Positions 1 through 40,151 of a stretch of 40,151 nucleotides of DNA are shown here, one piece after another. Made by a program: the position numbers and the translations under genes. How positions within the stretch are numbered: position 1 is the first letter of the stretch; each line of letters starts with the position of its first letter. The DNA comes from a virus, in IMG/VR virus record IMGVR_UViG_3300045988_085414. The stretch is one strand, 5' to 3'. Below the pieces are notes generated by a model, which ran no database searches, had not been told where the DNA came from, and saw nothing but the letters and a program-made list of their open reading frames with translations.

Positions 1-119
1 ATATTGGGTATTAAGTGTAGTAATTTTGATAACTACAATTACGCACAAATCTATTGCACAGCGACAAAGCAAGATCAAGCAAGGATTGTATTAAATGAAA
101 TATCAAAATTCATAAATGC
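1..119. repeat. Terminal direct repeat, copy 1; identical to 40033-40151. Likely an assembly overlap of a circular or terminally redundant genome
   Basis: Base-by-base comparison shows all 119 nt identical. The terL reading frame is continuous across the junction. Confidence 0.95.
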
Positions 120-1401
120 AGATGCAGACCTGCTAGAATTGTTTGAAATAAAGGATTATAAAAGCGAGATTACCGCGAAAATAACCAATGCTACTATACG
201 CGCATTGGGGCGTGATACAAAATCAATAGACGGTTTCCGACCGTATTTAGGCATTGTAGACGAGTACCACGCGCACAAAGATAACCAAATGTACAAGCTG
301 TTAAAAGGCGGTACACGAAAGCTAAAACAATCGTTAATATCAGTCATAACAACGGCAGGTTTTAATTTAAACGCCCCATGTTATGAATTATACAAATATT
401 GCCGGAGGGTTTTACGAGGAATTGACGTAAACGACCGGCAATTTATTTATATCGCCCAAATGGACGTAAACGACGACATTTGGAACCCGAAAAATTGGAT
501 CAAATGTTGCCCATTGACAGGAAATGATCCCGAATTGCTTTCACAGATGCAGGAAGATGCAAAGAAAGCTAAATCAATGGGCGGCGAGGAAATGAGGGAT
601 TTTTTGACAAAATCCCTAAATATATGGGTTACAAATGCAGAAACCGCTTTTATAGACCTTGCGGAATGGGAAAAATGCGGCAGCAATAGGACGTTAGAGG
701 ATTTCAGAGGGAAAAAAGCAATATGCGGCTTAGATTTATCAAGCGGCGGCGATTTAACGTCACTTGCGTTAATATTCCCATACGAGGATCCAAATACCGG
801 GGATAAAAAATATTATATTTATTCCCATTCGTTTATACCTCAAAGGCGTATGCAAGAACACATGGACAAAGAGGACAACGCGCCGTACATCATTTGGCAA
901 AAAGAGGGGCTTTTAACGGTAACAACGGCAGCAGGCGGCATAAAAACCGATTACAAAACTATATTAGCGCATTTACACAATATTATTGATAAATACGATA
1001 TAGATTTAACGGCAATCGGTTACGATCCGCATAATGCAAGCGCATTTTTGTTAGATCTTGAAGATTTCGGGTGCGATTTGGTGGAAATCAAACAGAGCGC
1101 ACGCAGCTTAAACGATGCAACAATAGATTTTCAACTAGAAGTAAAGGCGCATAATGTGGAATACGACAAGAAAAACAAGCTATTAACAAGATCTATGAAT
1201 GATGCTATTTTGTCAGAGCCAAACAGTTTTGGCGAAATTAAAATAGATAAAATGCTGCAAAAAGTACGAATTGATCCATGCGATGCAATTATAGACGCGC
1301 ATAAATTGGCTATGGGCGTAGAGGTTGAGGAAATCACGACAGATCAGAGCATAGAGGCGTATTTAAAAATGTTTGAAAAGGCAGGTGTGAAAGAAGATTG
1401 A
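1..1401 (+). CDS. terL: Terminase large subunit, 3' part; continues from 39661-40032 across the circular junction
   Basis: The frame is open from the window start, so the track M at 4 is an internal TTG. It is the same frame as 39661 once 40033 is mapped onto 1. A nuclease-domain-like GLDLSSGGDLTS motif is present. The joined ORF is 1773 nt. Confidence 0.9.
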   Translation: MLGIKCSNFDNYNYAQIYCTATKQDQARIVLNEISKFINADADLLELFEIKDYKSEITAKITNATIRALGRDTKSIDGFRPYLGIVDEYHAHKDNQMYKLLKGGTRKLKQSLISVITTAGFNLNAPCYELYKYCRRVLRGIDVNDRQFIYIAQMDVNDDIWNPKNWIKCCPLTGNDPELLSQMQEDAKKAKSMGGEEMRDFLTKSLNIWVTNAETAFIDLAEWEKCGSNRTLEDFRGKKAICGLDLSSGGDLTSLALIFPYEDPNTGDKKYYIYSHSFIPQRRMQEHMDKEDNAPYIIWQKEGLLTVTTAAGGIKTDYKTILAHLHNIIDKYDIDLTAIGYDPHNASAFLLDLEDFGCDLVEIKQSARSLNDATIDFQLEVKAHNVEYDKKNKLLTRSMNDAILSEPNSFGEIKIDKMLQKVRIDPCDAIIDAHKLAMGVEVEEITTDQSIEAYLKMFEKAGVKED

Positions 1402-2666
1402 AACTATTTGAAAAAATAAAAAATATGATTTACAGAGCAGCAAGACCGGCAGCAGGCGCAGACGATGAAAAGCTATTAGAATGGTTAGGAATTTCGAGAA
1501 CGCCTAAAAAGGTTTTAAGCGAAGTAACTTATTTTACCTGCCTTAAAATGTTATCCGAAACGTTGGCGAAAATGCCTATAAAATTCTATCAGCAAACAGA
1601 TAGAGGCGTAGAGGAGGCAGAAACAAACAAAGCGTATGAGTTATTAAAAACAAGACCAAACCCGCAAATGACACCTTCGACGTTTTGGGCGACGGTTGAA
1701 AATAATAGAAATCATTACGGTAATGCCTATGTGTGGATCCGGCGCGAATTTAACCGCATGATGTACGGCGGCGAAATAGAAATAAAGGATTTGTGGATCA
1801 TGCCTTCGGCAGATACAACAATAGTGATTGACGACAAGGGCGTATTTGGCGATAGCGGCGATATTTACTATTGGTACACAGATAAATACAGCGGCGAAAG
1901 TTATATTTTCCCTTCGGGCGATGTACTGCATTTTAAAACATCAATGACATTTGACGGATATAGTGGCGCACCGGTAAGAGAAATATTAAAAGCGACCATA
2001 GAAGGCGGGCTTGAAAGTCAAAACTTTTTGAACAACCTTTATAAAGGCGGTTTAACAGCGCGCGCAGTATTACAGTACACCGGCGATATGTCGCCAAAGT
2101 TGGAAAAAGCGTTAATCGCAAGATTGGAAGAATACGCAAACGGCGCAAATAACGCGGGTAAATTTATCCCGATACCGATCGGAATGAAAATAGAGCCGCT
2201 AAACATCAAATTAACGGATAGTCAATTTTTTGAGTTAAAGAAGTATAGCGCGCTACAAATTGCGGGCGCATTTGGCATAAAACCAAATCAAATAAATGAC
2301 TATGAAAAAAGCAGTTACGCTAATAGTGAAATGCAAAACATTTCTTTTTATATTGATACAGAATTATTTATTTTAAAGCAGTATGAGGAGGAATTAGATT
2401 ACAAACTATTAGAGCCGAGCGATAGACGGCAAGGAAAGTATTACAAGTTTAACGAGAATGTTATTTTGCGTACCGATGCAAAGAGCCAAGCAACAATTTT
2501 AACCGGATATGTGCAGAACGGCATATATACACCAAACGAGGCAAGATCATATATGAATAAGCCACGAAAAGAAGGCGGCGATGAATTGATTTGTAACGGT
2601 AATTATATAAAGGTTGCGCAAATTGGCATAGAAGAAAAAAAGGAAGGAGGAGGCGACAATGGCTAA
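1398..2666 (+). CDS. Portal protein, HK97 family
   Basis: 422 aa, directly after terL with a TTGA start/stop overlap and directly before the prohead protease. Length and position are typical of HK97-type portals. Confidence 0.85.
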   Translation: MKLFEKIKNMIYRAARPAAGADDEKLLEWLGISRTPKKVLSEVTYFTCLKMLSETLAKMPIKFYQQTDRGVEEAETNKAYELLKTRPNPQMTPSTFWATVENNRNHYGNAYVWIRREFNRMMYGGEIEIKDLWIMPSADTTIVIDDKGVFGDSGDIYYWYTDKYSGESYIFPSGDVLHFKTSMTFDGYSGAPVREILKATIEGGLESQNFLNNLYKGGLTARAVLQYTGDMSPKLEKALIARLEEYANGANNAGKFIPIPIGMKIEPLNIKLTDSQFFELKKYSALQIAGAFGIKPNQINDYEKSSYANSEMQNISFYIDTELFILKQYEEELDYKLLEPSDRRQGKYYKFNENVILRTDAKSQATILTGYVQNGIYTPNEARSYMNKPRKEGGDELICNGNYIKVAQIGIEEKKEGGGDNG

Positions 2667-3492
2667 AATCTTAGAGTTACAAAAAAAGGATAAGTACAAC
2701 AAGGAAAGAACAGTAGGCAGCATTGAGATTAAAAACCAAACAGAAACAACCGCGGATCTTTGCTTTTTTGGAGATATTAACAGCGAGAGTTTAGGGGAAT
2801 GGCAAAAGTATTACCCGGAAGATAAAGCACCAAAAGACGTACAGGACTTTTTAGATCAGCTTGAAGGTGTATCTAAAATAAATGTGCATATTAACAGCGG
2901 GGGCGGTTCGGTATTTGGTGGTATTGCTATTTATAATATTCTAAAGCGGTACGATGCAGAAATAACCGTATATGTCGAGGGTTTGGCGGCGAGCATAGCA
3001 AGCGTTATAGCAATGGCAGGCGATAAAATTATCATACCGGAAAATGCGCAAATGATGATCCATAAACCAAGTAGCGTTACATGGGGAAATGCAGACGATA
3101 TGAGAAAAGAGGCTGATATTTTGGACGGTTGCCAAAAGGTTATATTAAATACCTATATGCAACACACCAAAGAGGGCGTAACAGCGGAAGAAATAGACAG
3201 TTTAATAAATGCCGAAACATGGAAAAACGGCAAAGAATGGCAGGAATTTTTCGATATAGAAGTATCAGAAAAAAGCCAAGCAACAGCCTGCAAAAGTGAA
3301 TATTTTGATAAATATAACCATTTGCCGGACAAGCTAAAGGAACAGCCACAACAGCAGATCAATATTGATGATTTAGCGGAGAGGGTAGCAGAAAAATTAA
3401 AAGATGCAACACAACCGGAAACACCAAAGGTACCGGAAAACGACGTAAAACAAAAAACAGCCGAGATTTTAGAGGACTTAGAGTTAATCTAA
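2659..3492 (+). CDS. ClpP-like prohead (head maturation) serine protease
   Basis: Contains the Clp-protease-like core INSGGGSVFGGIAIYNILKRY...GLAASIASVIAMAGD...MIHKP. Lies between portal and capsid. Confidence 0.85.
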   Translation: MAKILELQKKDKYNKERTVGSIEIKNQTETTADLCFFGDINSESLGEWQKYYPEDKAPKDVQDFLDQLEGVSKINVHINSGGGSVFGGIAIYNILKRYDAEITVYVEGLAASIASVIAMAGDKIIIPENAQMMIHKPSSVTWGNADDMRKEADILDGCQKVILNTYMQHTKEGVTAEEIDSLINAETWKNGKEWQEFFDIEVSEKSQATACKSEYFDKYNHLPDKLKEQPQQQINIDDLAERVAEKLKDATQPETPKVPENDVKQKTAEILEDLELI

Positions 3493-3531
3493 GTTCTATT
3501 TTTTACAAAAAAACAAGGAGGATACTCACAC

Positions 3532-4905
3532 ATGAACGAAGAATTAAAGAAAATGCTTGATAGCATCAACGCAAAAAAGCAGGAAGTAAAGGATCTTTGC
3601 AAGGCGGGAAAAATTGAAGATGCGGCAACCGCAAAGGAAGAATTAAAGAAACTGCAGGCGCAGTTCGATCTTGTCTATGATCTTGACGTGACAAAAACAG
3701 AAGGAATGGGAGAAAAGGCGGCAGCAGGCGCAGCTAAGACAATCGCGGACAAGGCGAAGAATATCGCAGGCGCATTTGTAAACGCAATTAAGGCAGCCGT
3801 AGGAAAGGGCGAATTATCAACAGAAGATAAAGAGATCCTTAATTCCATGAACGAAGGAAAGGACGAGGACGGCGGTTTAACAGTACCAAAGGATATTAAA
3901 ACCGCTATTAAGGAATTGAGAAGATCAGAGGACGCATTAGAAACGCTTGTAAATGTGGAACCGGTAAAGACATTAAGCGGCAGCAGGGTAATTGAACGTT
4001 ACGCAGATCAGACACCGTTTGATAACATCGACGAGGCGGCAGAGTTTCCGGACGTTTCAACACCACAGTTTGAAAAAGTAGATTACAAGGTAAAAAAGAA
4101 GGGCGGCATCTTAAAGATCACGCAGGAACTTTTAGACGACACAGCCGAAAATATTATTTCGTATCTGAAAAAGTGGATCGCAAAGAAGGCGAAGGCAACA
4201 CGAAATTTCTTGATTGTTGCCAAAATAAGAGAAATTACAGCAGATGCGGAGGTAGCGGTAGACAGCTTAGACGATCTTAAAAAGATTTTCAATATTTTAC
4301 TTGATCCGGCAATCGCATTAACCGCGGGAGTTGTGACAAATCAGGACGGTTATAATTGGCTTGACAGCTTAAAGGATAAGGACGGCAAATATATTTTACA
4401 GCCGGATCCAACAAAGCCAACAAGCACGCTGTTATTTGGTAAATATCCAATTAAAAAGGTAAGCAATAGAACAATGACAAGCAAAACAACCGACGGAGGT
4501 TACAAAGTGCCGATTGTATGCGGCGACTTAAAAGAGGCGATTACAATTTTCGATCGCGAAACATTGACAATCGACATTTCAAGTAGCGCGGGCAAATTGT
4601 GGGAAACAGATCAGACCGGCATCAAGGTACGCGAGCGTTTGGATATTAAAGCAATCGACGAGGAGGCGATCGTCATGGCAGAGCATACAATTAAGACAAC
4701 AACAGACGTACAGCAGACCGCCGAACAGTCAGCAGCCGAAGAAACAAAAACTTACACGCAGGCAGAAATTGAAAAAATGTCACGCGAAAATATCATTGCA
4801 TTAGGTACCAAATTAGGGTACACAATGACAACAACCGCAAGCGATGAAAAAAGCGCGGTAGTAGCTGATTTTATGGCGCAGCAGACAGCGGCACAGAATA
4901 AATAA
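3532..4905 (+). CDS. Major capsid protein, HK97 fold, with N-terminal coiled-coil delta-like region and C-terminal extension
   Basis: 457 aa, strong RBS (aaggagga), positioned after the protease and followed by a hairpin. The N-terminus is rich in K/E coiled coil. Confidence 0.85.
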   Translation: MNEELKKMLDSINAKKQEVKDLCKAGKIEDAATAKEELKKLQAQFDLVYDLDVTKTEGMGEKAAAGAAKTIADKAKNIAGAFVNAIKAAVGKGELSTEDKEILNSMNEGKDEDGGLTVPKDIKTAIKELRRSEDALETLVNVEPVKTLSGSRVIERYADQTPFDNIDEAAEFPDVSTPQFEKVDYKVKKKGGILKITQELLDDTAENIISYLKKWIAKKAKATRNFLIVAKIREITADAEVAVDSLDDLKKIFNILLDPAIALTAGVVTNQDGYNWLDSLKDKDGKYILQPDPTKPTSTLLFGKYPIKKVSNRTMTSKTTDGGYKVPIVCGDLKEAITIFDRETLTIDISSSAGKLWETDQTGIKVRERLDIKAIDEEAIVMAEHTIKTTTDVQQTAEQSAAEETKTYTQAEIEKMSRENIIALGTKLGYTMTTTASDEKSAVVADFMAQQTAAQNK

Positions 4906-4916
4906 CAGCAATAAGG

Positions 4917-4940
4917 GCGGCGGGAAACCGCCGCTTTAAA
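4917..4940 (+). terminator. Hairpin after the capsid gene (gcggcgg-gaaa-ccgccgc, then ttt)
   Basis: 7-bp GC stem with a GAAA loop and only a short T run. Attenuators of this kind are common after major capsid genes. Confidence 0.45.
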
Positions 4941-4953
4941 GGCAGGTGTAACT

Positions 4954-5241
4954 ATGATTGATTTACAAGAGGTAAAAGAGTATTTGCGCGTTGACATTGA
5001 GGAGGACGATCGGTTATTGCAAATGCTTATTACGGCAGCAGTAGAGTATTTGAAAAATGCAACCGGCAAAGAATACCCGGAAAAAGACGAAAAAGGCAAC
5101 GCAATAACTTATGAACTTGAAAAGGTGTATTTAAAATTACTAATTGCCTATTGGTATGAAAACAGAACACCCGCCGGTAAAGTTGGCGAAGAATTTAGCC
5201 AAATGACAAAATCGTTAATGCTGCAATTACAAAATAAGTAG
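4954..5241 (+). CDS. Head-tail connector protein (gp6-like)
   Basis: 95 aa. N-terminal pattern LQEVKEYLRVDIEEDDRLLQMLITAA is typical of gp6-like connectors. Position after the capsid gene fits. Confidence 0.7.
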   Translation: MIDLQEVKEYLRVDIEEDDRLLQMLITAAVEYLKNATGKEYPEKDEKGNAITYELEKVYLKLLIAYWYENRTPAGKVGEEFSQMTKSLMLQLQNK

Positions 5242-5249
5242 GTGGCATT

Positions 5250-5615
5250 ATGGATATAGGACGAACAAATAAAAGGATTACGTTTTGCAGATACGCCGAG
5301 AAACAAAATGAGTTACTACAAACAGAAACGGTTTTAGAAGAAATAAAAACGGTTTGGGCGAGTGTTGAGCCAACAAGGGGCAGAGAGTACCAAGAGGCGC
5401 AGAGAATACGACCGGAATTAACGTATAAAATAACAACGCGGTACCATAAAGAGGTAACGCCGGATATGTTTATTAAATTCAAAGACCGATATTTTCAGAT
5501 TGTTTCTATAATCAACGTCAGAGAACGTAACGAAATGTTAGAAATTGTATGCACCGAAAAATTAACTGAAAATCCGGCGATAGAAAAAATAACATTAAAT
5601 GCGAATGACAAATGA
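5250..5615 (+). CDS. Head closure / head-tail adaptor protein (SPP1 gp16-like)
   Basis: 121 aa, syntenic position. The WASVEP...REY...A...ITTRY pattern resembles head-tail adaptors. Confidence 0.6.
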   Translation: MDIGRTNKRITFCRYAEKQNELLQTETVLEEIKTVWASVEPTRGREYQEAQRIRPELTYKITTRYHKEVTPDMFIKFKDRYFQIVSIINVRERNEMLEIVCTEKLTENPAIEKITLNANDK

Positions 5616-5633
5616 CAAAGAAGGAGGTATAAT
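5605..5633 (+). promoter_or_regulatory. Candidate sigma-A promoter for the moron (ATGACA-17 nt-TATAAT)
   Basis: -35 atgaca at 5605-5610, a 17-nt spacer, and -10 tataat at 5628-5633, about 30 nt upstream of ATG 5663. Confidence 0.4.
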
Positions 5634-5662
5634 ACAGAAAAACAATAGAGGAGGCGCAGTCT

Positions 5663-6295
5663 ATGGCAGAAAACAACAAATCGAACAAAAGTTCTGGGGG
5701 GGGGGTAAACCCTTCTAAGAAAATATGGAAAAAGTGGTGGTTTTGGCTAATTGTAATTGTTTTTATCGGGTTACTGATACCGAAAGACAATTCAGACGAG
5801 CAAAAGGAACCGGAAACAAAAGTAGAAACAACCACACCGGAGTTAAAGACAACAACAGAAACAGCACAACCGGAAATAACGGAAACAGAAACAACAAAAC
5901 CGGAAACGGTAGAGCAGGAGCCGACAGAAAAGGCAGAGGAACCGGCAGCAGGAAAAAACATTGATGATATAGGCGCGTATTTTAGCGTTTCAGATGTGCG
6001 AAACGATGTTACCGGGAATTGGAGAATTTCAACGATTGCGGAAGATATAGATATTCAAGAATATGCGTTAAGCTATTATAAAGAATATTTCAAAGACGAT
6101 AAAGAAATTCATGCAATCGTAAACTTTAACTACAAAACAACAACAAAAATATCTGTCATAGGCAACACACTAGACGTAAGCATATACGATTATGTGGACG
6201 GAGAGGAACACGATGCAAAATTGTTATTTAGCGGAACATTACTAAAAGAGTATTCTGTTAATATGGATAATGGCAGCATCGAGGAAATACAATAA
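5663..6295 (+). CDS. Moron-encoded single-pass membrane protein with a T/E/P-rich linker and a C-terminal globular domain
   Basis: 210 aa. It has a basic N-terminus, one TM helix (WWFWLIVIVFIGLLI), a TTPE/TETE-rich low-complexity stretch and then about 110 aa of ordinary sequence. It interrupts the head-tail module and is flanked by its own promoter-like site and a strong terminator. Confidence 0.75.
   Translation: MAENNKSNKSSGGGVNPSKKIWKKWWFWLIVIVFIGLLIPKDNSDEQKEPETKVETTTPELKTTTETAQPEITETETTKPETVEQEPTEKAEEPAAGKNIDDIGAYFSVSDVRNDVTGNWRISTIAEDIDIQEYALSYYKEYFKDDKEIHAIVNFNYKTTTKISVIGNTLDVSIYDYVDGEEHDAKLLFSGTLLKEYSVNMDNGSIEEIQ
5696..5705 (+). repeat. Homopolymeric G10 tract inside codons 12-15 of the moron gene
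   Basis: Read directly as tct gggggggggg taaac. Both +1 and -1 length changes meet stop codons within a few codons (TAA at 5706-5708 and TAA at 5716-5718). Confidence 0.95.
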
Positions 6296-6302
6296 CAAGA
6301 AG

Positions 6303-6334
6303 GCTATCGCAGCAATGCGGTAGCTTTTTATTTT
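6303..6334 (+). terminator. Rho-independent terminator of the moron
   Basis: 8-bp stem gctatcgc/gcggtagc (one G-U pair), a 6-nt loop, then tttttatttt. Confidence 0.8.
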
Positions 6335-6346
6335 GGAGGCGATGCT

Positions 6347-6790
6347 ATGGCGGCGGGGCTTGATTTTGAGATCGAGGGTTTAGAGGAATTGGAAAGAGAT
6401 TTAACGAAAGCAATTCAGACGGCACCGGAGAAAGCAAAAGAAACACTAAAAGGAATTGGAAAAGATTTTAAAAACGCTGCAAAAAAGCGCGCCAATTCAG
6501 AATTAAAGCCGCATGAGAGAACCGGCAGCGAAAAAAACAAAGCGATTAAAAGAAAATGGGGAACAAAAGTTATAGAGGAAAATGTAGGCGCAACGGCTTT
6601 AGTGTGGAATAGCGCAAGGCATTTTCATTTAATAGAAAACGGTCATAACCTTGTAAGGGGCGGCAGGATCGTTGGTTTTGTTCCCGGTAAACATATCATG
6701 GAAAAAACAAGAAACGAGTACGAGAACATAGTACCGCAACGGTTTGAAGAAATGATAGACGAAATTTTAAAGGAGGGCGATTTGAATTAA
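6347..6790 (+). CDS. HK97 gp10-family head-tail joining protein
   Basis: 147 aa. The ARHFHLIENGH motif and the position upstream of the sheath gene match the HK97 gp10 family. Confidence 0.7.
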   Translation: MAAGLDFEIEGLEELERDLTKAIQTAPEKAKETLKGIGKDFKNAAKKRANSELKPHERTGSEKNKAIKRKWGTKVIEENVGATALVWNSARHFHLIENGHNLVRGGRIVGFVPGKHIMEKTRNEYENIVPQRFEEMIDEILKEGDLN

Positions 6791-7226
6791 AAACGTAGAT
6801 ATAAAAAAAGCAATAAACGAACTTTTAAGCAAAAAATATGCGCCGCCCAATTACAGAATTTACGGAAAAGAAATAAAAGAGGGGTACGCCGCCCCTTGTT
6901 TCTTTACGGAAATTTTAGATCGAGGCAGCAGCGCAGAAACAAAAAATTTTGCAAAAGGCGGTTTTACAGTTAAAATAACATATTTCCAAAAGGAAAAGAA
7001 CGAATTAGATCAGCTCGAAAAGGTAGACGAAATAAAAGACCTTTTCGGGCTGATTTTTTTTGTTGAAAATCGAAAATTGACAGTTGGAGAATTTACGCAT
7101 GATTACATCGGCGAGTATCAAGATATTTTACAAGTAAATATCCAAATTGATTACAAGGAAAACACGCAGAGAGAAGAAACCGCGCCGATAGCGGAAGGAT
7201 TAGGCGTAAAAGTAACACAAGGTTAA
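6786..7226 (+). CDS. Tail completion/terminator-like protein (XkdJ position), probably with a non-canonical ATT start
   Basis: My own translation finds 146 sense codons open from 6786 to TAA 7224-7226. There is no ATG/GTG/TTG near the 5' end, which is why it is absent from the ORF track. AGGAGG at 6771-6776 lies 9 nt upstream of ATT 6786. It fills the otherwise empty gap between gp10-like and sheath genes. Confidence 0.6.
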   Translation: MKNVDIKKAINELLSKKYAPPNYRIYGKEIKEGYAAPCFFTEILDRGSSAETKNFAKGGFTVKITYFQKEKNELDQLEKVDEIKDLFGLIFFVENRKLTVGEFTHDYIGEYQDILQVNIQIDYKENTQREETAPIAEGLGVKVTQG

Positions 7227-7237
7227 GGAGGTTTAAA

Positions 7238-8395
7238 ATGGGCGCACCAAGTATAACAATTAGCTTTATAGAAAAAGCAATGACAGCAGTAACAAGAGGC
7301 GAGCGCGGGATCGTGATGTTATGGGTAAAAGACACATTAGCAGCACCGGCGGTAAATCCGGTTACGGTTGTAACAGAGAAAGACATACCGGACAGCTTAA
7401 AAGATGCAACGGTAGAACAGATCAAACTTGCAATGATTGGCTACACAAACGCCCCGAAGAAGGTAATTGTGTATTGCATGGGAATTGCAGACGACGCAGA
7501 AAAAGCGGCGATCGACGCGGGCTATAAAAAGGCTATGGAAGCATCGGAAACAATCAAATTTAATTATTTGGCTATTCCGACAGTTGAAACCGATCAGAAG
7601 GCACAGGATGTTGCAACATGGGTTAAAACCATGCGCGACGTTAAGAAAAAGAAGATCAAAGCGGTATTACCAAATACGGCGGCAGATAACGAAGGTATTA
7701 TCAACTACACAACAGAAACGGCAGTAAAAACGGAAACCGTAACCGCGAAGAATGGAACAAAAACAACAGTTGATACGAAATACACAGCAGAACAGTATTG
7801 CGCGAGAATTGCCGGGCTAATCGCAGGTACACCTATGACGATCGCCTGCACATATGCGCCGCTTTCTGAATTATCGGATTGTACGCGGCTTACTGATATT
7901 AATACACCGGTAGACAAAGGGGAATTTATTATTTTCTATGACGGCGAGAAGGTAAAAGCTGTAAGAGGCGTTAATAGTTTCGTAACAACAATAGACGGCA
8001 AAGGCGACAGTTTCAAGAAAATTAAGATCGTCGAGGCTATGGATATGATAAACGACGATATTACCAAAACGGCACAGGATAGTTATTTAGGAAAATACGC
8101 AAATTCATATTCTAATAAATGCCTGCTGTTATCGGCGATTAGTAGTTATTTTGCACAGTTGCAGCGTGACGGTATTGTAAGTAGTTATTCGGTTAGATTA
8201 GATGCGGACGCAATCAGAGAATATTTAAAAGGAAAAGGGCTGCAGGCAACGCTTGACGACGGAACCGTAAAGGACGTTGACGAATGTAGCGACGAGGAAA
8301 TTATAACAGCAGACACCGCCGCATTTGTATTTTTAACCGGAAATGTAAAAGTATTAGATGCGATCGAAGATATTAAAATGCCTATTTACATCTAA
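7238..8395 (+). CDS. Contractile tail sheath protein (XkdK-like)
   Basis: 385 aa, strong RBS (aaggagg), directly upstream of the tube gene. Size and synteny match PBSX-type sheaths. Confidence 0.8.
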   Translation: MGAPSITISFIEKAMTAVTRGERGIVMLWVKDTLAAPAVNPVTVVTEKDIPDSLKDATVEQIKLAMIGYTNAPKKVIVYCMGIADDAEKAAIDAGYKKAMEASETIKFNYLAIPTVETDQKAQDVATWVKTMRDVKKKKIKAVLPNTAADNEGIINYTTETAVKTETVTAKNGTKTTVDTKYTAEQYCARIAGLIAGTPMTIACTYAPLSELSDCTRLTDINTPVDKGEFIIFYDGEKVKAVRGVNSFVTTIDGKGDSFKKIKIVEAMDMINDDITKTAQDSYLGKYANSYSNKCLLLSAISSYFAQLQRDGIVSSYSVRLDADAIREYLKGKGLQATLDDGTVKDVDECSDEEIITADTAAFVFLTGNVKVLDAIEDIKMPIYI

Positions 8396-8419
8396 GGCAG
8401 AAAGGAAAGGTAAAAGAAC

Positions 8420-8848
8420 ATGAAAGGTTTTAGACCGGAGCAGGTTATAAATGGAACATGGGGCGAGGTATGGTTTGACGGCGAATATTTAGCACAGGTC
8501 ACAGCCTGCAAAGCAGAGGTAACATTAAAGAAAACGGCGATTTCACAGTGTCAGAATTTGGTAGACGGTCAGAAAGTAACAGGATTAGAACCGAAGGGCG
8601 AATTAAAGTTACACAAAATCAACAGCTTTGTAATGAACAAAGTTAATAAAATTGTAAAGGCAGGAAAGACACCGACACACACAATTATTTCCAATGTGAA
8701 CGATCCGGACGCGATCGGCGCGGAGCGTGTAGCATATTACGGTTGCGTGATTGATAAGATGATCTTATCAGATTGGGAGGCAGGAAAGACCGGGGAGGAA
8801 AGTTACGGTTTTACGTTCCAAGATTGGGAACCGATGCAGACAATTTAA
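8420..8848 (+). CDS. Tail tube protein (XkdM-like)
   Basis: 142 aa. The GTWGEVWFDGEYLA...KAEV pattern and the position after the sheath fit. Confidence 0.8.
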   Translation: MKGFRPEQVINGTWGEVWFDGEYLAQVTACKAEVTLKKTAISQCQNLVDGQKVTGLEPKGELKLHKINSFVMNKVNKIVKAGKTPTHTIISNVNDPDAIGAERVAYYGCVIDKMILSDWEAGKTGEESYGFTFQDWEPMQTI

Positions 8849-8865
8849 TTAAAACAACAATTAGG

Positions 8866-8888
8866 GGGCGCATAATGCGCCCTATTTT
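8866..8888 (+). terminator. Hairpin after the tube gene (gggcgca-taa-tgcgccc, then tatttt)
   Basis: 7-bp GC-rich stem followed by a T-rich tail. Confidence 0.5.
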
Positions 8889-8909
8889 CATGTAAAGGAG
8901 AAAATAACC

Positions 8910-9317
8910 ATGAATTTAGTAGAGAAATTATTAGCAGTTGACAAGGGCGAATTTGACAAGATCGAAACAAAGAAGTTAAAGAGCAAACAGTTATCTAAAA
9001 TTGTTGGAGAAGATGCGGAAGTAACAATACAGGCAGTAGACGGCGATCTTTTCGGTGGATTGTCAGCAAGTGGATTAGACGAGGAGGGGGAGGTTGATTA
9101 CGGCAGGGCATTTAGTACAAATGCCAAAATTGCAGCAGCCGGAATTGTCGATCCAAATTTAAAAAATGAGGAACTTTTAAAGCATTTAGGGGTTGCTACA
9201 CCCGCGGACGCAGCAAAAAAGATTTTTAAAGGCGAGATCAACAGAATTTCAACAGAAATCGCAAAGTTAAGCGGTTTCGATGATGAAGAAAAAACAGACA
9301 AAGAAGTAAAAAACTAA
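8910..9317 (+). CDS. Tail assembly chaperone (XkdN-like)
   Basis: 135 aa acidic protein between the tube and tape measure genes. Ends with an in-phase A AAA AAC heptamer. Confidence 0.7.
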   Translation: MNLVEKLLAVDKGEFDKIETKKLKSKQLSKIVGEDAEVTIQAVDGDLFGGLSASGLDEEGEVDYGRAFSTNAKIAAAGIVDPNLKNEELLKHLGVATPADAAKKIFKGEINRISTEIAKLSGFDDEEKTDKEVKN

Positions 9318-9340
9318 TCAAAAGCGATAGGGAGGTACAA

Positions 9341-9502
9341 ATGGATTACCTGCACTATCGCTTTAAAAATTGGAAACCATTTGAATACATGAACCTGCCG
9401 GAAGGACAGAAACGTATAGCGCGGGCGTATATGCGGCAGGAATTGCGCGACAAAGAGGAAAGAAACAAAGAAATAGAAAAAGCCTTCGGAGGAGGTGGTT
9501 GA
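9341..9502 (+). CDS. Small protein (53 aa) between chaperone and tape measure; possibly also the -1 frameshift extension of the chaperone
   Basis: ATG 9341 is preceded by gggagg and translates to MDYLHYRFKNWKPFEYMNLPEGQKRIARAYMRQELRDKEERNKEIEKAFGGGG. It is below the track's size cutoff. Its frame is open back to 9287. Confidence 0.5.
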   Translation: MDYLHYRFKNWKPFEYMNLPEGQKRIARAYMRQELRDKEERNKEIEKAFGGGG

Positions 9503-12500
9503 TGTGGGCAGGGTAATAAGTACAGCAATACAGTTTATAGACGGTTTTACAAAGCCGTCTAAAGAAGTGATAAACAGTATGCGCAGCATGGGAAACGAGG
9601 CAATAAAAGCCGGGAAACAGATACAGAGCGCGGGCAAGACAATTACAAGCGTTGGATCAACCCTAACAAAAGCGATCACCGTACCGATCGCGGGTGTGGC
9701 AACGGCGGCGGTAAAAACCGCCGCTGATTTCGAGGCGGCAATGTCAGAAGTGGGCGCAATATCCGGCGCGAGCGCGCAGGATTTAGCGACATTAACGGCA
9801 AAAGCTAAAGAAATGGGCGCAACTACTTCTTTTTCCGCAAGTGAAAGCGCGGAGGCTATGAAGTATATGGCTATGGCGGGGTGGAAAACCGCAGATATGA
9901 CCGCAGGTATAGCGGGTATTATGAACCTTGCAGCAGCCGCCGGGGAAGATTTAGGAACAACCTCCGACATTGTTACGGACGGTTTAACAGCGTTTGGAAT
10001 GTCAGCCAAAGAAAGCGGGCGTTTTGCCGATGTTATGGCGGCGGCATCTACAAACGCAAACACCAATGTTACAATGTTAGGCGAAAGTTTTAAATATTGC
10101 GCAGCGACAGCGGGTGCAATGGGCTATAACATAGAGGATATTTCCGTAGCACTGGGAGTAATGGCAAACGCAGGAATAAAAGGAAGTACAGCGGGTACAA
10201 CTTTAAAAAATGTAATTGCAAACATGGCAAAGCCAACAGACGCACAAGCGGCGGTTATGCAAAAGTTGGGAATAAGCCTAACAGACGGTAGCGGAAATAT
10301 GAAAAGTTTCGCGGAAGTTATGAACAACCTGCGATCATCATTTAATGGTTTGTCGGAAACTGAAAAAGCATCATATGCGACTACTTTAGCGGGAAAAGAA
10401 AGTATGTCGGGCTTGCTAACCATTGTAAACGCAAGCGCAGCAGATTTTGACAAATTGACAGAGGCAATAAACGGATCAAGCGGCAGCGCAGAGGCTATGG
10501 CTGCAAAAATGCTTGACAACTTAAAAGGACAATTAACGCTATTAAAATCAGCAGTAGAAGGAATAGCGATAACAATAGGCGATAAATTATTACCATACTT
10601 GAAAAAATTCGTATCATGGGTACAAAAGGCAGCAGATTATATAAATAATCTGAGTGATGCGCAAGTAGATAGTATTATGAAATGGGCGGCAATCGCGGCA
10701 GCGATACCGCCTATTATTATGGTATTCGGAAAAGTTGTTACAATGGTTGGAACCGTACAAAGAACTTTCGGAACGATCACAAAGACAATAGCAAATTTCG
10801 GCGGCATTATCGGAACTATAACAAGCCCCGCAGGAATTGTTATAGGAGTATTGGCGGCGATTGCGGTAGCAGCAGTTTTAATTATAAAAAATTGGGATCA
10901 AGTAAAAGCCTTCTTGCAAAATGTGGGAAATTGGTTTAAAAACGCTTTTGAAAAAGCGGGCTTTTCGGTGCAGGGGTTCAAAGATAAGTTTACATCAATC
11001 GGGAGTACAGTCGGTAGCATAGCGGGAAAAATTTCTAGTTTTGTAAAAAATATAGCCGGGATATTCAAAAAAGAGTTCGCCGGAAGTGTAGGCGAAGGAG
11101 CAGATGCAGCGGGCGGCGCGTTTGAAACAATCGTAGGCGGCGCAGTAGCGGCATTTGATACCATAGTAGCAGCAGTAGACAAAGGATTAAAAGCGTTTAA
11201 TGCAATTTTAGAATTTTTTGGCGGTGCATTTACAGGTAATTGGGATAGCGCGGCGCAAGATTTCAGAAACAGCATTAAAAACATTTTCCCGCCGGATATA
11301 GCAGCAGGAATAATAAACGTATTCAATACACTATTACCGGGAATAAAAGCGGTTGCATCGGGAATAAAGGCGACGTTTACCGGGCTTGTGCAGGACGTAA
11401 AGAAAATATTTGACGGTTTCACAACGATTTTTAAAGGCATTGGAACGATGCTAAAGGGCATATTTAGCGGAGATGCAGAAACCGCATTAAAGGGATTTCA
11501 GACGGCAGCAGGCGGCGCAGTAGACGTTATAGGAAACATATTTAAAACAAAGATCAATGCTATAAAAAATTTCGTGGTCGGGGCGTTTTCAACATTCCTG
11601 CCGGAAAGCACAGTGAACAAAATTGCGGGAGCTTTCGATCTTGTAGCCTCCGCATGGGATATTGCAATAAGCACAGCCAAAGGATATATTAACGGTTTCG
11701 TGCAGGCGGTAAAGCCGATAATCGAGAATATCAAAACGATTTTTAAAGGCGTGGCGCAATTTGTAAAGGGCGTATTTACCGGAGATTGGAAGGGCACACT
11801 GAATGGATTAAAAACGATTGCACGCGGCGCATTATCCGGTTTGGTAAATATTATAAAGGCACCGTTTAAGCTGATAGCAGGAACGGTAAAAGGTGCAATC
11901 AACAGTTTTAAGAGCCTTAATATTGTAAAAAGCATTTTCACAGCGGTTGGAAATGCGATAAAGAAAGTTTTAAGCAGGTGCGGCGTTGATATGAAAAAAT
12001 TCAGCGCAAATCTGAATAACATCAAAACACGCGCAAGCAGCATTATAAATAATTTAAAAACAATCTTTAGTACAGTATTTGGAGCGATCGGGAAAGTGGT
12101 TAGAGCCGCAGCAAATGTTATAGCTACAATATTCGGAAAAAAGATTAGTAGCACTTGCAGCACAGCGAAAGCAGTATTGCAGGCATTAAAAATCGTTGTA
12201 GGCGTTGTATTTGGCGCAATAGCAACACTAATTAAAAAGAGCATGGCGGTTATCGTACCGGTTGTAAAAGTGGCTTTTTCGGCGATTAAGGGCGCAATAT
12301 CGGCAGCAGTAAACACAATAGCCTCCCTCATAAGCGGAGTATTAACAATATTCGACGGCTTGACAACGTTTATTTCGGGCGTATTTACCGGAAATTGGCG
12401 TAAAGCATGGGAAGGTATAAAGACGATTTTTAAAGGCGTATTCGACAGTTTGGCGGCATTGTGCAAAGCGCCAATTAACGCAGTTATCGGAATTATAAAC

Positions 12501-12881
12501 GGCGCAATATCCGGCATTAACAAATTAAATATTTCTATACCGGATTGGGTACCGGGATTAGGCGGTAAAAGTTTTGGTATCAATATACCAACAATACCGA
12601 TGCTTTACAAAGGTACCGATAATTGGAAAGGCGGCGCAGCGATCATACATGATCGAGGCGGCGAGATCGTAGACCTGCCGCAAGGTTCGCGGGTATATCC
12701 ACATGATAAAAGTGTGGAAATGGCGCGGAAAGACGGCGCAGCACAAAACGGATCCGGCGGCATCACGCTAAATATTCAGAAATTAGCGGATAAAATAGAA
12801 GTGCGTAGCGATGAAGATATAGACAGAATAGCCGATGCGTTGGCACTCAAATTAAAGAAAGTAGCATTTAACACACCGTAA
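9495..12881 (+). CDS. Tail tape measure protein
   Basis: 1128 aa with a GTG start, Ala/Gly/Ile-rich repetitive helical sequence and central hydrophobic segments. Canonical position. Confidence 0.9.
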   Translation: MVDVGRVISTAIQFIDGFTKPSKEVINSMRSMGNEAIKAGKQIQSAGKTITSVGSTLTKAITVPIAGVATAAVKTAADFEAAMSEVGAISGASAQDLATLTAKAKEMGATTSFSASESAEAMKYMAMAGWKTADMTAGIAGIMNLAAAAGEDLGTTSDIVTDGLTAFGMSAKESGRFADVMAAASTNANTNVTMLGESFKYCAATAGAMGYNIEDISVALGVMANAGIKGSTAGTTLKNVIANMAKPTDAQAAVMQKLGISLTDGSGNMKSFAEVMNNLRSSFNGLSETEKASYATTLAGKESMSGLLTIVNASAADFDKLTEAINGSSGSAEAMAAKMLDNLKGQLTLLKSAVEGIAITIGDKLLPYLKKFVSWVQKAADYINNLSDAQVDSIMKWAAIAAAIPPIIMVFGKVVTMVGTVQRTFGTITKTIANFGGIIGTITSPAGIVIGVLAAIAVAAVLIIKNWDQVKAFLQNVGNWFKNAFEKAGFSVQGFKDKFTSIGSTVGSIAGKISSFVKNIAGIFKKEFAGSVGEGADAAGGAFETIVGGAVAAFDTIVAAVDKGLKAFNAILEFFGGAFTGNWDSAAQDFRNSIKNIFPPDIAAGIINVFNTLLPGIKAVASGIKATFTGLVQDVKKIFDGFTTIFKGIGTMLKGIFSGDAETALKGFQTAAGGAVDVIGNIFKTKINAIKNFVVGAFSTFLPESTVNKIAGAFDLVASAWDIAISTAKGYINGFVQAVKPIIENIKTIFKGVAQFVKGVFTGDWKGTLNGLKTIARGALSGLVNIIKAPFKLIAGTVKGAINSFKSLNIVKSIFTAVGNAIKKVLSRCGVDMKKFSANLNNIKTRASSIINNLKTIFSTVFGAIGKVVRAAANVIATIFGKKISSTCSTAKAVLQALKIVVGVVFGAIATLIKKSMAVIVPVVKVAFSAIKGAISAAVNTIASLISGVLTIFDGLTTFISGVFTGNWRKAWEGIKTIFKGVFDSLAALCKAPINAVIGIINGAISGINKLNISIPDWVPGLGGKSFGINIPTIPMLYKGTDNWKGGAAIIHDRGGEIVDLPQGSRVYPHDKSVEMARKDGAAQNGSGGITLNIQKLADKIEVRSDEDIDRIADALALKLKKVAFNTP

Positions 12882-12894
12882 AGGAGGGCGGCAA

Positions 12895-13533
12895 ATGGAA
12901 ATATGGTTAAGACAGAATAAAAAAAGTTTTCGATTTGCAATATTGCCTTCGGAATACGAATTAACGAGCGAAAGCGATAATACGCAGGTCAACATCAATA
13001 AATTAGGAGAAATAAATTTGATCGGGAAAAGGAAACTAAAAACGGTTTCCTTTTCCTCTATTTTTCCGAAACAAAAATACAGCTTTTGCCAGTATTCAAC
13101 ATTCCCAACACCGAAAGAAAGCGTAAAAACCATTGAAAAAATGAAAAACAACGGCGTTTTAAGTCTTACAATGACCGGAACGCCTATAAACATGGATTGC
13201 ACAATAGAAAGTTTCACATGGGGCGAAAACGACGGCACAAAAGATATAAATTTCACGTTGGAATTTAAAGAGTATCGGAAAGTTAAAGTTAAAACCTCAA
13301 AAAGAAAAGAAAAAGTTACAAAGAAAGTTACCGCAGCAGCAACACAGAGAACAGCAAAAGCCGTAAACAGTACAACATATACCGTAAAAAAAGGCGATTG
13401 TTTAAGTATGATCGCAAAGAATTTAACCGGAAGTAGTGCGAATTGGCGCGCGATATACAACCAAAACAAGGGAGTGATCGGCGGCAACCCAAATTTAATA
13501 TATCCGGGGCAAAATTTGGTAATTAACGTATGA
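12895..13533 (+). CDS. LysM-domain tail protein (XkdP-like)
   Basis: C-terminal LysM motif YTVKKGDCLSMIAKNLTGSSANWRAIYNQNKGVIGGNPNLIYPGQNLVI. Confidence 0.85.
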   Translation: MEIWLRQNKKSFRFAILPSEYELTSESDNTQVNINKLGEINLIGKRKLKTVSFSSIFPKQKYSFCQYSTFPTPKESVKTIEKMKNNGVLSLTMTGTPINMDCTIESFTWGENDGTKDINFTLEFKEYRKVKVKTSKRKEKVTKKVTAAATQRTAKAVNSTTYTVKKGDCLSMIAKNLTGSSANWRAIYNQNKGVIGGNPNLIYPGQNLVINV

Positions 13534-14528
13534 TAGTAAAATGGATAAAATACAAAGACGGTTATGTATATACAACAGATATTACAGAGGCGGTATCTAG
13601 TGTAAGTTGGGGCGGTTCAACATCACAGGCAGCAAGAACGGCAGAAATAGCCGTTATAAATGCGCCAAACGATAAAAACGTAACTGATTTGAAGTTAAAA
13701 ATTGCGGCGGGCGACACAATAAAGCTATATGAAAACAATACAACTTTATTCATTGGCGAGGTAATAACAAAGGAAACAACGAGCGAAACCGGAACCGTTA
13801 CATATTCATGTACGGATCTGCTAAACCACCTTCTTAAAAGTACCGGGGTATATAATTTTTCAAATACAACCGCAGAGAGGATAACAAAAAAGGTATGCGC
13901 TGATTTTGAAATTGATACCGGCACAGTTGTAGAAACAAAGGCGACAATTAAGAAAATGATAATTGACGGCAGCAGCATATACGACATTATTATGATGGCG
14001 TACACAAAAGCGGCAAGGCAGACCGGGAAAAAATATATATGCCGCATGGAAGGCAAGAAATTAACGGTAAAGGTAAAAGGAACGATTGTTAAAAATTTTG
14101 TGCTTGCAGATGAATACAACATAACAAACACGAAATACGAGGAAACCATAGACAGCATGGTAAACGTTGTAAAGATTTACGACGAGAACAAAAAGCAGGT
14201 CGGAGAGGTAAAAAACGGTAATTGGATCGACAAATACGGAATATACCAACAGATCTATACAAAAGAAAAGGGCATAAATGCAGAAACAGCAGCAAAAAAT
14301 ATGTTATCCGGCGTAGAAAAGAAAGTAACGCTTGACGGCATCAACGGCGATTTATCCTGCATCGCAGGTAATGGCGTAGAGGTTTACGACAAGGCAACCG
14401 GTTTAAACGGCGTGTTTTGGATTGACAGCGATACGCATACATGGGAAAACGGAACCCACATAATGAGTTTAGAACTTAATTTTAAAAACATTATGGATAG
14501 CAAAGAATACGACGAAACAGAAGAATAG
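13530..14528 (+). CDS. Baseplate hub/tail protein (XkdQ/YqbQ-like)
   Basis: 332 aa with a 4-nt overlap to the LysM gene. Synteny with the PBSX xkdP-xkdQ order. Confidence 0.6.
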   Translation: MIVKWIKYKDGYVYTTDITEAVSSVSWGGSTSQAARTAEIAVINAPNDKNVTDLKLKIAAGDTIKLYENNTTLFIGEVITKETTSETGTVTYSCTDLLNHLLKSTGVYNFSNTTAERITKKVCADFEIDTGTVVETKATIKKMIIDGSSIYDIIMMAYTKAARQTGKKYICRMEGKKLTVKVKGTIVKNFVLADEYNITNTKYEETIDSMVNVVKIYDENKKQVGEVKNGNWIDKYGIYQQIYTKEKGINAETAAKNMLSGVEKKVTLDGINGDLSCIAGNGVEVYDKATGLNGVFWIDSDTHTWENGTHIMSLELNFKNIMDSKEYDETEE

Positions 14529-14540
14529 GAGGCGCGGAAC

Positions 14541-14843
14541 ATGAACCCATACGAGGAAATTTTAAATACGATGCGGGAGCAGGGAAAAAAGGATAATACC
14601 GCGCCTATTCAAATCGGAGTTATGGAGAGTGCGACAACGTGCGCGATTGGTGCGCTTAAATTGTCGGGCAGCGATTTATTGATTGCGGAACATTTGAAAA
14701 CCGGCTATCATTATGCGGTTGATAACGCCACACCTTCAAAGAAAGATAAAAATACATTCATAGGCGCGCTAAAAAAGGGCGATAAAGTAGCAGTATATAG
14801 AGTAAGCGACGAATTATATATTATCTTAGAAAGGTTGGTGTAA
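14541..14843 (+). CDS. Small baseplate protein (XkdR-like, DUF2577-like)
   Basis: 100 aa. The call rests on synteny. Confidence 0.5.
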   Translation: MNPYEEILNTMREQGKKDNTAPIQIGVMESATTCAIGALKLSGSDLLIAEHLKTGYHYAVDNATPSKKDKNTFIGALKKGDKVAVYRVSDELYIILERLV

Positions 14844-14845
14844 AA

Positions 14846-15280
14846 ATGAGTTTATTACCCACATACATAGAGGACGACGAGGAATTAGAACAGCAGGAAG
14901 AAAGCCAAACACCAAAAGAGTACGAAATAGACTTTAAAACCGGGCAATTAACCGGAAACATCGTAGAGGGATTAGAGGCTATTAAAATATGGATTTGGCT
15001 AGTATTACAAACACCGCGTTACCGGTATTATGTTTACACATGGGATTATGGTAACGAGTTTGAGGATTTAATAGGACAAGGGTACACCGAGGAATATATA
15101 GAGGCAGAAACGCAGCGAATGACGGAGGATTGTTTATCAGTCAATGAAAATATACAAGGTATATCTGATTTTTCGGTAAGCATGGAAAATGATGTTTTAA
15201 CGGTATCATTCGTAGTCAATACCGTATACGGCGATATAGAATTTAAAGATCAGCAGATTGCAAAACCAACAGCGGCATAA
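14846..15280 (+). CDS. Baseplate wedge protein (XkdS-like, gp25/W-like)
   Basis: 144 aa. The IWIWLVLQTPRYRYYVYTWDYGNEFEDLIG region resembles the XkdS/DUF2634 family. Confidence 0.6.
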   Translation: MSLLPTYIEDDEELEQQEESQTPKEYEIDFKTGQLTGNIVEGLEAIKIWIWLVLQTPRYRYYVYTWDYGNEFEDLIGQGYTEEYIEAETQRMTEDCLSVNENIQGISDFSVSMENDVLTVSFVVNTVYGDIEFKDQQIAKPTAA

Positions 15281-15292
15281 AGGAGGTGCGAA

Positions 15293-16360
15293 ATGGCTTT
15301 CGAGGATAAAACACAAAACAATATTATGATTGATTTAAAAGCTGCAATCGAACCGGACACAAGCACCGAAGAAGGCACACTTATAGATCATTCATTTCGG
15401 GGCGCGGCGGCAGAATTTGAGAAGGCATATATCGAATTAGAATTGATAGATCAAAACGGATATGCAGAAACAGCCGACAGAGAGCATTTAATATTGAGGG
15501 CGAAAGAAAAGGGTATAACACCATACGCAGCCACTAACGCGGTTTGGAAGGCAGAGTTTAACACAGAAATAGCAATTAACGCCCGCTTTTCGGCAGGCGA
15601 ATTAACTTATATATGCACAGAAAAGATAACACAATTAACGTACCGGCTTATGTGTGAGCAGACCGGCACCGGTGGAAACGTAAAGCAGGACGATTTAACA
15701 CCAATAGAATATATTGACGGTTACGAAAGCGGAGAACTAAAAGAACTTTTAACACCTGCAAGGGGCGAGGAAAAAACCGAAGATTTCCGCGCGCGTTATC
15801 TTTCCATAGTTGCAGCAGCGCAGGCATTTGGCGGCAACCGGGCGCAGTACAAAGCAATCATGCACAAAATAGAGGGCGTGGGCGCGTGTAAAATATATAG
15901 GGTTACAGCACAGGAAAAGAGGATAAAGATTTATTTTCTTGACAGCACATATAAAACGCCAAACAGCACGCTTGTTTCAGACGTGCAGAAAATAATTGAT
16001 CCGATAGAGCAGCAGGGAGAGGGCGCAGGAGAGGCTGCAATATATCATGTGGTAGATATATTAGCCTGCACATCGGAAAGCGTAAAAATAGAGGCAAAAA
16101 TAACGATAGATACCGGCTATACATGGGCGGATCTATTGGCAAGCGTGCAGGAAAAAATCGACGGTTATTTTTTAGAGCTTGCGAAAAGTTGGGAGAATGA
16201 ACAAAATATAACGGTAAGAATATTAAGGGTAAACGCAGCGATCGCAAGTGTGGAAGGCATCATAGACGTACAGAACACAGCTTTAAACGGCAGAGAAGAA
16301 AACCTGCTGTTAGATCCGAACGCAATACCGGTTAGGGGCGTGATATTATGCAAACAATGA
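15293..16360 (+). CDS. Baseplate J-like protein (XkdT-like)
   Basis: 355 aa. Size and position are typical of baseplate J. Confidence 0.7.
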   Translation: MAFEDKTQNNIMIDLKAAIEPDTSTEEGTLIDHSFRGAAAEFEKAYIELELIDQNGYAETADREHLILRAKEKGITPYAATNAVWKAEFNTEIAINARFSAGELTYICTEKITQLTYRLMCEQTGTGGNVKQDDLTPIEYIDGYESGELKELLTPARGEEKTEDFRARYLSIVAAAQAFGGNRAQYKAIMHKIEGVGACKIYRVTAQEKRIKIYFLDSTYKTPNSTLVSDVQKIIDPIEQQGEGAGEAAIYHVVDILACTSESVKIEAKITIDTGYTWADLLASVQEKIDGYFLELAKSWENEQNITVRILRVNAAIASVEGIIDVQNTALNGREENLLLDPNAIPVRGVILCKQ

Positions 16361-17217
16361 TTTTAAATCACTATCCACCAGTAATAAAGCAAATAAAGGA
16401 TATACAGCAAATCGCCAAAGCGGAGGACATTGAATTTACAAAATTGAATACCTCTATTACGGAAGTAATACGGAATATGTTTGTATTTACAGCAGACGAA
16501 ACCGGAGTAAAACGGTTTGAAAAGCTGTTAGGGATTACACCAAAGGCGGCGCAGAGTTTAGACGATAGAAAAATATATATTATATCAATGATGAACCGGC
16601 GCAAAATGAGCCTAGAAGAATTAACGGCGATGCTATCCAATTATTCCGAGGGAATAAGGTTAATAAACGATATGTCAAATTTTGAAATGATCGTAGAGAT
16701 TAACACAGATGCGGGAAGTTTGGAAACAATAAACAGTATCATTGATGAAATTTTACCATTAAACATATATTTTGAATTTGCCCTGCAAAGGGAAACCACC
16801 ATAAAATACAAATTGGAAGATTTGATCTTTATGGCATTTGAACCGGCAGCAGGAGAAAATGAGCATTGCAATTTTGATAACAACATAACAGCAATAAAGA
16901 AAGCCGACTATACGCAGAGTGTAGCCGGTTTTTCTTATGTAAACAGTTATGAAAACGCCGGGGCTTTTGTGTGCGGCGTTGAGTGCTGTTTAGCGATGCA
17001 GGCACCATTTGAAACGCAGGAAAGCGTTGTAAACATAGAAACAGCCACAGAGGCAGAAACAACACCGATAAGAACGTGCGGAGAAGAAAACGCAATAATC
17101 GGGGAAGATACACCGTTTACAATGGCAGAAAGCGCGGTAACGGTGCAAGAGGACGTAACGGCAGCAGTTACGCAGTTAAAAATATGCGGCACAGATTACG
17201 CAAGAGAGGAGGGCTAA
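16348..17217 (+). CDS. Tail protein (XkdU/YmfQ-like, DUF2313-like) with an acidic C-terminal extension
   Basis: The N-terminal region YPPVIKQIKDIQQIAKAEDIEF...ADETGVKRFEKLLGI resembles the DUF2313 family. Overlaps the baseplate J gene. Confidence 0.6.
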   Translation: MQTMILNHYPPVIKQIKDIQQIAKAEDIEFTKLNTSITEVIRNMFVFTADETGVKRFEKLLGITPKAAQSLDDRKIYIISMMNRRKMSLEELTAMLSNYSEGIRLINDMSNFEMIVEINTDAGSLETINSIIDEILPLNIYFEFALQRETTIKYKLEDLIFMAFEPAAGENEHCNFDNNITAIKKADYTQSVAGFSYVNSYENAGAFVCGVECCLAMQAPFETQESVVNIETATEAETTPIRTCGEENAIIGEDTPFTMAESAVTVQEDVTAAVTQLKICGTDYAREEG

Positions 17218-17218
17218 A

Positions 17219-17500
17219 ATGTTAAAAGATCGGCTTATAGACTATACGGAAAGTATCGTAAAGCGTGCGACATATACCATTAACGGAAAAGTGAAAGAAG
17301 GAACCATAGGAAAGATAATAAAAGACACCGATAACATCACTTTTTATCTATACATTGATGATAACGAGCAGGGAAAAATCACAAATGCGAAATTATACGA
17401 TGTAAACGGCGATTTATTGGAAAGCAAAGACTATAACACGCCAAAAGATACATTAGCAACCGCAACAATAGGCATCAGAATAACGATAAAACGCGAATAG
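17219..17500 (+). CDS. Hypothetical tail-module protein
   Basis: 93 aa ORF, tightly packed, with an RBS-like ggagggc upstream. Confidence 0.5.
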   Translation: MLKDRLIDYTESIVKRATYTINGKVKEGTIGKIIKDTDNITFYLYIDDNEQGKITNAKLYDVNGDLLESKDYNTPKDTLATATIGIRITIKRE

Positions 17501-17514
17501 GAGGAAAAAGATAA

Positions 17515-18006
17515 ATGTATGATCTGATATTATGGAAAAACCGCCGTACTGAAAAAGCAAACACATACGCGGTAACACAGAACCCGGATAACACGATTAC
17601 ATTAACGCCGGTTCCGGGCAGGATTATCGAACCGGGTACGGGGTTTAATCAACAGAACATGAACCACATGGATAACGGCATAAACGAGGCTATGATTATT
17701 GCAAATATGGCGATCGTGCAGTTATTACAGCACCAAAGGGAATTAGAAAATACTTATTTCGAGGTTGGATCGGTGGAAGTAAAGAGCAAAGAAACGTACC
17801 CATTTAACACCGAGAAAGTAACAGTTGCATTAAAAGACGCACGCAATACATTAAATTATATTGTGTTGGCGTTTTGCGATAATTTGCAGCAGGGGCGCGC
17901 AATCAGAATTAAGGACAAGCAGTTAAACGGTTTTAAAATCGAGGTTGAGGACTGCCCGACGGAACCGGTAACGATAAAATATTTTATTTTTGGAGGTAAA
18001 ATCTAA
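17515..18006 (+). CDS. Putative tail fibre/collar protein
   Basis: 163 aa. The N-terminal GTGFNQQNMNHMDNGINEA pattern resembles conserved tail fibre N-termini. The RBS is ggaggaaaaag. Confidence 0.45.
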   Translation: MYDLILWKNRRTEKANTYAVTQNPDNTITLTPVPGRIIEPGTGFNQQNMNHMDNGINEAMIIANMAIVQLLQHQRELENTYFEVGSVEVKSKETYPFNTEKVTVALKDARNTLNYIVLAFCDNLQQGRAIRIKDKQLNGFKIEVEDCPTEPVTIKYFIFGGKI

Positions 18007-18359
18007 TGGCAAAACCAACAATCAAAGTAGTTGAAAAAAACGAGGGGCGCAAAATCGGTTACGAATTGGAAGGTAGCACCCTATGGATCGGCGATGCGAT
18101 CGCAATGAGATTACCGCGTTTGCAGACAGACGACACCGTTAAAAAAGACATTTGCGCCGATGCAGACGGCAATTTAGTTTTTGGATTGGGCGAAAATTAC
18201 GTTGCACAGGTTGAAATCCCGCCAAAGGAATATGAGTACATCGAGGGAGAGACAGACGCAGAAGGAAAAAAGACCGTTGAAAGAGTGCAGAAAGATTTTG
18301 ACATTTCAAAATGTACTTTAATATTATGGAGCATCGAGGAGGTATATATCAATGAGTAA
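18006..18359 (+). CDS. Hypothetical tail fibre-associated protein
   Basis: 117 aa, start overlaps the upstream stop (TAATG). Its end overlaps the DGR target start by 8 nt. Confidence 0.5.
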   Translation: MAKPTIKVVEKNEGRKIGYELEGSTLWIGDAIAMRLPRLQTDDTVKKDICADADGNLVFGLGENYVAQVEIPPKEYEYIEGETDAEGKKTVERVQKDFDISKCTLILWSIEEVYINE

Positions 18360-19404
18360 TTACGAAGATTTAAGAGGCGCAGCAGCAAACGAGGAAATTA
18401 TTTTAGACGATCAAGGTATTCCTTCGGTAATGGTAAAAGTACCGCTTGTTTATTTGGACGAGTTAGGGATCGGATCGGCACACACGCCGCACCCGGCTTT
18501 TATCATCAACGATAAAGTGGTGCCGTATATTTATGTTTCAAAATATATCAACGTGATCAAGAATAACCGCGCGTACTCTATCCCAAATCAGGATCCTGCA
18601 AACTGCATTACTTTTGATCGTGCGGTTGAGGTTTGTTATAACAAGGGTGCAGGTTGGCATCTTATGACAGCGGCAGAGTGGGGAGTATTACACAACTTAA
18701 TCACAGCACAGGGATTAGAGCCTAGAGGTAACACAAACAACGGCAGGCATCATGTAAAGACTTATGAGCATGGTGTATTAAGTCCGCAGAACCCGACAAA
18801 TGTTTACAGAACATTAACCGGAACCGGCGGCAAGGCATGGGAGGCATTGGGCGTATGCGATATTGTGGGCGACGTTCATAAATGGGTTGTAGCGCGTTTA
18901 GTCGACGGCGAAATTCAGATTGTACCGAACAATAACGCAGCAATCCACAAAACAGATTTAGGCGCAAACAGCAAGGCATGGAAAGCGATCCTGCAGGACG
19001 GTTCATTAGTTGCACCGGGAACAAACGGCACATTAAAGTTTGACTATACCGGAAACCCTGCAAATGCTACAAGTGGTTTTCATATCACAACAACCGTAGA
19101 GCATAAGCAGACAGACGACGGCGCGGGATATGGCGCGAAAGATTTCGGAACATTGACAGCAAAAAGCGGCGTAACAATCCCGGATATTTTAAAAGCATTA
19201 GCGTTATTCCCTAACACAGATAAAACCGGCAGGGGCTTTATATATTTTCGTAACAACGGCGAGCGGTTGCTTATTCGTGGCGGTTCTTATGGTCGTGGCG
19301 GTAGCGCCGGGGAGGCTCTCGGCGATTTCGACTACCCGCGTTCTCTCTCCTATGTGTCTGTGGGGCTGTTTTCCGCTTATGTGGATCCTGCGCTTTATGC
19401 GTAA
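18352..19404 (+). CDS. DGR target protein: receptor-binding tail fibre with an FGE/C-type-lectin-like fold and a C-terminal variable region
   Basis: 350 aa. The central CITFDRAVEVCYNKGAGWHLMTAAEWGVL pattern is FGE-sulfatase/CLec-like. The last 47 codons contain the VR matching the downstream TR. Confidence 0.9.
   Translation: MSNYEDLRGAAANEEIILDDQGIPSVMVKVPLVYLDELGIGSAHTPHPAFIINDKVVPYIYVSKYINVIKNNRAYSIPNQDPANCITFDRAVEVCYNKGAGWHLMTAAEWGVLHNLITAQGLEPRGNTNNGRHHVKTYEHGVLSPQNPTNVYRTLTGTGGKAWEALGVCDIVGDVHKWVVARLVDGEIQIVPNNNAAIHKTDLGANSKAWKAILQDGSLVAPGTNGTLKFDYTGNPANATSGFHITTTVEHKQTDDGAGYGAKDFGTLTAKSGVTIPDILKALALFPNTDKTGRGFIYFRNNGERLLIRGGSYGRGGSAGEALGDFDYPRSLSYVSVGLFSAYVDPALYA
19264..19378 (+). repeat. 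DGR variable repeat (VR)
   Basis: 115 nt, in frame with the target gene, aligning without gaps to 19901-20015. There are 14 mismatches, all opposite TR adenines. Confidence 0.95.
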
Positions 19405-19411
19405 TTCCTGC

Positions 19412-19435
19412 GGGTGTATGCGGCAGCATACGCCC
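19412..19435 (+). promoter_or_regulatory. Hairpin 8 nt downstream of the target stop codon; candidate DGR target-recognition element
   Basis: gggtgtatgc-ggca-gcatacgccc forms a 10-bp stem (one G-T pair) with a 4-nt loop. Confidence 0.6.
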
Positions 19436-19467
19436 TATTTCTGAAAATGACGAGGACATAAAACAAA

Positions 19468-19872
19468 ATGCAAAGAAATTTCAGAGCGACAGCAAAACCA
19501 CCCGAACCCAAAGACGATCTTTTGATTATGAAGAAAACAAGAGAAATGATCGCATACGGTCACGATTGCCTATATAACAAACAATTTCCGAGAAATCAGC
19601 GTATAGGAAACGCGATTGGTGCGCAGATTGAAAAGTCAATGTATGAAATATTAGAAGGTTTATCAGATGCAGCCAAGAAAGAACATAAGAAAACGGCATT
19701 AACGCAGGTTGATGCAAAAATCTATAATCTAAGGCAGCTTTTAATGATTGCCGTAGATCCAAAGATGAATACAAGGGGTGTTCTGATACCGCTTGACGAT
19801 CAACGCAGGTGGTGCGAGAAGTTGGAGGAAATGGGTAAAATTTTAGGTAGTTGGCTTAATAAGCTAAAATAA
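19468..19872 (+). CDS. avd: DGR accessory variability determinant (Avd), four-helix-bundle type
   Basis: 134 aa basic helical protein lying between the target gene and the TR, as in the canonical target-avd-TR-RT order. The start is uncertain; ATG 19528 is an alternative. Confidence 0.75.
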   Translation: MQRNFRATAKPPEPKDDLLIMKKTREMIAYGHDCLYNKQFPRNQRIGNAIGAQIEKSMYEILEGLSDAAKKEHKKTALTQVDAKIYNLRQLLMIAVDPKMNTRGVLIPLDDQRRWCEKLEEMGKILGSWLNKLK

Positions 19873-19900
19873 TAAATCAACTATGGGTAGTATGCCGTAA

Positions 19901-20015
19901 CGGTTGCTTATTCGTGGCGGTAATTATGGTAATGGCGGTAACGCCGGGGAGGCTAACGGCAATTTCAACAACCCGCGTTCTATCTCCAATGTGAATGTGG
20001 GGCTGTTTTCCGCTT
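19901..20015 (+). repeat. DGR template repeat (TR), non-coding, presumably transcribed with the 167-nt spacer up to the RT gene
   Basis: 115 nt with 22 adenines. In the VR-equivalent frame it contains 9 AAY codons. It sits in the avd-RT intergenic region. Confidence 0.95.
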
Positions 20016-20182
20016 TTCTCAATTAGTCAGCATACGCCGCAACACGCGGGCGGCGTACCGTACAGAGAGAAGAAAAGGGGCATATTACCCTGCTTATAGC
20101 AATATGAGCAAAACAAAAATTTCCATGAATACGGTTAGTAACGCAAGCGAAGGGCGTAACGCATGGAGAAATTAAGGTCATA

Positions 20183-21289
20183 ATGAAAAAATTTAACGTA
20201 ACATATGAACAGATCGCAAGTTATAGTAACATCTATGCCGCCTATTTAGATGCACGAAAAGGGAAAAGCGAGCGCAACGAAATAATGCGGTTTTCTTTAG
20301 AACTTGACGCGCATTTAAACGATTTATACAACGACCTGCAGGAGGAGCGTTACAAAGTAAGCGGGTACAGAATTATTTATGTACCAAAGAAACGGCTTAT
20401 TATGGCGTTACAATTTAGGGATCGTGTTTTACAATGGGCGGTTTATAGGCTACTCAATCCGCTATATGAGAAAACCTATATAAAAGATAGTTATGCTTGC
20501 ATCAAAGAAAGAGGCAGAGAAAAAGCAGCCTCCCGGCTGCAATATTGGTTAAGGCAGACAGAAAGAAAGCCAAAACAATATTATTACTTGAAACTTGACA
20601 TTTCAAAATTCTTTTACCGGGTAGATCACGAGGTTTTATTAAACATTTTGAAACGGCGCATAAAAGACAAGCGTTTAATAAAATTGTTTGATAAAATCAT
20701 CAATTCAGAGAAAAGAGCCTTCGGGTTGCCGTTAGGTGTAGATCCTTGCGAGATAGATCCGCGCGAAATGCTTTTCGATAAAGGTATGCCGATCGGTAAT
20801 TTAACAAGTCAGATGTTTGCAAATATCTATATGAATGAGTTAGATCAGTACCTAAAGCATGAATTACATTTAAAATATGTGATACGGTACGCAGACGATT
20901 GTATTATTTTACACGACAGCAAAGAGGAACTATGGCAGGTATTGGAGAAAGTTGAAACTTTCCTGCTTAAAAATCTGAAATTAAACCTAAATAACAAAAC
21001 CGTCATAAGACCAACAACCTGCAATATTGATTTTGTGGGTTATATAATAAACAAAGATGAAATAAGGTTAAGATCCGCAACAGTAAAAAGAATGAGATCC
21101 CGCATAAAGTACATTGTAAAAGCATACGAGCGCGGCGAAATGACCTTGCAGGAAGTCAACGCAACCATGCAAAGCTATTTCGGTTTAATAAAACATTGCA
21201 CAAATGAGGGATTAAGAGAAAACATTATCAACGGTTTTGTGCTGCATTGCACAGATGCAGCGCGAGCCAAAGCAAGAGAAAGCCGATAA
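20183..21289 (+). CDS. DGR reverse transcriptase
   Basis: 368 aa. Carries the DGR-typical motif PIGNLTSQMFANIYMNELD and the catalytic YADD (VIRYADDCIIL). Immediately downstream of the TR. Confidence 0.92.
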   Translation: MKKFNVTYEQIASYSNIYAAYLDARKGKSERNEIMRFSLELDAHLNDLYNDLQEERYKVSGYRIIYVPKKRLIMALQFRDRVLQWAVYRLLNPLYEKTYIKDSYACIKERGREKAASRLQYWLRQTERKPKQYYYLKLDISKFFYRVDHEVLLNILKRRIKDKRLIKLFDKIINSEKRAFGLPLGVDPCEIDPREMLFDKGMPIGNLTSQMFANIYMNELDQYLKHELHLKYVIRYADDCIILHDSKEELWQVLEKVETFLLKNLKLNLNNKTVIRPTTCNIDFVGYIINKDEIRLRSATVKRMRSRIKYIVKAYERGEMTLQEVNATMQSYFGLIKHCTNEGLRENIINGFVLHCTDAARAKARESR

Positions 21290-21324
21290 GGCTTTATTTT
21301 TTTGCACAAAAAAGGAGGCACACG

Positions 21325-21897
21325 ATGAAAGAAATTTTTATTGCTGCAAAGGCAGCAGCAACACAGACACCAAGCGCGGCGGGGTTGAGCGTATCAGCAA
21401 TTTTTACAGCGATCGCAGCGGTATTTGGAAAAATCCCGGTTATTTTAATTTTGTTCATGGCAGCGGTAGCACTTGACTATTTAACCGGGTGGATTAAAGC
21501 AAAGTATTTTTTAAAAGATTGGAACTCAAAAACCGGATTGCAGGGAATTATTAAAAAGTTAATGTATTTCGTTATGATTGGAACCGCCTTTTTAATCGGG
21601 TGGGGGATCCGCGAAATGGGCGGTAACATCGGCATTAACTTAGATTTTGCAATGCTGATCGGTTGGTACGTTACCGCCGTAATGCTAATAAACGAATTTA
21701 CGAGCATTTTAGAAAACCTTTATGTAATTATGCCGGAGAAGGTACCGGTATGGCTGATTAAGACATTAAAGGTTGCAGACAAACAGTTAGGCGACAAGAT
21801 TAACGATCTTGTATGCAAAAATCAGAATTGCGACACCTGCGAATTAAGCGCGCGTTGCAATCTGAAAAAATACACACCAAACAAGGAGGAAAAATAA
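21325..21897 (+). CDS. Holin (TcdE/holin family 4-like) with a Cys-rich C-terminal tail
   Basis: Start chosen at ATG 21325, behind aaggagg. Contains the holin-4 pattern LDYLTGWIKA...SKTGLQGIIKK...EFTSILEN and several TM segments. Confidence 0.8.
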   Translation: MKEIFIAAKAAATQTPSAAGLSVSAIFTAIAAVFGKIPVILILFMAAVALDYLTGWIKAKYFLKDWNSKTGLQGIIKKLMYFVMIGTAFLIGWGIREMGGNIGINLDFAMLIGWYVTAVMLINEFTSILENLYVIMPEKVPVWLIKTLKVADKQLGDKINDLVCKNQNCDTCELSARCNLKKYTPNKEEK

Positions 21898-21899
21898 CC

Positions 21900-22829
21900 A
21901 TGACAACAGAACAGAAAACATTTATTGAGAACATTGCAGCGGCAGCAAGAAAGCACGCCGCAAATTATGGCATCGCTGTAATTAGTCCAATCATTGCGCA
22001 GGCGATTAACGAAAGCGGGTGGGGAAAGTCAACACTTGCAGCAAAGTACCATAATTATTTCGGTATGAAGTGCGGCAGCGCATGGAAGGGAAAATCTGTA
22101 AATATGTCAACGTGCGAGGAATACGAGGTAGGCGTATTAACGCAGATTAAAGACAATTTCAGAGTTTACGACAGCTTAGAGGAAGGCGTAAAGGGCTATT
22201 TTGATTTTATCAGCGCGAGCCGTTACGCGAATTTAAAAGGTGTTACAGATCCAAAAACATATATTGAGAACATCAAAGCAGACGGTTACGCAACAAGTTC
22301 ACAGTATGTTAAAAACCTGCTTAATTTGGTAAGCGCGTACAATTTAACGCAGTATGATAACATCACAGCACAGCAGGGCAAAAAGAGCGTTGCAGAAATC
22401 GCGCAGGAAGTGATCGCCGGAGCGTGGGGCAATGGCACAGAAAGAAAAGAGAAGTTAGAGGCAGCAGGCTACAATTACGCCGAAGTGCAGGCAATCGTAA
22501 ACGAGCGCGCAGGAAATAAGACAGAAAACAAGGCAGACAACAAAAAGAGTATTGCGGAAATTGCGCAGGAAATTGTAGCCGGTAAGTGGGGTAACGGATC
22601 AGAGAGAAAGCAGCGTTTAGAGGCTGAAGGTTACAACTATGCCGAAGTGCAGGCAGCGGTAAATAATATTATGGGAAAATCGGAGCCAAGCAAAAAGAAT
22701 GTTGCAGAAATCGCAAAAGAGGTAATTTCCGGTAAATGGGGAAATGGATCAGAAAGAAAGCAGCGCTTAGAGGCAGCAGGCTATAATTATGCCGAAGTGC
22801 AGGCAAAGGTCAACGAAATGTTGAGATAA
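21900..22829 (+). CDS. Endolysin: GH73 N-acetylglucosaminidase domain plus three CW_7 cell-wall-binding repeats
   Basis: Start chosen at ATG 21900, behind aaggagga. Catalytic-domain pattern AQAINESGWGKS...YHNYFGMK. Three copies of EIAQEVIxGxWGNGxERKxxLEAAGYNYAEVQA. Confidence 0.9.
   Translation: MTTEQKTFIENIAAAARKHAANYGIAVISPIIAQAINESGWGKSTLAAKYHNYFGMKCGSAWKGKSVNMSTCEEYEVGVLTQIKDNFRVYDSLEEGVKGYFDFISASRYANLKGVTDPKTYIENIKADGYATSSQYVKNLLNLVSAYNLTQYDNITAQQGKKSVAEIAQEVIAGAWGNGTERKEKLEAAGYNYAEVQAIVNERAGNKTENKADNKKSIAEIAQEIVAGKWGNGSERKQRLEAEGYNYAEVQAAVNNIMGKSEPSKKNVAEIAKEVISGKWGNGSERKQRLEAAGYNYAEVQAKVNEMLR
22380..22829 (+). repeat. Three tandem coding repeats (CW_7 modules), starting near 22380, 22542 and 22692
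   Basis: The DNA-level repeat aaaaagaRNRttgcRgaaatYgc... recurs with periods of 162 and 150 nt. Confidence 0.85.
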
Positions 22830-22839
22830 GGAGGTAAAC

Positions 22840-23109
22840 ATGGCAGGGAACAACACCGCAGAGGCGCAGGAACCGATTAAAAAAGCAAAGGCGTATAAAG
22901 TTACCTCTAAAGCATTTACAAAGCGCAGAGAGGCAGCAGGAGAGGTAGCAGAGGCAAAAACAAAGGGTATTATGCCGGTACTCATTATTGAAGGAAACGT
23001 GTATAAAGCGTTTTATGAAACAGAACCAACAAAGGCAGCCGCGGAAAAGCTGTTAAAAGCTGTTAAAGATGCGGGATTAAGCGCAGAGATTAAAGAGTTG
23101 GAACAGTAA
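22840..23109 (+). CDS. Small protein with a SPOR-like pattern, possibly a lysis accessory
   Basis: 89 aa. The YKVTSKAF...A...GIMPVLIIEGNVYKAFYE...AA..LLKAVKDAGLSAEI pattern resembles a SPOR repeat. Follows the endolysin. Confidence 0.4.
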   Translation: MAGNNTAEAQEPIKKAKAYKVTSKAFTKRREAAGEVAEAKTKGIMPVLIIEGNVYKAFYETEPTKAAAEKLLKAVKDAGLSAEIKELEQ

Positions 23110-23127
23110 AAATATAAATGTAATTTT

Positions 23128-23160
23128 GGGGCGTGGCGAAAGTCACGCCCCTTTATTTTT
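23128..23160 (+). terminator. Strong rho-independent terminator ending the structural/lysis operon
   Basis: ggggcgtggc-gaaa-gtcacgcccc (10-bp stem, GNRA loop) followed by tttattttt. Confidence 0.9.
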
Positions 23161-23174
23161 GTGCCTAAAAATAA

Positions 23175-23228
23175 ATTTTAAAATATTGCGTAATATGTAT
23201 TGACATATTGCGCAATATGTAATATAAT
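23175..23228 (+). promoter_or_regulatory. Consensus promoter P-A (TTGACA-17-TATAAT) with two 14-bp palindromic operators
   Basis: -35 at 23200-23205 and -10 at 23223-23228. Operators are atattgcgtaatat (23183-23196) and the perfect palindrome atattgcgcaatat (23205-23218). The 45-nt core is identical to 23851-23895. Confidence 0.8.
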
Positions 23229-23257
23229 TAAATCATCAAAGGAACGGAGGAACAAAA

Positions 23258-23419
23258 ATGGTAGAAATTAAAGGTTTTAATGAGGCATACAACAATATGT
23301 TGGCGATAGAGGCAATGAAGAAAATAAAAAAGCAGACAATAAAGAGAAGAATAAAAGAATTGATAGAGCAGGGAGTAGAAAAAGACATTGCTAAAGTAAT
23401 GGCAGAATGTGGATTATAA
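23258..23419 (+). CDS. Small hypothetical protein (53 aa)
   Basis: ATG 23258 behind ggaacggagg, translating to MVEIKGFNEAYNNMLAIEAMKKIKKQTIKRRIKELIEQGVEKDIAKVMAECGL. Below the track cutoff; first gene after P-A. Confidence 0.55.
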   Translation: MVEIKGFNEAYNNMLAIEAMKKIKKQTIKRRIKELIEQGVEKDIAKVMAECGL

Positions 23420-23549
23420 CAACAGCCGCCCGGTTGTCGGGGCGTAAAGTTCGGCAACAGCGACCGGCACCGGCTGAATAATGCCGGGGCAACGCCAACG
23501 AGCAGCGAAACAATATTTCAATCATAGAAAGGTTAAAACGGTGGATAAT

Positions 23550-23849
23550 ATGAGAACATACGCAGAATTAGTAAAAGAGGCAATCAGAGAGGCACACGAA
23601 AAGTCAGAAAATGAATATAAAAAATTTGAGGTTGGCAGGACGTATGCGACAAGATCCGTTTGCAATAGTGAATGTATATTTAAAATAACAATCATAAAGC
23701 GCACAGAGAAAACCGTAACAATAGATAAAGGAAACGGAAAAACCAAACGTTGTAAAATATATACAGATATGCGCAACGCGGAGGCGATTTATCCATACGG
23801 TATTTATAGCATGTGTCCCATAATTGACGCATCGGAAAAAATAGCATAA
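23550..23849 (+). CDS. Hypothetical protein (99 aa)
   Basis: In-frame ATG 23550 within track ORF 23481-23849. The upstream 23 codons look non-coding. Confidence 0.5.
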   Translation: MRTYAELVKEAIREAHEKSENEYKKFEVGRTYATRSVCNSECIFKITIIKRTEKTVTIDKGNGKTKRCKIYTDMRNAEAIYPYGIYSMCPIIDASEKIA

Positions 23850-23850
23850 A

Positions 23851-23904
23851 ATTTTAAAATATTGCGTAATATGTATTGACATATTGCGCAATATGCTATA
23901 TAAT
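23851..23904 (+). promoter_or_regulatory. Consensus promoter P-B, a duplicate of P-A with the same two operators
   Basis: -35 at 23876-23881 and -10 at 23899-23904, 17-nt spacer. Operators at 23859-23872 and 23881-23894. Offset is exactly 676 nt from P-A. Confidence 0.8.
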
Positions 23905-23944
23905 ATAATTGTAGCAAGGGAACAGCAGGAAGGAGCAATAAGAA

Positions 23945-24088
23945 ATGGATAACGAAGAAATGAATTTAGCAGAACTTTTAAAACAGACGGCAGAGGAAAA
24001 CCAAACAAGAAAGATTTTAGCAATCTTAGAAGAAAGCGAGAGTTTAGAAGATGCAAAAGAAAAAGTAAAAGCCCTACTTAATAAGTAG
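23945..24088 (+). CDS. Small acidic hypothetical protein (47 aa)
   Basis: ATG 23945 behind aggagc, translating to MDNEEMNLAELLKQTAEENQTRKILAILEESESLEDAKEKVKALLNK. The stop lies inside the perfect hairpin gccctactt-aat-aagtagggc. Confidence 0.45.
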   Translation: MDNEEMNLAELLKQTAEENQTRKILAILEESESLEDAKEKVKALLNK

Positions 24089-24208
24089 GGCGAAGATACA
24101 AAGGGTTAGCACGAGGGGGCAGAAAACCGAAACAATTCCTGCCACCTGCCCCCAAGTGTTTTTATTATCATAGCAGGAAGATAGAAGAATTTCAAGAGGT
24201 AAAAAACG

Positions 24209-24391
24209 ATGAAAGGAAAAAGCGGAGAATTTAACCAAATATCCTACCAAAACGAGTATATAAAAGAAAAGTACGATAGAATAAATTTAACGGTACCCAA
24301 AGGCAGGAAAGAGGAAATAAAAAAGAAAGCGGCAGCAGCAGGGCAAAGTGTGAATGAATATATAAATGCGCTTATTGATAACGACAAATGA
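24209..24391 (+). CDS. Ribbon-helix-helix (Arc/CopG-like) DNA-binding protein
   Basis: 60 aa. The DRINLTVPKGRKEEIKKKAAAAGQSVNEYINALI segment matches the RHH beta-alpha-alpha pattern. Confidence 0.65.
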   Translation: MKGKSGEFNQISYQNEYIKEKYDRINLTVPKGRKEEIKKKAAAAGQSVNEYINALIDNDK

Positions 24392-24462
24392 AACAAGACA
24401 GCTTTTAAGGGCGGCAGGTAGATTATACCCGCCGCCCTTCGCCGCGCATTAAGGAGGCACGC

Positions 24463-25497
24463 ATGAGAAGTTTTAAACATATATCATTTAACGATAGATT
24501 AAAAATAGAAGTATTGAGGAAAGCCGGGCATACACCTAAAGAAATCGCGGAAATACTGCATTTTCATATAAGCACAATATACAGAGAGTTAAAACGCGGA
24601 CAATTCGAGGCGTTAAACTCTGATTTGACAACAGAAATAAGATATAGCCCGGATATTGCGCAGGAATACATGAACGGTGTTTTATCGGCAAAAGGCGCAG
24701 ATTTAAAAATAGGAAACGAAAAAGAATTTGCGGATCGCATCGAAGAAATAATAATAAATGAAGGGTACAGCCCGGCGGCTGCATTGGCAAAAGTAAAAGA
24801 GGAAGGAATAGATTTTACAGTATGCGTAACAACTTTATATAGTTATATAGATAAGGGCATATTTTACAACTTGACATTAAAAAACCTGCCGGAAAAGCGC
24901 AAGGGGGAAAAGAAACATAAAAGAAAAACGACACAAAAGAGGGCAACCAAAGGGGAAAGCATCGAAAATAGACCGGAAGAAATAGACACAAGGGAAACCT
25001 TCGGACATTGGGAAATGGATACCGTAGTAGGCGCGCGGGGAGTGTCTAAAAAATCTTTATTGGTTTTAACAGAAAGAAAAACACGCAAAGAGATTATTTT
25101 TTTACTTAAAGAGCATACGGCGGCAGCAGTCGTAAAGGCATTAGACAGATTAGAGAGGAAAACAGGGGCAGCGTTCAGAAAGATTTTTAAAACAATAACG
25201 GTAGATAATGGATCAGAGTTTGCAGATTGGCAAGGAATGGAAAGATCAAAGAGAAACAAAAAGAATAGAACAAAGGTTTATTACTGCCACCCATATAGCA
25301 GTTGGGAACGTGGCAGCAACGAGAACCAAAACAAATTAGTACGCCGCCACATTCCAAAAGGTGTAAATTTTGACGATAAAACACAGGGCGATATAGATAA
25401 TATAGCGGAGTGGATCAATAATTACCCGCGCCGCTTATTCGAGTATCAATCGGCAGAAAAATTATATAATGATGAATTAAAGAAAATTGCAGCTTAA
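24463..25497 (+). mobile_element. IS30-family DDE transposase gene, apparently intact; element ends not resolved
   Basis: 344 aa. N-terminal HTH (PKEIAEILHFHISTIYRELKRG) plus DDE-region hallmarks HWEMDTV, ITVDNGSEF and SWERGSNENQNKLVRRHIPKG. Confidence 0.85.
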
Positions 25498-25686
25498 AAG
25501 AACATCTAAGAAGGCGGCGGTATTCGTGCGCCCATTTTTAAATACACATAACAGCATATCAAGAGCCGGATCCGACACCAACACCCATTAAAAACATATA
25601 ATTATACAATATGCACAAATAAAGTTGCTTTGATATGTGCATATTGCTAAATGTGAAAAAACATGAAAAAACTTTCGCATTAAATG

Positions 25687-25715
25687 TTGACATTTTCATT
25701 GCTAGGTTTTAAAAT
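25687..25715 (+). promoter_or_regulatory. Candidate promoter (TTGACA-17-TAAAAT)
   Basis: -35 at 25687-25692 and -10 at 25710-25715, directly upstream of two terminator-like hairpins. Confidence 0.5.
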
Positions 25716-25717
25716 TA

Positions 25718-25825
25718 AATGCGAAAAGAGTTAATAAAACTCTATCGCATTTATTTTTTTACCTACAAGAAAGTATAGAAAAAATGCGGTTAGAGCGTAA
25801 AAACTCTAACCGCATTTTTATTTTA
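25718..25825 (+). ncRNA. Two tandem terminator-like hairpins: candidate small RNA or attenuator leader
   Basis: Hairpin 1 at 25718-25753 (aaatgcga..gagtt / aactc..tcgcattt). Hairpin 2 at 25781-25818 is a perfect 15-bp stem (aaaatgcggttagag / ctctaaccgcatttt). Each is followed by a T run and then ACC. Confidence 0.4.
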
Positions 25826-25852
25826 CCCATAAACGAGAAGGAGGCGTTGAAA

Positions 25853-26050
25853 GTGAGAAAAGCGTACAAAAAATTAACCTATGCAGACCGTCAAACAATC
25901 GAACACATGACGGAGCAGGGGGCAGAGCCTAAGAAGATCGCGGAAGTGACCGGCGTACATGTAGCAACAATATATAGAGAACTCAAAAAAGGCGCGGACA
26001 CAGAAGGACATTACAAGGCAGAGTTAGCGCAGCAGGCGTTATTTGTATAA
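25853..26050 (+). CDS. HTH-only protein resembling the N-terminal DNA-binding domain of IS30 transposases
   Basis: GTG 25853 lies 8 nt after gaaggagg. LTYADRQTIEHMTEQGAEPKKIAEVTGVHVATIYRELKKG parallels residues 8-46 of the 24463 transposase. No DDE domain follows. Confidence 0.6.
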   Translation: MRKAYKKLTYADRQTIEHMTEQGAEPKKIAEVTGVHVATIYRELKKGADTEGHYKAELAQQALFV

Positions 26051-26070
26051 AGGCGGCAAAGGTCGCCCAT

Positions 26071-26143
26071 GCGCTTTTAATTTAAAGGGATAGAATACCA
26101 CCCTCCGAAGGTGGCGGTGCGGGTTCAATTCCCGCCGGGCGCA
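26071..26143 (+). tRNA. tRNA-Arg(CCG)-like cloverleaf with a weak acceptor stem
   Basis: Folded by hand. The anticodon arm is ccacc-ctCCGaa-ggtgg and the T arm is gcggg-ttcaatt-cccgc. The D arm is attt/gaat with GGG in the loop. U8 and U33 are present. The acceptor stem gcgcttt/cgggcgc has 4 Watson-Crick pairs, 2 G-U pairs and 1 mismatch. No CCA is encoded. Confidence 0.55.
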
Positions 26144-26148
26144 TTTGT

Positions 26149-26167
26149 GCAAGGTTGGCAGCCTTGC
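26149..26167 (+). other. Hairpin with loop TTGGCAG (stem gcaagg/ccttgc)
   Basis: Read directly. Has the same 7-nt loop as the hairpin at 26402-26426 but a different stem. Confidence 0.6.
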
Positions 26168-26401
26168 GGCAGATGCAGCAGGTAAATAGCTGTTATCTGT
26201 ATGTTGTGAAAAAAATTACAGCGGGCGCACCTGCTAGAAAGTGCGTAGACGGTCAACAGGTTTTCAGTTGCTTTTTAATGCGAAAAGCAGCCAACACAGC
26301 AAATATAAAAAGCCAAAGCGGGAATACATGAACAAAGCAAGAGAACCACCAAAGGGAGGAATTTGTAAGATATACATACTTGAAAAATGAATAGAAAAAA
26401 A

Positions 26402-26426
26402 GCCGTTACGTTGGCAGCGTACCGGC
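26402..26426 (+). other. Hairpin with loop TTGGCAG (stem gccgttacg/cgtaccggc, one mismatch)
   Basis: Read directly. Lies 172 nt upstream of the HUH Rep start. Confidence 0.6.
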
Positions 26427-26597
26427 TAGTGATTTAGTGCAAATGCAATATTTCAACCTAAAAAAATTATACCATTTATTGCGTTTGCCGTCAAGCCAAA
26501 GAACCGGCAAATAAGCCGGTTTCGGGCTTGTTCAAACTATTAACTTTAGGATCCATATAGGAGTTAATAAGACTAATGCAAAGGTGGTGTAATTGAG

Positions 26598-27335
26598 TTG
26601 GGTTATTTTAAAACCACAGTAAGAGCAGGAGCCACGATTGAAGTAACAAAGAGTTATACAAAGAGGATCGGGGTAAAGATAAAAAAGGATAGGGAAAAGC
26701 CAACAGCCGAGGAAATGGAAAAGGTTAATCAAATGAACGCAGAGAGAACCCTCCGGCTAAAGATCAATGCTAATTTTGGAGTAGATGATCCATTTATCAC
26801 ATTGACATACAGGAAAGACGAAAGACCAACACCAAAGCAGGCAAAGAAAAATATTAAAAAAGTAATAGACAGCTTGCGAAAAGAGTTTAAAAAGTTGGGC
26901 GCAGATCTGAAATATATCAATGTGACGGAATATAAAAATAAAGCTATACATCATCATTTATTGATTAACCATATTGAAGGGCAGGACGTTTCTAAAATGG
27001 TTCGCAGATTGTGGAAGTTTGGCAGACCGGATTTTAAGTATTTGGACGATACCGGACAATATAAGGATTTGGCGGCGTACCTCATAAAAGAAACATCAAA
27101 GACCTACAAAGAGAACGACGGAGGGCATAAGCAAAGATACAGTTGCAGCCGCAATTTGATAATGCCAACACCAAAGACAGAAATTATAAAAAAGGCGCAA
27201 AGGTGGGCAGCAGATCCAAAACCGATAAAAGGCTATTACATCGACAAAGACACAGTATATAACGGTGTGGATCCGTTTACCGGTAGAGAATACCAAAAAT
27301 ATACAATGGTTCGGCTATCCGGTAGCGGTGGTTAA
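26598..27335 (+). CDS. HUH-superfamily rolling-circle replication initiator (Rep)
   Basis: 245 aa with a TTG start. All three motifs are present: motif I FITLTY, motif II (HUH) IHHHLLIN, and motif III AAYLIKETSK (Y..K). Confidence 0.8.
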   Translation: MGYFKTTVRAGATIEVTKSYTKRIGVKIKKDREKPTAEEMEKVNQMNAERTLRLKINANFGVDDPFITLTYRKDERPTPKQAKKNIKKVIDSLRKEFKKLGADLKYINVTEYKNKAIHHHLLINHIEGQDVSKMVRRLWKFGRPDFKYLDDTGQYKDLAAYLIKETSKTYKENDGGHKQRYSCSRNLIMPTPKTEIIKKAQRWAADPKPIKGYYIDKDTVYNGVDPFTGREYQKYTMVRLSGSGG

Positions 27336-27408
27336 TATTGTGGATAACTCACAACGAAAAACCGCAGCCGTCTAATAAATACTAGACGGCAGGGCGCGTT
27401 AAAAGAAG

Positions 27409-27909
27409 GTGGATAAATTGAACGTAAGCATATACATAAAAAGCAGTTTCAGAGGCAACCCAAGAGGCGCAGGAGAGGCAGCGGCGGTTATTGAGTTTAT
27501 AGACAAGCAAGGGAAAAGCCACAAGCGGCAGCAGCGCACACAGATAGAGGCAGACACGAAAAACGCCCTGCACTTAAAAATTTGCATCGCAGCGATGCGG
27601 GTATTATTAAAGCCTTGCGATATAACCGTTTTTATTGATTGCGACTATATGGCAAACGCCTGCAGGTTGGGTTGGTTGGACAAGTGGCAGCAGGACGGTT
27701 GGAAGAAAGCAAACGGAAAGCCACCGGCGAATGTTGAGGAATGGAAACAATTTTATATGCTAATGCAGATCCACACCGTAACATTTGAAAAATACAACAA
27801 CCGGTACGACACCGAGTTAGAGAAAATCATAGGAGGCGAAAATGAAGTACATGGGATCGAAAGCGAAGATCACAAAGTACATAGTGCCGATTATTCAACG
27901 AAAAATTGA
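27409..27909 (+). CDS. RNase HI-like protein with a degenerate active site
   Basis: Hand alignment to E. coli RNase HI. The GNPRGAG and DGWKKANGKPPANVEEW blocks are conserved. The D10 position is K (IYIKSS), the E48 position is H (TKNALHL), and the D70 position is retained (IDCDY). The start is uncertain (GTG 27409 or TTG 27418). Confidence 0.65.
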   Translation: MDKLNVSIYIKSSFRGNPRGAGEAAAVIEFIDKQGKSHKRQQRTQIEADTKNALHLKICIAAMRVLLKPCDITVFIDCDYMANACRLGWLDKWQQDGWKKANGKPPANVEEWKQFYMLMQIHTVTFEKYNNRYDTELEKIIGGENEVHGIESEDHKVHSADYSTKN

Positions 27910-28585
27910 CGAAAGCGGCGCGCGGTATTATGTGGAACCGTTCGCGGGCGGCTGCAATGTGATAGACAAGATAAAAGCAGAATACCGCATTGCATCAGAT
28001 AGCAATAAATATTTAATTGCGTTATTCCAACACTTGCAGGACGGCGGCGAATTGCCGGAACATATCACACGCGAAGAATATAACAAAGCGCGTGAGGCAT
28101 ACAGAACCGGAGATAACAGCCTGCAGGCGTGGTACATTGGCGCGGTTGGTTTCCTTGCATCATATAACGGCAGATTTTACGACGGCGGTTATGCGGGATA
28201 TGGAAAAGACAAAGGCAGGGTAAGGGATTATTACAGAGAAAGCCGCAATAACATTTTAATGCAGATGCAGCAGGGCGGTATATTCGGTATTGATTTCAGT
28301 TGTAGAGATTATAAAAGCTATACGCCGCAGGGCTGCGTTATATATTGCGATCCACCCTATGAGGGTACAAAAAAATACGGCAATGCAAAAGATTTTGATT
28401 ATTTGGAATTTTGGGAAACGATGCGGAAATGGAGCCGCCACAACAACATAGTTTTAATTTCGGAGTTACAAGCACCGGACGATTTTATAACAATTTGGGA
28501 AAAGGAGGTAGATCGCAGTATGAAAGCAAAAGAGCATTTCAGAGCGACAGAAAAATTATTTATGTGGGGGGGTAACGGTAAATGA
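27842..28585 (+). CDS. dam: Dam-family (D12 class) DNA N6-adenine methyltransferase
   Basis: MKYMGSKAKI N-terminus, SAM-binding motif EPFAGGCNV and catalytic DPPY (YCDPPYEG). Confidence 0.88.
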   Translation: MKYMGSKAKITKYIVPIIQRKIDESGARYYVEPFAGGCNVIDKIKAEYRIASDSNKYLIALFQHLQDGGELPEHITREEYNKAREAYRTGDNSLQAWYIGAVGFLASYNGRFYDGGYAGYGKDKGRVRDYYRESRNNILMQMQQGGIFGIDFSCRDYKSYTPQGCVIYCDPPYEGTKKYGNAKDFDYLEFWETMRKWSRHNNIVLISELQAPDDFITIWEKEVDRSMKAKEHFRATEKLFMWGGNGK

Positions 28586-29064
28586 TTAAGCGAGGCGACA
28601 TTTATTTTATTCGTGATACCCGCCAAAGCATCGGCAGCGAGCAGAAAGCAGACAGACCTGCGGTTATTGTTTCAAACGATGCAAATAACAAGCATAGCGG
28701 CGTTTATGAAGTTGTCTATATGACGACACAGCCGAAAACAGACCTGCCAACACATTTTATAACAAGTTCCGCGTTGAGAACATCAACCGTATTGTGCGAG
28801 CAGATAAGCAGCGTTTACGAGGAACGGATCGGCGAATGGATCGGAACACTCACACCGGAAGAAATGAAACAGCTTGACGAGTGTTTAACGGTATCGGTTG
28901 GCATAAATACAAAGGCAGAAAAAGAGCCTGCGGAAATGGAAAGCCTGCGGCAGCAGTTGGCAGAAATGGCAGACCGGCAGCAGGTAGCAGAAAAGCAGGC
29001 GAAAACATATAAAGAAATGTATGAGTTTCTTTTAAGTAAACAGTTAGGAACGAAAGGAAAATGA
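28582..29064 (+). CDS. MazF/PemK-family endoribonuclease toxin homologue with a ~50-aa coiled-coil C-terminal extension
   Basis: RGDIYFI...GSEQKADRPAVIVSND...VVYMTTQ...STVLCEQISSV...IGTLTPEEMKQLDECL follows the PemK/MazF pattern. ATGA overlaps link it to both neighbouring methyltransferase genes. Confidence 0.75.
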   Translation: MIKRGDIYFIRDTRQSIGSEQKADRPAVIVSNDANNKHSGVYEVVYMTTQPKTDLPTHFITSSALRTSTVLCEQISSVYEERIGEWIGTLTPEEMKQLDECLTVSVGINTKAEKEPAEMESLRQQLAEMADRQQVAEKQAKTYKEMYEFLLSKQLGTKGK

Positions 29065-30050
29065 TAAAAATACTTGAATTATTCGGAGGCATTGGTTCGC
29101 CACGATGCGCCCTTCGTAATATTGGAATACCGGTAAAGGCTATTGATTATGTGGAGATAGACGAAAAAGCGGTAAGATCGTACAATGCAATGTTTAAAAA
29201 CGAATTAGCATATAAAACGCAATCGGTCATAGGTTGGGATCTTAAACCGGATATTTTAATACATGGTTCGCCCTGCCAAGATTTTAGCATCGCCGGGCAT
29301 CAAGGAAAGGCAACAGCGGCAGCAGGAAGGATCAACAAAGGAAAAGGCGCAGACGAGGGATCGGGAACACGATCGAGCCTTATGTGGGAAACAATACACA
29401 TTATACAGCAAATGGGAGATTGGAAACCGCGTTTTGTTATTTGGGAGAATGTAAAAAATGTCACATCAAAACACATGATACATAACTTTAACCGTTATTT
29501 ATCAGAAATGCAGAAATTAGGATATACAAATAGTTTTCAAACATTAGATGCGCGCGATTTCGGATTACCGCAAGCAAGAGAACGAGTTTTTACAATATCT
29601 GTATTAAACGGCGAACCGTTCAATTTTGACGATTTAATAAAAACAGAAATGCGCGACATATCGGAATATTTAGAAAAGGACGTATCAGAAGTTTACGCAG
29701 TGACACAACCAAGCGTTTACAACGCAATAGGCAAAAAAGGAATACGCAGGGCGACGGTTATTAAAGATTATGCCTATACAATTACGGCAAGGCAGGATAG
29801 AACACCGGCACAGGTTATTGACTTAGGCGGTGGCAAATACAGGTATTTAACAGAACGTGAATGTTGGAGATTGCAAGGGTATAGCGACGCAGATTTTGAG
29901 GCGGCGGCAGCAGTACAGAAGAAAAACGGACGTTACACAATGGCATTATACAAGCAAGCGGGTAACAGCATACCGGTAACAATTTTTGAAAGTATTTTCA
30001 GAAAAATAATTTTAGGAGAAACAGCAGAAAAGGAGGCAAGCAATGAATAG
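29061..30050 (+). CDS. dcm: DNA cytosine-5 methyltransferase
   Basis: Motif I LELFGGIGS, motif IV GSPCQDFS, motif VI ENVKN, and C-terminal QAGNSIP. Confidence 0.9.
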   Translation: MIKILELFGGIGSPRCALRNIGIPVKAIDYVEIDEKAVRSYNAMFKNELAYKTQSVIGWDLKPDILIHGSPCQDFSIAGHQGKATAAAGRINKGKGADEGSGTRSSLMWETIHIIQQMGDWKPRFVIWENVKNVTSKHMIHNFNRYLSEMQKLGYTNSFQTLDARDFGLPQARERVFTISVLNGEPFNFDDLIKTEMRDISEYLEKDVSEVYAVTQPSVYNAIGKKGIRRATVIKDYAYTITARQDRTPAQVIDLGGGKYRYLTERECWRLQGYSDADFEAAAAVQKKNGRYTMALYKQAGNSIPVTIFESIFRKIILGETAEKEASNE

Positions 30051-30531
30051 CGTACACTTTAGCACCGGGAAGGACGATTGGGGAACACCGCAGGATCTTT
30101 TCGATGCACTCAATGAAGAATTTAACTTTACATTGGATCCATGCGCAGACAATAACAACCATAAATGCGCAAAGTATTACACCATAGAGCAGGACGGTTT
30201 GGCGCAGTCATGGGCGGGCGAAACGGTATTTTGCAACCCGCCGTACAGCAGAAAAACAAAAACAAACGCCGGTCAAATTGCATGGGTGCAAAAATGTTAC
30301 AAAGAGGCAACCGAGGGGGGGATCGTCGTGGTTATGCTTATACCCGCCCGAACAGATACGATCATGTTTCACGATTACATTTTAGGAAAAGCAGAAATAC
30401 GATTTATCAAAGGGCGTGTTAATTTTGAAATAGACGGACAGAAAAGCAAGGATCCGGCACCATTCCCAAGCATGATCGTAGTATTTAACGGAAAGCAGCC
30501 AACAAGTGCAGTAAAAAGCATTACAGCATAG
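30043..30531 (+). CDS. Phage-type DNA N6-adenine methyltransferase (small Dam_MT family)
   Basis: STGKDDWGTPQDLFDALNEEFNFTLDPCA followed by the catalytic NPPY (FCNPPYSR). Confidence 0.8.
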   Translation: MNSVHFSTGKDDWGTPQDLFDALNEEFNFTLDPCADNNNHKCAKYYTIEQDGLAQSWAGETVFCNPPYSRKTKTNAGQIAWVQKCYKEATEGGIVVVMLIPARTDTIMFHDYILGKAEIRFIKGRVNFEIDGQKSKDPAPFPSMIVVFNGKQPTSAVKSITA

Positions 30532-30543
30532 CAAGGGGGTTAT

Positions 30544-30804
30544 ATGGCAGAACTTTTAACGCCAAGTATTGCATACGCATATAACGAAAAGGCAAAAGCC
30601 CTGCCGTATAACGGTATGCAAGATATAGGAGAGCGCAGGAGGTTGCGGCAAGACCTGCAGGAGCGATGCGGCATAACGGAATTAGAGGCAATCAACATAA
30701 TAAACGGTTTCCACATAGATACATATTGCATTAAGTATTTACGAAAAGCACGCGAGGCAGCAGAGGGAACGCCGGAACCGACAAAGAAAAAGCGCAGACG
30801 ATAG
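30544..30804 (+). CDS. Hypothetical protein with a basic C-terminus
   Basis: 86 aa ORF, RBS gggggt upstream, tightly packed. Confidence 0.5.
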   Translation: MAELLTPSIAYAYNEKAKALPYNGMQDIGERRRLRQDLQERCGITELEAINIINGFHIDTYCIKYLRKAREAAEGTPEPTKKKRRR

Positions 30805-30811
30805 GAGGAAA

Positions 30812-31003
30812 ATGAAACCAAAGAAATTTTACATTATCAGACCGGAAATAGAAATAGAGTATATGAAAAATCCAATATTAGGGCGGCTTTATATCATGCT
30901 TAATTATTGGCGGTTCATAAAAGCCGGGTACTATTGGATATTCACATACAAGGTTTACTATATTGCGTTTCCGAGGATATACAGAAAGGCAGAAAATGAG
31001 TAA
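30812..31003 (+). CDS. Hypothetical small hydrophobic/aromatic protein
   Basis: 63 aa ORF behind aggagga. Confidence 0.45.
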   Translation: MKPKKFYIIRPEIEIEYMKNPILGRLYIMLNYWRFIKAGYYWIFTYKVYYIAFPRIYRKAENE

Positions 31004-31292
31004 AACAAAAAGCATTGTAACAGATTATGCCGGTATATGTTTCTTTTGTGGAAAACCGGCAGAATGTGAGCATCATTTATTATTTGGTAACGGCATTAGA
31101 GAGTTGGCAGAGCAGGACGGTTTAAAAGTTCCGGCTTGCAATAAATGTCATAACATGGGTAAACAGATTGAGCGCATACATGAAAATATCATGGCTGAAA
31201 AGTTATCTAAGATGTTAGGGCAGGCAATATATGAAAGTAAGATCGGAACGCGGGAAGAATTTAGAAAGCGTTACGGTAAATCGTATTTATAG
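30996..31292 (+). CDS. Hypothetical Cys/His-rich (zinc-binding-like) protein
   Basis: ATG 30996 is in frame within the track ORF. The pattern is CFFCG...CEHH...CNKCH. Confidence 0.5.
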   Translation: MSKTKSIVTDYAGICFFCGKPAECEHHLLFGNGIRELAEQDGLKVPACNKCHNMGKQIERIHENIMAEKLSKMLGQAIYESKIGTREEFRKRYGKSYL

Positions 31293-31301
31293 GAGGCGCA
31301 C

Positions 31302-31598
31302 ATGGCATTAACTGAATTAGTAAACGCCCTCCGGCAGCAGGCAATAAAGCAGCGGGAAAGAGAGGGCGAGCTATTAAACAACATTGCATATTTAGCAGGT
31401 TTAGAAACAGCAGAGGCAGCAGCCGACATATACGCAGCCGAGAAACACGCATATTCATTTGACGGCTATTTATATCAGCTTGAAAAGTTAAAAACGGTAT
31501 TAGCTGCAGGCGTACCGTCTGAAATAGCATTAGAGGCGGTAGATAGTTGCGCCGATGCAGACGCGATAATTAAATATTACAGAGGAGGCACAGCATGA
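31302..31598 (+). CDS. Hypothetical protein
   Basis: 98 aa ORF behind aggaggc. Overlaps the ssb start by 4 nt. Confidence 0.5.
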   Translation: MALTELVNALRQQAIKQREREGELLNNIAYLAGLETAEAAADIYAAEKHAYSFDGYLYQLEKLKTVLAAGVPSEIALEAVDSCADADAIIKYYRGGTA

Positions 31599-31993
31599 AT
31601 AAATGTATTTTCATGGGGCGTTTAACGAGAGATCCCGAAATACGTTATACGCAGAGCGAAAAGCCGGTTGCGGTTATAAATTACACATTGGCGGTTGACA
31701 GAAGATATAAAAGAGAGGGCGAGCCTTCGGCGGATTTTATAAATTTTGTAGCATACGGCGCAGCCGCCGAGTTTGCAGAGAAATATTTTAAGAAAGGCAC
31801 AAAGTTAGTAGTAGTCGCACGCTGCCAAACGAGAACATACACAAACAACGAGGGCAAGAAAGTTTATGTTACGGAATTTATCATAGAGGATCAAGAGTTC
31901 GCGGAAAGCAAGAGGGCAGCAGGCGGCGAACCGGAAACGGAAAAAGACGGTTTTATGCAGATGCCGGAAGGCGAAGAATTACCGTTTAACTAG
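31595..31993 (+). CDS. ssb: Single-stranded DNA-binding protein
   Basis: OB-fold pattern NKCIFMGRLTRDPEIRYT...ADFINFVAYGAAAEFAEKYFKKGTKLVV and an acidic C-terminal tip EGEELPFN. Confidence 0.9.
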   Translation: MNKCIFMGRLTRDPEIRYTQSEKPVAVINYTLAVDRRYKREGEPSADFINFVAYGAAAEFAEKYFKKGTKLVVVARCQTRTYTNNEGKKVYVTEFIIEDQEFAESKRAAGGEPETEKDGFMQMPEGEELPFN

Positions 31994-32004
31994 GGGGGGC
32001 AGAC

Positions 32005-32268
32005 ATGGAAGAAAAGAAACTAACCGCAAAAGAGAGGCGAGAACGCAATTTTTACGATGCGCAATACATGATCTACTATGAATTGCCGGTATTGATAAGT
32101 AAGATTTTTCACGCCGCATTTGCAAATTGCGAGTGCGGAACGCCGGTTATAGAAAAAGAAGATATGCAATTTATAGAAGGTTTTGTTAAAGCAACAGAAG
32201 ATACTTTTAATATTGCAATGGAAGGACAGAAAAAACAGATTGCAGAAATGCTAAAAATGCACGAATAA
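32005..32268 (+). CDS. Hypothetical protein
   Basis: 87 aa ORF. A G7 tract at 31993-31999 sits in the RBS position. Confidence 0.5.
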   Translation: MEEKKLTAKERRERNFYDAQYMIYYELPVLISKIFHAAFANCECGTPVIEKEDMQFIEGFVKATEDTFNIAMEGQKKQIAEMLKMHE

Positions 32269-32281
32269 GGAGGATAAGCAA

Positions 32282-33106
32282 ATGCAAACAATTTCAATCA
32301 TCAGCTTAAAAGGTGGCGTAGCAAAGACCACGACAGCCGTAAACATGGCGTACACGTTGGCAGCAGTACATAACAAGAAAGTTTTAATTATCGACAATGA
32401 CAAGCAGGGGAACACATCAAAGGCGTTTAAGAAGTACGACACAGAGGACAAAAACACCGTTGCGCGCATGATGTTAGAAAGAAATATTGATGTATCGGAA
32501 ATAATCAAAAAAACAGATTACGAAAACATCGACATTATAACCGCGAATATGGATTTATTAGAGGCAAACTTGCGAACTATTGTAGATACCGGCAGGCAGC
32601 AGCAGACGAGATTTAAAAAGGCATTGAGTAACAGCAAGGTTTTAGATCATGGTTGGGCGAAATTCGACTATTTACCACTTACAGAGGCATACGATTATTG
32701 CATCATAGATAACGCGCCCGATATTAACATGAGTATCATTAACGCCCTTGTAACGTCAAACGATGTAATAGTACCGGTATTTATGGATCAATACTCTTTT
32801 GACGGCTTAGACATTCTTATGGAGCAAATCGCACAGGTGCAGGAAGATTTTAACGAGAACTTACATTTTGCAGGGTGCGTCATTACACAGTATCAAAACA
32901 ACGATGTAAACAATCAAGGAATAGAATGGTTAAAGGCGCATAATGTACCGGTATTTAACCAATGGATCCGCAGGACGGAAAAGAAAGTAAACGAAAGCAC
33001 ATTTGCAAAAATGCCGCTTGTGGAATATTCCGTAAGATGCGGAGCCGCACAGGATTATAAAAAATTCGTATTGGAATATTTGGAGGGCGAAGATGCAGAA
33101 AATTAA
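32282..33106 (+). CDS. parA: ParA/Soj-family partition ATPase
   Basis: Deviant Walker A ISLKGGVAKTTTAVNMA and Walker A' VLIIDNDKQGN. Confidence 0.88.
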   Translation: MQTISIISLKGGVAKTTTAVNMAYTLAAVHNKKVLIIDNDKQGNTSKAFKKYDTEDKNTVARMMLERNIDVSEIIKKTDYENIDIITANMDLLEANLRTIVDTGRQQQTRFKKALSNSKVLDHGWAKFDYLPLTEAYDYCIIDNAPDINMSIINALVTSNDVIVPVFMDQYSFDGLDILMEQIAQVQEDFNENLHFAGCVITQYQNNDVNNQGIEWLKAHNVPVFNQWIRRTEKKVNESTFAKMPLVEYSVRCGAAQDYKKFVLEYLEGEDAEN

Positions 33107-33296
33107 GTTTAAAGCGAAATGCCCTTATGAGATAGGCGACAAGATCCAATTTGAGAAGGGCGGCAAAACGCAGACAATGGACGTAACGGACATTATAACG
33201 CAGGTAAGTGCCAAAACCGGCGACATAACATTTATTTTAGAGTTGGACGGTTGGTATAAGCTGAACGCCAAATTACACGATGTAAAAATACCGTAA
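33093..33296 (+). CDS. Hypothetical small protein between parA and parB
   Basis: 67 aa ORF overlapping the parA end. Confidence 0.45.
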   Translation: MQKIKFKAKCPYEIGDKIQFEKGGKTQTMDVTDIITQVSAKTGDITFILELDGWYKLNAKLHDVKIP

Positions 33297-33346
33297 CGCC
33301 TAGTATTTACTAGACGATACCCAATTTAGGTACAAGGAGGCACGCA

Positions 33347-34708
33347 ATGGGATTTGACATTAACAATTTTTTAAATGCCGAAAGCAAAAAAGAGGTAAAG
33401 AGCGATTGGAAACCGGTTAAATTGAGCGTACATAAATTAAGACCGGCAGCAGGTAAAGAAAATTTCTACCACATGGACGATAAAGAGATCGAGGAAACCG
33501 CCCGCACGATTGAGTTAGTAGGCATACAGCAATACCCGGTTGTAAAACCGATACCGGGTACCGATGAATACGAGATTATAGCCGGGCATAAAAGAAGGCT
33601 TGCAATATTAAAACTAATTGCAGAGGGTAAAACAGAGTATGAAATGATCCCTTGCAAAATCGAAACGGCAGAGGATAGCATAAAAAACCGGTTGATTTTG
33701 ATTTTTACCAATTCAACGCAGCGTGAAAGAACCGATTACGAAAAGATGCAGGAAATAAAAGAGGTTCGGCAGCTTTTGGAAGAATGGCAGAAAGATAATA
33801 AAATACCGGGAAAGATGCAAAATGTAATTGCTGATTTTTTGGGAACAAACAAAACAAAAATAGGAACATTGGAACACATAGACAGCAAGTTAATAGAACC
33901 GTTTAAGGCTGAATTTGCAGCGGGAAAGATAAGTACAAACGCCGCAAACGAAATAGCAGGATTAGACGAGGCAGCGCAGCAGGTGTTATACGACACATAC
34001 AAAGAAACCGGATCATTAACCGCAAAAGAAGTTAAGACGGTAAAAGAACCGGAAAAGCCACAGGAACAGACCACAGAACAGCCAAAAGAGGCAGAAACGA
34101 AAGAAACACCGAAGGAACCGGAAAAAGCCGGAAATGAGGCGCAGGACGAGCCACAGCAGCATATTACAACCGAACCGGAAACAAAAATAACATACAATGC
34201 ACCTGCACCGGATAATACAGATCGCGCAAGCCTTATTATTAACGGCAAAATCAATATGAACAAAGAATATAACGGTATGCGGATTATGTATTTCATGGAG
34301 GCGATTTTAAGCCCCGATCTATTCGATAGCAATTTTTGGAAAGGTTGGAAAGAGAACACCGGCGCAAAATGGGAGTATATCGCAGATTACGCAGGGTTAA
34401 ATACACCGTTTGTATTCAAAGGATCGGAGCCGGAACAATGCACAGCGGTTTTAACAAACGAAGGGTTAGAGGTTGCAAGACTAAAAGCCGGGCAGCAGGC
34501 GTTATTGATTTACGACGATTTAGCGGAACTTATAGATCTTATGATCTACACGAAAGTAATTGAGATAACAGAAATTGAAAGCGACTTGAAATATTGGGCG
34601 AACCGCACAGCGAAAGAATTAGTTTCGGTTAGTAATTACTTGACGGAAAGCGAAATTTATATATTGCAGGATCTTATGATGAAATGCAAGGAAAGAGCAG
34701 GTAAATAA
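33347..34708 (+). CDS. parB: ParB-like (ParB/Srx N-terminal domain) protein with a P/E/K/T-rich linker and an unknown C-terminal domain
   Basis: GIQQYPVVKPIPGTDEYEIIAGHKRRLAILKL matches the ParB box. 453 aa. Confidence 0.8.
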   Translation: MGFDINNFLNAESKKEVKSDWKPVKLSVHKLRPAAGKENFYHMDDKEIEETARTIELVGIQQYPVVKPIPGTDEYEIIAGHKRRLAILKLIAEGKTEYEMIPCKIETAEDSIKNRLILIFTNSTQRERTDYEKMQEIKEVRQLLEEWQKDNKIPGKMQNVIADFLGTNKTKIGTLEHIDSKLIEPFKAEFAAGKISTNAANEIAGLDEAAQQVLYDTYKETGSLTAKEVKTVKEPEKPQEQTTEQPKEAETKETPKEPEKAGNEAQDEPQQHITTEPETKITYNAPAPDNTDRASLIINGKINMNKEYNGMRIMYFMEAILSPDLFDSNFWKGWKENTGAKWEYIADYAGLNTPFVFKGSEPEQCTAVLTNEGLEVARLKAGQQALLIYDDLAELIDLMIYTKVIEITEIESDLKYWANRTAKELVSVSNYLTESEIYILQDLMMKCKERAGK

Positions 34709-34709
34709 T

Positions 34710-35159
34710 ATGAGCGTTGAGAACATGGGTAACGGATATGTAAAAGTAGGCGTAAAGCAGGAAGATTTAGAGGCAAGTATAGCGGGATTAAGGCAGTTAA
34801 AACCGATTTTGCAGGCGCAAGTCACACGCGGAAACGGAAACAATACGCGGCAGGCAGCTATCGACAGAGCAGAGATCGGAAAACATTTTGATACAGCTAT
34901 AAACGCGATGTTAATTTTATATTCCGCTTTTGAGGCAAGCGAAATGACAGAGGAAGAAATAACAAAGTGGTTTGAGGCTATGGAAAGAGAGGCTAAAAAG
35001 GAAATTGACACCGGCGCAGACAAAATCGCGTTTATGTGCGGCATATCAAGAACGGCGGCGGGAATGGCGGGTAAAAACCCGAAATACGCACGATTTATTA
35101 CAGATAAGGCAAAAGAGGCAATAGAAAACATAGCAAAATACAAAGGGCAGCAGATGTAA
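34710..35159 (+). CDS. Hypothetical protein
   Basis: 149 aa ORF starting 2 nt after the parB stop. Confidence 0.5.
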   Translation: MSVENMGNGYVKVGVKQEDLEASIAGLRQLKPILQAQVTRGNGNNTRQAAIDRAEIGKHFDTAINAMLILYSAFEASEMTEEEITKWFEAMEREAKKEIDTGADKIAFMCGISRTAAGMAGKNPKYARFITDKAKEAIENIAKYKGQQM

Positions 35160-35174
35160 AAACCTGCTGCATAG

Positions 35175-35498
35175 GTGCAAAATATGAAAAATAATTTAGC
35201 CTATATATGCAGTCCATACCGCGGCAATATCTTAGAAAAAGCGCGAAATATCTTATACGCAAGGCATTTAACAAAACTTGCCTTGCAATTAGGATATACA
35301 CCAATCACAACTCATTTATATTTAACACAGGTATTAAATGACAATATACCGATGCAGCGGCGACAAGGATTAAAAGCCGGGCGAGATATTCTAAACGCCT
35401 GCGACACAATCATAATAGGCGCAAGGCATGGGATAAGCGAGGGAATGGCAGCAGAGATAAACGCAGCAGCAGGAAAACATCAAATTATAGTTATTTAG
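35175..35498 (+). CDS. Nucleoside 2-deoxyribosyltransferase-like (DUF1937/DUF4406-like) protein
   Basis: The AYICSPYRG...CDTIIIGARHGISEGMAAEI pattern is recalled from these families. Assigned by eye only. Confidence 0.4.
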   Translation: MQNMKNNLAYICSPYRGNILEKARNILYARHLTKLALQLGYTPITTHLYLTQVLNDNIPMQRRQGLKAGRDILNACDTIIIGARHGISEGMAAEINAAAGKHQIIVI

Positions 35499-35507
35499 GA
35501 GGTACAC

Positions 35508-35693
35508 ATGAGCAGATTAGACCAAATACGCCGCATGAGTGACGATGATTTAATACTATTCCTTAGAAGATATAAAAGTGAAAAATCATCATGTAACCGA
35601 TGCACAAAGAAAGACACAAGATGCAACCCATATACCGGCGCAGATTGCAAAGAGGGGATAACACAGTATTTTAAAGAGGAGGGCGAGTTATGA
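35508..35693 (+). CDS. Hypothetical small Cys-containing protein
   Basis: 61 aa ORF behind aggaggt. Confidence 0.45.
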   Translation: MSRLDQIRRMSDDDLILFLRRYKSEKSSCNRCTKKDTRCNPYTGADCKEGITQYFKEEGEL

Positions 35694-36001
35694 TCCATGC
35701 GCTAAAAATATTGCCGGAGTTTTTCAAGGCAATGGCAGCAGGTACAAAAAGTTTTGAGGTCAGAAAGAATGATCGCCCATATCATACCGGCGATTATGTA
35801 GCATTAAACGAATGGAACAGCGAACAATACACCGGAAAATGCACATTGCAAAAGATTGTTTATATATTAAACGATCCGGAATATTGCAAGGAAGGTTATG
35901 TGATTTTGGGTTTAGAGCCTTGCGCAATCGGAGAAATAAGAGAAAGCCGCCGTATGTTGCAAGGCAGATCGGAGGAGGTTCCGGTATATGACAGAAAATA
36001 A
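35690..36001 (+). CDS. ASCH/PUA-like DUF3850-type protein
   Basis: HALKILPEFFKAMAAGTKSFEVRKNDRPYHTGDYVAL follows the DUF3850 N-terminal pattern. Confidence 0.6.
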   Translation: MIHALKILPEFFKAMAAGTKSFEVRKNDRPYHTGDYVALNEWNSEQYTGKCTLQKIVYILNDPEYCKEGYVILGLEPCAIGEIRESRRMLQGRSEEVPVYDRK

Positions 36002-36455
36002 AGAAATTATAAAAGCGGGCGGCGTATTTATCACACATCGGACACGCGAGGCGATATACGCGACAGCGGCGCAACGCACCGAACCGGAATTAAAAGAATG
36101 TTTTACGATGCTACATGACAGCATGGACCGGTTCGGTAAACAAATTGCGGTAGAGGAAATAACCGGACAAGATTTTATTATATACACGCCCGAAAGAAGA
36201 ATAGGCAAAACAGAGGCGGCATTATATTTAGCCCACGAATACAATATGCCTTATTTGGTTAAGTTGGCGCAGTTAGATTTTGTTAAGCGGCAGGCAAAAG
36301 AGGCGGGATATAATATAAAATTCGTTCCTTTGAGCCGCCCACAAATCGAGGGCATGAGATTAAGAACCATTTTAAAGGACGAATGTATAAAAACCAAAGA
36401 GGCGCGGGAATACATCGGCAAATATATTAACATAATCGGAATTGAGGAAATATAG
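35988..36455 (+). CDS. Hypothetical protein
   Basis: 155 aa ORF overlapping the upstream gene end. Confidence 0.5.
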   Translation: MTENKEIIKAGGVFITHRTREAIYATAAQRTEPELKECFTMLHDSMDRFGKQIAVEEITGQDFIIYTPERRIGKTEAALYLAHEYNMPYLVKLAQLDFVKRQAKEAGYNIKFVPLSRPQIEGMRLRTILKDECIKTKEAREYIGKYINIIGIEEI

Positions 36456-36464
36456 GAGGCACAC

Positions 36465-36719
36465 ATGGCAAAAGGTATTAAATTAAACAGAGAACAATAT
36501 AAAAACGTTAAACGCATGGATCACAAGCAAATGGAAACTTTCGTAGTAAATATGTATAACGCAGGGTACGAGGACGGCAAAAAGACAGCGGGCAGCAGGG
36601 TAAAACCTTCAGATATTGCGGTAGCAATTTCAGAGATAAAGGGCATCGGAACCAAGAAAGCCGCCGAGATCATGGCGGCAGTAAACAAATTATACGAAGG
36701 AGGTACAAAACAATGTTAG
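36465..36719 (+). CDS. Hypothetical protein
   Basis: 84 aa ORF behind aggaggc. Confidence 0.5.
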   Translation: MAKGIKLNREQYKNVKRMDHKQMETFVVNMYNAGYEDGKKTAGSRVKPSDIAVAISEIKGIGTKKAAEIMAAVNKLYEGGTKQC

Positions 36720-36801
36720 CTGATATTGTGGAAAAGGCGGAACGAACAGCGGGGGGGTAACAACAAAAACAGGATCGTGTAAATTTTGCAAGCAGGCAGC
36801 G

Positions 36802-37143
36802 ATGCGAAAAGTATTATGCGAGTGGAACCAAGAGGAAATAGACGAATTGGCAACGGAAACTTGCGAATGTGTGAACGCACGCATATATACACACAAGAAA
36901 AGCCAAAAAGAAAGAGCGCATAACAAAATAGATCTTCTTTTTGGAGAAAATAACACAACGGTTATAGTTCCCGATACAGCAGTTGACCTGCTGCATAAAA
37001 CTGTTTATCCGATATGTGAAGGCTTTATTCAATCAGCAACCGTAGATATGGGAAACGGTATAAAAGGGAAAATCAGTATTACAACGAAAGGAATTGTTAA
37101 AGTAACGCGAACAAAGACCAATACAAGCACATACGAGGCATAG
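36802..37143 (+). CDS. Hypothetical protein
   Basis: 113 aa ORF. No clear RBS is visible upstream. Confidence 0.45.
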   Translation: MRKVLCEWNQEEIDELATETCECVNARIYTHKKSQKERAHNKIDLLFGENNTTVIVPDTAVDLLHKTVYPICEGFIQSATVDMGNGIKGKISITTKGIVKVTRTKTNTSTYEA

Positions 37144-37151
37144 GAGGGAAC

Positions 37152-37253
37152 ATGAAAGAGAAAACAAAGGCATTTTACAAAGCAGTCTTTAAATATTGGC
37201 TGCATGAGCGTAAAGAAAGCATAATAAGAATATTTGCAAGGAGGACGAAATGA
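37152..37253 (+). CDS. Very small basic ORF (33 aa)
   Basis: ATG 37152 behind aggaggg, translating to MKEKTKAFYKAVFKYWLHERKESIIRIFARRTK. ATGA overlap with the next gene. Confidence 0.35.
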   Translation: MKEKTKAFYKAVFKYWLHERKESIIRIFARRTK

Positions 37254-37612
37254 ACAGACGACAGAAAAAGAAACAGTTTAAAAAGCGTTTCGGTATCAAC
37301 CCACCGCGCGGCATATCTATAAAAACAGCAACCTGCACAATGCAACACCGGGAAAAAGTTATTGCAGCTTTCGAGAGAATTAAGAAAGCAATATTAGATT
37401 TATGGGAAATGATAAAGCAACCGGCGTTAGAATTAGCAACGGCACTAAAAGAGGCAACGACGGCACTTATAAGCAATAAAGAAAAACGCCGCCGACAGTA
37501 TGCGGCGTTGCAGGTATTCCAAACAAAAGTAATAACGCAGCAGAGGCAGCGGGAAAGCGAGGTAATGCAAATTGAAAGCAATATTAACATATATAACCAT
37601 GACAGACGGTAA
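37250..37612 (+). CDS. Hypothetical basic protein
   Basis: 120 aa ORF behind aaggagga. Confidence 0.5.
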   Translation: MNRRQKKKQFKKRFGINPPRGISIKTATCTMQHREKVIAAFERIKKAILDLWEMIKQPALELATALKEATTALISNKEKRRRQYAALQVFQTKVITQQRQRESEVMQIESNINIYNHDRR

Positions 37613-37850
37613 GGCAGAGGAAAAAACGAGGCTTTTCGACACGGCGAAGGCGAAAAAAATTTGCGATGTAAAAAACGCTTTCAACTATAAAGTGCAGGAA
37701 ATATACATAACTGAAAAAGGCGTTGTATTTTTCCACAACATGAATGAGGACACATTAGAGATACCAAACCAAAAAGAGGTTAAAAAGTGGATCGGCGCAA
37801 ACAAACCGGAGCAATATATAAAATTTTTTGGAAAAGTGGAGGAAGGCTAA
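37572..37850 (+). CDS. Hypothetical protein
   Basis: 92 aa ORF with a TTG start. Overlaps the upstream ORF by 41 nt, so the start is uncertain. Confidence 0.4.
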   Translation: MKAILTYITMTDGKAEEKTRLFDTAKAKKICDVKNAFNYKVQEIYITEKGVVFFHNMNEDTLEIPNQKEVKKWIGANKPEQYIKFFGKVEEG

Positions 37851-37851
37851 A

Positions 37852-38424
37852 ATGGCGGTAGCAAAAGAGATTAAGGAAACAATAGCGGTAACAATCGACG
37901 AGGTATTTAAGAAAATGAATAGTATTTCGTGGTTGGAACGTCAAAAAGCTATGAAAGACGAGGCGTTTAAGAACACCGAGAAAATTCTTTATTGTTTCAA
38001 CATTTTAAAAGAACACGTTGCAGACGAAGAAGGATATTTAGCAATGATCCAAAAATCAACATCGGGTAGTATTGTGAGGTATCAGAAAAACAAGGTTGAC
38101 AAGCCGGACGAAGATCAGCTATTAGAGGACAGAATAGCATCATATAATCGCAGCAAAAACGACGTAGAGCGCATAGAAAAGGCTTTAAAAAAGATTGAAG
38201 GCAAAAAGGGCTATGAAGTAATTGAAATGCGCTATTTGCAGCGAAAGAAAACGGTAGAGAATGGTAAACAGGTAGAGGAGGTTTATACATTCGAGGAAAT
38301 AGCGGATATTTTAGGCGGGCAGCAGGGCTATAATGAGAACTTAAACGAAAAGACCGTAAGGAATTATAAAAACGCACTTGTGCGCGATATGGCTATATTT
38401 CTTTTCGGATCCGATGCAGTATAA
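37852..38424 (+). CDS. ArpU/RinA-like late transcriptional activator (sigma-70 region-4-like HTH)
   Basis: ATG 37852 behind gtggaggaagg. YEVIEMRYLQRKK...FEEIADILG...EKTVRNYKNALVRDMAIFLFG resembles the ArpU/sigma region 4 pattern. Lies just upstream of the HNH-terminase block. Confidence 0.6.
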   Translation: MAVAKEIKETIAVTIDEVFKKMNSISWLERQKAMKDEAFKNTEKILYCFNILKEHVADEEGYLAMIQKSTSGSIVRYQKNKVDKPDEDQLLEDRIASYNRSKNDVERIEKALKKIEGKKGYEVIEMRYLQRKKTVENGKQVEEVYTFEEIADILGGQQGYNENLNEKTVRNYKNALVRDMAIFLFGSDAV

Positions 38425-38537
38425 GCGGCAGGCGGCAGCAGGCGAAATAAAGCACTTGACAACACGCCCGATTTAACGCCCTTCACAAGTCCGTTTAACT
38501 ATGTTAAGATATTTACAATTCAAAAACCAACGATTTA

Positions 38538-38580
38538 AAAGCGGCATTTTCTAAACAGAAAACAGCCGCTTTATTTTTAT
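38538..38580 (+). terminator. Rho-independent terminator between the late activator and the packaging genes
   Basis: Long bulged hairpin aaagcggc-a-ttttct-aaac-agaaaa-ca-gccgcttt followed by atttttat. Confidence 0.7.
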
Positions 38581-38598
38581 GCCCGGAGGTGCGAAAGA

Positions 38599-39051
38599 AT
38601 GGCATTGTTAAAGTATTGCAATAGAAACGGCTGCAATAAGTTAGTACCGCAGGGCGTGCGGTATTGCAAAGCGCATACCGTGAATAAGACGGCAGAGAAC
38701 CGGGAACGCCACAAGGAATATGATGCACATTGCAGAAACCAAACGGCAAAGGCTTTTTATAATAGCAGCGAATGGAAGGCAACGCGCGCTAGAGTGTTGG
38801 CGAGAGATACCGGCATAGATATATATTTATATATCACAGAAGGCAGGGTTGTACCGGCTGATACAGTGCATCATATTGTTGAGTTAATGGAGGACTATTC
38901 AAAGCGTTGTGACTTAGACAACCTTATAAGCATATCAGAGGCAACGCACAGCATGATAAGCAAGGCATACAAAGACGAGATAAAGAAGGCACAGATGCAA
39001 CAGACATTAAGGGAGTGCATAAGCGAGTATAAAAAGAGGCTTGCGGGGTAG
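38599..39051 (+). CDS. HNH endonuclease (packaging-associated)
   Basis: N-terminal Cys cluster CNRNGCNKLVPQGVRYCKAH, plus ADTVHHIVEL...LDNLISISEATH (the H-N-H motif). Adjacent to the terminase genes. Confidence 0.8.
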   Translation: MALLKYCNRNGCNKLVPQGVRYCKAHTVNKTAENRERHKEYDAHCRNQTAKAFYNSSEWKATRARVLARDTGIDIYLYITEGRVVPADTVHHIVELMEDYSKRCDLDNLISISEATHSMISKAYKDEIKKAQMQQTLRECISEYKKRLAG

Positions 39052-39155
39052 GGGGTGCGAAAAAGTTTCGAGCCGTTCCTGCCAAGACCGCAGCCCCCCT
39101 AAATTCGCGCAAAAACTCCCTAAATGAGATTTTTTGAAAAGGGGGTTGCAGGATA

Positions 39156-39659
39156 ATGGCAAGACCAAGAGAACCGGTTGACCTAATAGCGGCAAAAGGG
39201 CGAAAACACTTGACTATTGCGGAATATGTAGAGAGAAAAAACGCAGAGATCACAGCCCCCGCAGATAAGGTAAAACCACCCGATTTTTTATTAAAAAAAG
39301 AGAAGGAAAAGTTCGACGAATTAGCAAAACAGTTAGTTGATTTAAAAATTATGACTAACTTAGATTGTGACGTATTGGCACGATATATTAAAGCCGAAAG
39401 CGAGTATATCAAAGTTACAAAGCAGTTGCAGAAAATCAAATTTACGCCGGATAAAAAAAGCATGGTACCGGCAGATGTACAGATTTCGGAACAATACGCA
39501 CAATATAACTATCTTTCTAAAATACAAAATAGGCTTATGAAAGCCTGCAACGAAAACGCGAAAGAATTAGGATTAACGATTTCGAGCAGATGCAAATTAG
39601 TGATACCGAAAGAAAAAGAAGAAAAACCTGCAAATAAGTTTATGAAACACGCACAGTAA
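39156..39659 (+). CDS. terS: Terminase small subunit (P27-like)
   Basis: 167 aa directly upstream of terL. The LDCDVLARYIKAESEYIKV pattern resembles the P27 family. Confidence 0.75.
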   Translation: MARPREPVDLIAAKGRKHLTIAEYVERKNAEITAPADKVKPPDFLLKKEKEKFDELAKQLVDLKIMTNLDCDVLARYIKAESEYIKVTKQLQKIKFTPDKKSMVPADVQISEQYAQYNYLSKIQNRLMKACNENAKELGLTISSRCKLVIPKEKEEKPANKFMKHAQ

Positions 39660-39660
39660 T

Positions 39661-40151
39661 ATGAGTAGGATTTTAAAAACAAACGATCGAATATCACGAT
39701 TTGCAGAAAAAAACCTAAAAAACAAGAAAGAGTTTGGAGAAGATGCGCGGCTTGCGTTCAAACGTCATTTAAACGATCTGAAAAGATCAGAAAAGAACGA
39801 TCCGGATTTTCCATATATTTTTGATCCGGAAAAAGCAGAGGACATAATAGAACTTGCAAACAAGCTAACCATAGCAGAGGGCGAGGGCGATCAGACGTTT
39901 ACCTGCGCCGGGTTCCAAGAGTTTATTTTAGGTTCCCTTTTCGGTTGGGTTCATAAAGAAACCGGGAAACGTCGTTTTACTGATAGTTATGTGCAAGTGG
40001 CGAGGCAGCAGGGTAAAAGTGTTTTAAATGCAATATTGGGTATTAAGTGTAGTAATTTTGATAACTACAATTACGCACAAATCTATTGCACAGCGACAAA
40101 GCAAGATCAAGCAAGGATTGTATTAAATGAAATATCAAAATTCATAAATGC
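39661..40151 (+). CDS. terL: Terminase large subunit, 5' part; open to the window end and continuing at 120 via the 119-nt overlap
   Basis: ATG 39661 lies 2 nt after the terS stop. My own translation gives the Walker A-like VQVARQQGKS. There is no stop before the window end, and the frame is continuous with 4-1401. Confidence 0.9.
   Translation, partial: MSRILKTNDRISRFAEKNLKNKKEFGEDARLAFKRHLNDLKRSEKNDPDFPYIFDPEKAEDIIELANKLTIAEGEGDQTFTCAGFQEFILGSLFGWVHKETGKRRFTDSYVQVARQQGKSVLNAILGIKCSNFDNYNYAQIYCTATKQDQARIVLNEISKFIN
40033..40151. repeat. Terminal direct repeat, copy 2; identical to 1-119
   Basis: Base-by-base identity over all 119 nt. Confidence 0.95.

Follow-up and report, generated by a model that had tools for sequence, protein, structure and literature searches.

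Positions 18352 to 21289 of the window (the whole stretch of viral DNA that was analysed, 40,151 nt) almost certainly carry an intact BPP-1-type diversity-generating retroelement (DGR) that is active in nature. The initial annotation had recognised a complete DGR in the BPP-1 order, with target-VR, hairpin, avd, TR and RT (reverse transcriptase), and each of these parts was found in its place. On the plus strand the cassette reads target gene, C-terminal VR, hairpin, avd, TR, structured spacer RNA and RT (Table 1). This architecture is kept in relatives to as low as 52% RT identity.

Table 1. Features of the DGR cassette in the window.
Feature	Position	Strand	Remarks
DGR target gene	18352-19404	+	350 aa; TaqVP-like, predicted FGE-subtype C-type-lectin fold; last of the contractile-tail/baseplate module, before DGR and lysis genes
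VR	19262-19378	+	encodes target residues 304-343 of 350; conservative start 19264
Hairpin/cruciform	19412-19435	+	10-bp stem, 6 G-C pairs, loop GGCA; DNA fold
avd, accessory variability determinant	19468-19872	+	134 aa; Pfam bAvd, PHROG 3206
Upstream duplex strand	19885-19896	+	GGGUAGUAUGCC; ends 2 nt before TR
TR	19899-20015	+	non-coding; 24 adenines, 22 of them within 19901-20015
Spacer RNA, Rfam RF02921 (RT-14)	20013-20166	+	cmscan
P1 helix	20015-20021 with 20066-20072	+	invariant
P2 stem-loop	20033-20041 with 20049-20057	+	8 of 9 pairs covary
Spacer strand of long-range duplex	20079-20090	+	pairs with 19885-19896
Small hairpin	20092-20109	+	RT-14 spacer RNA element
A-rich run	20110-20122	+	RT-14 spacer RNA element
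3' hairpin	20123-20166	+	3' domain covaries
DGR RT	20183-21289	+	368 aa; key residues R71, I204-GNLTS-Q210, Y236ADD239; Pfam RVT_1
Terminator-like hairpin and T-run	21279-21295	+	overlaps RT stop codon; pattern scan only

The template and variable repeats

A direct repeat of 115 nt, 88% identical, was found at 19264-19378 and 19901-20015, the positions proposed earlier for VR and TR. All 14 mismatches have an A in the downstream copy (TR) and another base in the upstream copy (VR), and all 14 fall on codon position 1 or 2. The chance of every mismatch landing on the 22 A's of TR is 9e-13 (hypergeometric), and a check for differences at non-adenine positions returned none. The repeat probably extends 2 nt further in the 5' direction (19262 / 19899); position 19263 is G or A among the sister loci, opposite a TR adenine. 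With this start, VR differs from TR at 14 or 15 positions, all at TR adenines. The final 20 nt of the repeat are adenine-free and identical between VR and TR, and the homology stops abruptly at 19378/20015. No clear IMH/IMH* pair was found for these repeats, nor was a BPP-1-like (GC)14 plus 21-bp element recognisable, and a second VR was not found elsewhere in the 40,151-nt window.

The TR adenines make up nine AAY codons and four single-A codons (ATY, TAT and GAG types), none of which can mutate to a stop codon. From this composition about 1e13 protein variants would be reachable, varying on the surface with which this tail-module protein of C-type-lectin fold is predicted to bind its ligand.

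Natural variation

Natural variation was assessed on 21 fetched loci that share the window's TR, and these carry 21 different VRs. Substitutions numbered 245 at TR-adenine sites and 4 elsewhere, the latter all at third codon positions, and none of the 21 VRs contained a stop codon. On average 48% of the A sites were changed; in vitro, bRT misincorporates at 52% of template adenines (PMC7826257). TR itself was invariant in 19 of the 21 loci. One locus, L005, has a TR with a G>A change, and its VR has T at the same position.

A further comparison is offered by locus L001, in which the same circular genome was assembled a second time, again at 40,151 nt. Over 9,107 nt it departs from the window at only 11 positions, which all lie in VR opposite TR adenines. 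In most sister loci VR differs at 10-18 of 117 nt (9-15%). The 910 nt of the target gene upstream of VR show 0-3 differences (0-0.3%) in seven of the nine comparable sister loci, the exceptions being L003 with 16 differences and L005 with an indel, and TR, spacer and avd have 0-3 differing positions. Clustered at 90%, the target has 8,521 distinct sequences in its cluster and baseplate J has 1,075. The target's own sequence was matched exactly on 1 contig, that of Avd on at least 1,000. Taken as a proxy for RT-dependent mutagenic retrohoming, this natural variation, with otherwise identical genomes that differ only at VR adenine sites, points to an element that is evidently active.

The target protein

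The target protein aligns with TaqVP (PDB 5vf4) across residues 18-339 (phmmer, E 1.2e-55). Its AF2 model (pLDDT 82, pTM 0.87) matched 5vf4 with a TM of 0.85 (Foldseek) and, more weakly, TvpA (2y3c) and Mtd (1yu4). The structural check that had been proposed thus bears out an FGE/C-type-lectin-like core in the 350-aa protein, where Pfam FGE-sulfatase stays sub-threshold (16.4 bits vs 23.3). As modelled, the target is a TaqVP homologue with a fold of the C-type-lectin (CLec) type and VR at its C-terminus. It also matches PHROG 2889 (E 1e-91), a family without known function.

The gene was correctly called the last of a tail/baseplate cluster, with Baseplate_J, Mu gp48-like, sheath and tube genes upstream. 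From this position we infer a receptor-binding protein, whose variation would shift host range. Such a gene at the distal end of the baseplate/tail module, with the lysis genes next, stands in the usual place of a fibre or receptor-binding protein gene. The protein matches a PHROG 'tail protein' family in part and has an N-terminus without signal peptide or lipobox-like sequence, and tail-fibre proteins are the targets of BPP-1 and other phage DGRs. These points make it rather unlikely that the DGR, real in itself, acts on some other ligand-binding protein of the virion or cell surface, for example in decoration or adhesion. Such a role would fit the lack of a known function for the closest family, the TaqVP paper, which covers structure and not biological role, and the description of TaqVP as a monomer of one domain that lacks the domains by which Mtd trimerises. 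It would also fit a protein of 350 aa without recognisable fibre shaft, whose gene is separated from the baseplate genes by three small ORFs of unknown function. A receptor-binding protein of the tail tip remains the preferred reading of the target.

The hairpin downstream of VR

The hairpin reported just past the target stop codon was recovered as a 10-bp stem, beginning 7 nt beyond that codon and 33 nt beyond the end of VR. Published DGR target hairpins have a GC-rich stem of 7-10 bp and a 4-nt GRNA loop and lie 4-34 bp from VR (PMC3240598), and the hairpin has all three features. Relatives keep it too: the stem of L044 has changed in a compensatory way, that of L019 and L045 is unrelated in sequence, and the loops found among them (GGCA, GACA or GATA) all fit GRNA. 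On this sequence evidence it is a candidate target-recognition element. The GC-rich stem is followed by TATTTCTG, which fits the pattern of an intrinsic terminator, and the T-runs after the stem are clearer in relatives. That the hairpin only terminates the tail operon and has no part in retrohoming is nevertheless improbable, given the three published features and a GRNA loop that is retained even where the stem sequence is wholly different. The two roles are compatible, as the authors of PMC3240598 suggested.

Reverse transcriptase and Avd

Both motifs earlier ascribed to the RT were located, IGNLTSQ at residues 204-210 and YADD at 236-239. The former agrees with the DGR RT signature [I/V/L]GxxxSQ, as opposed to QGxxxSP in group II and retroviral RTs (PMC7826257), and R71 and I204 correspond to R74 and I181 of bRT. 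The best match in the PDB was Bordetella bRT (8ub7, 127 bits, E 9.7e-36). A group II RT reached 81 bits, and the Eco8 retron RTs and Drt3a did not exceed 26 bits. With bRT as its best solved relative, the RT is nearest to DGR RTs and not to those of retrons, group II introns or Abi systems, a point that had been put forward for checking. It further matched PHROG 1423 (E 6.6e-128). By tblastn the closest annotated phage RTs are those of BalMu-1, Saumur and FP_Lagaffe (46-49% identity), and five Bordetella phage records are among the matches. No DGR-RT model was among the NCBIfam matches to the RT, the top one of which is a group II model (134.6 bits vs a cut-off of 300).

The RT of the window has 368 aa, against 370 aa in nearly all sister RTs. 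The missing residues, IY just before the fingertips loop, are absent relative to the sister RTs and also in the alignment with bRT. They would lie two residues before P68-K-K-R71, which is the fingertips region and in bRT touches the incoming dNTP, and the deletion might thus have killed the enzyme. The cassette of this genome would then be a recently inactivated relic, with VR differences that were inherited or made in trans by the DGR of a sister prophage. This is very improbable. The catalytic and signature motifs are all intact, and L001, the only other assembly with the exact 368-aa RT, matches the window over 9.1 kb save the 11 VR adenine sites, which indicates that diversification took place after the deletion arose. 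Action in trans on VR by a co-resident relative is possible. The preferred reading is a functional RT in an active cassette.

A rival assignment of the RT to a retron, to a group II intron or to Abi/DRT defence, with a coincidental repeat beside it, might be suggested by the group II RT/maturase model at the top of the NCBIfam matches and by the JGI name 'retron-type reverse transcriptase'. It is refuted to near certainty by NCBIfam scores that are all far under their cut-offs, a lead of 46 bits for bRT as best solved relative, IGNLTSQ in place of QGxxxSP, and the presence of an Avd gene, adenine-only TR/VR variation and a DGR-type RNA.

The small gene between the hairpin and TR, described as Avd-like, passes the Pfam bAvd cut-off (67 bits, cut-off 40). 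Its product matches PHROG 3206 'Avd protein of DGR' (1.5e-19) and scores 69.9 bits with NCBIfam DivGenRetAVD, under the equivalog cut-off of 80. An identical protein is annotated in Agathobacter rectalis.

Structured RNA around TR

The spacer of 167 nt between TR and RT has the length given in the initial annotation (20016-20182), but it is not inert: it holds the structured RNA RT-14, matched by cmscan at 65 bits (gathering score 48.1) over model positions 1-144 of 144. In 15 of the 16 Bacillota relatives that were scanned, RT-14 occupies the place between TR and RT, immediately ahead of the RT gene; in the remaining one (L022) it comes downstream of the RT. Covariation was computed for the elements of this RNA (Table 1). 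P1 never varies, so its pairing is not confirmable by covariation.

One conserved stretch that is 'unpaired' in RT-14 has its pairing partner upstream of TR, in sequence that the Rfam model does not cover. When 12 distinct sequences are compared, 98.6% of the cells of this long-range duplex are paired and compensatory changes occur in 9 of the 12 pairs, compared with at most 52% for slid pairings as a control. According to Weinberg et al. (2017), only RT-10 was tied to a DGR and a DGR role of the other RT motifs was speculated. RT-14 of that study likewise adjoins an RT gene, and here the match is full-length and above the gathering score.

Proposed mechanism

The terminator-like hairpin at the end of the RT gene is probably the 3' end of the DGR transcript, as its pattern suggests. 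A transcript of about 19885-20166 would carry TR flanked by structured RNA, with the long-range duplex bracketing TR. The P2 stem-loop (20033-20057) just 3' of TR and the 3' hairpin are the probable docking sites of Avd and RT. P1 starts exactly where the TR/VR homology ends and is probably the template:primer duplex for cis-primed cDNA synthesis. RT-Avd would copy TR faithfully except opposite adenines, where any base would be inserted, and the cDNA would take the place of the target gene's 3'-terminal VR. The A-free homology that closes VR on its 3' side, together with the GRNA-loop hairpin 33 nt downstream, would guide this replacement.

On balance we favour, jointly, that the orphan RT-14 and the duplex outside the Rfam model are the Bacillota-phage counterpart of the BPP-1 DGR RNA, that the prophage is a natural DGR-turnover system and that its RT tolerates a deletion of two residues. 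If so, the parts of RT-14 and this duplex can be read as an Avd-binding stem-loop, a duplex of template and primer, cPRT Stop and an RT-binding stem-loop. Thousands of human-gut assemblies carry the identical cassette, each with a near-unique VR, and the A. rectalis prophage would thereby lend itself readily, as a natural system, to measurements of how DGRs turn over in vivo. The RT of the window would also show that a two-residue deletion by the fingertips loop is tolerated.

Phage, host and integration

The carrier is a very common phage, temperate and with a contractile tail, whose hosts are the gut bacterium Agathobacter rectalis and related Lachnospiraceae. Nine phage copies were found inside bacterial contigs of 60-420 kb, each at a different site. 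The integrated copies end at window positions of about 25699-25702, beside an IS30-like DDE recombinase, by which the phage integrates at many chromosomal sites. In the window the two ends are abutted, a circular state that would fit a genome after excision or during replication. The phage had been described as otherwise plasmid-like, and plasmid-type genes are indeed present (ParA, a Rep protein and a weak ParB_N match under the Pfam cut-off). A phage-plasmid, an extrachromosomal rather than integrated replicon, was considered and rejected, since the same phage is integrated in the chromosome at nine different sites.

Comparison with known DGRs

The DGR described here is an ordinary, further member of a known element class. 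No evidence contradicting the assignment was met. DGRs are routine in gut myoviruses, with a reported occurrence in 84% of human-gut Myoviridae genomes (PMC8241571).

Its parts follow one another as in the BPP-1 DGR (mtd-avd-TR-brt), from a target with VR at its 3' end through hairpin, avd, TR and structured spacer to the RT. In both elements VR departs from TR specifically at adenines, for the most part in AAY codons, the repertoire amounts to about 1e13 variants, VR is followed by a hairpin with a GRNA loop, and the RT has [I/V/L]GxxxSQ and R74 and I181 or their equivalents. The RNAs correspond by position as well, each with a stem-loop immediately 3' of TR, a helix between the TR end and the spacer, an upstream:spacer duplex and a 3' stem-loop. 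The long-range duplex would correspond to the avd:Sp 'cPRT Stop' duplex of BPP-1, the helices being matched by position only. The two systems differ in several respects. Where the RT and bRT can be matched, homology is clear yet the sequences are divergent, and the spacer RNA here is RT-14 and not RT-10. The upstream duplex strand lies inside avd in BPP-1, whereas here it lies in the 26-nt gap between avd and TR. The TR/VR homology stops at the start of P1, without an extended IMH/IMH* segment. In place of the trimeric Mtd the target is a TaqVP-like protein of one domain, and the host is an anaerobic, Gram-positive gut bacterium.

Homology between Thermus aquaticus TaqVP (5VF4) and the target covers almost the whole length, with 34% identity when the structures are aligned. 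The two share the FGE-subtype CLec fold, an equivalent C-terminal VR and a prophage DGR of BPP-1-like organisation. TaqVP is longer (381 aa vs 350 aa), and hosts and phages are unrelated. Region 125-160 of the target, which is of low confidence in the model, aligns to part of insert 1' of TaqVP.

In the phage collection no record matched at the DNA level and none reached 60% RT identity; the closest annotated phage RTs belong to the DGRs of Bacillus phage BalMu-1, Clostridium phage Saumur and Faecalibacterium phage FP_Lagaffe. A phage-related DGR was already shown in 2011 in Eubacterium rectale DSM 17629 (Guo et al. 2011; PMC3240598), which is of the same host species and for which the same kind of hairpin was reported.

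Organisation of the retroelement

The initial annotation had described a diversity-generating retroelement (DGR) complete in all its parts, and ORF calling, a repeat finder and a motif check recovered each of them at the position claimed (see table). A single long direct repeat was found in the region, with copies of 115 nt that are 88% identical, one at 19264-19378 (the variable repeat, VR, in the target gene) and one at 19901-20015 (the non-coding template repeat, TR). Base-by-base comparison gave 14 mismatches, each with an A in the downstream copy and C, G or T in the upstream one and each at the first or second position of a codon in the 350-aa ORF. For 22 adenines among 115 nt, the chance of 14 random mismatches all falling on A is 9e-13. 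The repeat probably starts 2 nt further 5' (19262/19899), since near-identical sister loci carry either G or A at 19263, which faces a TR adenine. No second VR was found within the window. With nine AAY codons and four codons that have a single A, the repertoire amounts to 15^9 x 4^4, about 1e13 proteins.

Two sigma-70-type promoters were seen as pattern matches only. The first, which is near consensus (11/12 positions), lies inside the preceding ORF, directly upstream of the target gene start, and the second inside avd, about 170 nt upstream of the TR.

Features of the DGR region and of other parts of the phage (window positions)
Feature	Position	Strand	Remarks
Three small ORFs	17219-18359		93, 163 and 117 aa; PHROGs 7177, 9010 and 8734; function unknown
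Promoter match	18298-18327		TTGACA, 18 nt, TATTAT
DGR target ORF	18352-19404	+	350 aa
Hairpin	19412-19435	+	10-bp stem, loop GGCA; 7 nt past stop codon, 33 nt past VR
avd ORF	19468-19872	+	134 aa
Promoter match	19699-19728		TTAACG, 18 nt, TATAAT
Long-range duplex	19885-19896 with 20079-20090	+	GGGUAGUAUGCC with GGCAUAUUACCC
RF02921 (RT-14 RNA)	20013-20166	+	full length
P1 helix	20015-20021 with 20066-20072	+	
Spacer	20016-20182	+	167 nt
P2 helix	20033-20041 with 20049-20057	+	
Small hairpin	20092-20109	+	3' of duplex
A-rich run	20110-20122	+	after small hairpin
3' hairpin	20123-20166	+	after A-rich run
RT ORF	20183-21289	+	368 aa
IS30-like DDE recombinase	24463-25497		HTH_38 and rve
tRNA-Arg	26070-26144		anticodon CCG
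Accessory arm	26598-34708		

Reverse transcriptase, Avd and target protein

The motifs IGNLTSQ (residues 204-210) and YADD (236-239) are present in the reverse transcriptase (RT) as had been reported; the DGR signature is [I/V/L]GxxxSQ, against QGxxxSP in group II and retroviral RTs (PMC7826257). The top PDB match was 8ub7 chain A with 127 bits; a group II intron RT scored 81 bits, and the retron Eco8 and Drt3a RTs 26 bits or less. Judged by its sequence, 8ub7 can be identified as bRT, the RT of the Bordetella phage BPP-1 DGR, because chain residues I181, Q187, D215 and D216 are those named for bRT in the cryo-EM preprint. Both members of the pair shown to promote adenine mutagenesis, R74 and I181 of bRT (PMC7826257), are kept in the window RT as R71 and I204. 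At the protein level the closest annotated phage RTs are those of Bacillus phage BalMu-1, Clostridium phage Saumur and Faecalibacterium phage FP_Lagaffe (46-49% identity), and Bordetella phages were also among the matches. The NCBIfam RT models were all far below their cut-offs, with a group II model scoring best and no DGR-RT model among the matches, so NCBIfam does not classify this RT.

The Avd protein matched Pfam bAvd with 67 bits (cut-off 40) and the PHROG family 'Avd protein of DGR', and fell narrowly below the NCBIfam equivalog cut-off (69.9 versus 80). A sequence search of the PDB with Avd gave noise only.

The target protein matched PDB 5vf4 over residues 18-339 with an E value of 1.2e-55. 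This entry is TaqVP, the variable protein of a Thermus aquaticus prophage DGR, which has an FGE-subtype C-type-lectin fold. The AlphaFold2 model of the target, built on a 27-sequence alignment (pLDDT 82, pTM 0.87), superposed on TaqVP with a TM score of 0.85, and TvpA and Mtd were found among the weaker structural matches. The initial annotation therefore held on the three points where it could have failed: the RT is nearer to DGR RTs than to retron, group II or Abi RTs, the TR and VR differ at adenines only, and a C-type-lectin fold is predicted for the target. By all features testable on sequence, the IMH/IMH* feature apart, the element can be assigned to the DGR class.

The three small ORFs sit between a Mu gp48-like baseplate gene and the target gene, and their products may be fibre, adaptor or chaperone components which attach the C-type-lectin protein to the baseplate. 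The cluster of the 163-aa protein also includes proteins of 278 aa, one of which, from Parabacteroides, is named 'OmpA family protein'.

Natural variation of the VR

The assembly collection has the identical Avd protein indexed in 12,564 blocks, for the most part from long contigs. Every fetched locus with the window's TR was taken as the sister set (n = 21, including the window). The TR was unchanged in 19 of these loci and all 21 VRs were distinct. Compared with their own TR, the VRs carried 245 substitutions at adenines and four elsewhere, the latter all third-position T changes, and not one of the 21 contained a stop codon. On average 48% of the adenine sites were changed, which is close to the 52% misincorporation of bRT in vitro (PMC7826257). 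In one locus (L005) the TR carries a G>A change at the equivalent of window 19948 and the VR has T there; mutagenesis appears to have made use of the newly arisen template adenine. Two TR adenines were hardly ever replaced in the VRs, namely those matching window 19289 (Tyr313, TAT; 0/21) and 19313 (Glu321, GAG; 1/21), with the other sites changed in 29-81% of the loci. Structural residues in the GGxYGxGG region may be under purifying selection, or fidelity may depend on the site.

The surroundings of the VR are nearly constant. Across nine comparable sister loci the 117-nt VR differed from that of the window at 10-18 positions and TR, spacer and avd at 0-3; the part of the target gene that lies upstream of the VR (910 nt) showed 0-3 differences in seven loci and 16 in one (L003). 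At 90% identity the target cluster holds 8,521 distinct sequences, compared with 1,353 for the RT and 1,075 for a baseplate-J protein of the same length. An exact copy of the target sequence was present on one contig, compared with at least 1,000 contigs each for exact Avd and exact baseplate-J.

A second assembly of the same genome is an ENA contig (L001), also of 40,151 nt and rotated by 1,170 nt relative to the window. Over 9,107 nt the two differ at 11 positions, all within the VR and all facing TR adenines. Whether they come from one sample or two, the VR was altered and nothing else in these 9,107 nt was. This contig is also the only other genome with the 368-aa RT allele, in which two residues (IY; window 20378-20383, residues 66/67) are deleted relative to the 370-aa sister RTs, turning 'IIYIYVPKK' into 'IIYVPKK'. 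The deletion apparently arose by slippage within a tandem repeat of 6 nt and lies just before the fingertips loop, and bRT aligns without gaps to the longer form. Since the sole other genome with the allele differs from the window only at VR adenine sites, the deletion is probably tolerated. The VR of a deletion-bearing genome could instead have been changed in trans by the DGR of a related prophage. The natural variation as a whole argues for activity of the DGR.

Spacer RNA and long-range duplex

The sequence between TR and RT had been annotated as a spacer of 167 nt. The length was correct, but instead of a plain spacer a structured RNA was found, RF02921 (RT-14), with 65 bits against 48.1 in a gathering-threshold Rfam scan. 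Of the 16 Bacillota relatives scanned, with RT identities down to 52%, 15 have RT-14 directly upstream of the RT; in the remaining one (L022) RT-14 and TR lie downstream of the RT (L022 4165-4322) in a different gene order. Among the RT motifs of Weinberg et al. 2017, RT-10 alone was tied to a DGR (the BPP-1 spacer), and the presence of others in DGRs was speculation. Two tandem RT-14 copies were seen upstream of the RT in a distant relative from an Acidaminobacter MAG (L021, 2544-2687 and 2819-2963), which may point to two TRs.

The Rfam pairing was mapped onto an alignment of 14 loci. Compensatory changes were present in eight of the nine P2 pairs and the 3' domain of the spacer also covaries; P1 is invariant in sequence and therefore neutral as to pairing. 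RNAalifold on a MAFFT alignment gave the 3' half of RT-14 only, because L022 was misaligned. A minimum-free-energy fold of 19873-20182, in which the 5' part of the TR pairs with the spacer's 3' hairpin, was rejected, as covariation favours the local hairpin.

A long-range duplex was found between a strand that ends 2 nt before the TR and a stretch of the spacer that is unpaired in the Rfam model. Over 12 distinct sequences 98.6% of its cells were paired, with compensatory changes in nine of 12 pairs, while controls with the partner slid along reached at most 52%. According to the BPP-1 RNP preprint, an Avd-binding stem-loop lies just 3' of the TR, followed by a template:primer duplex of TR and Sp, the 'cPRT Stop' duplex (avd 3' end with Sp), a short stem-loop, adenosines, a single-stranded 'thumb ring' and a bRT-binding stem-loop. 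The order of duplex, small hairpin, A-rich run and 3' hairpin in the window matches that of BPP-1. P1 starts exactly where the TR/VR homology ends, at 20015, a position to be expected for a template:primer helix if its 5' edge were the starting point of cDNA synthesis. By position and analogy, the elements may each correspond to those of the BPP-1 RNA.

Hairpin downstream of the VR

The target-recognition element of DGRs was defined as a hairpin with a GC-rich stem of 7-10 bp and a GRNA loop of 4 nt, situated 4-34 bp downstream of the VR, and in BPP-1 both stem structure and loop sequence were shown to matter (Guo et al. 2011, PMC3240598). In relatives, the loop of the hairpin behind the target gene is GGCA, GACA or GATA. 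The stem carries compensatory changes in one locus (L044), and two others (L019 and L045) have unrelated sequence there. The hairpin also matches a simple terminator pattern; the two roles are compatible, and a link between them was raised by the 2011 authors (PMC3240598).

Carrier phage and integration

The left arm encodes a terminase, portal, ClpP-type protease, capsid, tail sheath, XkdM-like tube, tape measure, YqbQ-like protein and Baseplate J, for which 'PBSX-type contractile tail' is a fair description. Lysis genes (holin and glucosaminidase/CW_7 endolysin) follow the RT. The accessory arm carries a Rep_ORF2-G2P-like protein, Dam-type and Dcm-type DNA methylases, a PemK/MazF toxin, ParA and a weak ParB_N-like match (24.2 bits, under the Pfam cut-off of 26.3). 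This gene content explains why the phage had been called plasmid-like, a view at odds with nine chromosomal copies that have different flanks.

The exact IS30-like recombinase and the exact Rep were found on bacterial contigs of 60-420 kb. In eight of the nine integrated copies (L048-L056) the boundary of phage homology falls at window 25698-25702, comprising four right-junction and four of five left-junction loci; in L054 the boundary is masked by a 1-nt indel. The bacterial flanking genes differ in all nine. Given the shared ends and differing flanks, the window is the circular form with both ends abutted. An exact terminal direct overlap of 119 nt (1-119/40033-40151) is as long as the assembler k-mer, and the contig therefore closes to a circle of about 40,032 bp. 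The phage integrates at many chromosomal sites, through the IS30-like DDE recombinase rather than a tyrosine or serine integrase. Within 25660-25760, no more than about 8 nt separate the right end (...CTTTCGCATTAAATGTTGACATTTTCA) from an imperfect inverted copy that comes after it (TTTTAAAATTAAATGCGAAAAG), an arrangement that resembles IS30 circle junctions. A phage tRNA-Arg is located a short way inside the left prophage end.

According to source names the host is Agathobacter (Eubacterium) rectalis, which is among the most abundant human gut bacteria. The top species-representative genome match was 'Clostridiaceae bacterium Marseille-Q4145' (99% RT identity), and Lachnospiraceae MAGs gave matches at 80-86%.

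Comparison with known DGRs

DGRs were reported in 84% of 6,616 high-quality human-gut Myoviridae genomes, with A. rectalis phages among the largest viral clusters (PMC8241571), and an illustration of a phage-related DGR from Eubacterium rectale DSM 17629 had appeared in 2011 (PMC3240598). A megablast of 16000-23000 gave no DNA-level match in the annotated phage collection; the element has probably already been catalogued in bulk. Temperate gut myoviruses carry DGRs as a rule, and this one brings no new biology. Its value is that of a clean example, in which every canonical part, adenine-restricted hypervariation and an almost invariant background are found together in natural copies. Many-site integration by an IS30-like DDE recombinase, rather than a plasmid lifestyle, is a possibly useful by-product. 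The additions are modest, namely the evidence of activity from natural variation, a functional placement of RT-14 as a DGR spacer RNA and, in a Bacillota phage DGR, a covariation-supported long-range helix that brackets the TR. Together, RT-14 and this duplex would extend the RNA architecture of BPP-1 to phages of the Bacillota.

Follow-up and report, generated by a model that had tools for sequence, protein, structure and literature searches.

The MazF/PemK-like gene of a complete, approximately 40-kb temperate phage of gut Clostridia encodes an intact catalytic core followed by a conserved C-terminal tail, and it is not linked to an antitoxin gene. MazF toxins are the textbook partners of MazE antitoxins; the protein described here belongs to a very large MazF clade that is organised differently, being phage-borne and antitoxin-less. 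We tentatively favour, with a confidence that stays just short of even, the explanation that the protein is a lytic-cycle endoribonuclease needing no antitoxin, whose tail serves as an oligomerisation or partner-binding helix. As part of this explanation, and held equally tentatively, the protein would not be one half of a toxin-antitoxin pair.

The window, i.e. the whole stretch of 40,151 nucleotides that was analysed (IMG/VR record IMGVR_UViG_3300045988_085414), represents the complete phage; megablast of the region against GenBank phages returned no match. A 99% identical copy of the phage was found within a 2.17-Mb chromosomal contig, from which we conclude that the phage is temperate. The relevant features are as follows:

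23128-23151, plus strand: strong intrinsic-terminator-like hairpin (8 GC pairs in a 10-bp stem, T-run downstream), which ends the late/lysis block
23200-23228, plus strand: candidate sigma-70-type promoter, perfect consensus TTGACA-17-TATAAT (consensus match only)
23876-23904, plus strand: second candidate promoter, perfect consensus (consensus match only)
25687-25715, plus strand: candidate promoter, 11/12 match (consensus match only)
26598-27335, plus strand: replication initiator of the Rep ORF2/G2P type, opening the replication block (PF23343, E = 7.8e-20; phrog_3584, E = 6.7e-53)
27409-27909, plus strand: RNase H (PF00075, E = 7.4e-12; phrog_531, E = 5.8e-22)
27842-28585, plus strand: D12-class (Dam-family) N6-adenine DNA methyltransferase (MTase), 247 aa (PF02086, E = 1.8e-16; phrog_56, E = 1.3e-36)
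28582-29064, plus strand: long-form MazF/PemK-like endoribonuclease gene, 160 aa (PF02452, E = 3.3e-22; phrog_1936, E = 2.5e-35)
28582-28899, plus strand: MazF core, residues 1-106, with the GSEQ, PTH and CEQ motifs common to Bacillus/Staphylococcus MazF
28654-28656, plus strand: codon AGA of catalytic Arg25, by alignment with MazF
28723-28725, plus strand: codon ACG of catalytic Thr48, by alignment with MazF
28900-28989, plus strand: hinge and variable, mildly acidic helical linker, residues 107-136 (pLDDT <50 at 112-114)
28990-29046, plus strand: terminal tail motif E137-KQAKT-Y143-KEM-Y147-EF-L150-L-SKQ-L155, conserved in homologue alignments
29061-30050, plus strand: C5 cytosine DNA MTase, 329 aa (PF00145, E = 8.8e-50)
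30043-30531, plus strand: small phage-type N6-adenine MTase, 162 aa (PF05869 Dam, E = 3.9e-32; phrog_111, E = 6.1e-61; PADLOC orphan MTase, E = 8.6e-52)
31595-31993, plus strand: SSB, first gene of the rest of the replication/partition block (31595-34708)
32282-33106, plus strand: ParA, same block
33347-34708, plus strand: ParB-like protein, same block

An ORF check reproduced exactly what the first-pass annotation had described, namely four plus-strand genes (D12 N6A MTase, PemK/MazF-like, C5 MTase and Dam-type MTase) that overlap start to stop through two ATGA junctions and an 8-nt overlap, and the Pfam matches given above upheld the family calls for all four products. The chain sits within the Rep-to-ParB replication block, and a Shine-Dalgarno-like purine run can be read 5' of each of the four starts. 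The RNase H ORF in turn runs 68 nt into the first MTase gene, which extends the overlapping chain beyond four genes and makes it part of a long replication-module transcription unit, for which the three consensus promoters are candidates. Between approximately 26.0 and 35 kb, a consensus scan found no comparable plus-strand promoter or terminator. The same kind of scan, which is weak evidence, detected no plus-strand promoter-like site directly 5' of position 28582, where the start of the MazF-like gene overlaps the MTase stop.

The PF02452 (PemK_toxin) match scores 79.2 bits against a cut-off of 23.1 bits and extends over residues 3-104 and profile positions 1-107 of 109, so that the homology to MazF/PemK suspected from the sequence is real. 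Sequence matches to MazF of S. aureus and B. subtilis (E ~1e-14) show 34-37% identity. Hereby, the AF2 model is confident in the core, whose SH3-like barrel and C-terminal helix superpose on solved MazF structures (Foldseek against 4OF1, 4MZM and 4MDX: E ~1e-10, TM(target) 0.82-0.85, rmsd 2.2 Å). Both catalytic residues are intact: R25 does not vary in any of the three homologue alignments (46-60 diverse sequences); for T48 the same is true of the 46-sequence alignment, and its conservation is 90% or higher in the remaining two. The GSEQ, PTH and CEQ motifs are likewise invariant across diverse members. UACAU, the site of Bacillus/Staphylococcus MazF, occurs 44 times on the phage coding strand compared to 46 expected occurrences and is thus neither avoided nor enriched. 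Self-avoidance of this site was therefore rejected, and there is no sign that the phage shields its own transcripts from a UACAU-specific enzyme. Strong word depletions that do occur in the phage correspond to DNA-level restriction-site avoidance.

By its profile match, which aligns residues 1-156, tail included, with positions 8-182 of 188, the window protein is a member of phrog_1936, "MazF-like growth inhibitor", and in this sense is already in annotation. PHROGs places the family in the category "moron, auxiliary metabolic gene and host takeover", and the searchable literature on the family holds nothing beyond the annotation label. Both phrog_1936 and thousands of proteins from gut phages and prophages show this long-form architecture. 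At 90% identity, the clade resolves into at least 3,199 clusters. Of the ~150 closest representatives, almost every one has the long form, and a tail motif is recognisable in about half. Host groups include Clostridiaceae, Lachnospiraceae, Oscillospiraceae, Christensenellaceae and Faecalibacterium. Short homologues are found in ~140-kb Lactobacillus phages and in Heliusvirales phages, with no recognisable antitoxins there. Tail-less or tail-truncated relatives with intact R25 and T48, again without antitoxins, form the L003 clade (at least 10 complete phages) and also occur at loci L089/L017 and L107. Natural tandem MazF-MazF proteins exist as well and carry no tail. Across lineages, the neighbours comprise Rep, SSB, ParB_N, MTases, RtcB, dUTPase, primase, a PAPS-reductase-like protein and DUF7768. 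In one phage (L054), the RNA ligase RtcB is encoded 40 nt upstream of the MazF-like gene. RtcB seals the 2',3'-cyclic-phosphate and 5'-OH ends left by MazF, and its position beside this homologue fits real RNA cleavage chemistry.

The lack of a linked antitoxin was borne out both in the window and in the relatives. In the window, no MazE-like ORF lies on either side of the MazF-like gene or within the overlaps, and the ORFs of at least 30 aa that overlap the gene are only shadow ORFs in other frames or antisense. Among tail-bearing representatives, none of 28 tightly linked upstream and 32 downstream neighbours contains a MazE, PemI, AbrB or RHH domain. In a search for a hidden antitoxin, every ORF of 30 aa or longer, in either orientation and up to 1.2 kb away, was compared across 74 representative loci. 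Hereby, no neighbour family on either strand was present in more than 13 of the 74 loci, and the ORF families found in most loci are antisense shadows over the mazF-like gene itself. A hidden antitoxin ORF was consequently rejected, there being no conserved small ORF across the 74 loci. As a positive control, the same approach recovered canonical MazE (PF04014, E ~1e-13) next to the distant short relatives L147 and L151; these MazE-paired canonical relatives have no tail. The small ORFs that lie upstream in short relatives show no relationship to one another. The adjacent cognate antitoxin gene by which a type II toxin-antitoxin system is recognised is absent.

The charged tail of ~50 aa (residues ~107-160), which the first-pass annotation had pointed out, is real, being conserved in hundreds of homologues, and is predicted to form a single long helix (residues 117-158 in the AF2 model). 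Its linker varies between 8 and 88 aa across the family (median 34, net charge ~-3), with hydrophobic positions in phase with the terminal motif. The latter follows the family consensus E-x-E-R-D-T-Y-K-x-L-Y-E-x-L-L-x-K-x-L, is conserved at Y147 (98-100%), L150 (91%), Y143 (84%) and K144 (81%), and is kept down to 36-45% core identity. A heptad-like hydrophobic stripe in 3-4-3-4 register runs over ~45 residues of the tail. Period 4.0 gives a slightly stronger periodicity peak than period 3.5, and a helix that packs on a surface is therefore as compatible with the tail as a canonical coiled coil. Strong conservation of the polar residues K144, E148 and K153 suggests a specific docking surface. 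Taken as a family trait, the tail thus appears as a clade-defining, long amphipathic helix of coiled-coil type. A membrane-targeting helix was rejected by inspection, as the terminal motif is charge-neutral and contains conserved acidic residues.

Compared to PDB profiles, the sole matches of the tail were weak ones to coiled-coil dimerisation segments, and PDB sequence and profile searches against solved chains gave no match. A tail profile aligned to Bacillus-type MazE by hhalign yielded a probability of 0.1%; there is no similarity to E. coli-type MazE, and the DWGEPxGxEVW motif of MazE_antitoxin-type partners is not resembled. A likeness of TYKEMYEFLL to GYMEMAKINL of B. subtilis MazE was rejected on the grounds of the hhalign result and the negative PDB searches. 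The AF2 monomer reaches a pTM of 0.58, and independent viral models differ in tail placement by an rmsd of 7.6-16 Å. Earlier, the tail had been suggested to be a fused antitoxin that structure prediction might place in the RNA-binding groove; the monomer models give no reproducible docking and, with MazE similarity lacking and tail-less phage relatives likewise without antitoxin, the suggestion was not substantiated. When 1.5 Mb of related loci were scanned for the motif in six frames, the tail was detected on MazF-like cores only. Three genes that looked split are frameshifted and one more is a second paralogue; the idea that the tail is a portable module or belongs to a split gene was rejected.

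A module of the order MTase-MazF-MTase-MTase, as the first-pass annotation had proposed, dissolves outside the close relatives. Of 46 representative loci, 8 have an MTase gene as upstream neighbour; for the downstream neighbour the count is 1 of 47, and 34 of 49 representatives have no MTase within 5 kb. The upstream enrichment over background (8/46 vs. 2.9%, p ~5e-5) reflects two lineages only, which use the unrelated MTase families D12 and N6_N4. Conservation of the full four-gene order is confined to the window's sub-lineage (L084, L086, L087 and L015); the C5 MTase is a downstream neighbour in these close relatives only, and the D12 MTase is a conserved upstream neighbour in this sub-lineage only. 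Judged by gene order, the position among MTases is a local arrangement and not a functional module. The flanking MTases would then be synteny neighbours in a mosaic "DNA-modification island" rather than functional partners.

In the explanation that we favour, the gene product would be a catalytically competent MazF-family single-strand RNA endoribonuclease, expressed on the early/middle replication/DNA-modification transcript together with RNase H, the three anti-restriction MTases, SSB and ParAB. During lytic growth its substrate would be host RNA, perhaps also that of the phage, and cleavage would serve host shut-off or transcript processing; we propose that a dedicated antitoxin is lacking because the RNase is meant to act at this stage. 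The tail helix would most likely oligomerise MazF dimers or bind a conserved partner and in this way tune activity or targeting. A host-takeover RNase co-expressed with anti-restriction methylation, one option of the first-pass annotation, comes close to this explanation, while the plasmid addiction offered alongside it found no support. Weighing against the favoured explanation are the UACAU frequency, the conserved polar residues of the tail, its periodicity peak at 4.0 and the enrichment of MTases upstream. A lysogen would moreover suffer from leaky expression if nothing restrained the enzyme, so that self-inhibition or an unlinked antitoxin stays under consideration.

Self-inhibition would make the long-form protein a one-polypeptide switch, in which the terminal helix folds back on the RNA-binding groove of its own or a neighbouring dimer, or locks an inactive coiled-coil oligomer, until a cue arrives. 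We consider this unlikely. It would account for invariant catalytic residues despite the missing antitoxin gene; a tethered ligand would be expected to be built like this tail, with a variable, mildly acidic linker leading to a highly conserved helix, and both the restriction of the tail to MazF-like cores and its absence from the MazE-paired relatives fit. A safeguard would moreover be useful to a temperate phage. Release by proteolysis, by a phage or host protein or upon superinfection, following a logic like that of CapRel(SJ46) and EzeT, is an equally unlikely supposition. However, the tail resembles neither type of MazE nor any solved chain, its terminal motif is charge-neutral instead of acidic, its modelled placement is inconsistent, and relatives that lack it persist without antitoxin. 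The gene also lies in a lytic-type operon with overlapping neighbours and not in the moron position usual for defence genes. Neutralisation of a conventional toxin in trans, by a host MazE-family antitoxin, a distant phage protein or an adjacent MTase, strikes us as distinctly unlikely. In its favour, the core is so close in fold and motifs to chromosomal Firmicutes MazF that a host MazE might conceivably cross-neutralise it, the stoichiometry could be fixed by translational coupling to MTases in two lineages, and the arbitrium/phi3T study reports phage-encoded MazF modulators. Yet the neighbour survey revealed no consistently co-occurring gene, most representatives lack a nearby MTase, the two MTase lineages use unrelated families, and reliance on an antitoxin of the host would be precarious with so many host genera.

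That the protein acts in the lysogen, as a prophage-expressed defence or superinfection-exclusion effector or as an addiction toxin of a plasmid-prophage, appears quite improbable. The element is temperate and, with ParA/ParB and Rep, phage-plasmid-like, and MazF-family toxins are known abortive-infection effectors. PADLOC-DB, however, contains no defence model matching the MazF-like protein (the MTases match generic Type II/orphan MTase models), the gene overlaps both neighbours in the replication block with no promoter or terminator of its own found, and homologues occur in large Lactobacillus phages. Post-segregational killing is incompatible with a covalently fused inhibitor, and an unstable antitoxin gene is missing. 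Very improbable, finally, is a MazF-fold adaptor that binds nucleic acid or protein and does not cleave RNA. Pointing in this direction are the slightly acidic core (net charge ~-2.7 on average), unusual for an RNA-binding toxin, an NCBIfam MazF score of 35.6 bits, far under the cut-off of 120, and the non-nuclease MazF-like folds described, e.g. the reportedly non-catalytic MazF-like domain of CalpT in the CRISPR-Lon system. If catalysis had been lost, the invariance of R25, T48, GSEQ, PTH and CEQ over thousands of sequences would nevertheless be difficult to account for.

Should the protein prove to be an unrestrained lytic-cycle RNase, it would represent a common host-takeover tool of phages of human-gut Clostridia, and its cleavage motif would be worth knowing. 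If the tail regulates activity, it would constitute a new control mode for a MazF nuclease; if the one-polypeptide switch is true, this would be the first fused, self-neutralised MazF family member and, with thousands of sequences, a widespread regulatory device of gut Clostridia phages. For annotation, such genes should not be labelled "type II TA system toxins", and translational coupling with adjacent MTases should not be equated with a functional module.

Compared to MazF/EndoA of S. aureus and B. subtilis (4MZM, 4OF1, 4MDX, 1NE8; PF02452), the window protein shares the fold, at the TM scores and identities given above, as well as Arg25, Thr48 and the GSEQ, PTH and (L/C)EQ motifs. It differs in lacking an upstream MazE gene, in its ~50 extra C-terminal residues with a conserved helix, in its location inside a phage replication operon instead of a chromosomal two-gene operon, and in that its phage does not avoid the UACAU site. 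T4 RegB is a sequence-specific, toxin-fold RNase of the RelE/YoeB-like type that has no antitoxin, is expressed early and acts on mRNAs during infection. The likeness of the window protein to RegB, a phage toxin-fold RNase without antitoxin, would be a functional analogy only, as RegB has a RelE-like and not a MazF-like fold and no C-terminal coiled-coil tail. CapRel(SJ46) and EzeT likewise combine a toxin domain and a C-terminal extension in one polypeptide without a separate antitoxin gene. Their extensions are reportedly folded domains shown to occlude the active site, whereas that of the window protein is a single predicted helix without reproducible docking in monomer models, and its gene lies outside a defence-island or moron position. 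Also close are the phrog_1936 members gp50 of Faecalibacterium phage FP_Lagaffe and gp83 of FP_Brigit. FP_Lagaffe gp50 is 47% identical, has the tail motif and overlaps an upstream MTase gene by 4 nt; this MTase, however, is of the N6_N4 family, and the downstream neighbour is DUF7768 (annotated as nucleoside deoxyribosyltransferase) instead of a C5 MTase.

The first-pass annotation had placed a MazF-like toxin homologue within four overlapping plus-strand reading frames. The coordinates it claimed are exact, and the family assignments of all four ORFs were upheld by profile search:

27842-28585, plus strand, D12 N6A methyltransferase (MTase; PF02086, E = 1.8e-16)
28582-29064, plus strand, PemK_toxin, the MazF-like protein (PF02452, E = 3.3e-22, residues 3-104)
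29061-30050, plus strand, C5 MTase (PF00145, E = 8.8e-50)
30043-30531, plus strand, Dam-type MTase (PF05869, E = 3.9e-32)

Likewise, the ATGA overlaps at the first two junctions and the 8-nt overlap at the third agree with the ORF calls, and the MTase assignments are concordant in PHROGs, NCBIfam and PADLOC. A plus-strand RNase H ORF (27409-27909) overlaps the D12 MTase ORF by 68 nt (27842-27909); the D12 MTase start leaves little room for a downstream shift, since the conserved Y-x-G-S-K motif at the N-terminus already starts at residue 3.

The window protein belongs to the MazF family and shares its fold; among solved structures, sequence searches place MazF of S. aureus and B. subtilis closest (E about 1e-14 to 1e-13). 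In an AlphaFold2 model built from a 60-sequence alignment, residues 1-106 form a confidently predicted core, which superimposes on 4OF1, 4MZM and 4MDX with TM scores of 0.82-0.85 (normalised to the target) and an rmsd of 2.2 Å. Both catalytic residues of the Bacillus and Staphylococcus enzymes, Arg25 and Thr48, are present and, like the GSEQ, PTH and CEQ motifs, vary little or not at all among 46-60 diverse homologues. Judged from sequence and model, the protein is very probably an active endoribonuclease.

To compare gene neighbourhoods, 152 related loci were fetched (80 from IMG/VR, 69 from GTDB genomes), nearly throughout from Clostridia-type gut taxa, and reduced to 74 representatives at 85% identity. 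Pfam revealed no antitoxin domain in the tightly linked neighbours, upstream (n = 28: ParB_N 5, in some cases fused to ASCH/DUF3850, D12 MTase 5, N6_N4 MTase 3, RtcB 1) or downstream (n = 32: DUF7768 4, FGE-sulfatase-like 3, and single cases of C5 MTase, SSB, dUTPase, D5 primase and PAPS-reductase-like). When every ORF of 30 aa or more on either strand within 1.2 kb was compared with all others, no family occurred in more than 13 of the 74 loci, barring antisense shadow ORFs over the MazF-like gene itself. As a positive control, in the most distant short relatives (L147, L151) the toxin homologue is preceded by a MazE_antitoxin gene that overlaps it (E about 1e-13). The earlier claim that the toxin homologue lacks a linked antitoxin thus stands.

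The same cannot be said of the proposed dedicated MTase-MazF-MTase-MTase module, which is not conserved: 34 of 49 representatives lack any MTase within 5 kb. MTases do make up 8 of 46 immediate upstream neighbours versus 2.9% of the surrounding genes (binomial p about 5e-5); these eight cases comprise two lineages with unrelated MTase families, D12 in the sub-lineage of the window and N6_N4 in that of FP_Lagaffe, with overlapping stop and start codons in both. The order D12 MTase, MazF-like gene, C5 MTase with 4-nt overlaps recurs in four related loci (L084, L086, L087, L015), in the last three of which identities are 90-92% for the C5 MTase and 74-75% for the MazF-like protein. Four others (L085, L014, L088, L013) carry different genes 3' of the MazF-like gene. 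DUF7768 and DUF3850/ASCH genes, which adjoin the MazF-like gene in other phages, lie away from it in the window, at 35175 and 35690. These comparisons describe a mosaic island of replication and DNA-modification genes in shuffled order, and the framing as a three-methyltransferase operon is not the interesting part.

The window as a whole displays extreme restriction-site avoidance, with GGCC observed 0 times versus 85 expected, GANTC 0, CCWGG 0 and GGNCC 1, the asymmetric sites GGATG/CATCC (1/0), GAAGC/GCTTC (1/0) and GGTGA/TCACC (0/1) depleted, and about 20 six-base palindromes absent. GATC (185 versus 107, z = +9) and CCGG (204 versus 164) are enriched, which suggests that the phage Dam-type and C5 MTases protect the retained sites. 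On the plus strand, CTTGG (0 versus 18 expected; CCAAG 20 versus 23) and GCCAT (0 versus 14; ATGGC 51 versus 46) show strand-asymmetric depletion, for which orientation bias against Type III-like systems, codon effects or RNA-level avoidance are possible causes.

The C-terminal extension beyond the core is not peculiar to this phage. The window protein matches the 188-position profile of phrog_1936 ('MazF-like growth inhibitor') from residue 1 to 156. At 90% identity, the protein alone retrieved 663 clusters and the family profile 3,199. When 1.84 billion representatives were searched exhaustively, 1,655 clusters at 50% identity fell below E = 1e-10; of the closest 145 new representatives listed, with a median length of 178 aa, 72 show a loose version of the tail motif. 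A regular expression located the tail in 49 of the 74 representatives, several of the nominally tail-less ones being expression misses or frameshifts; in L082, L114 and L124 the motif follows directly 3' of the core in another reading frame, owing to a frameshift or sequencing error. In the family alignments, a hinge is followed by a mildly acidic, indel-rich linker of 8-88 aa (median 34) and a charge-neutral terminal motif, E-[TK]-[EQ]-[RA]-D-T-Y-K-E-[ML]-Y-E-x-L-L-x-[KR]-x-L (E137 to L155 in the window protein), which is still kept at 36-45% core identity, with Y147 conserved at 98-100% and L150 at 91%. Anchored on this motif, 274 distinct tails share hydrophobic positions at -33, -29, -24, -21, -17, -14, -10/-9, -7, 0, 3/4, 7/8 and 11/12, a 3-4-3-4 register across about 45 residues with a spectral power peak at a period of 3.5-4.0, and AlphaFold predicts residues 117-158 as one helix (pLDDT 78-88).

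Several architectural variants were encountered. L109, a Clostridia MAG contig and probably a prophage, encodes two divergent tail-bearing paralogues about 3.4 kb apart (4992-5483 and 8901-9461, the second without the GSEQ loop), which might conceivably form heterodimers. The homologue P0006 appears to be a fusion in which the MazF-like protein reads as far as K144 (residue two of the Y143-L155 segment) and continues into the final ~60 residues of the C5 MTase; the bulk of both the terminal motif and the MTase is missing. Nine natural single chains of 235-287 aa (P0245, P0283, P0288, P0292, P0327, P0353, P0374, P0380, P0401) are tandem MazF-MazF proteins without the tail motif; since in several of them one domain seems by eye to have lost the catalytic Arg, such chains would be pseudo-dimers with a single active site.

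The window comprises, in essence, a single complete phage genome with every gene on the plus strand, beginning at the left end with the large terminase and structural genes and continuing as follows:

20183, plus strand, reverse transcriptase
21813, plus strand, endolysin
24463, plus strand, IS30-type transposase
26070, plus strand, tRNA-Arg
26598, plus strand, Rep, followed by RNase H, the four overlapping genes, SSB, ParA and ParB-like in that order
39156, plus strand, small terminase, after an HNH endonuclease, both beyond the ParB-like gene

A strong terminator at 23128 is followed downstream by perfect-consensus promoters at 23200 and 23876 and a further candidate at 25687 (11/12 consensus match). 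The consensus scan found no plus-strand promoter or terminator of like strength between about 26 and 35 kb, and the four genes therefore lie, as far as such scans tell, inside one long replication-module transcript. A copy of the MazF-like gene, 99% identical, resides inside a 2.17-Mb contig of Clostridiaceae bacterium Marseille-Q4145 (L084), and the phage is thus temperate. The rolling-circle-type Rep (26598-27335) and the ParA and ParB-like genes (32282-34708) are phage-plasmid-like equipment, in contrast to the chromosomal nature of that contig; the prophage may be either integrated or episomal. Because no tyrosine or serine integrase was present among the ~30 ORFs scanned in the window, the IS30-family DDE transposase (HTH_38 plus rve), located between the lysis genes and Rep (24463-26144), may serve integration. 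The same interval holds a separate 88-aa ORF with HTH_38 alone (25784-26050) and the tRNA-Arg(CCG) gene (26070-26144).

A complete diversity-generating retroelement occupies 18352-21289, with the variable repeat at 19264-19378, the template repeat at 19901-20015 and the reverse transcriptase at 20183-21289 (phrog_1423, E = 7e-128). The 115-nt repeats are 88% identical, all mismatches falling at template-copy adenines, and the variable repeat forms the 3' end of a 350-aa ORF (18352-19404) in the tail region. Toward its 3' end, the endolysin gene contains three tandem repeats of 139-150 nt (72-76% identity; 22379-22829), which are probably cell-wall-binding repeats.

The suggestion of the first-pass annotation that the tail may be a fused antitoxin-like element found no positive evidence in sequence, profile or monomer-model comparisons. 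Searched against solved chains, neither the tail alone nor a 43-sequence tail profile gave a significant match; coiled-coil dimerisation segments, namely those of EB1 ('LEKERDFY') and of Maf zippers, were the best of the weak ones (E 0.03-0.16). Compared with B. subtilis MazE, the sequence of which was checked against 4ME7_E, the tail profile scored a probability of 0.1%, and the canonical MazE partners encoded next to distant relatives terminate in DWGEPxGxE[VI]W, unlike the tails of the window family. Neither the AlphaFold monomer model (pTM 0.58) nor the long phage PemK-like models in BFVD, in which the tail aligns only at an rmsd of 7.6-16 Å and its inclusion gives a TM no better than the core alone, yield a reproducible docked tail geometry. 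Moreover, tail-less or tail-truncated relatives that retain R25 and T48 (the L003 type of many Heliusvirales phages, L089/L017, L107) have no recognisable antitoxin. Self-inhibition by the tail is unlikely on these comparisons, in which the structural models were of monomers; in the dimer the tail may still dock.

The best-supported reading, to which we assign slightly less than an even chance, is that of a MazF-type endoribonuclease which would act independently of an antitoxin during lytic growth, and would be produced together with replication and anti-restriction genes. Its tail, probably a helix of coiled-coil type specific to this clade, would then mediate oligomerisation or bind a partner. 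We count in its favour the operon position, the variety of replication-type neighbours, the PHROG category, the short homologues in ~140-kb Lactobacillus phages, and the RtcB gene adjoining the MazF-like gene in one phage. In the latter, viral contig L054, the RtcB RNA ligase gene (3752-4960; PF01139, E = 2.5e-60) lies 40 nt upstream of the tail-bearing gene; RtcB repairs MazF-type RNA ends. Weak points of the proposed lytic RNase are that UACAU, the site of Bacillus/Staphylococcus MazF, occurs on the coding strand at expectation (44 observed versus 46 expected) and that a temperate lifestyle would reward some safeguard. Neutralisation by an unlinked factor is quite unlikely, a defence or addiction role with expression in the lysogen is very unlikely, and a non-catalytic role, for a protein with both catalytic residues in place, is the least probable.

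The gene family itself is already catalogued, as phrog_1936 and as the NCBI 'type II TA system PemK/MazF family toxin'; full-text literature searches turned up no account that combines its conserved tail, the consistent absence of an antitoxin and its genomic setting. For an antitoxin-independent lytic RNase there is a precedent in T4 RegB, a toxin-fold RNase which the phage uses without an antitoxin.
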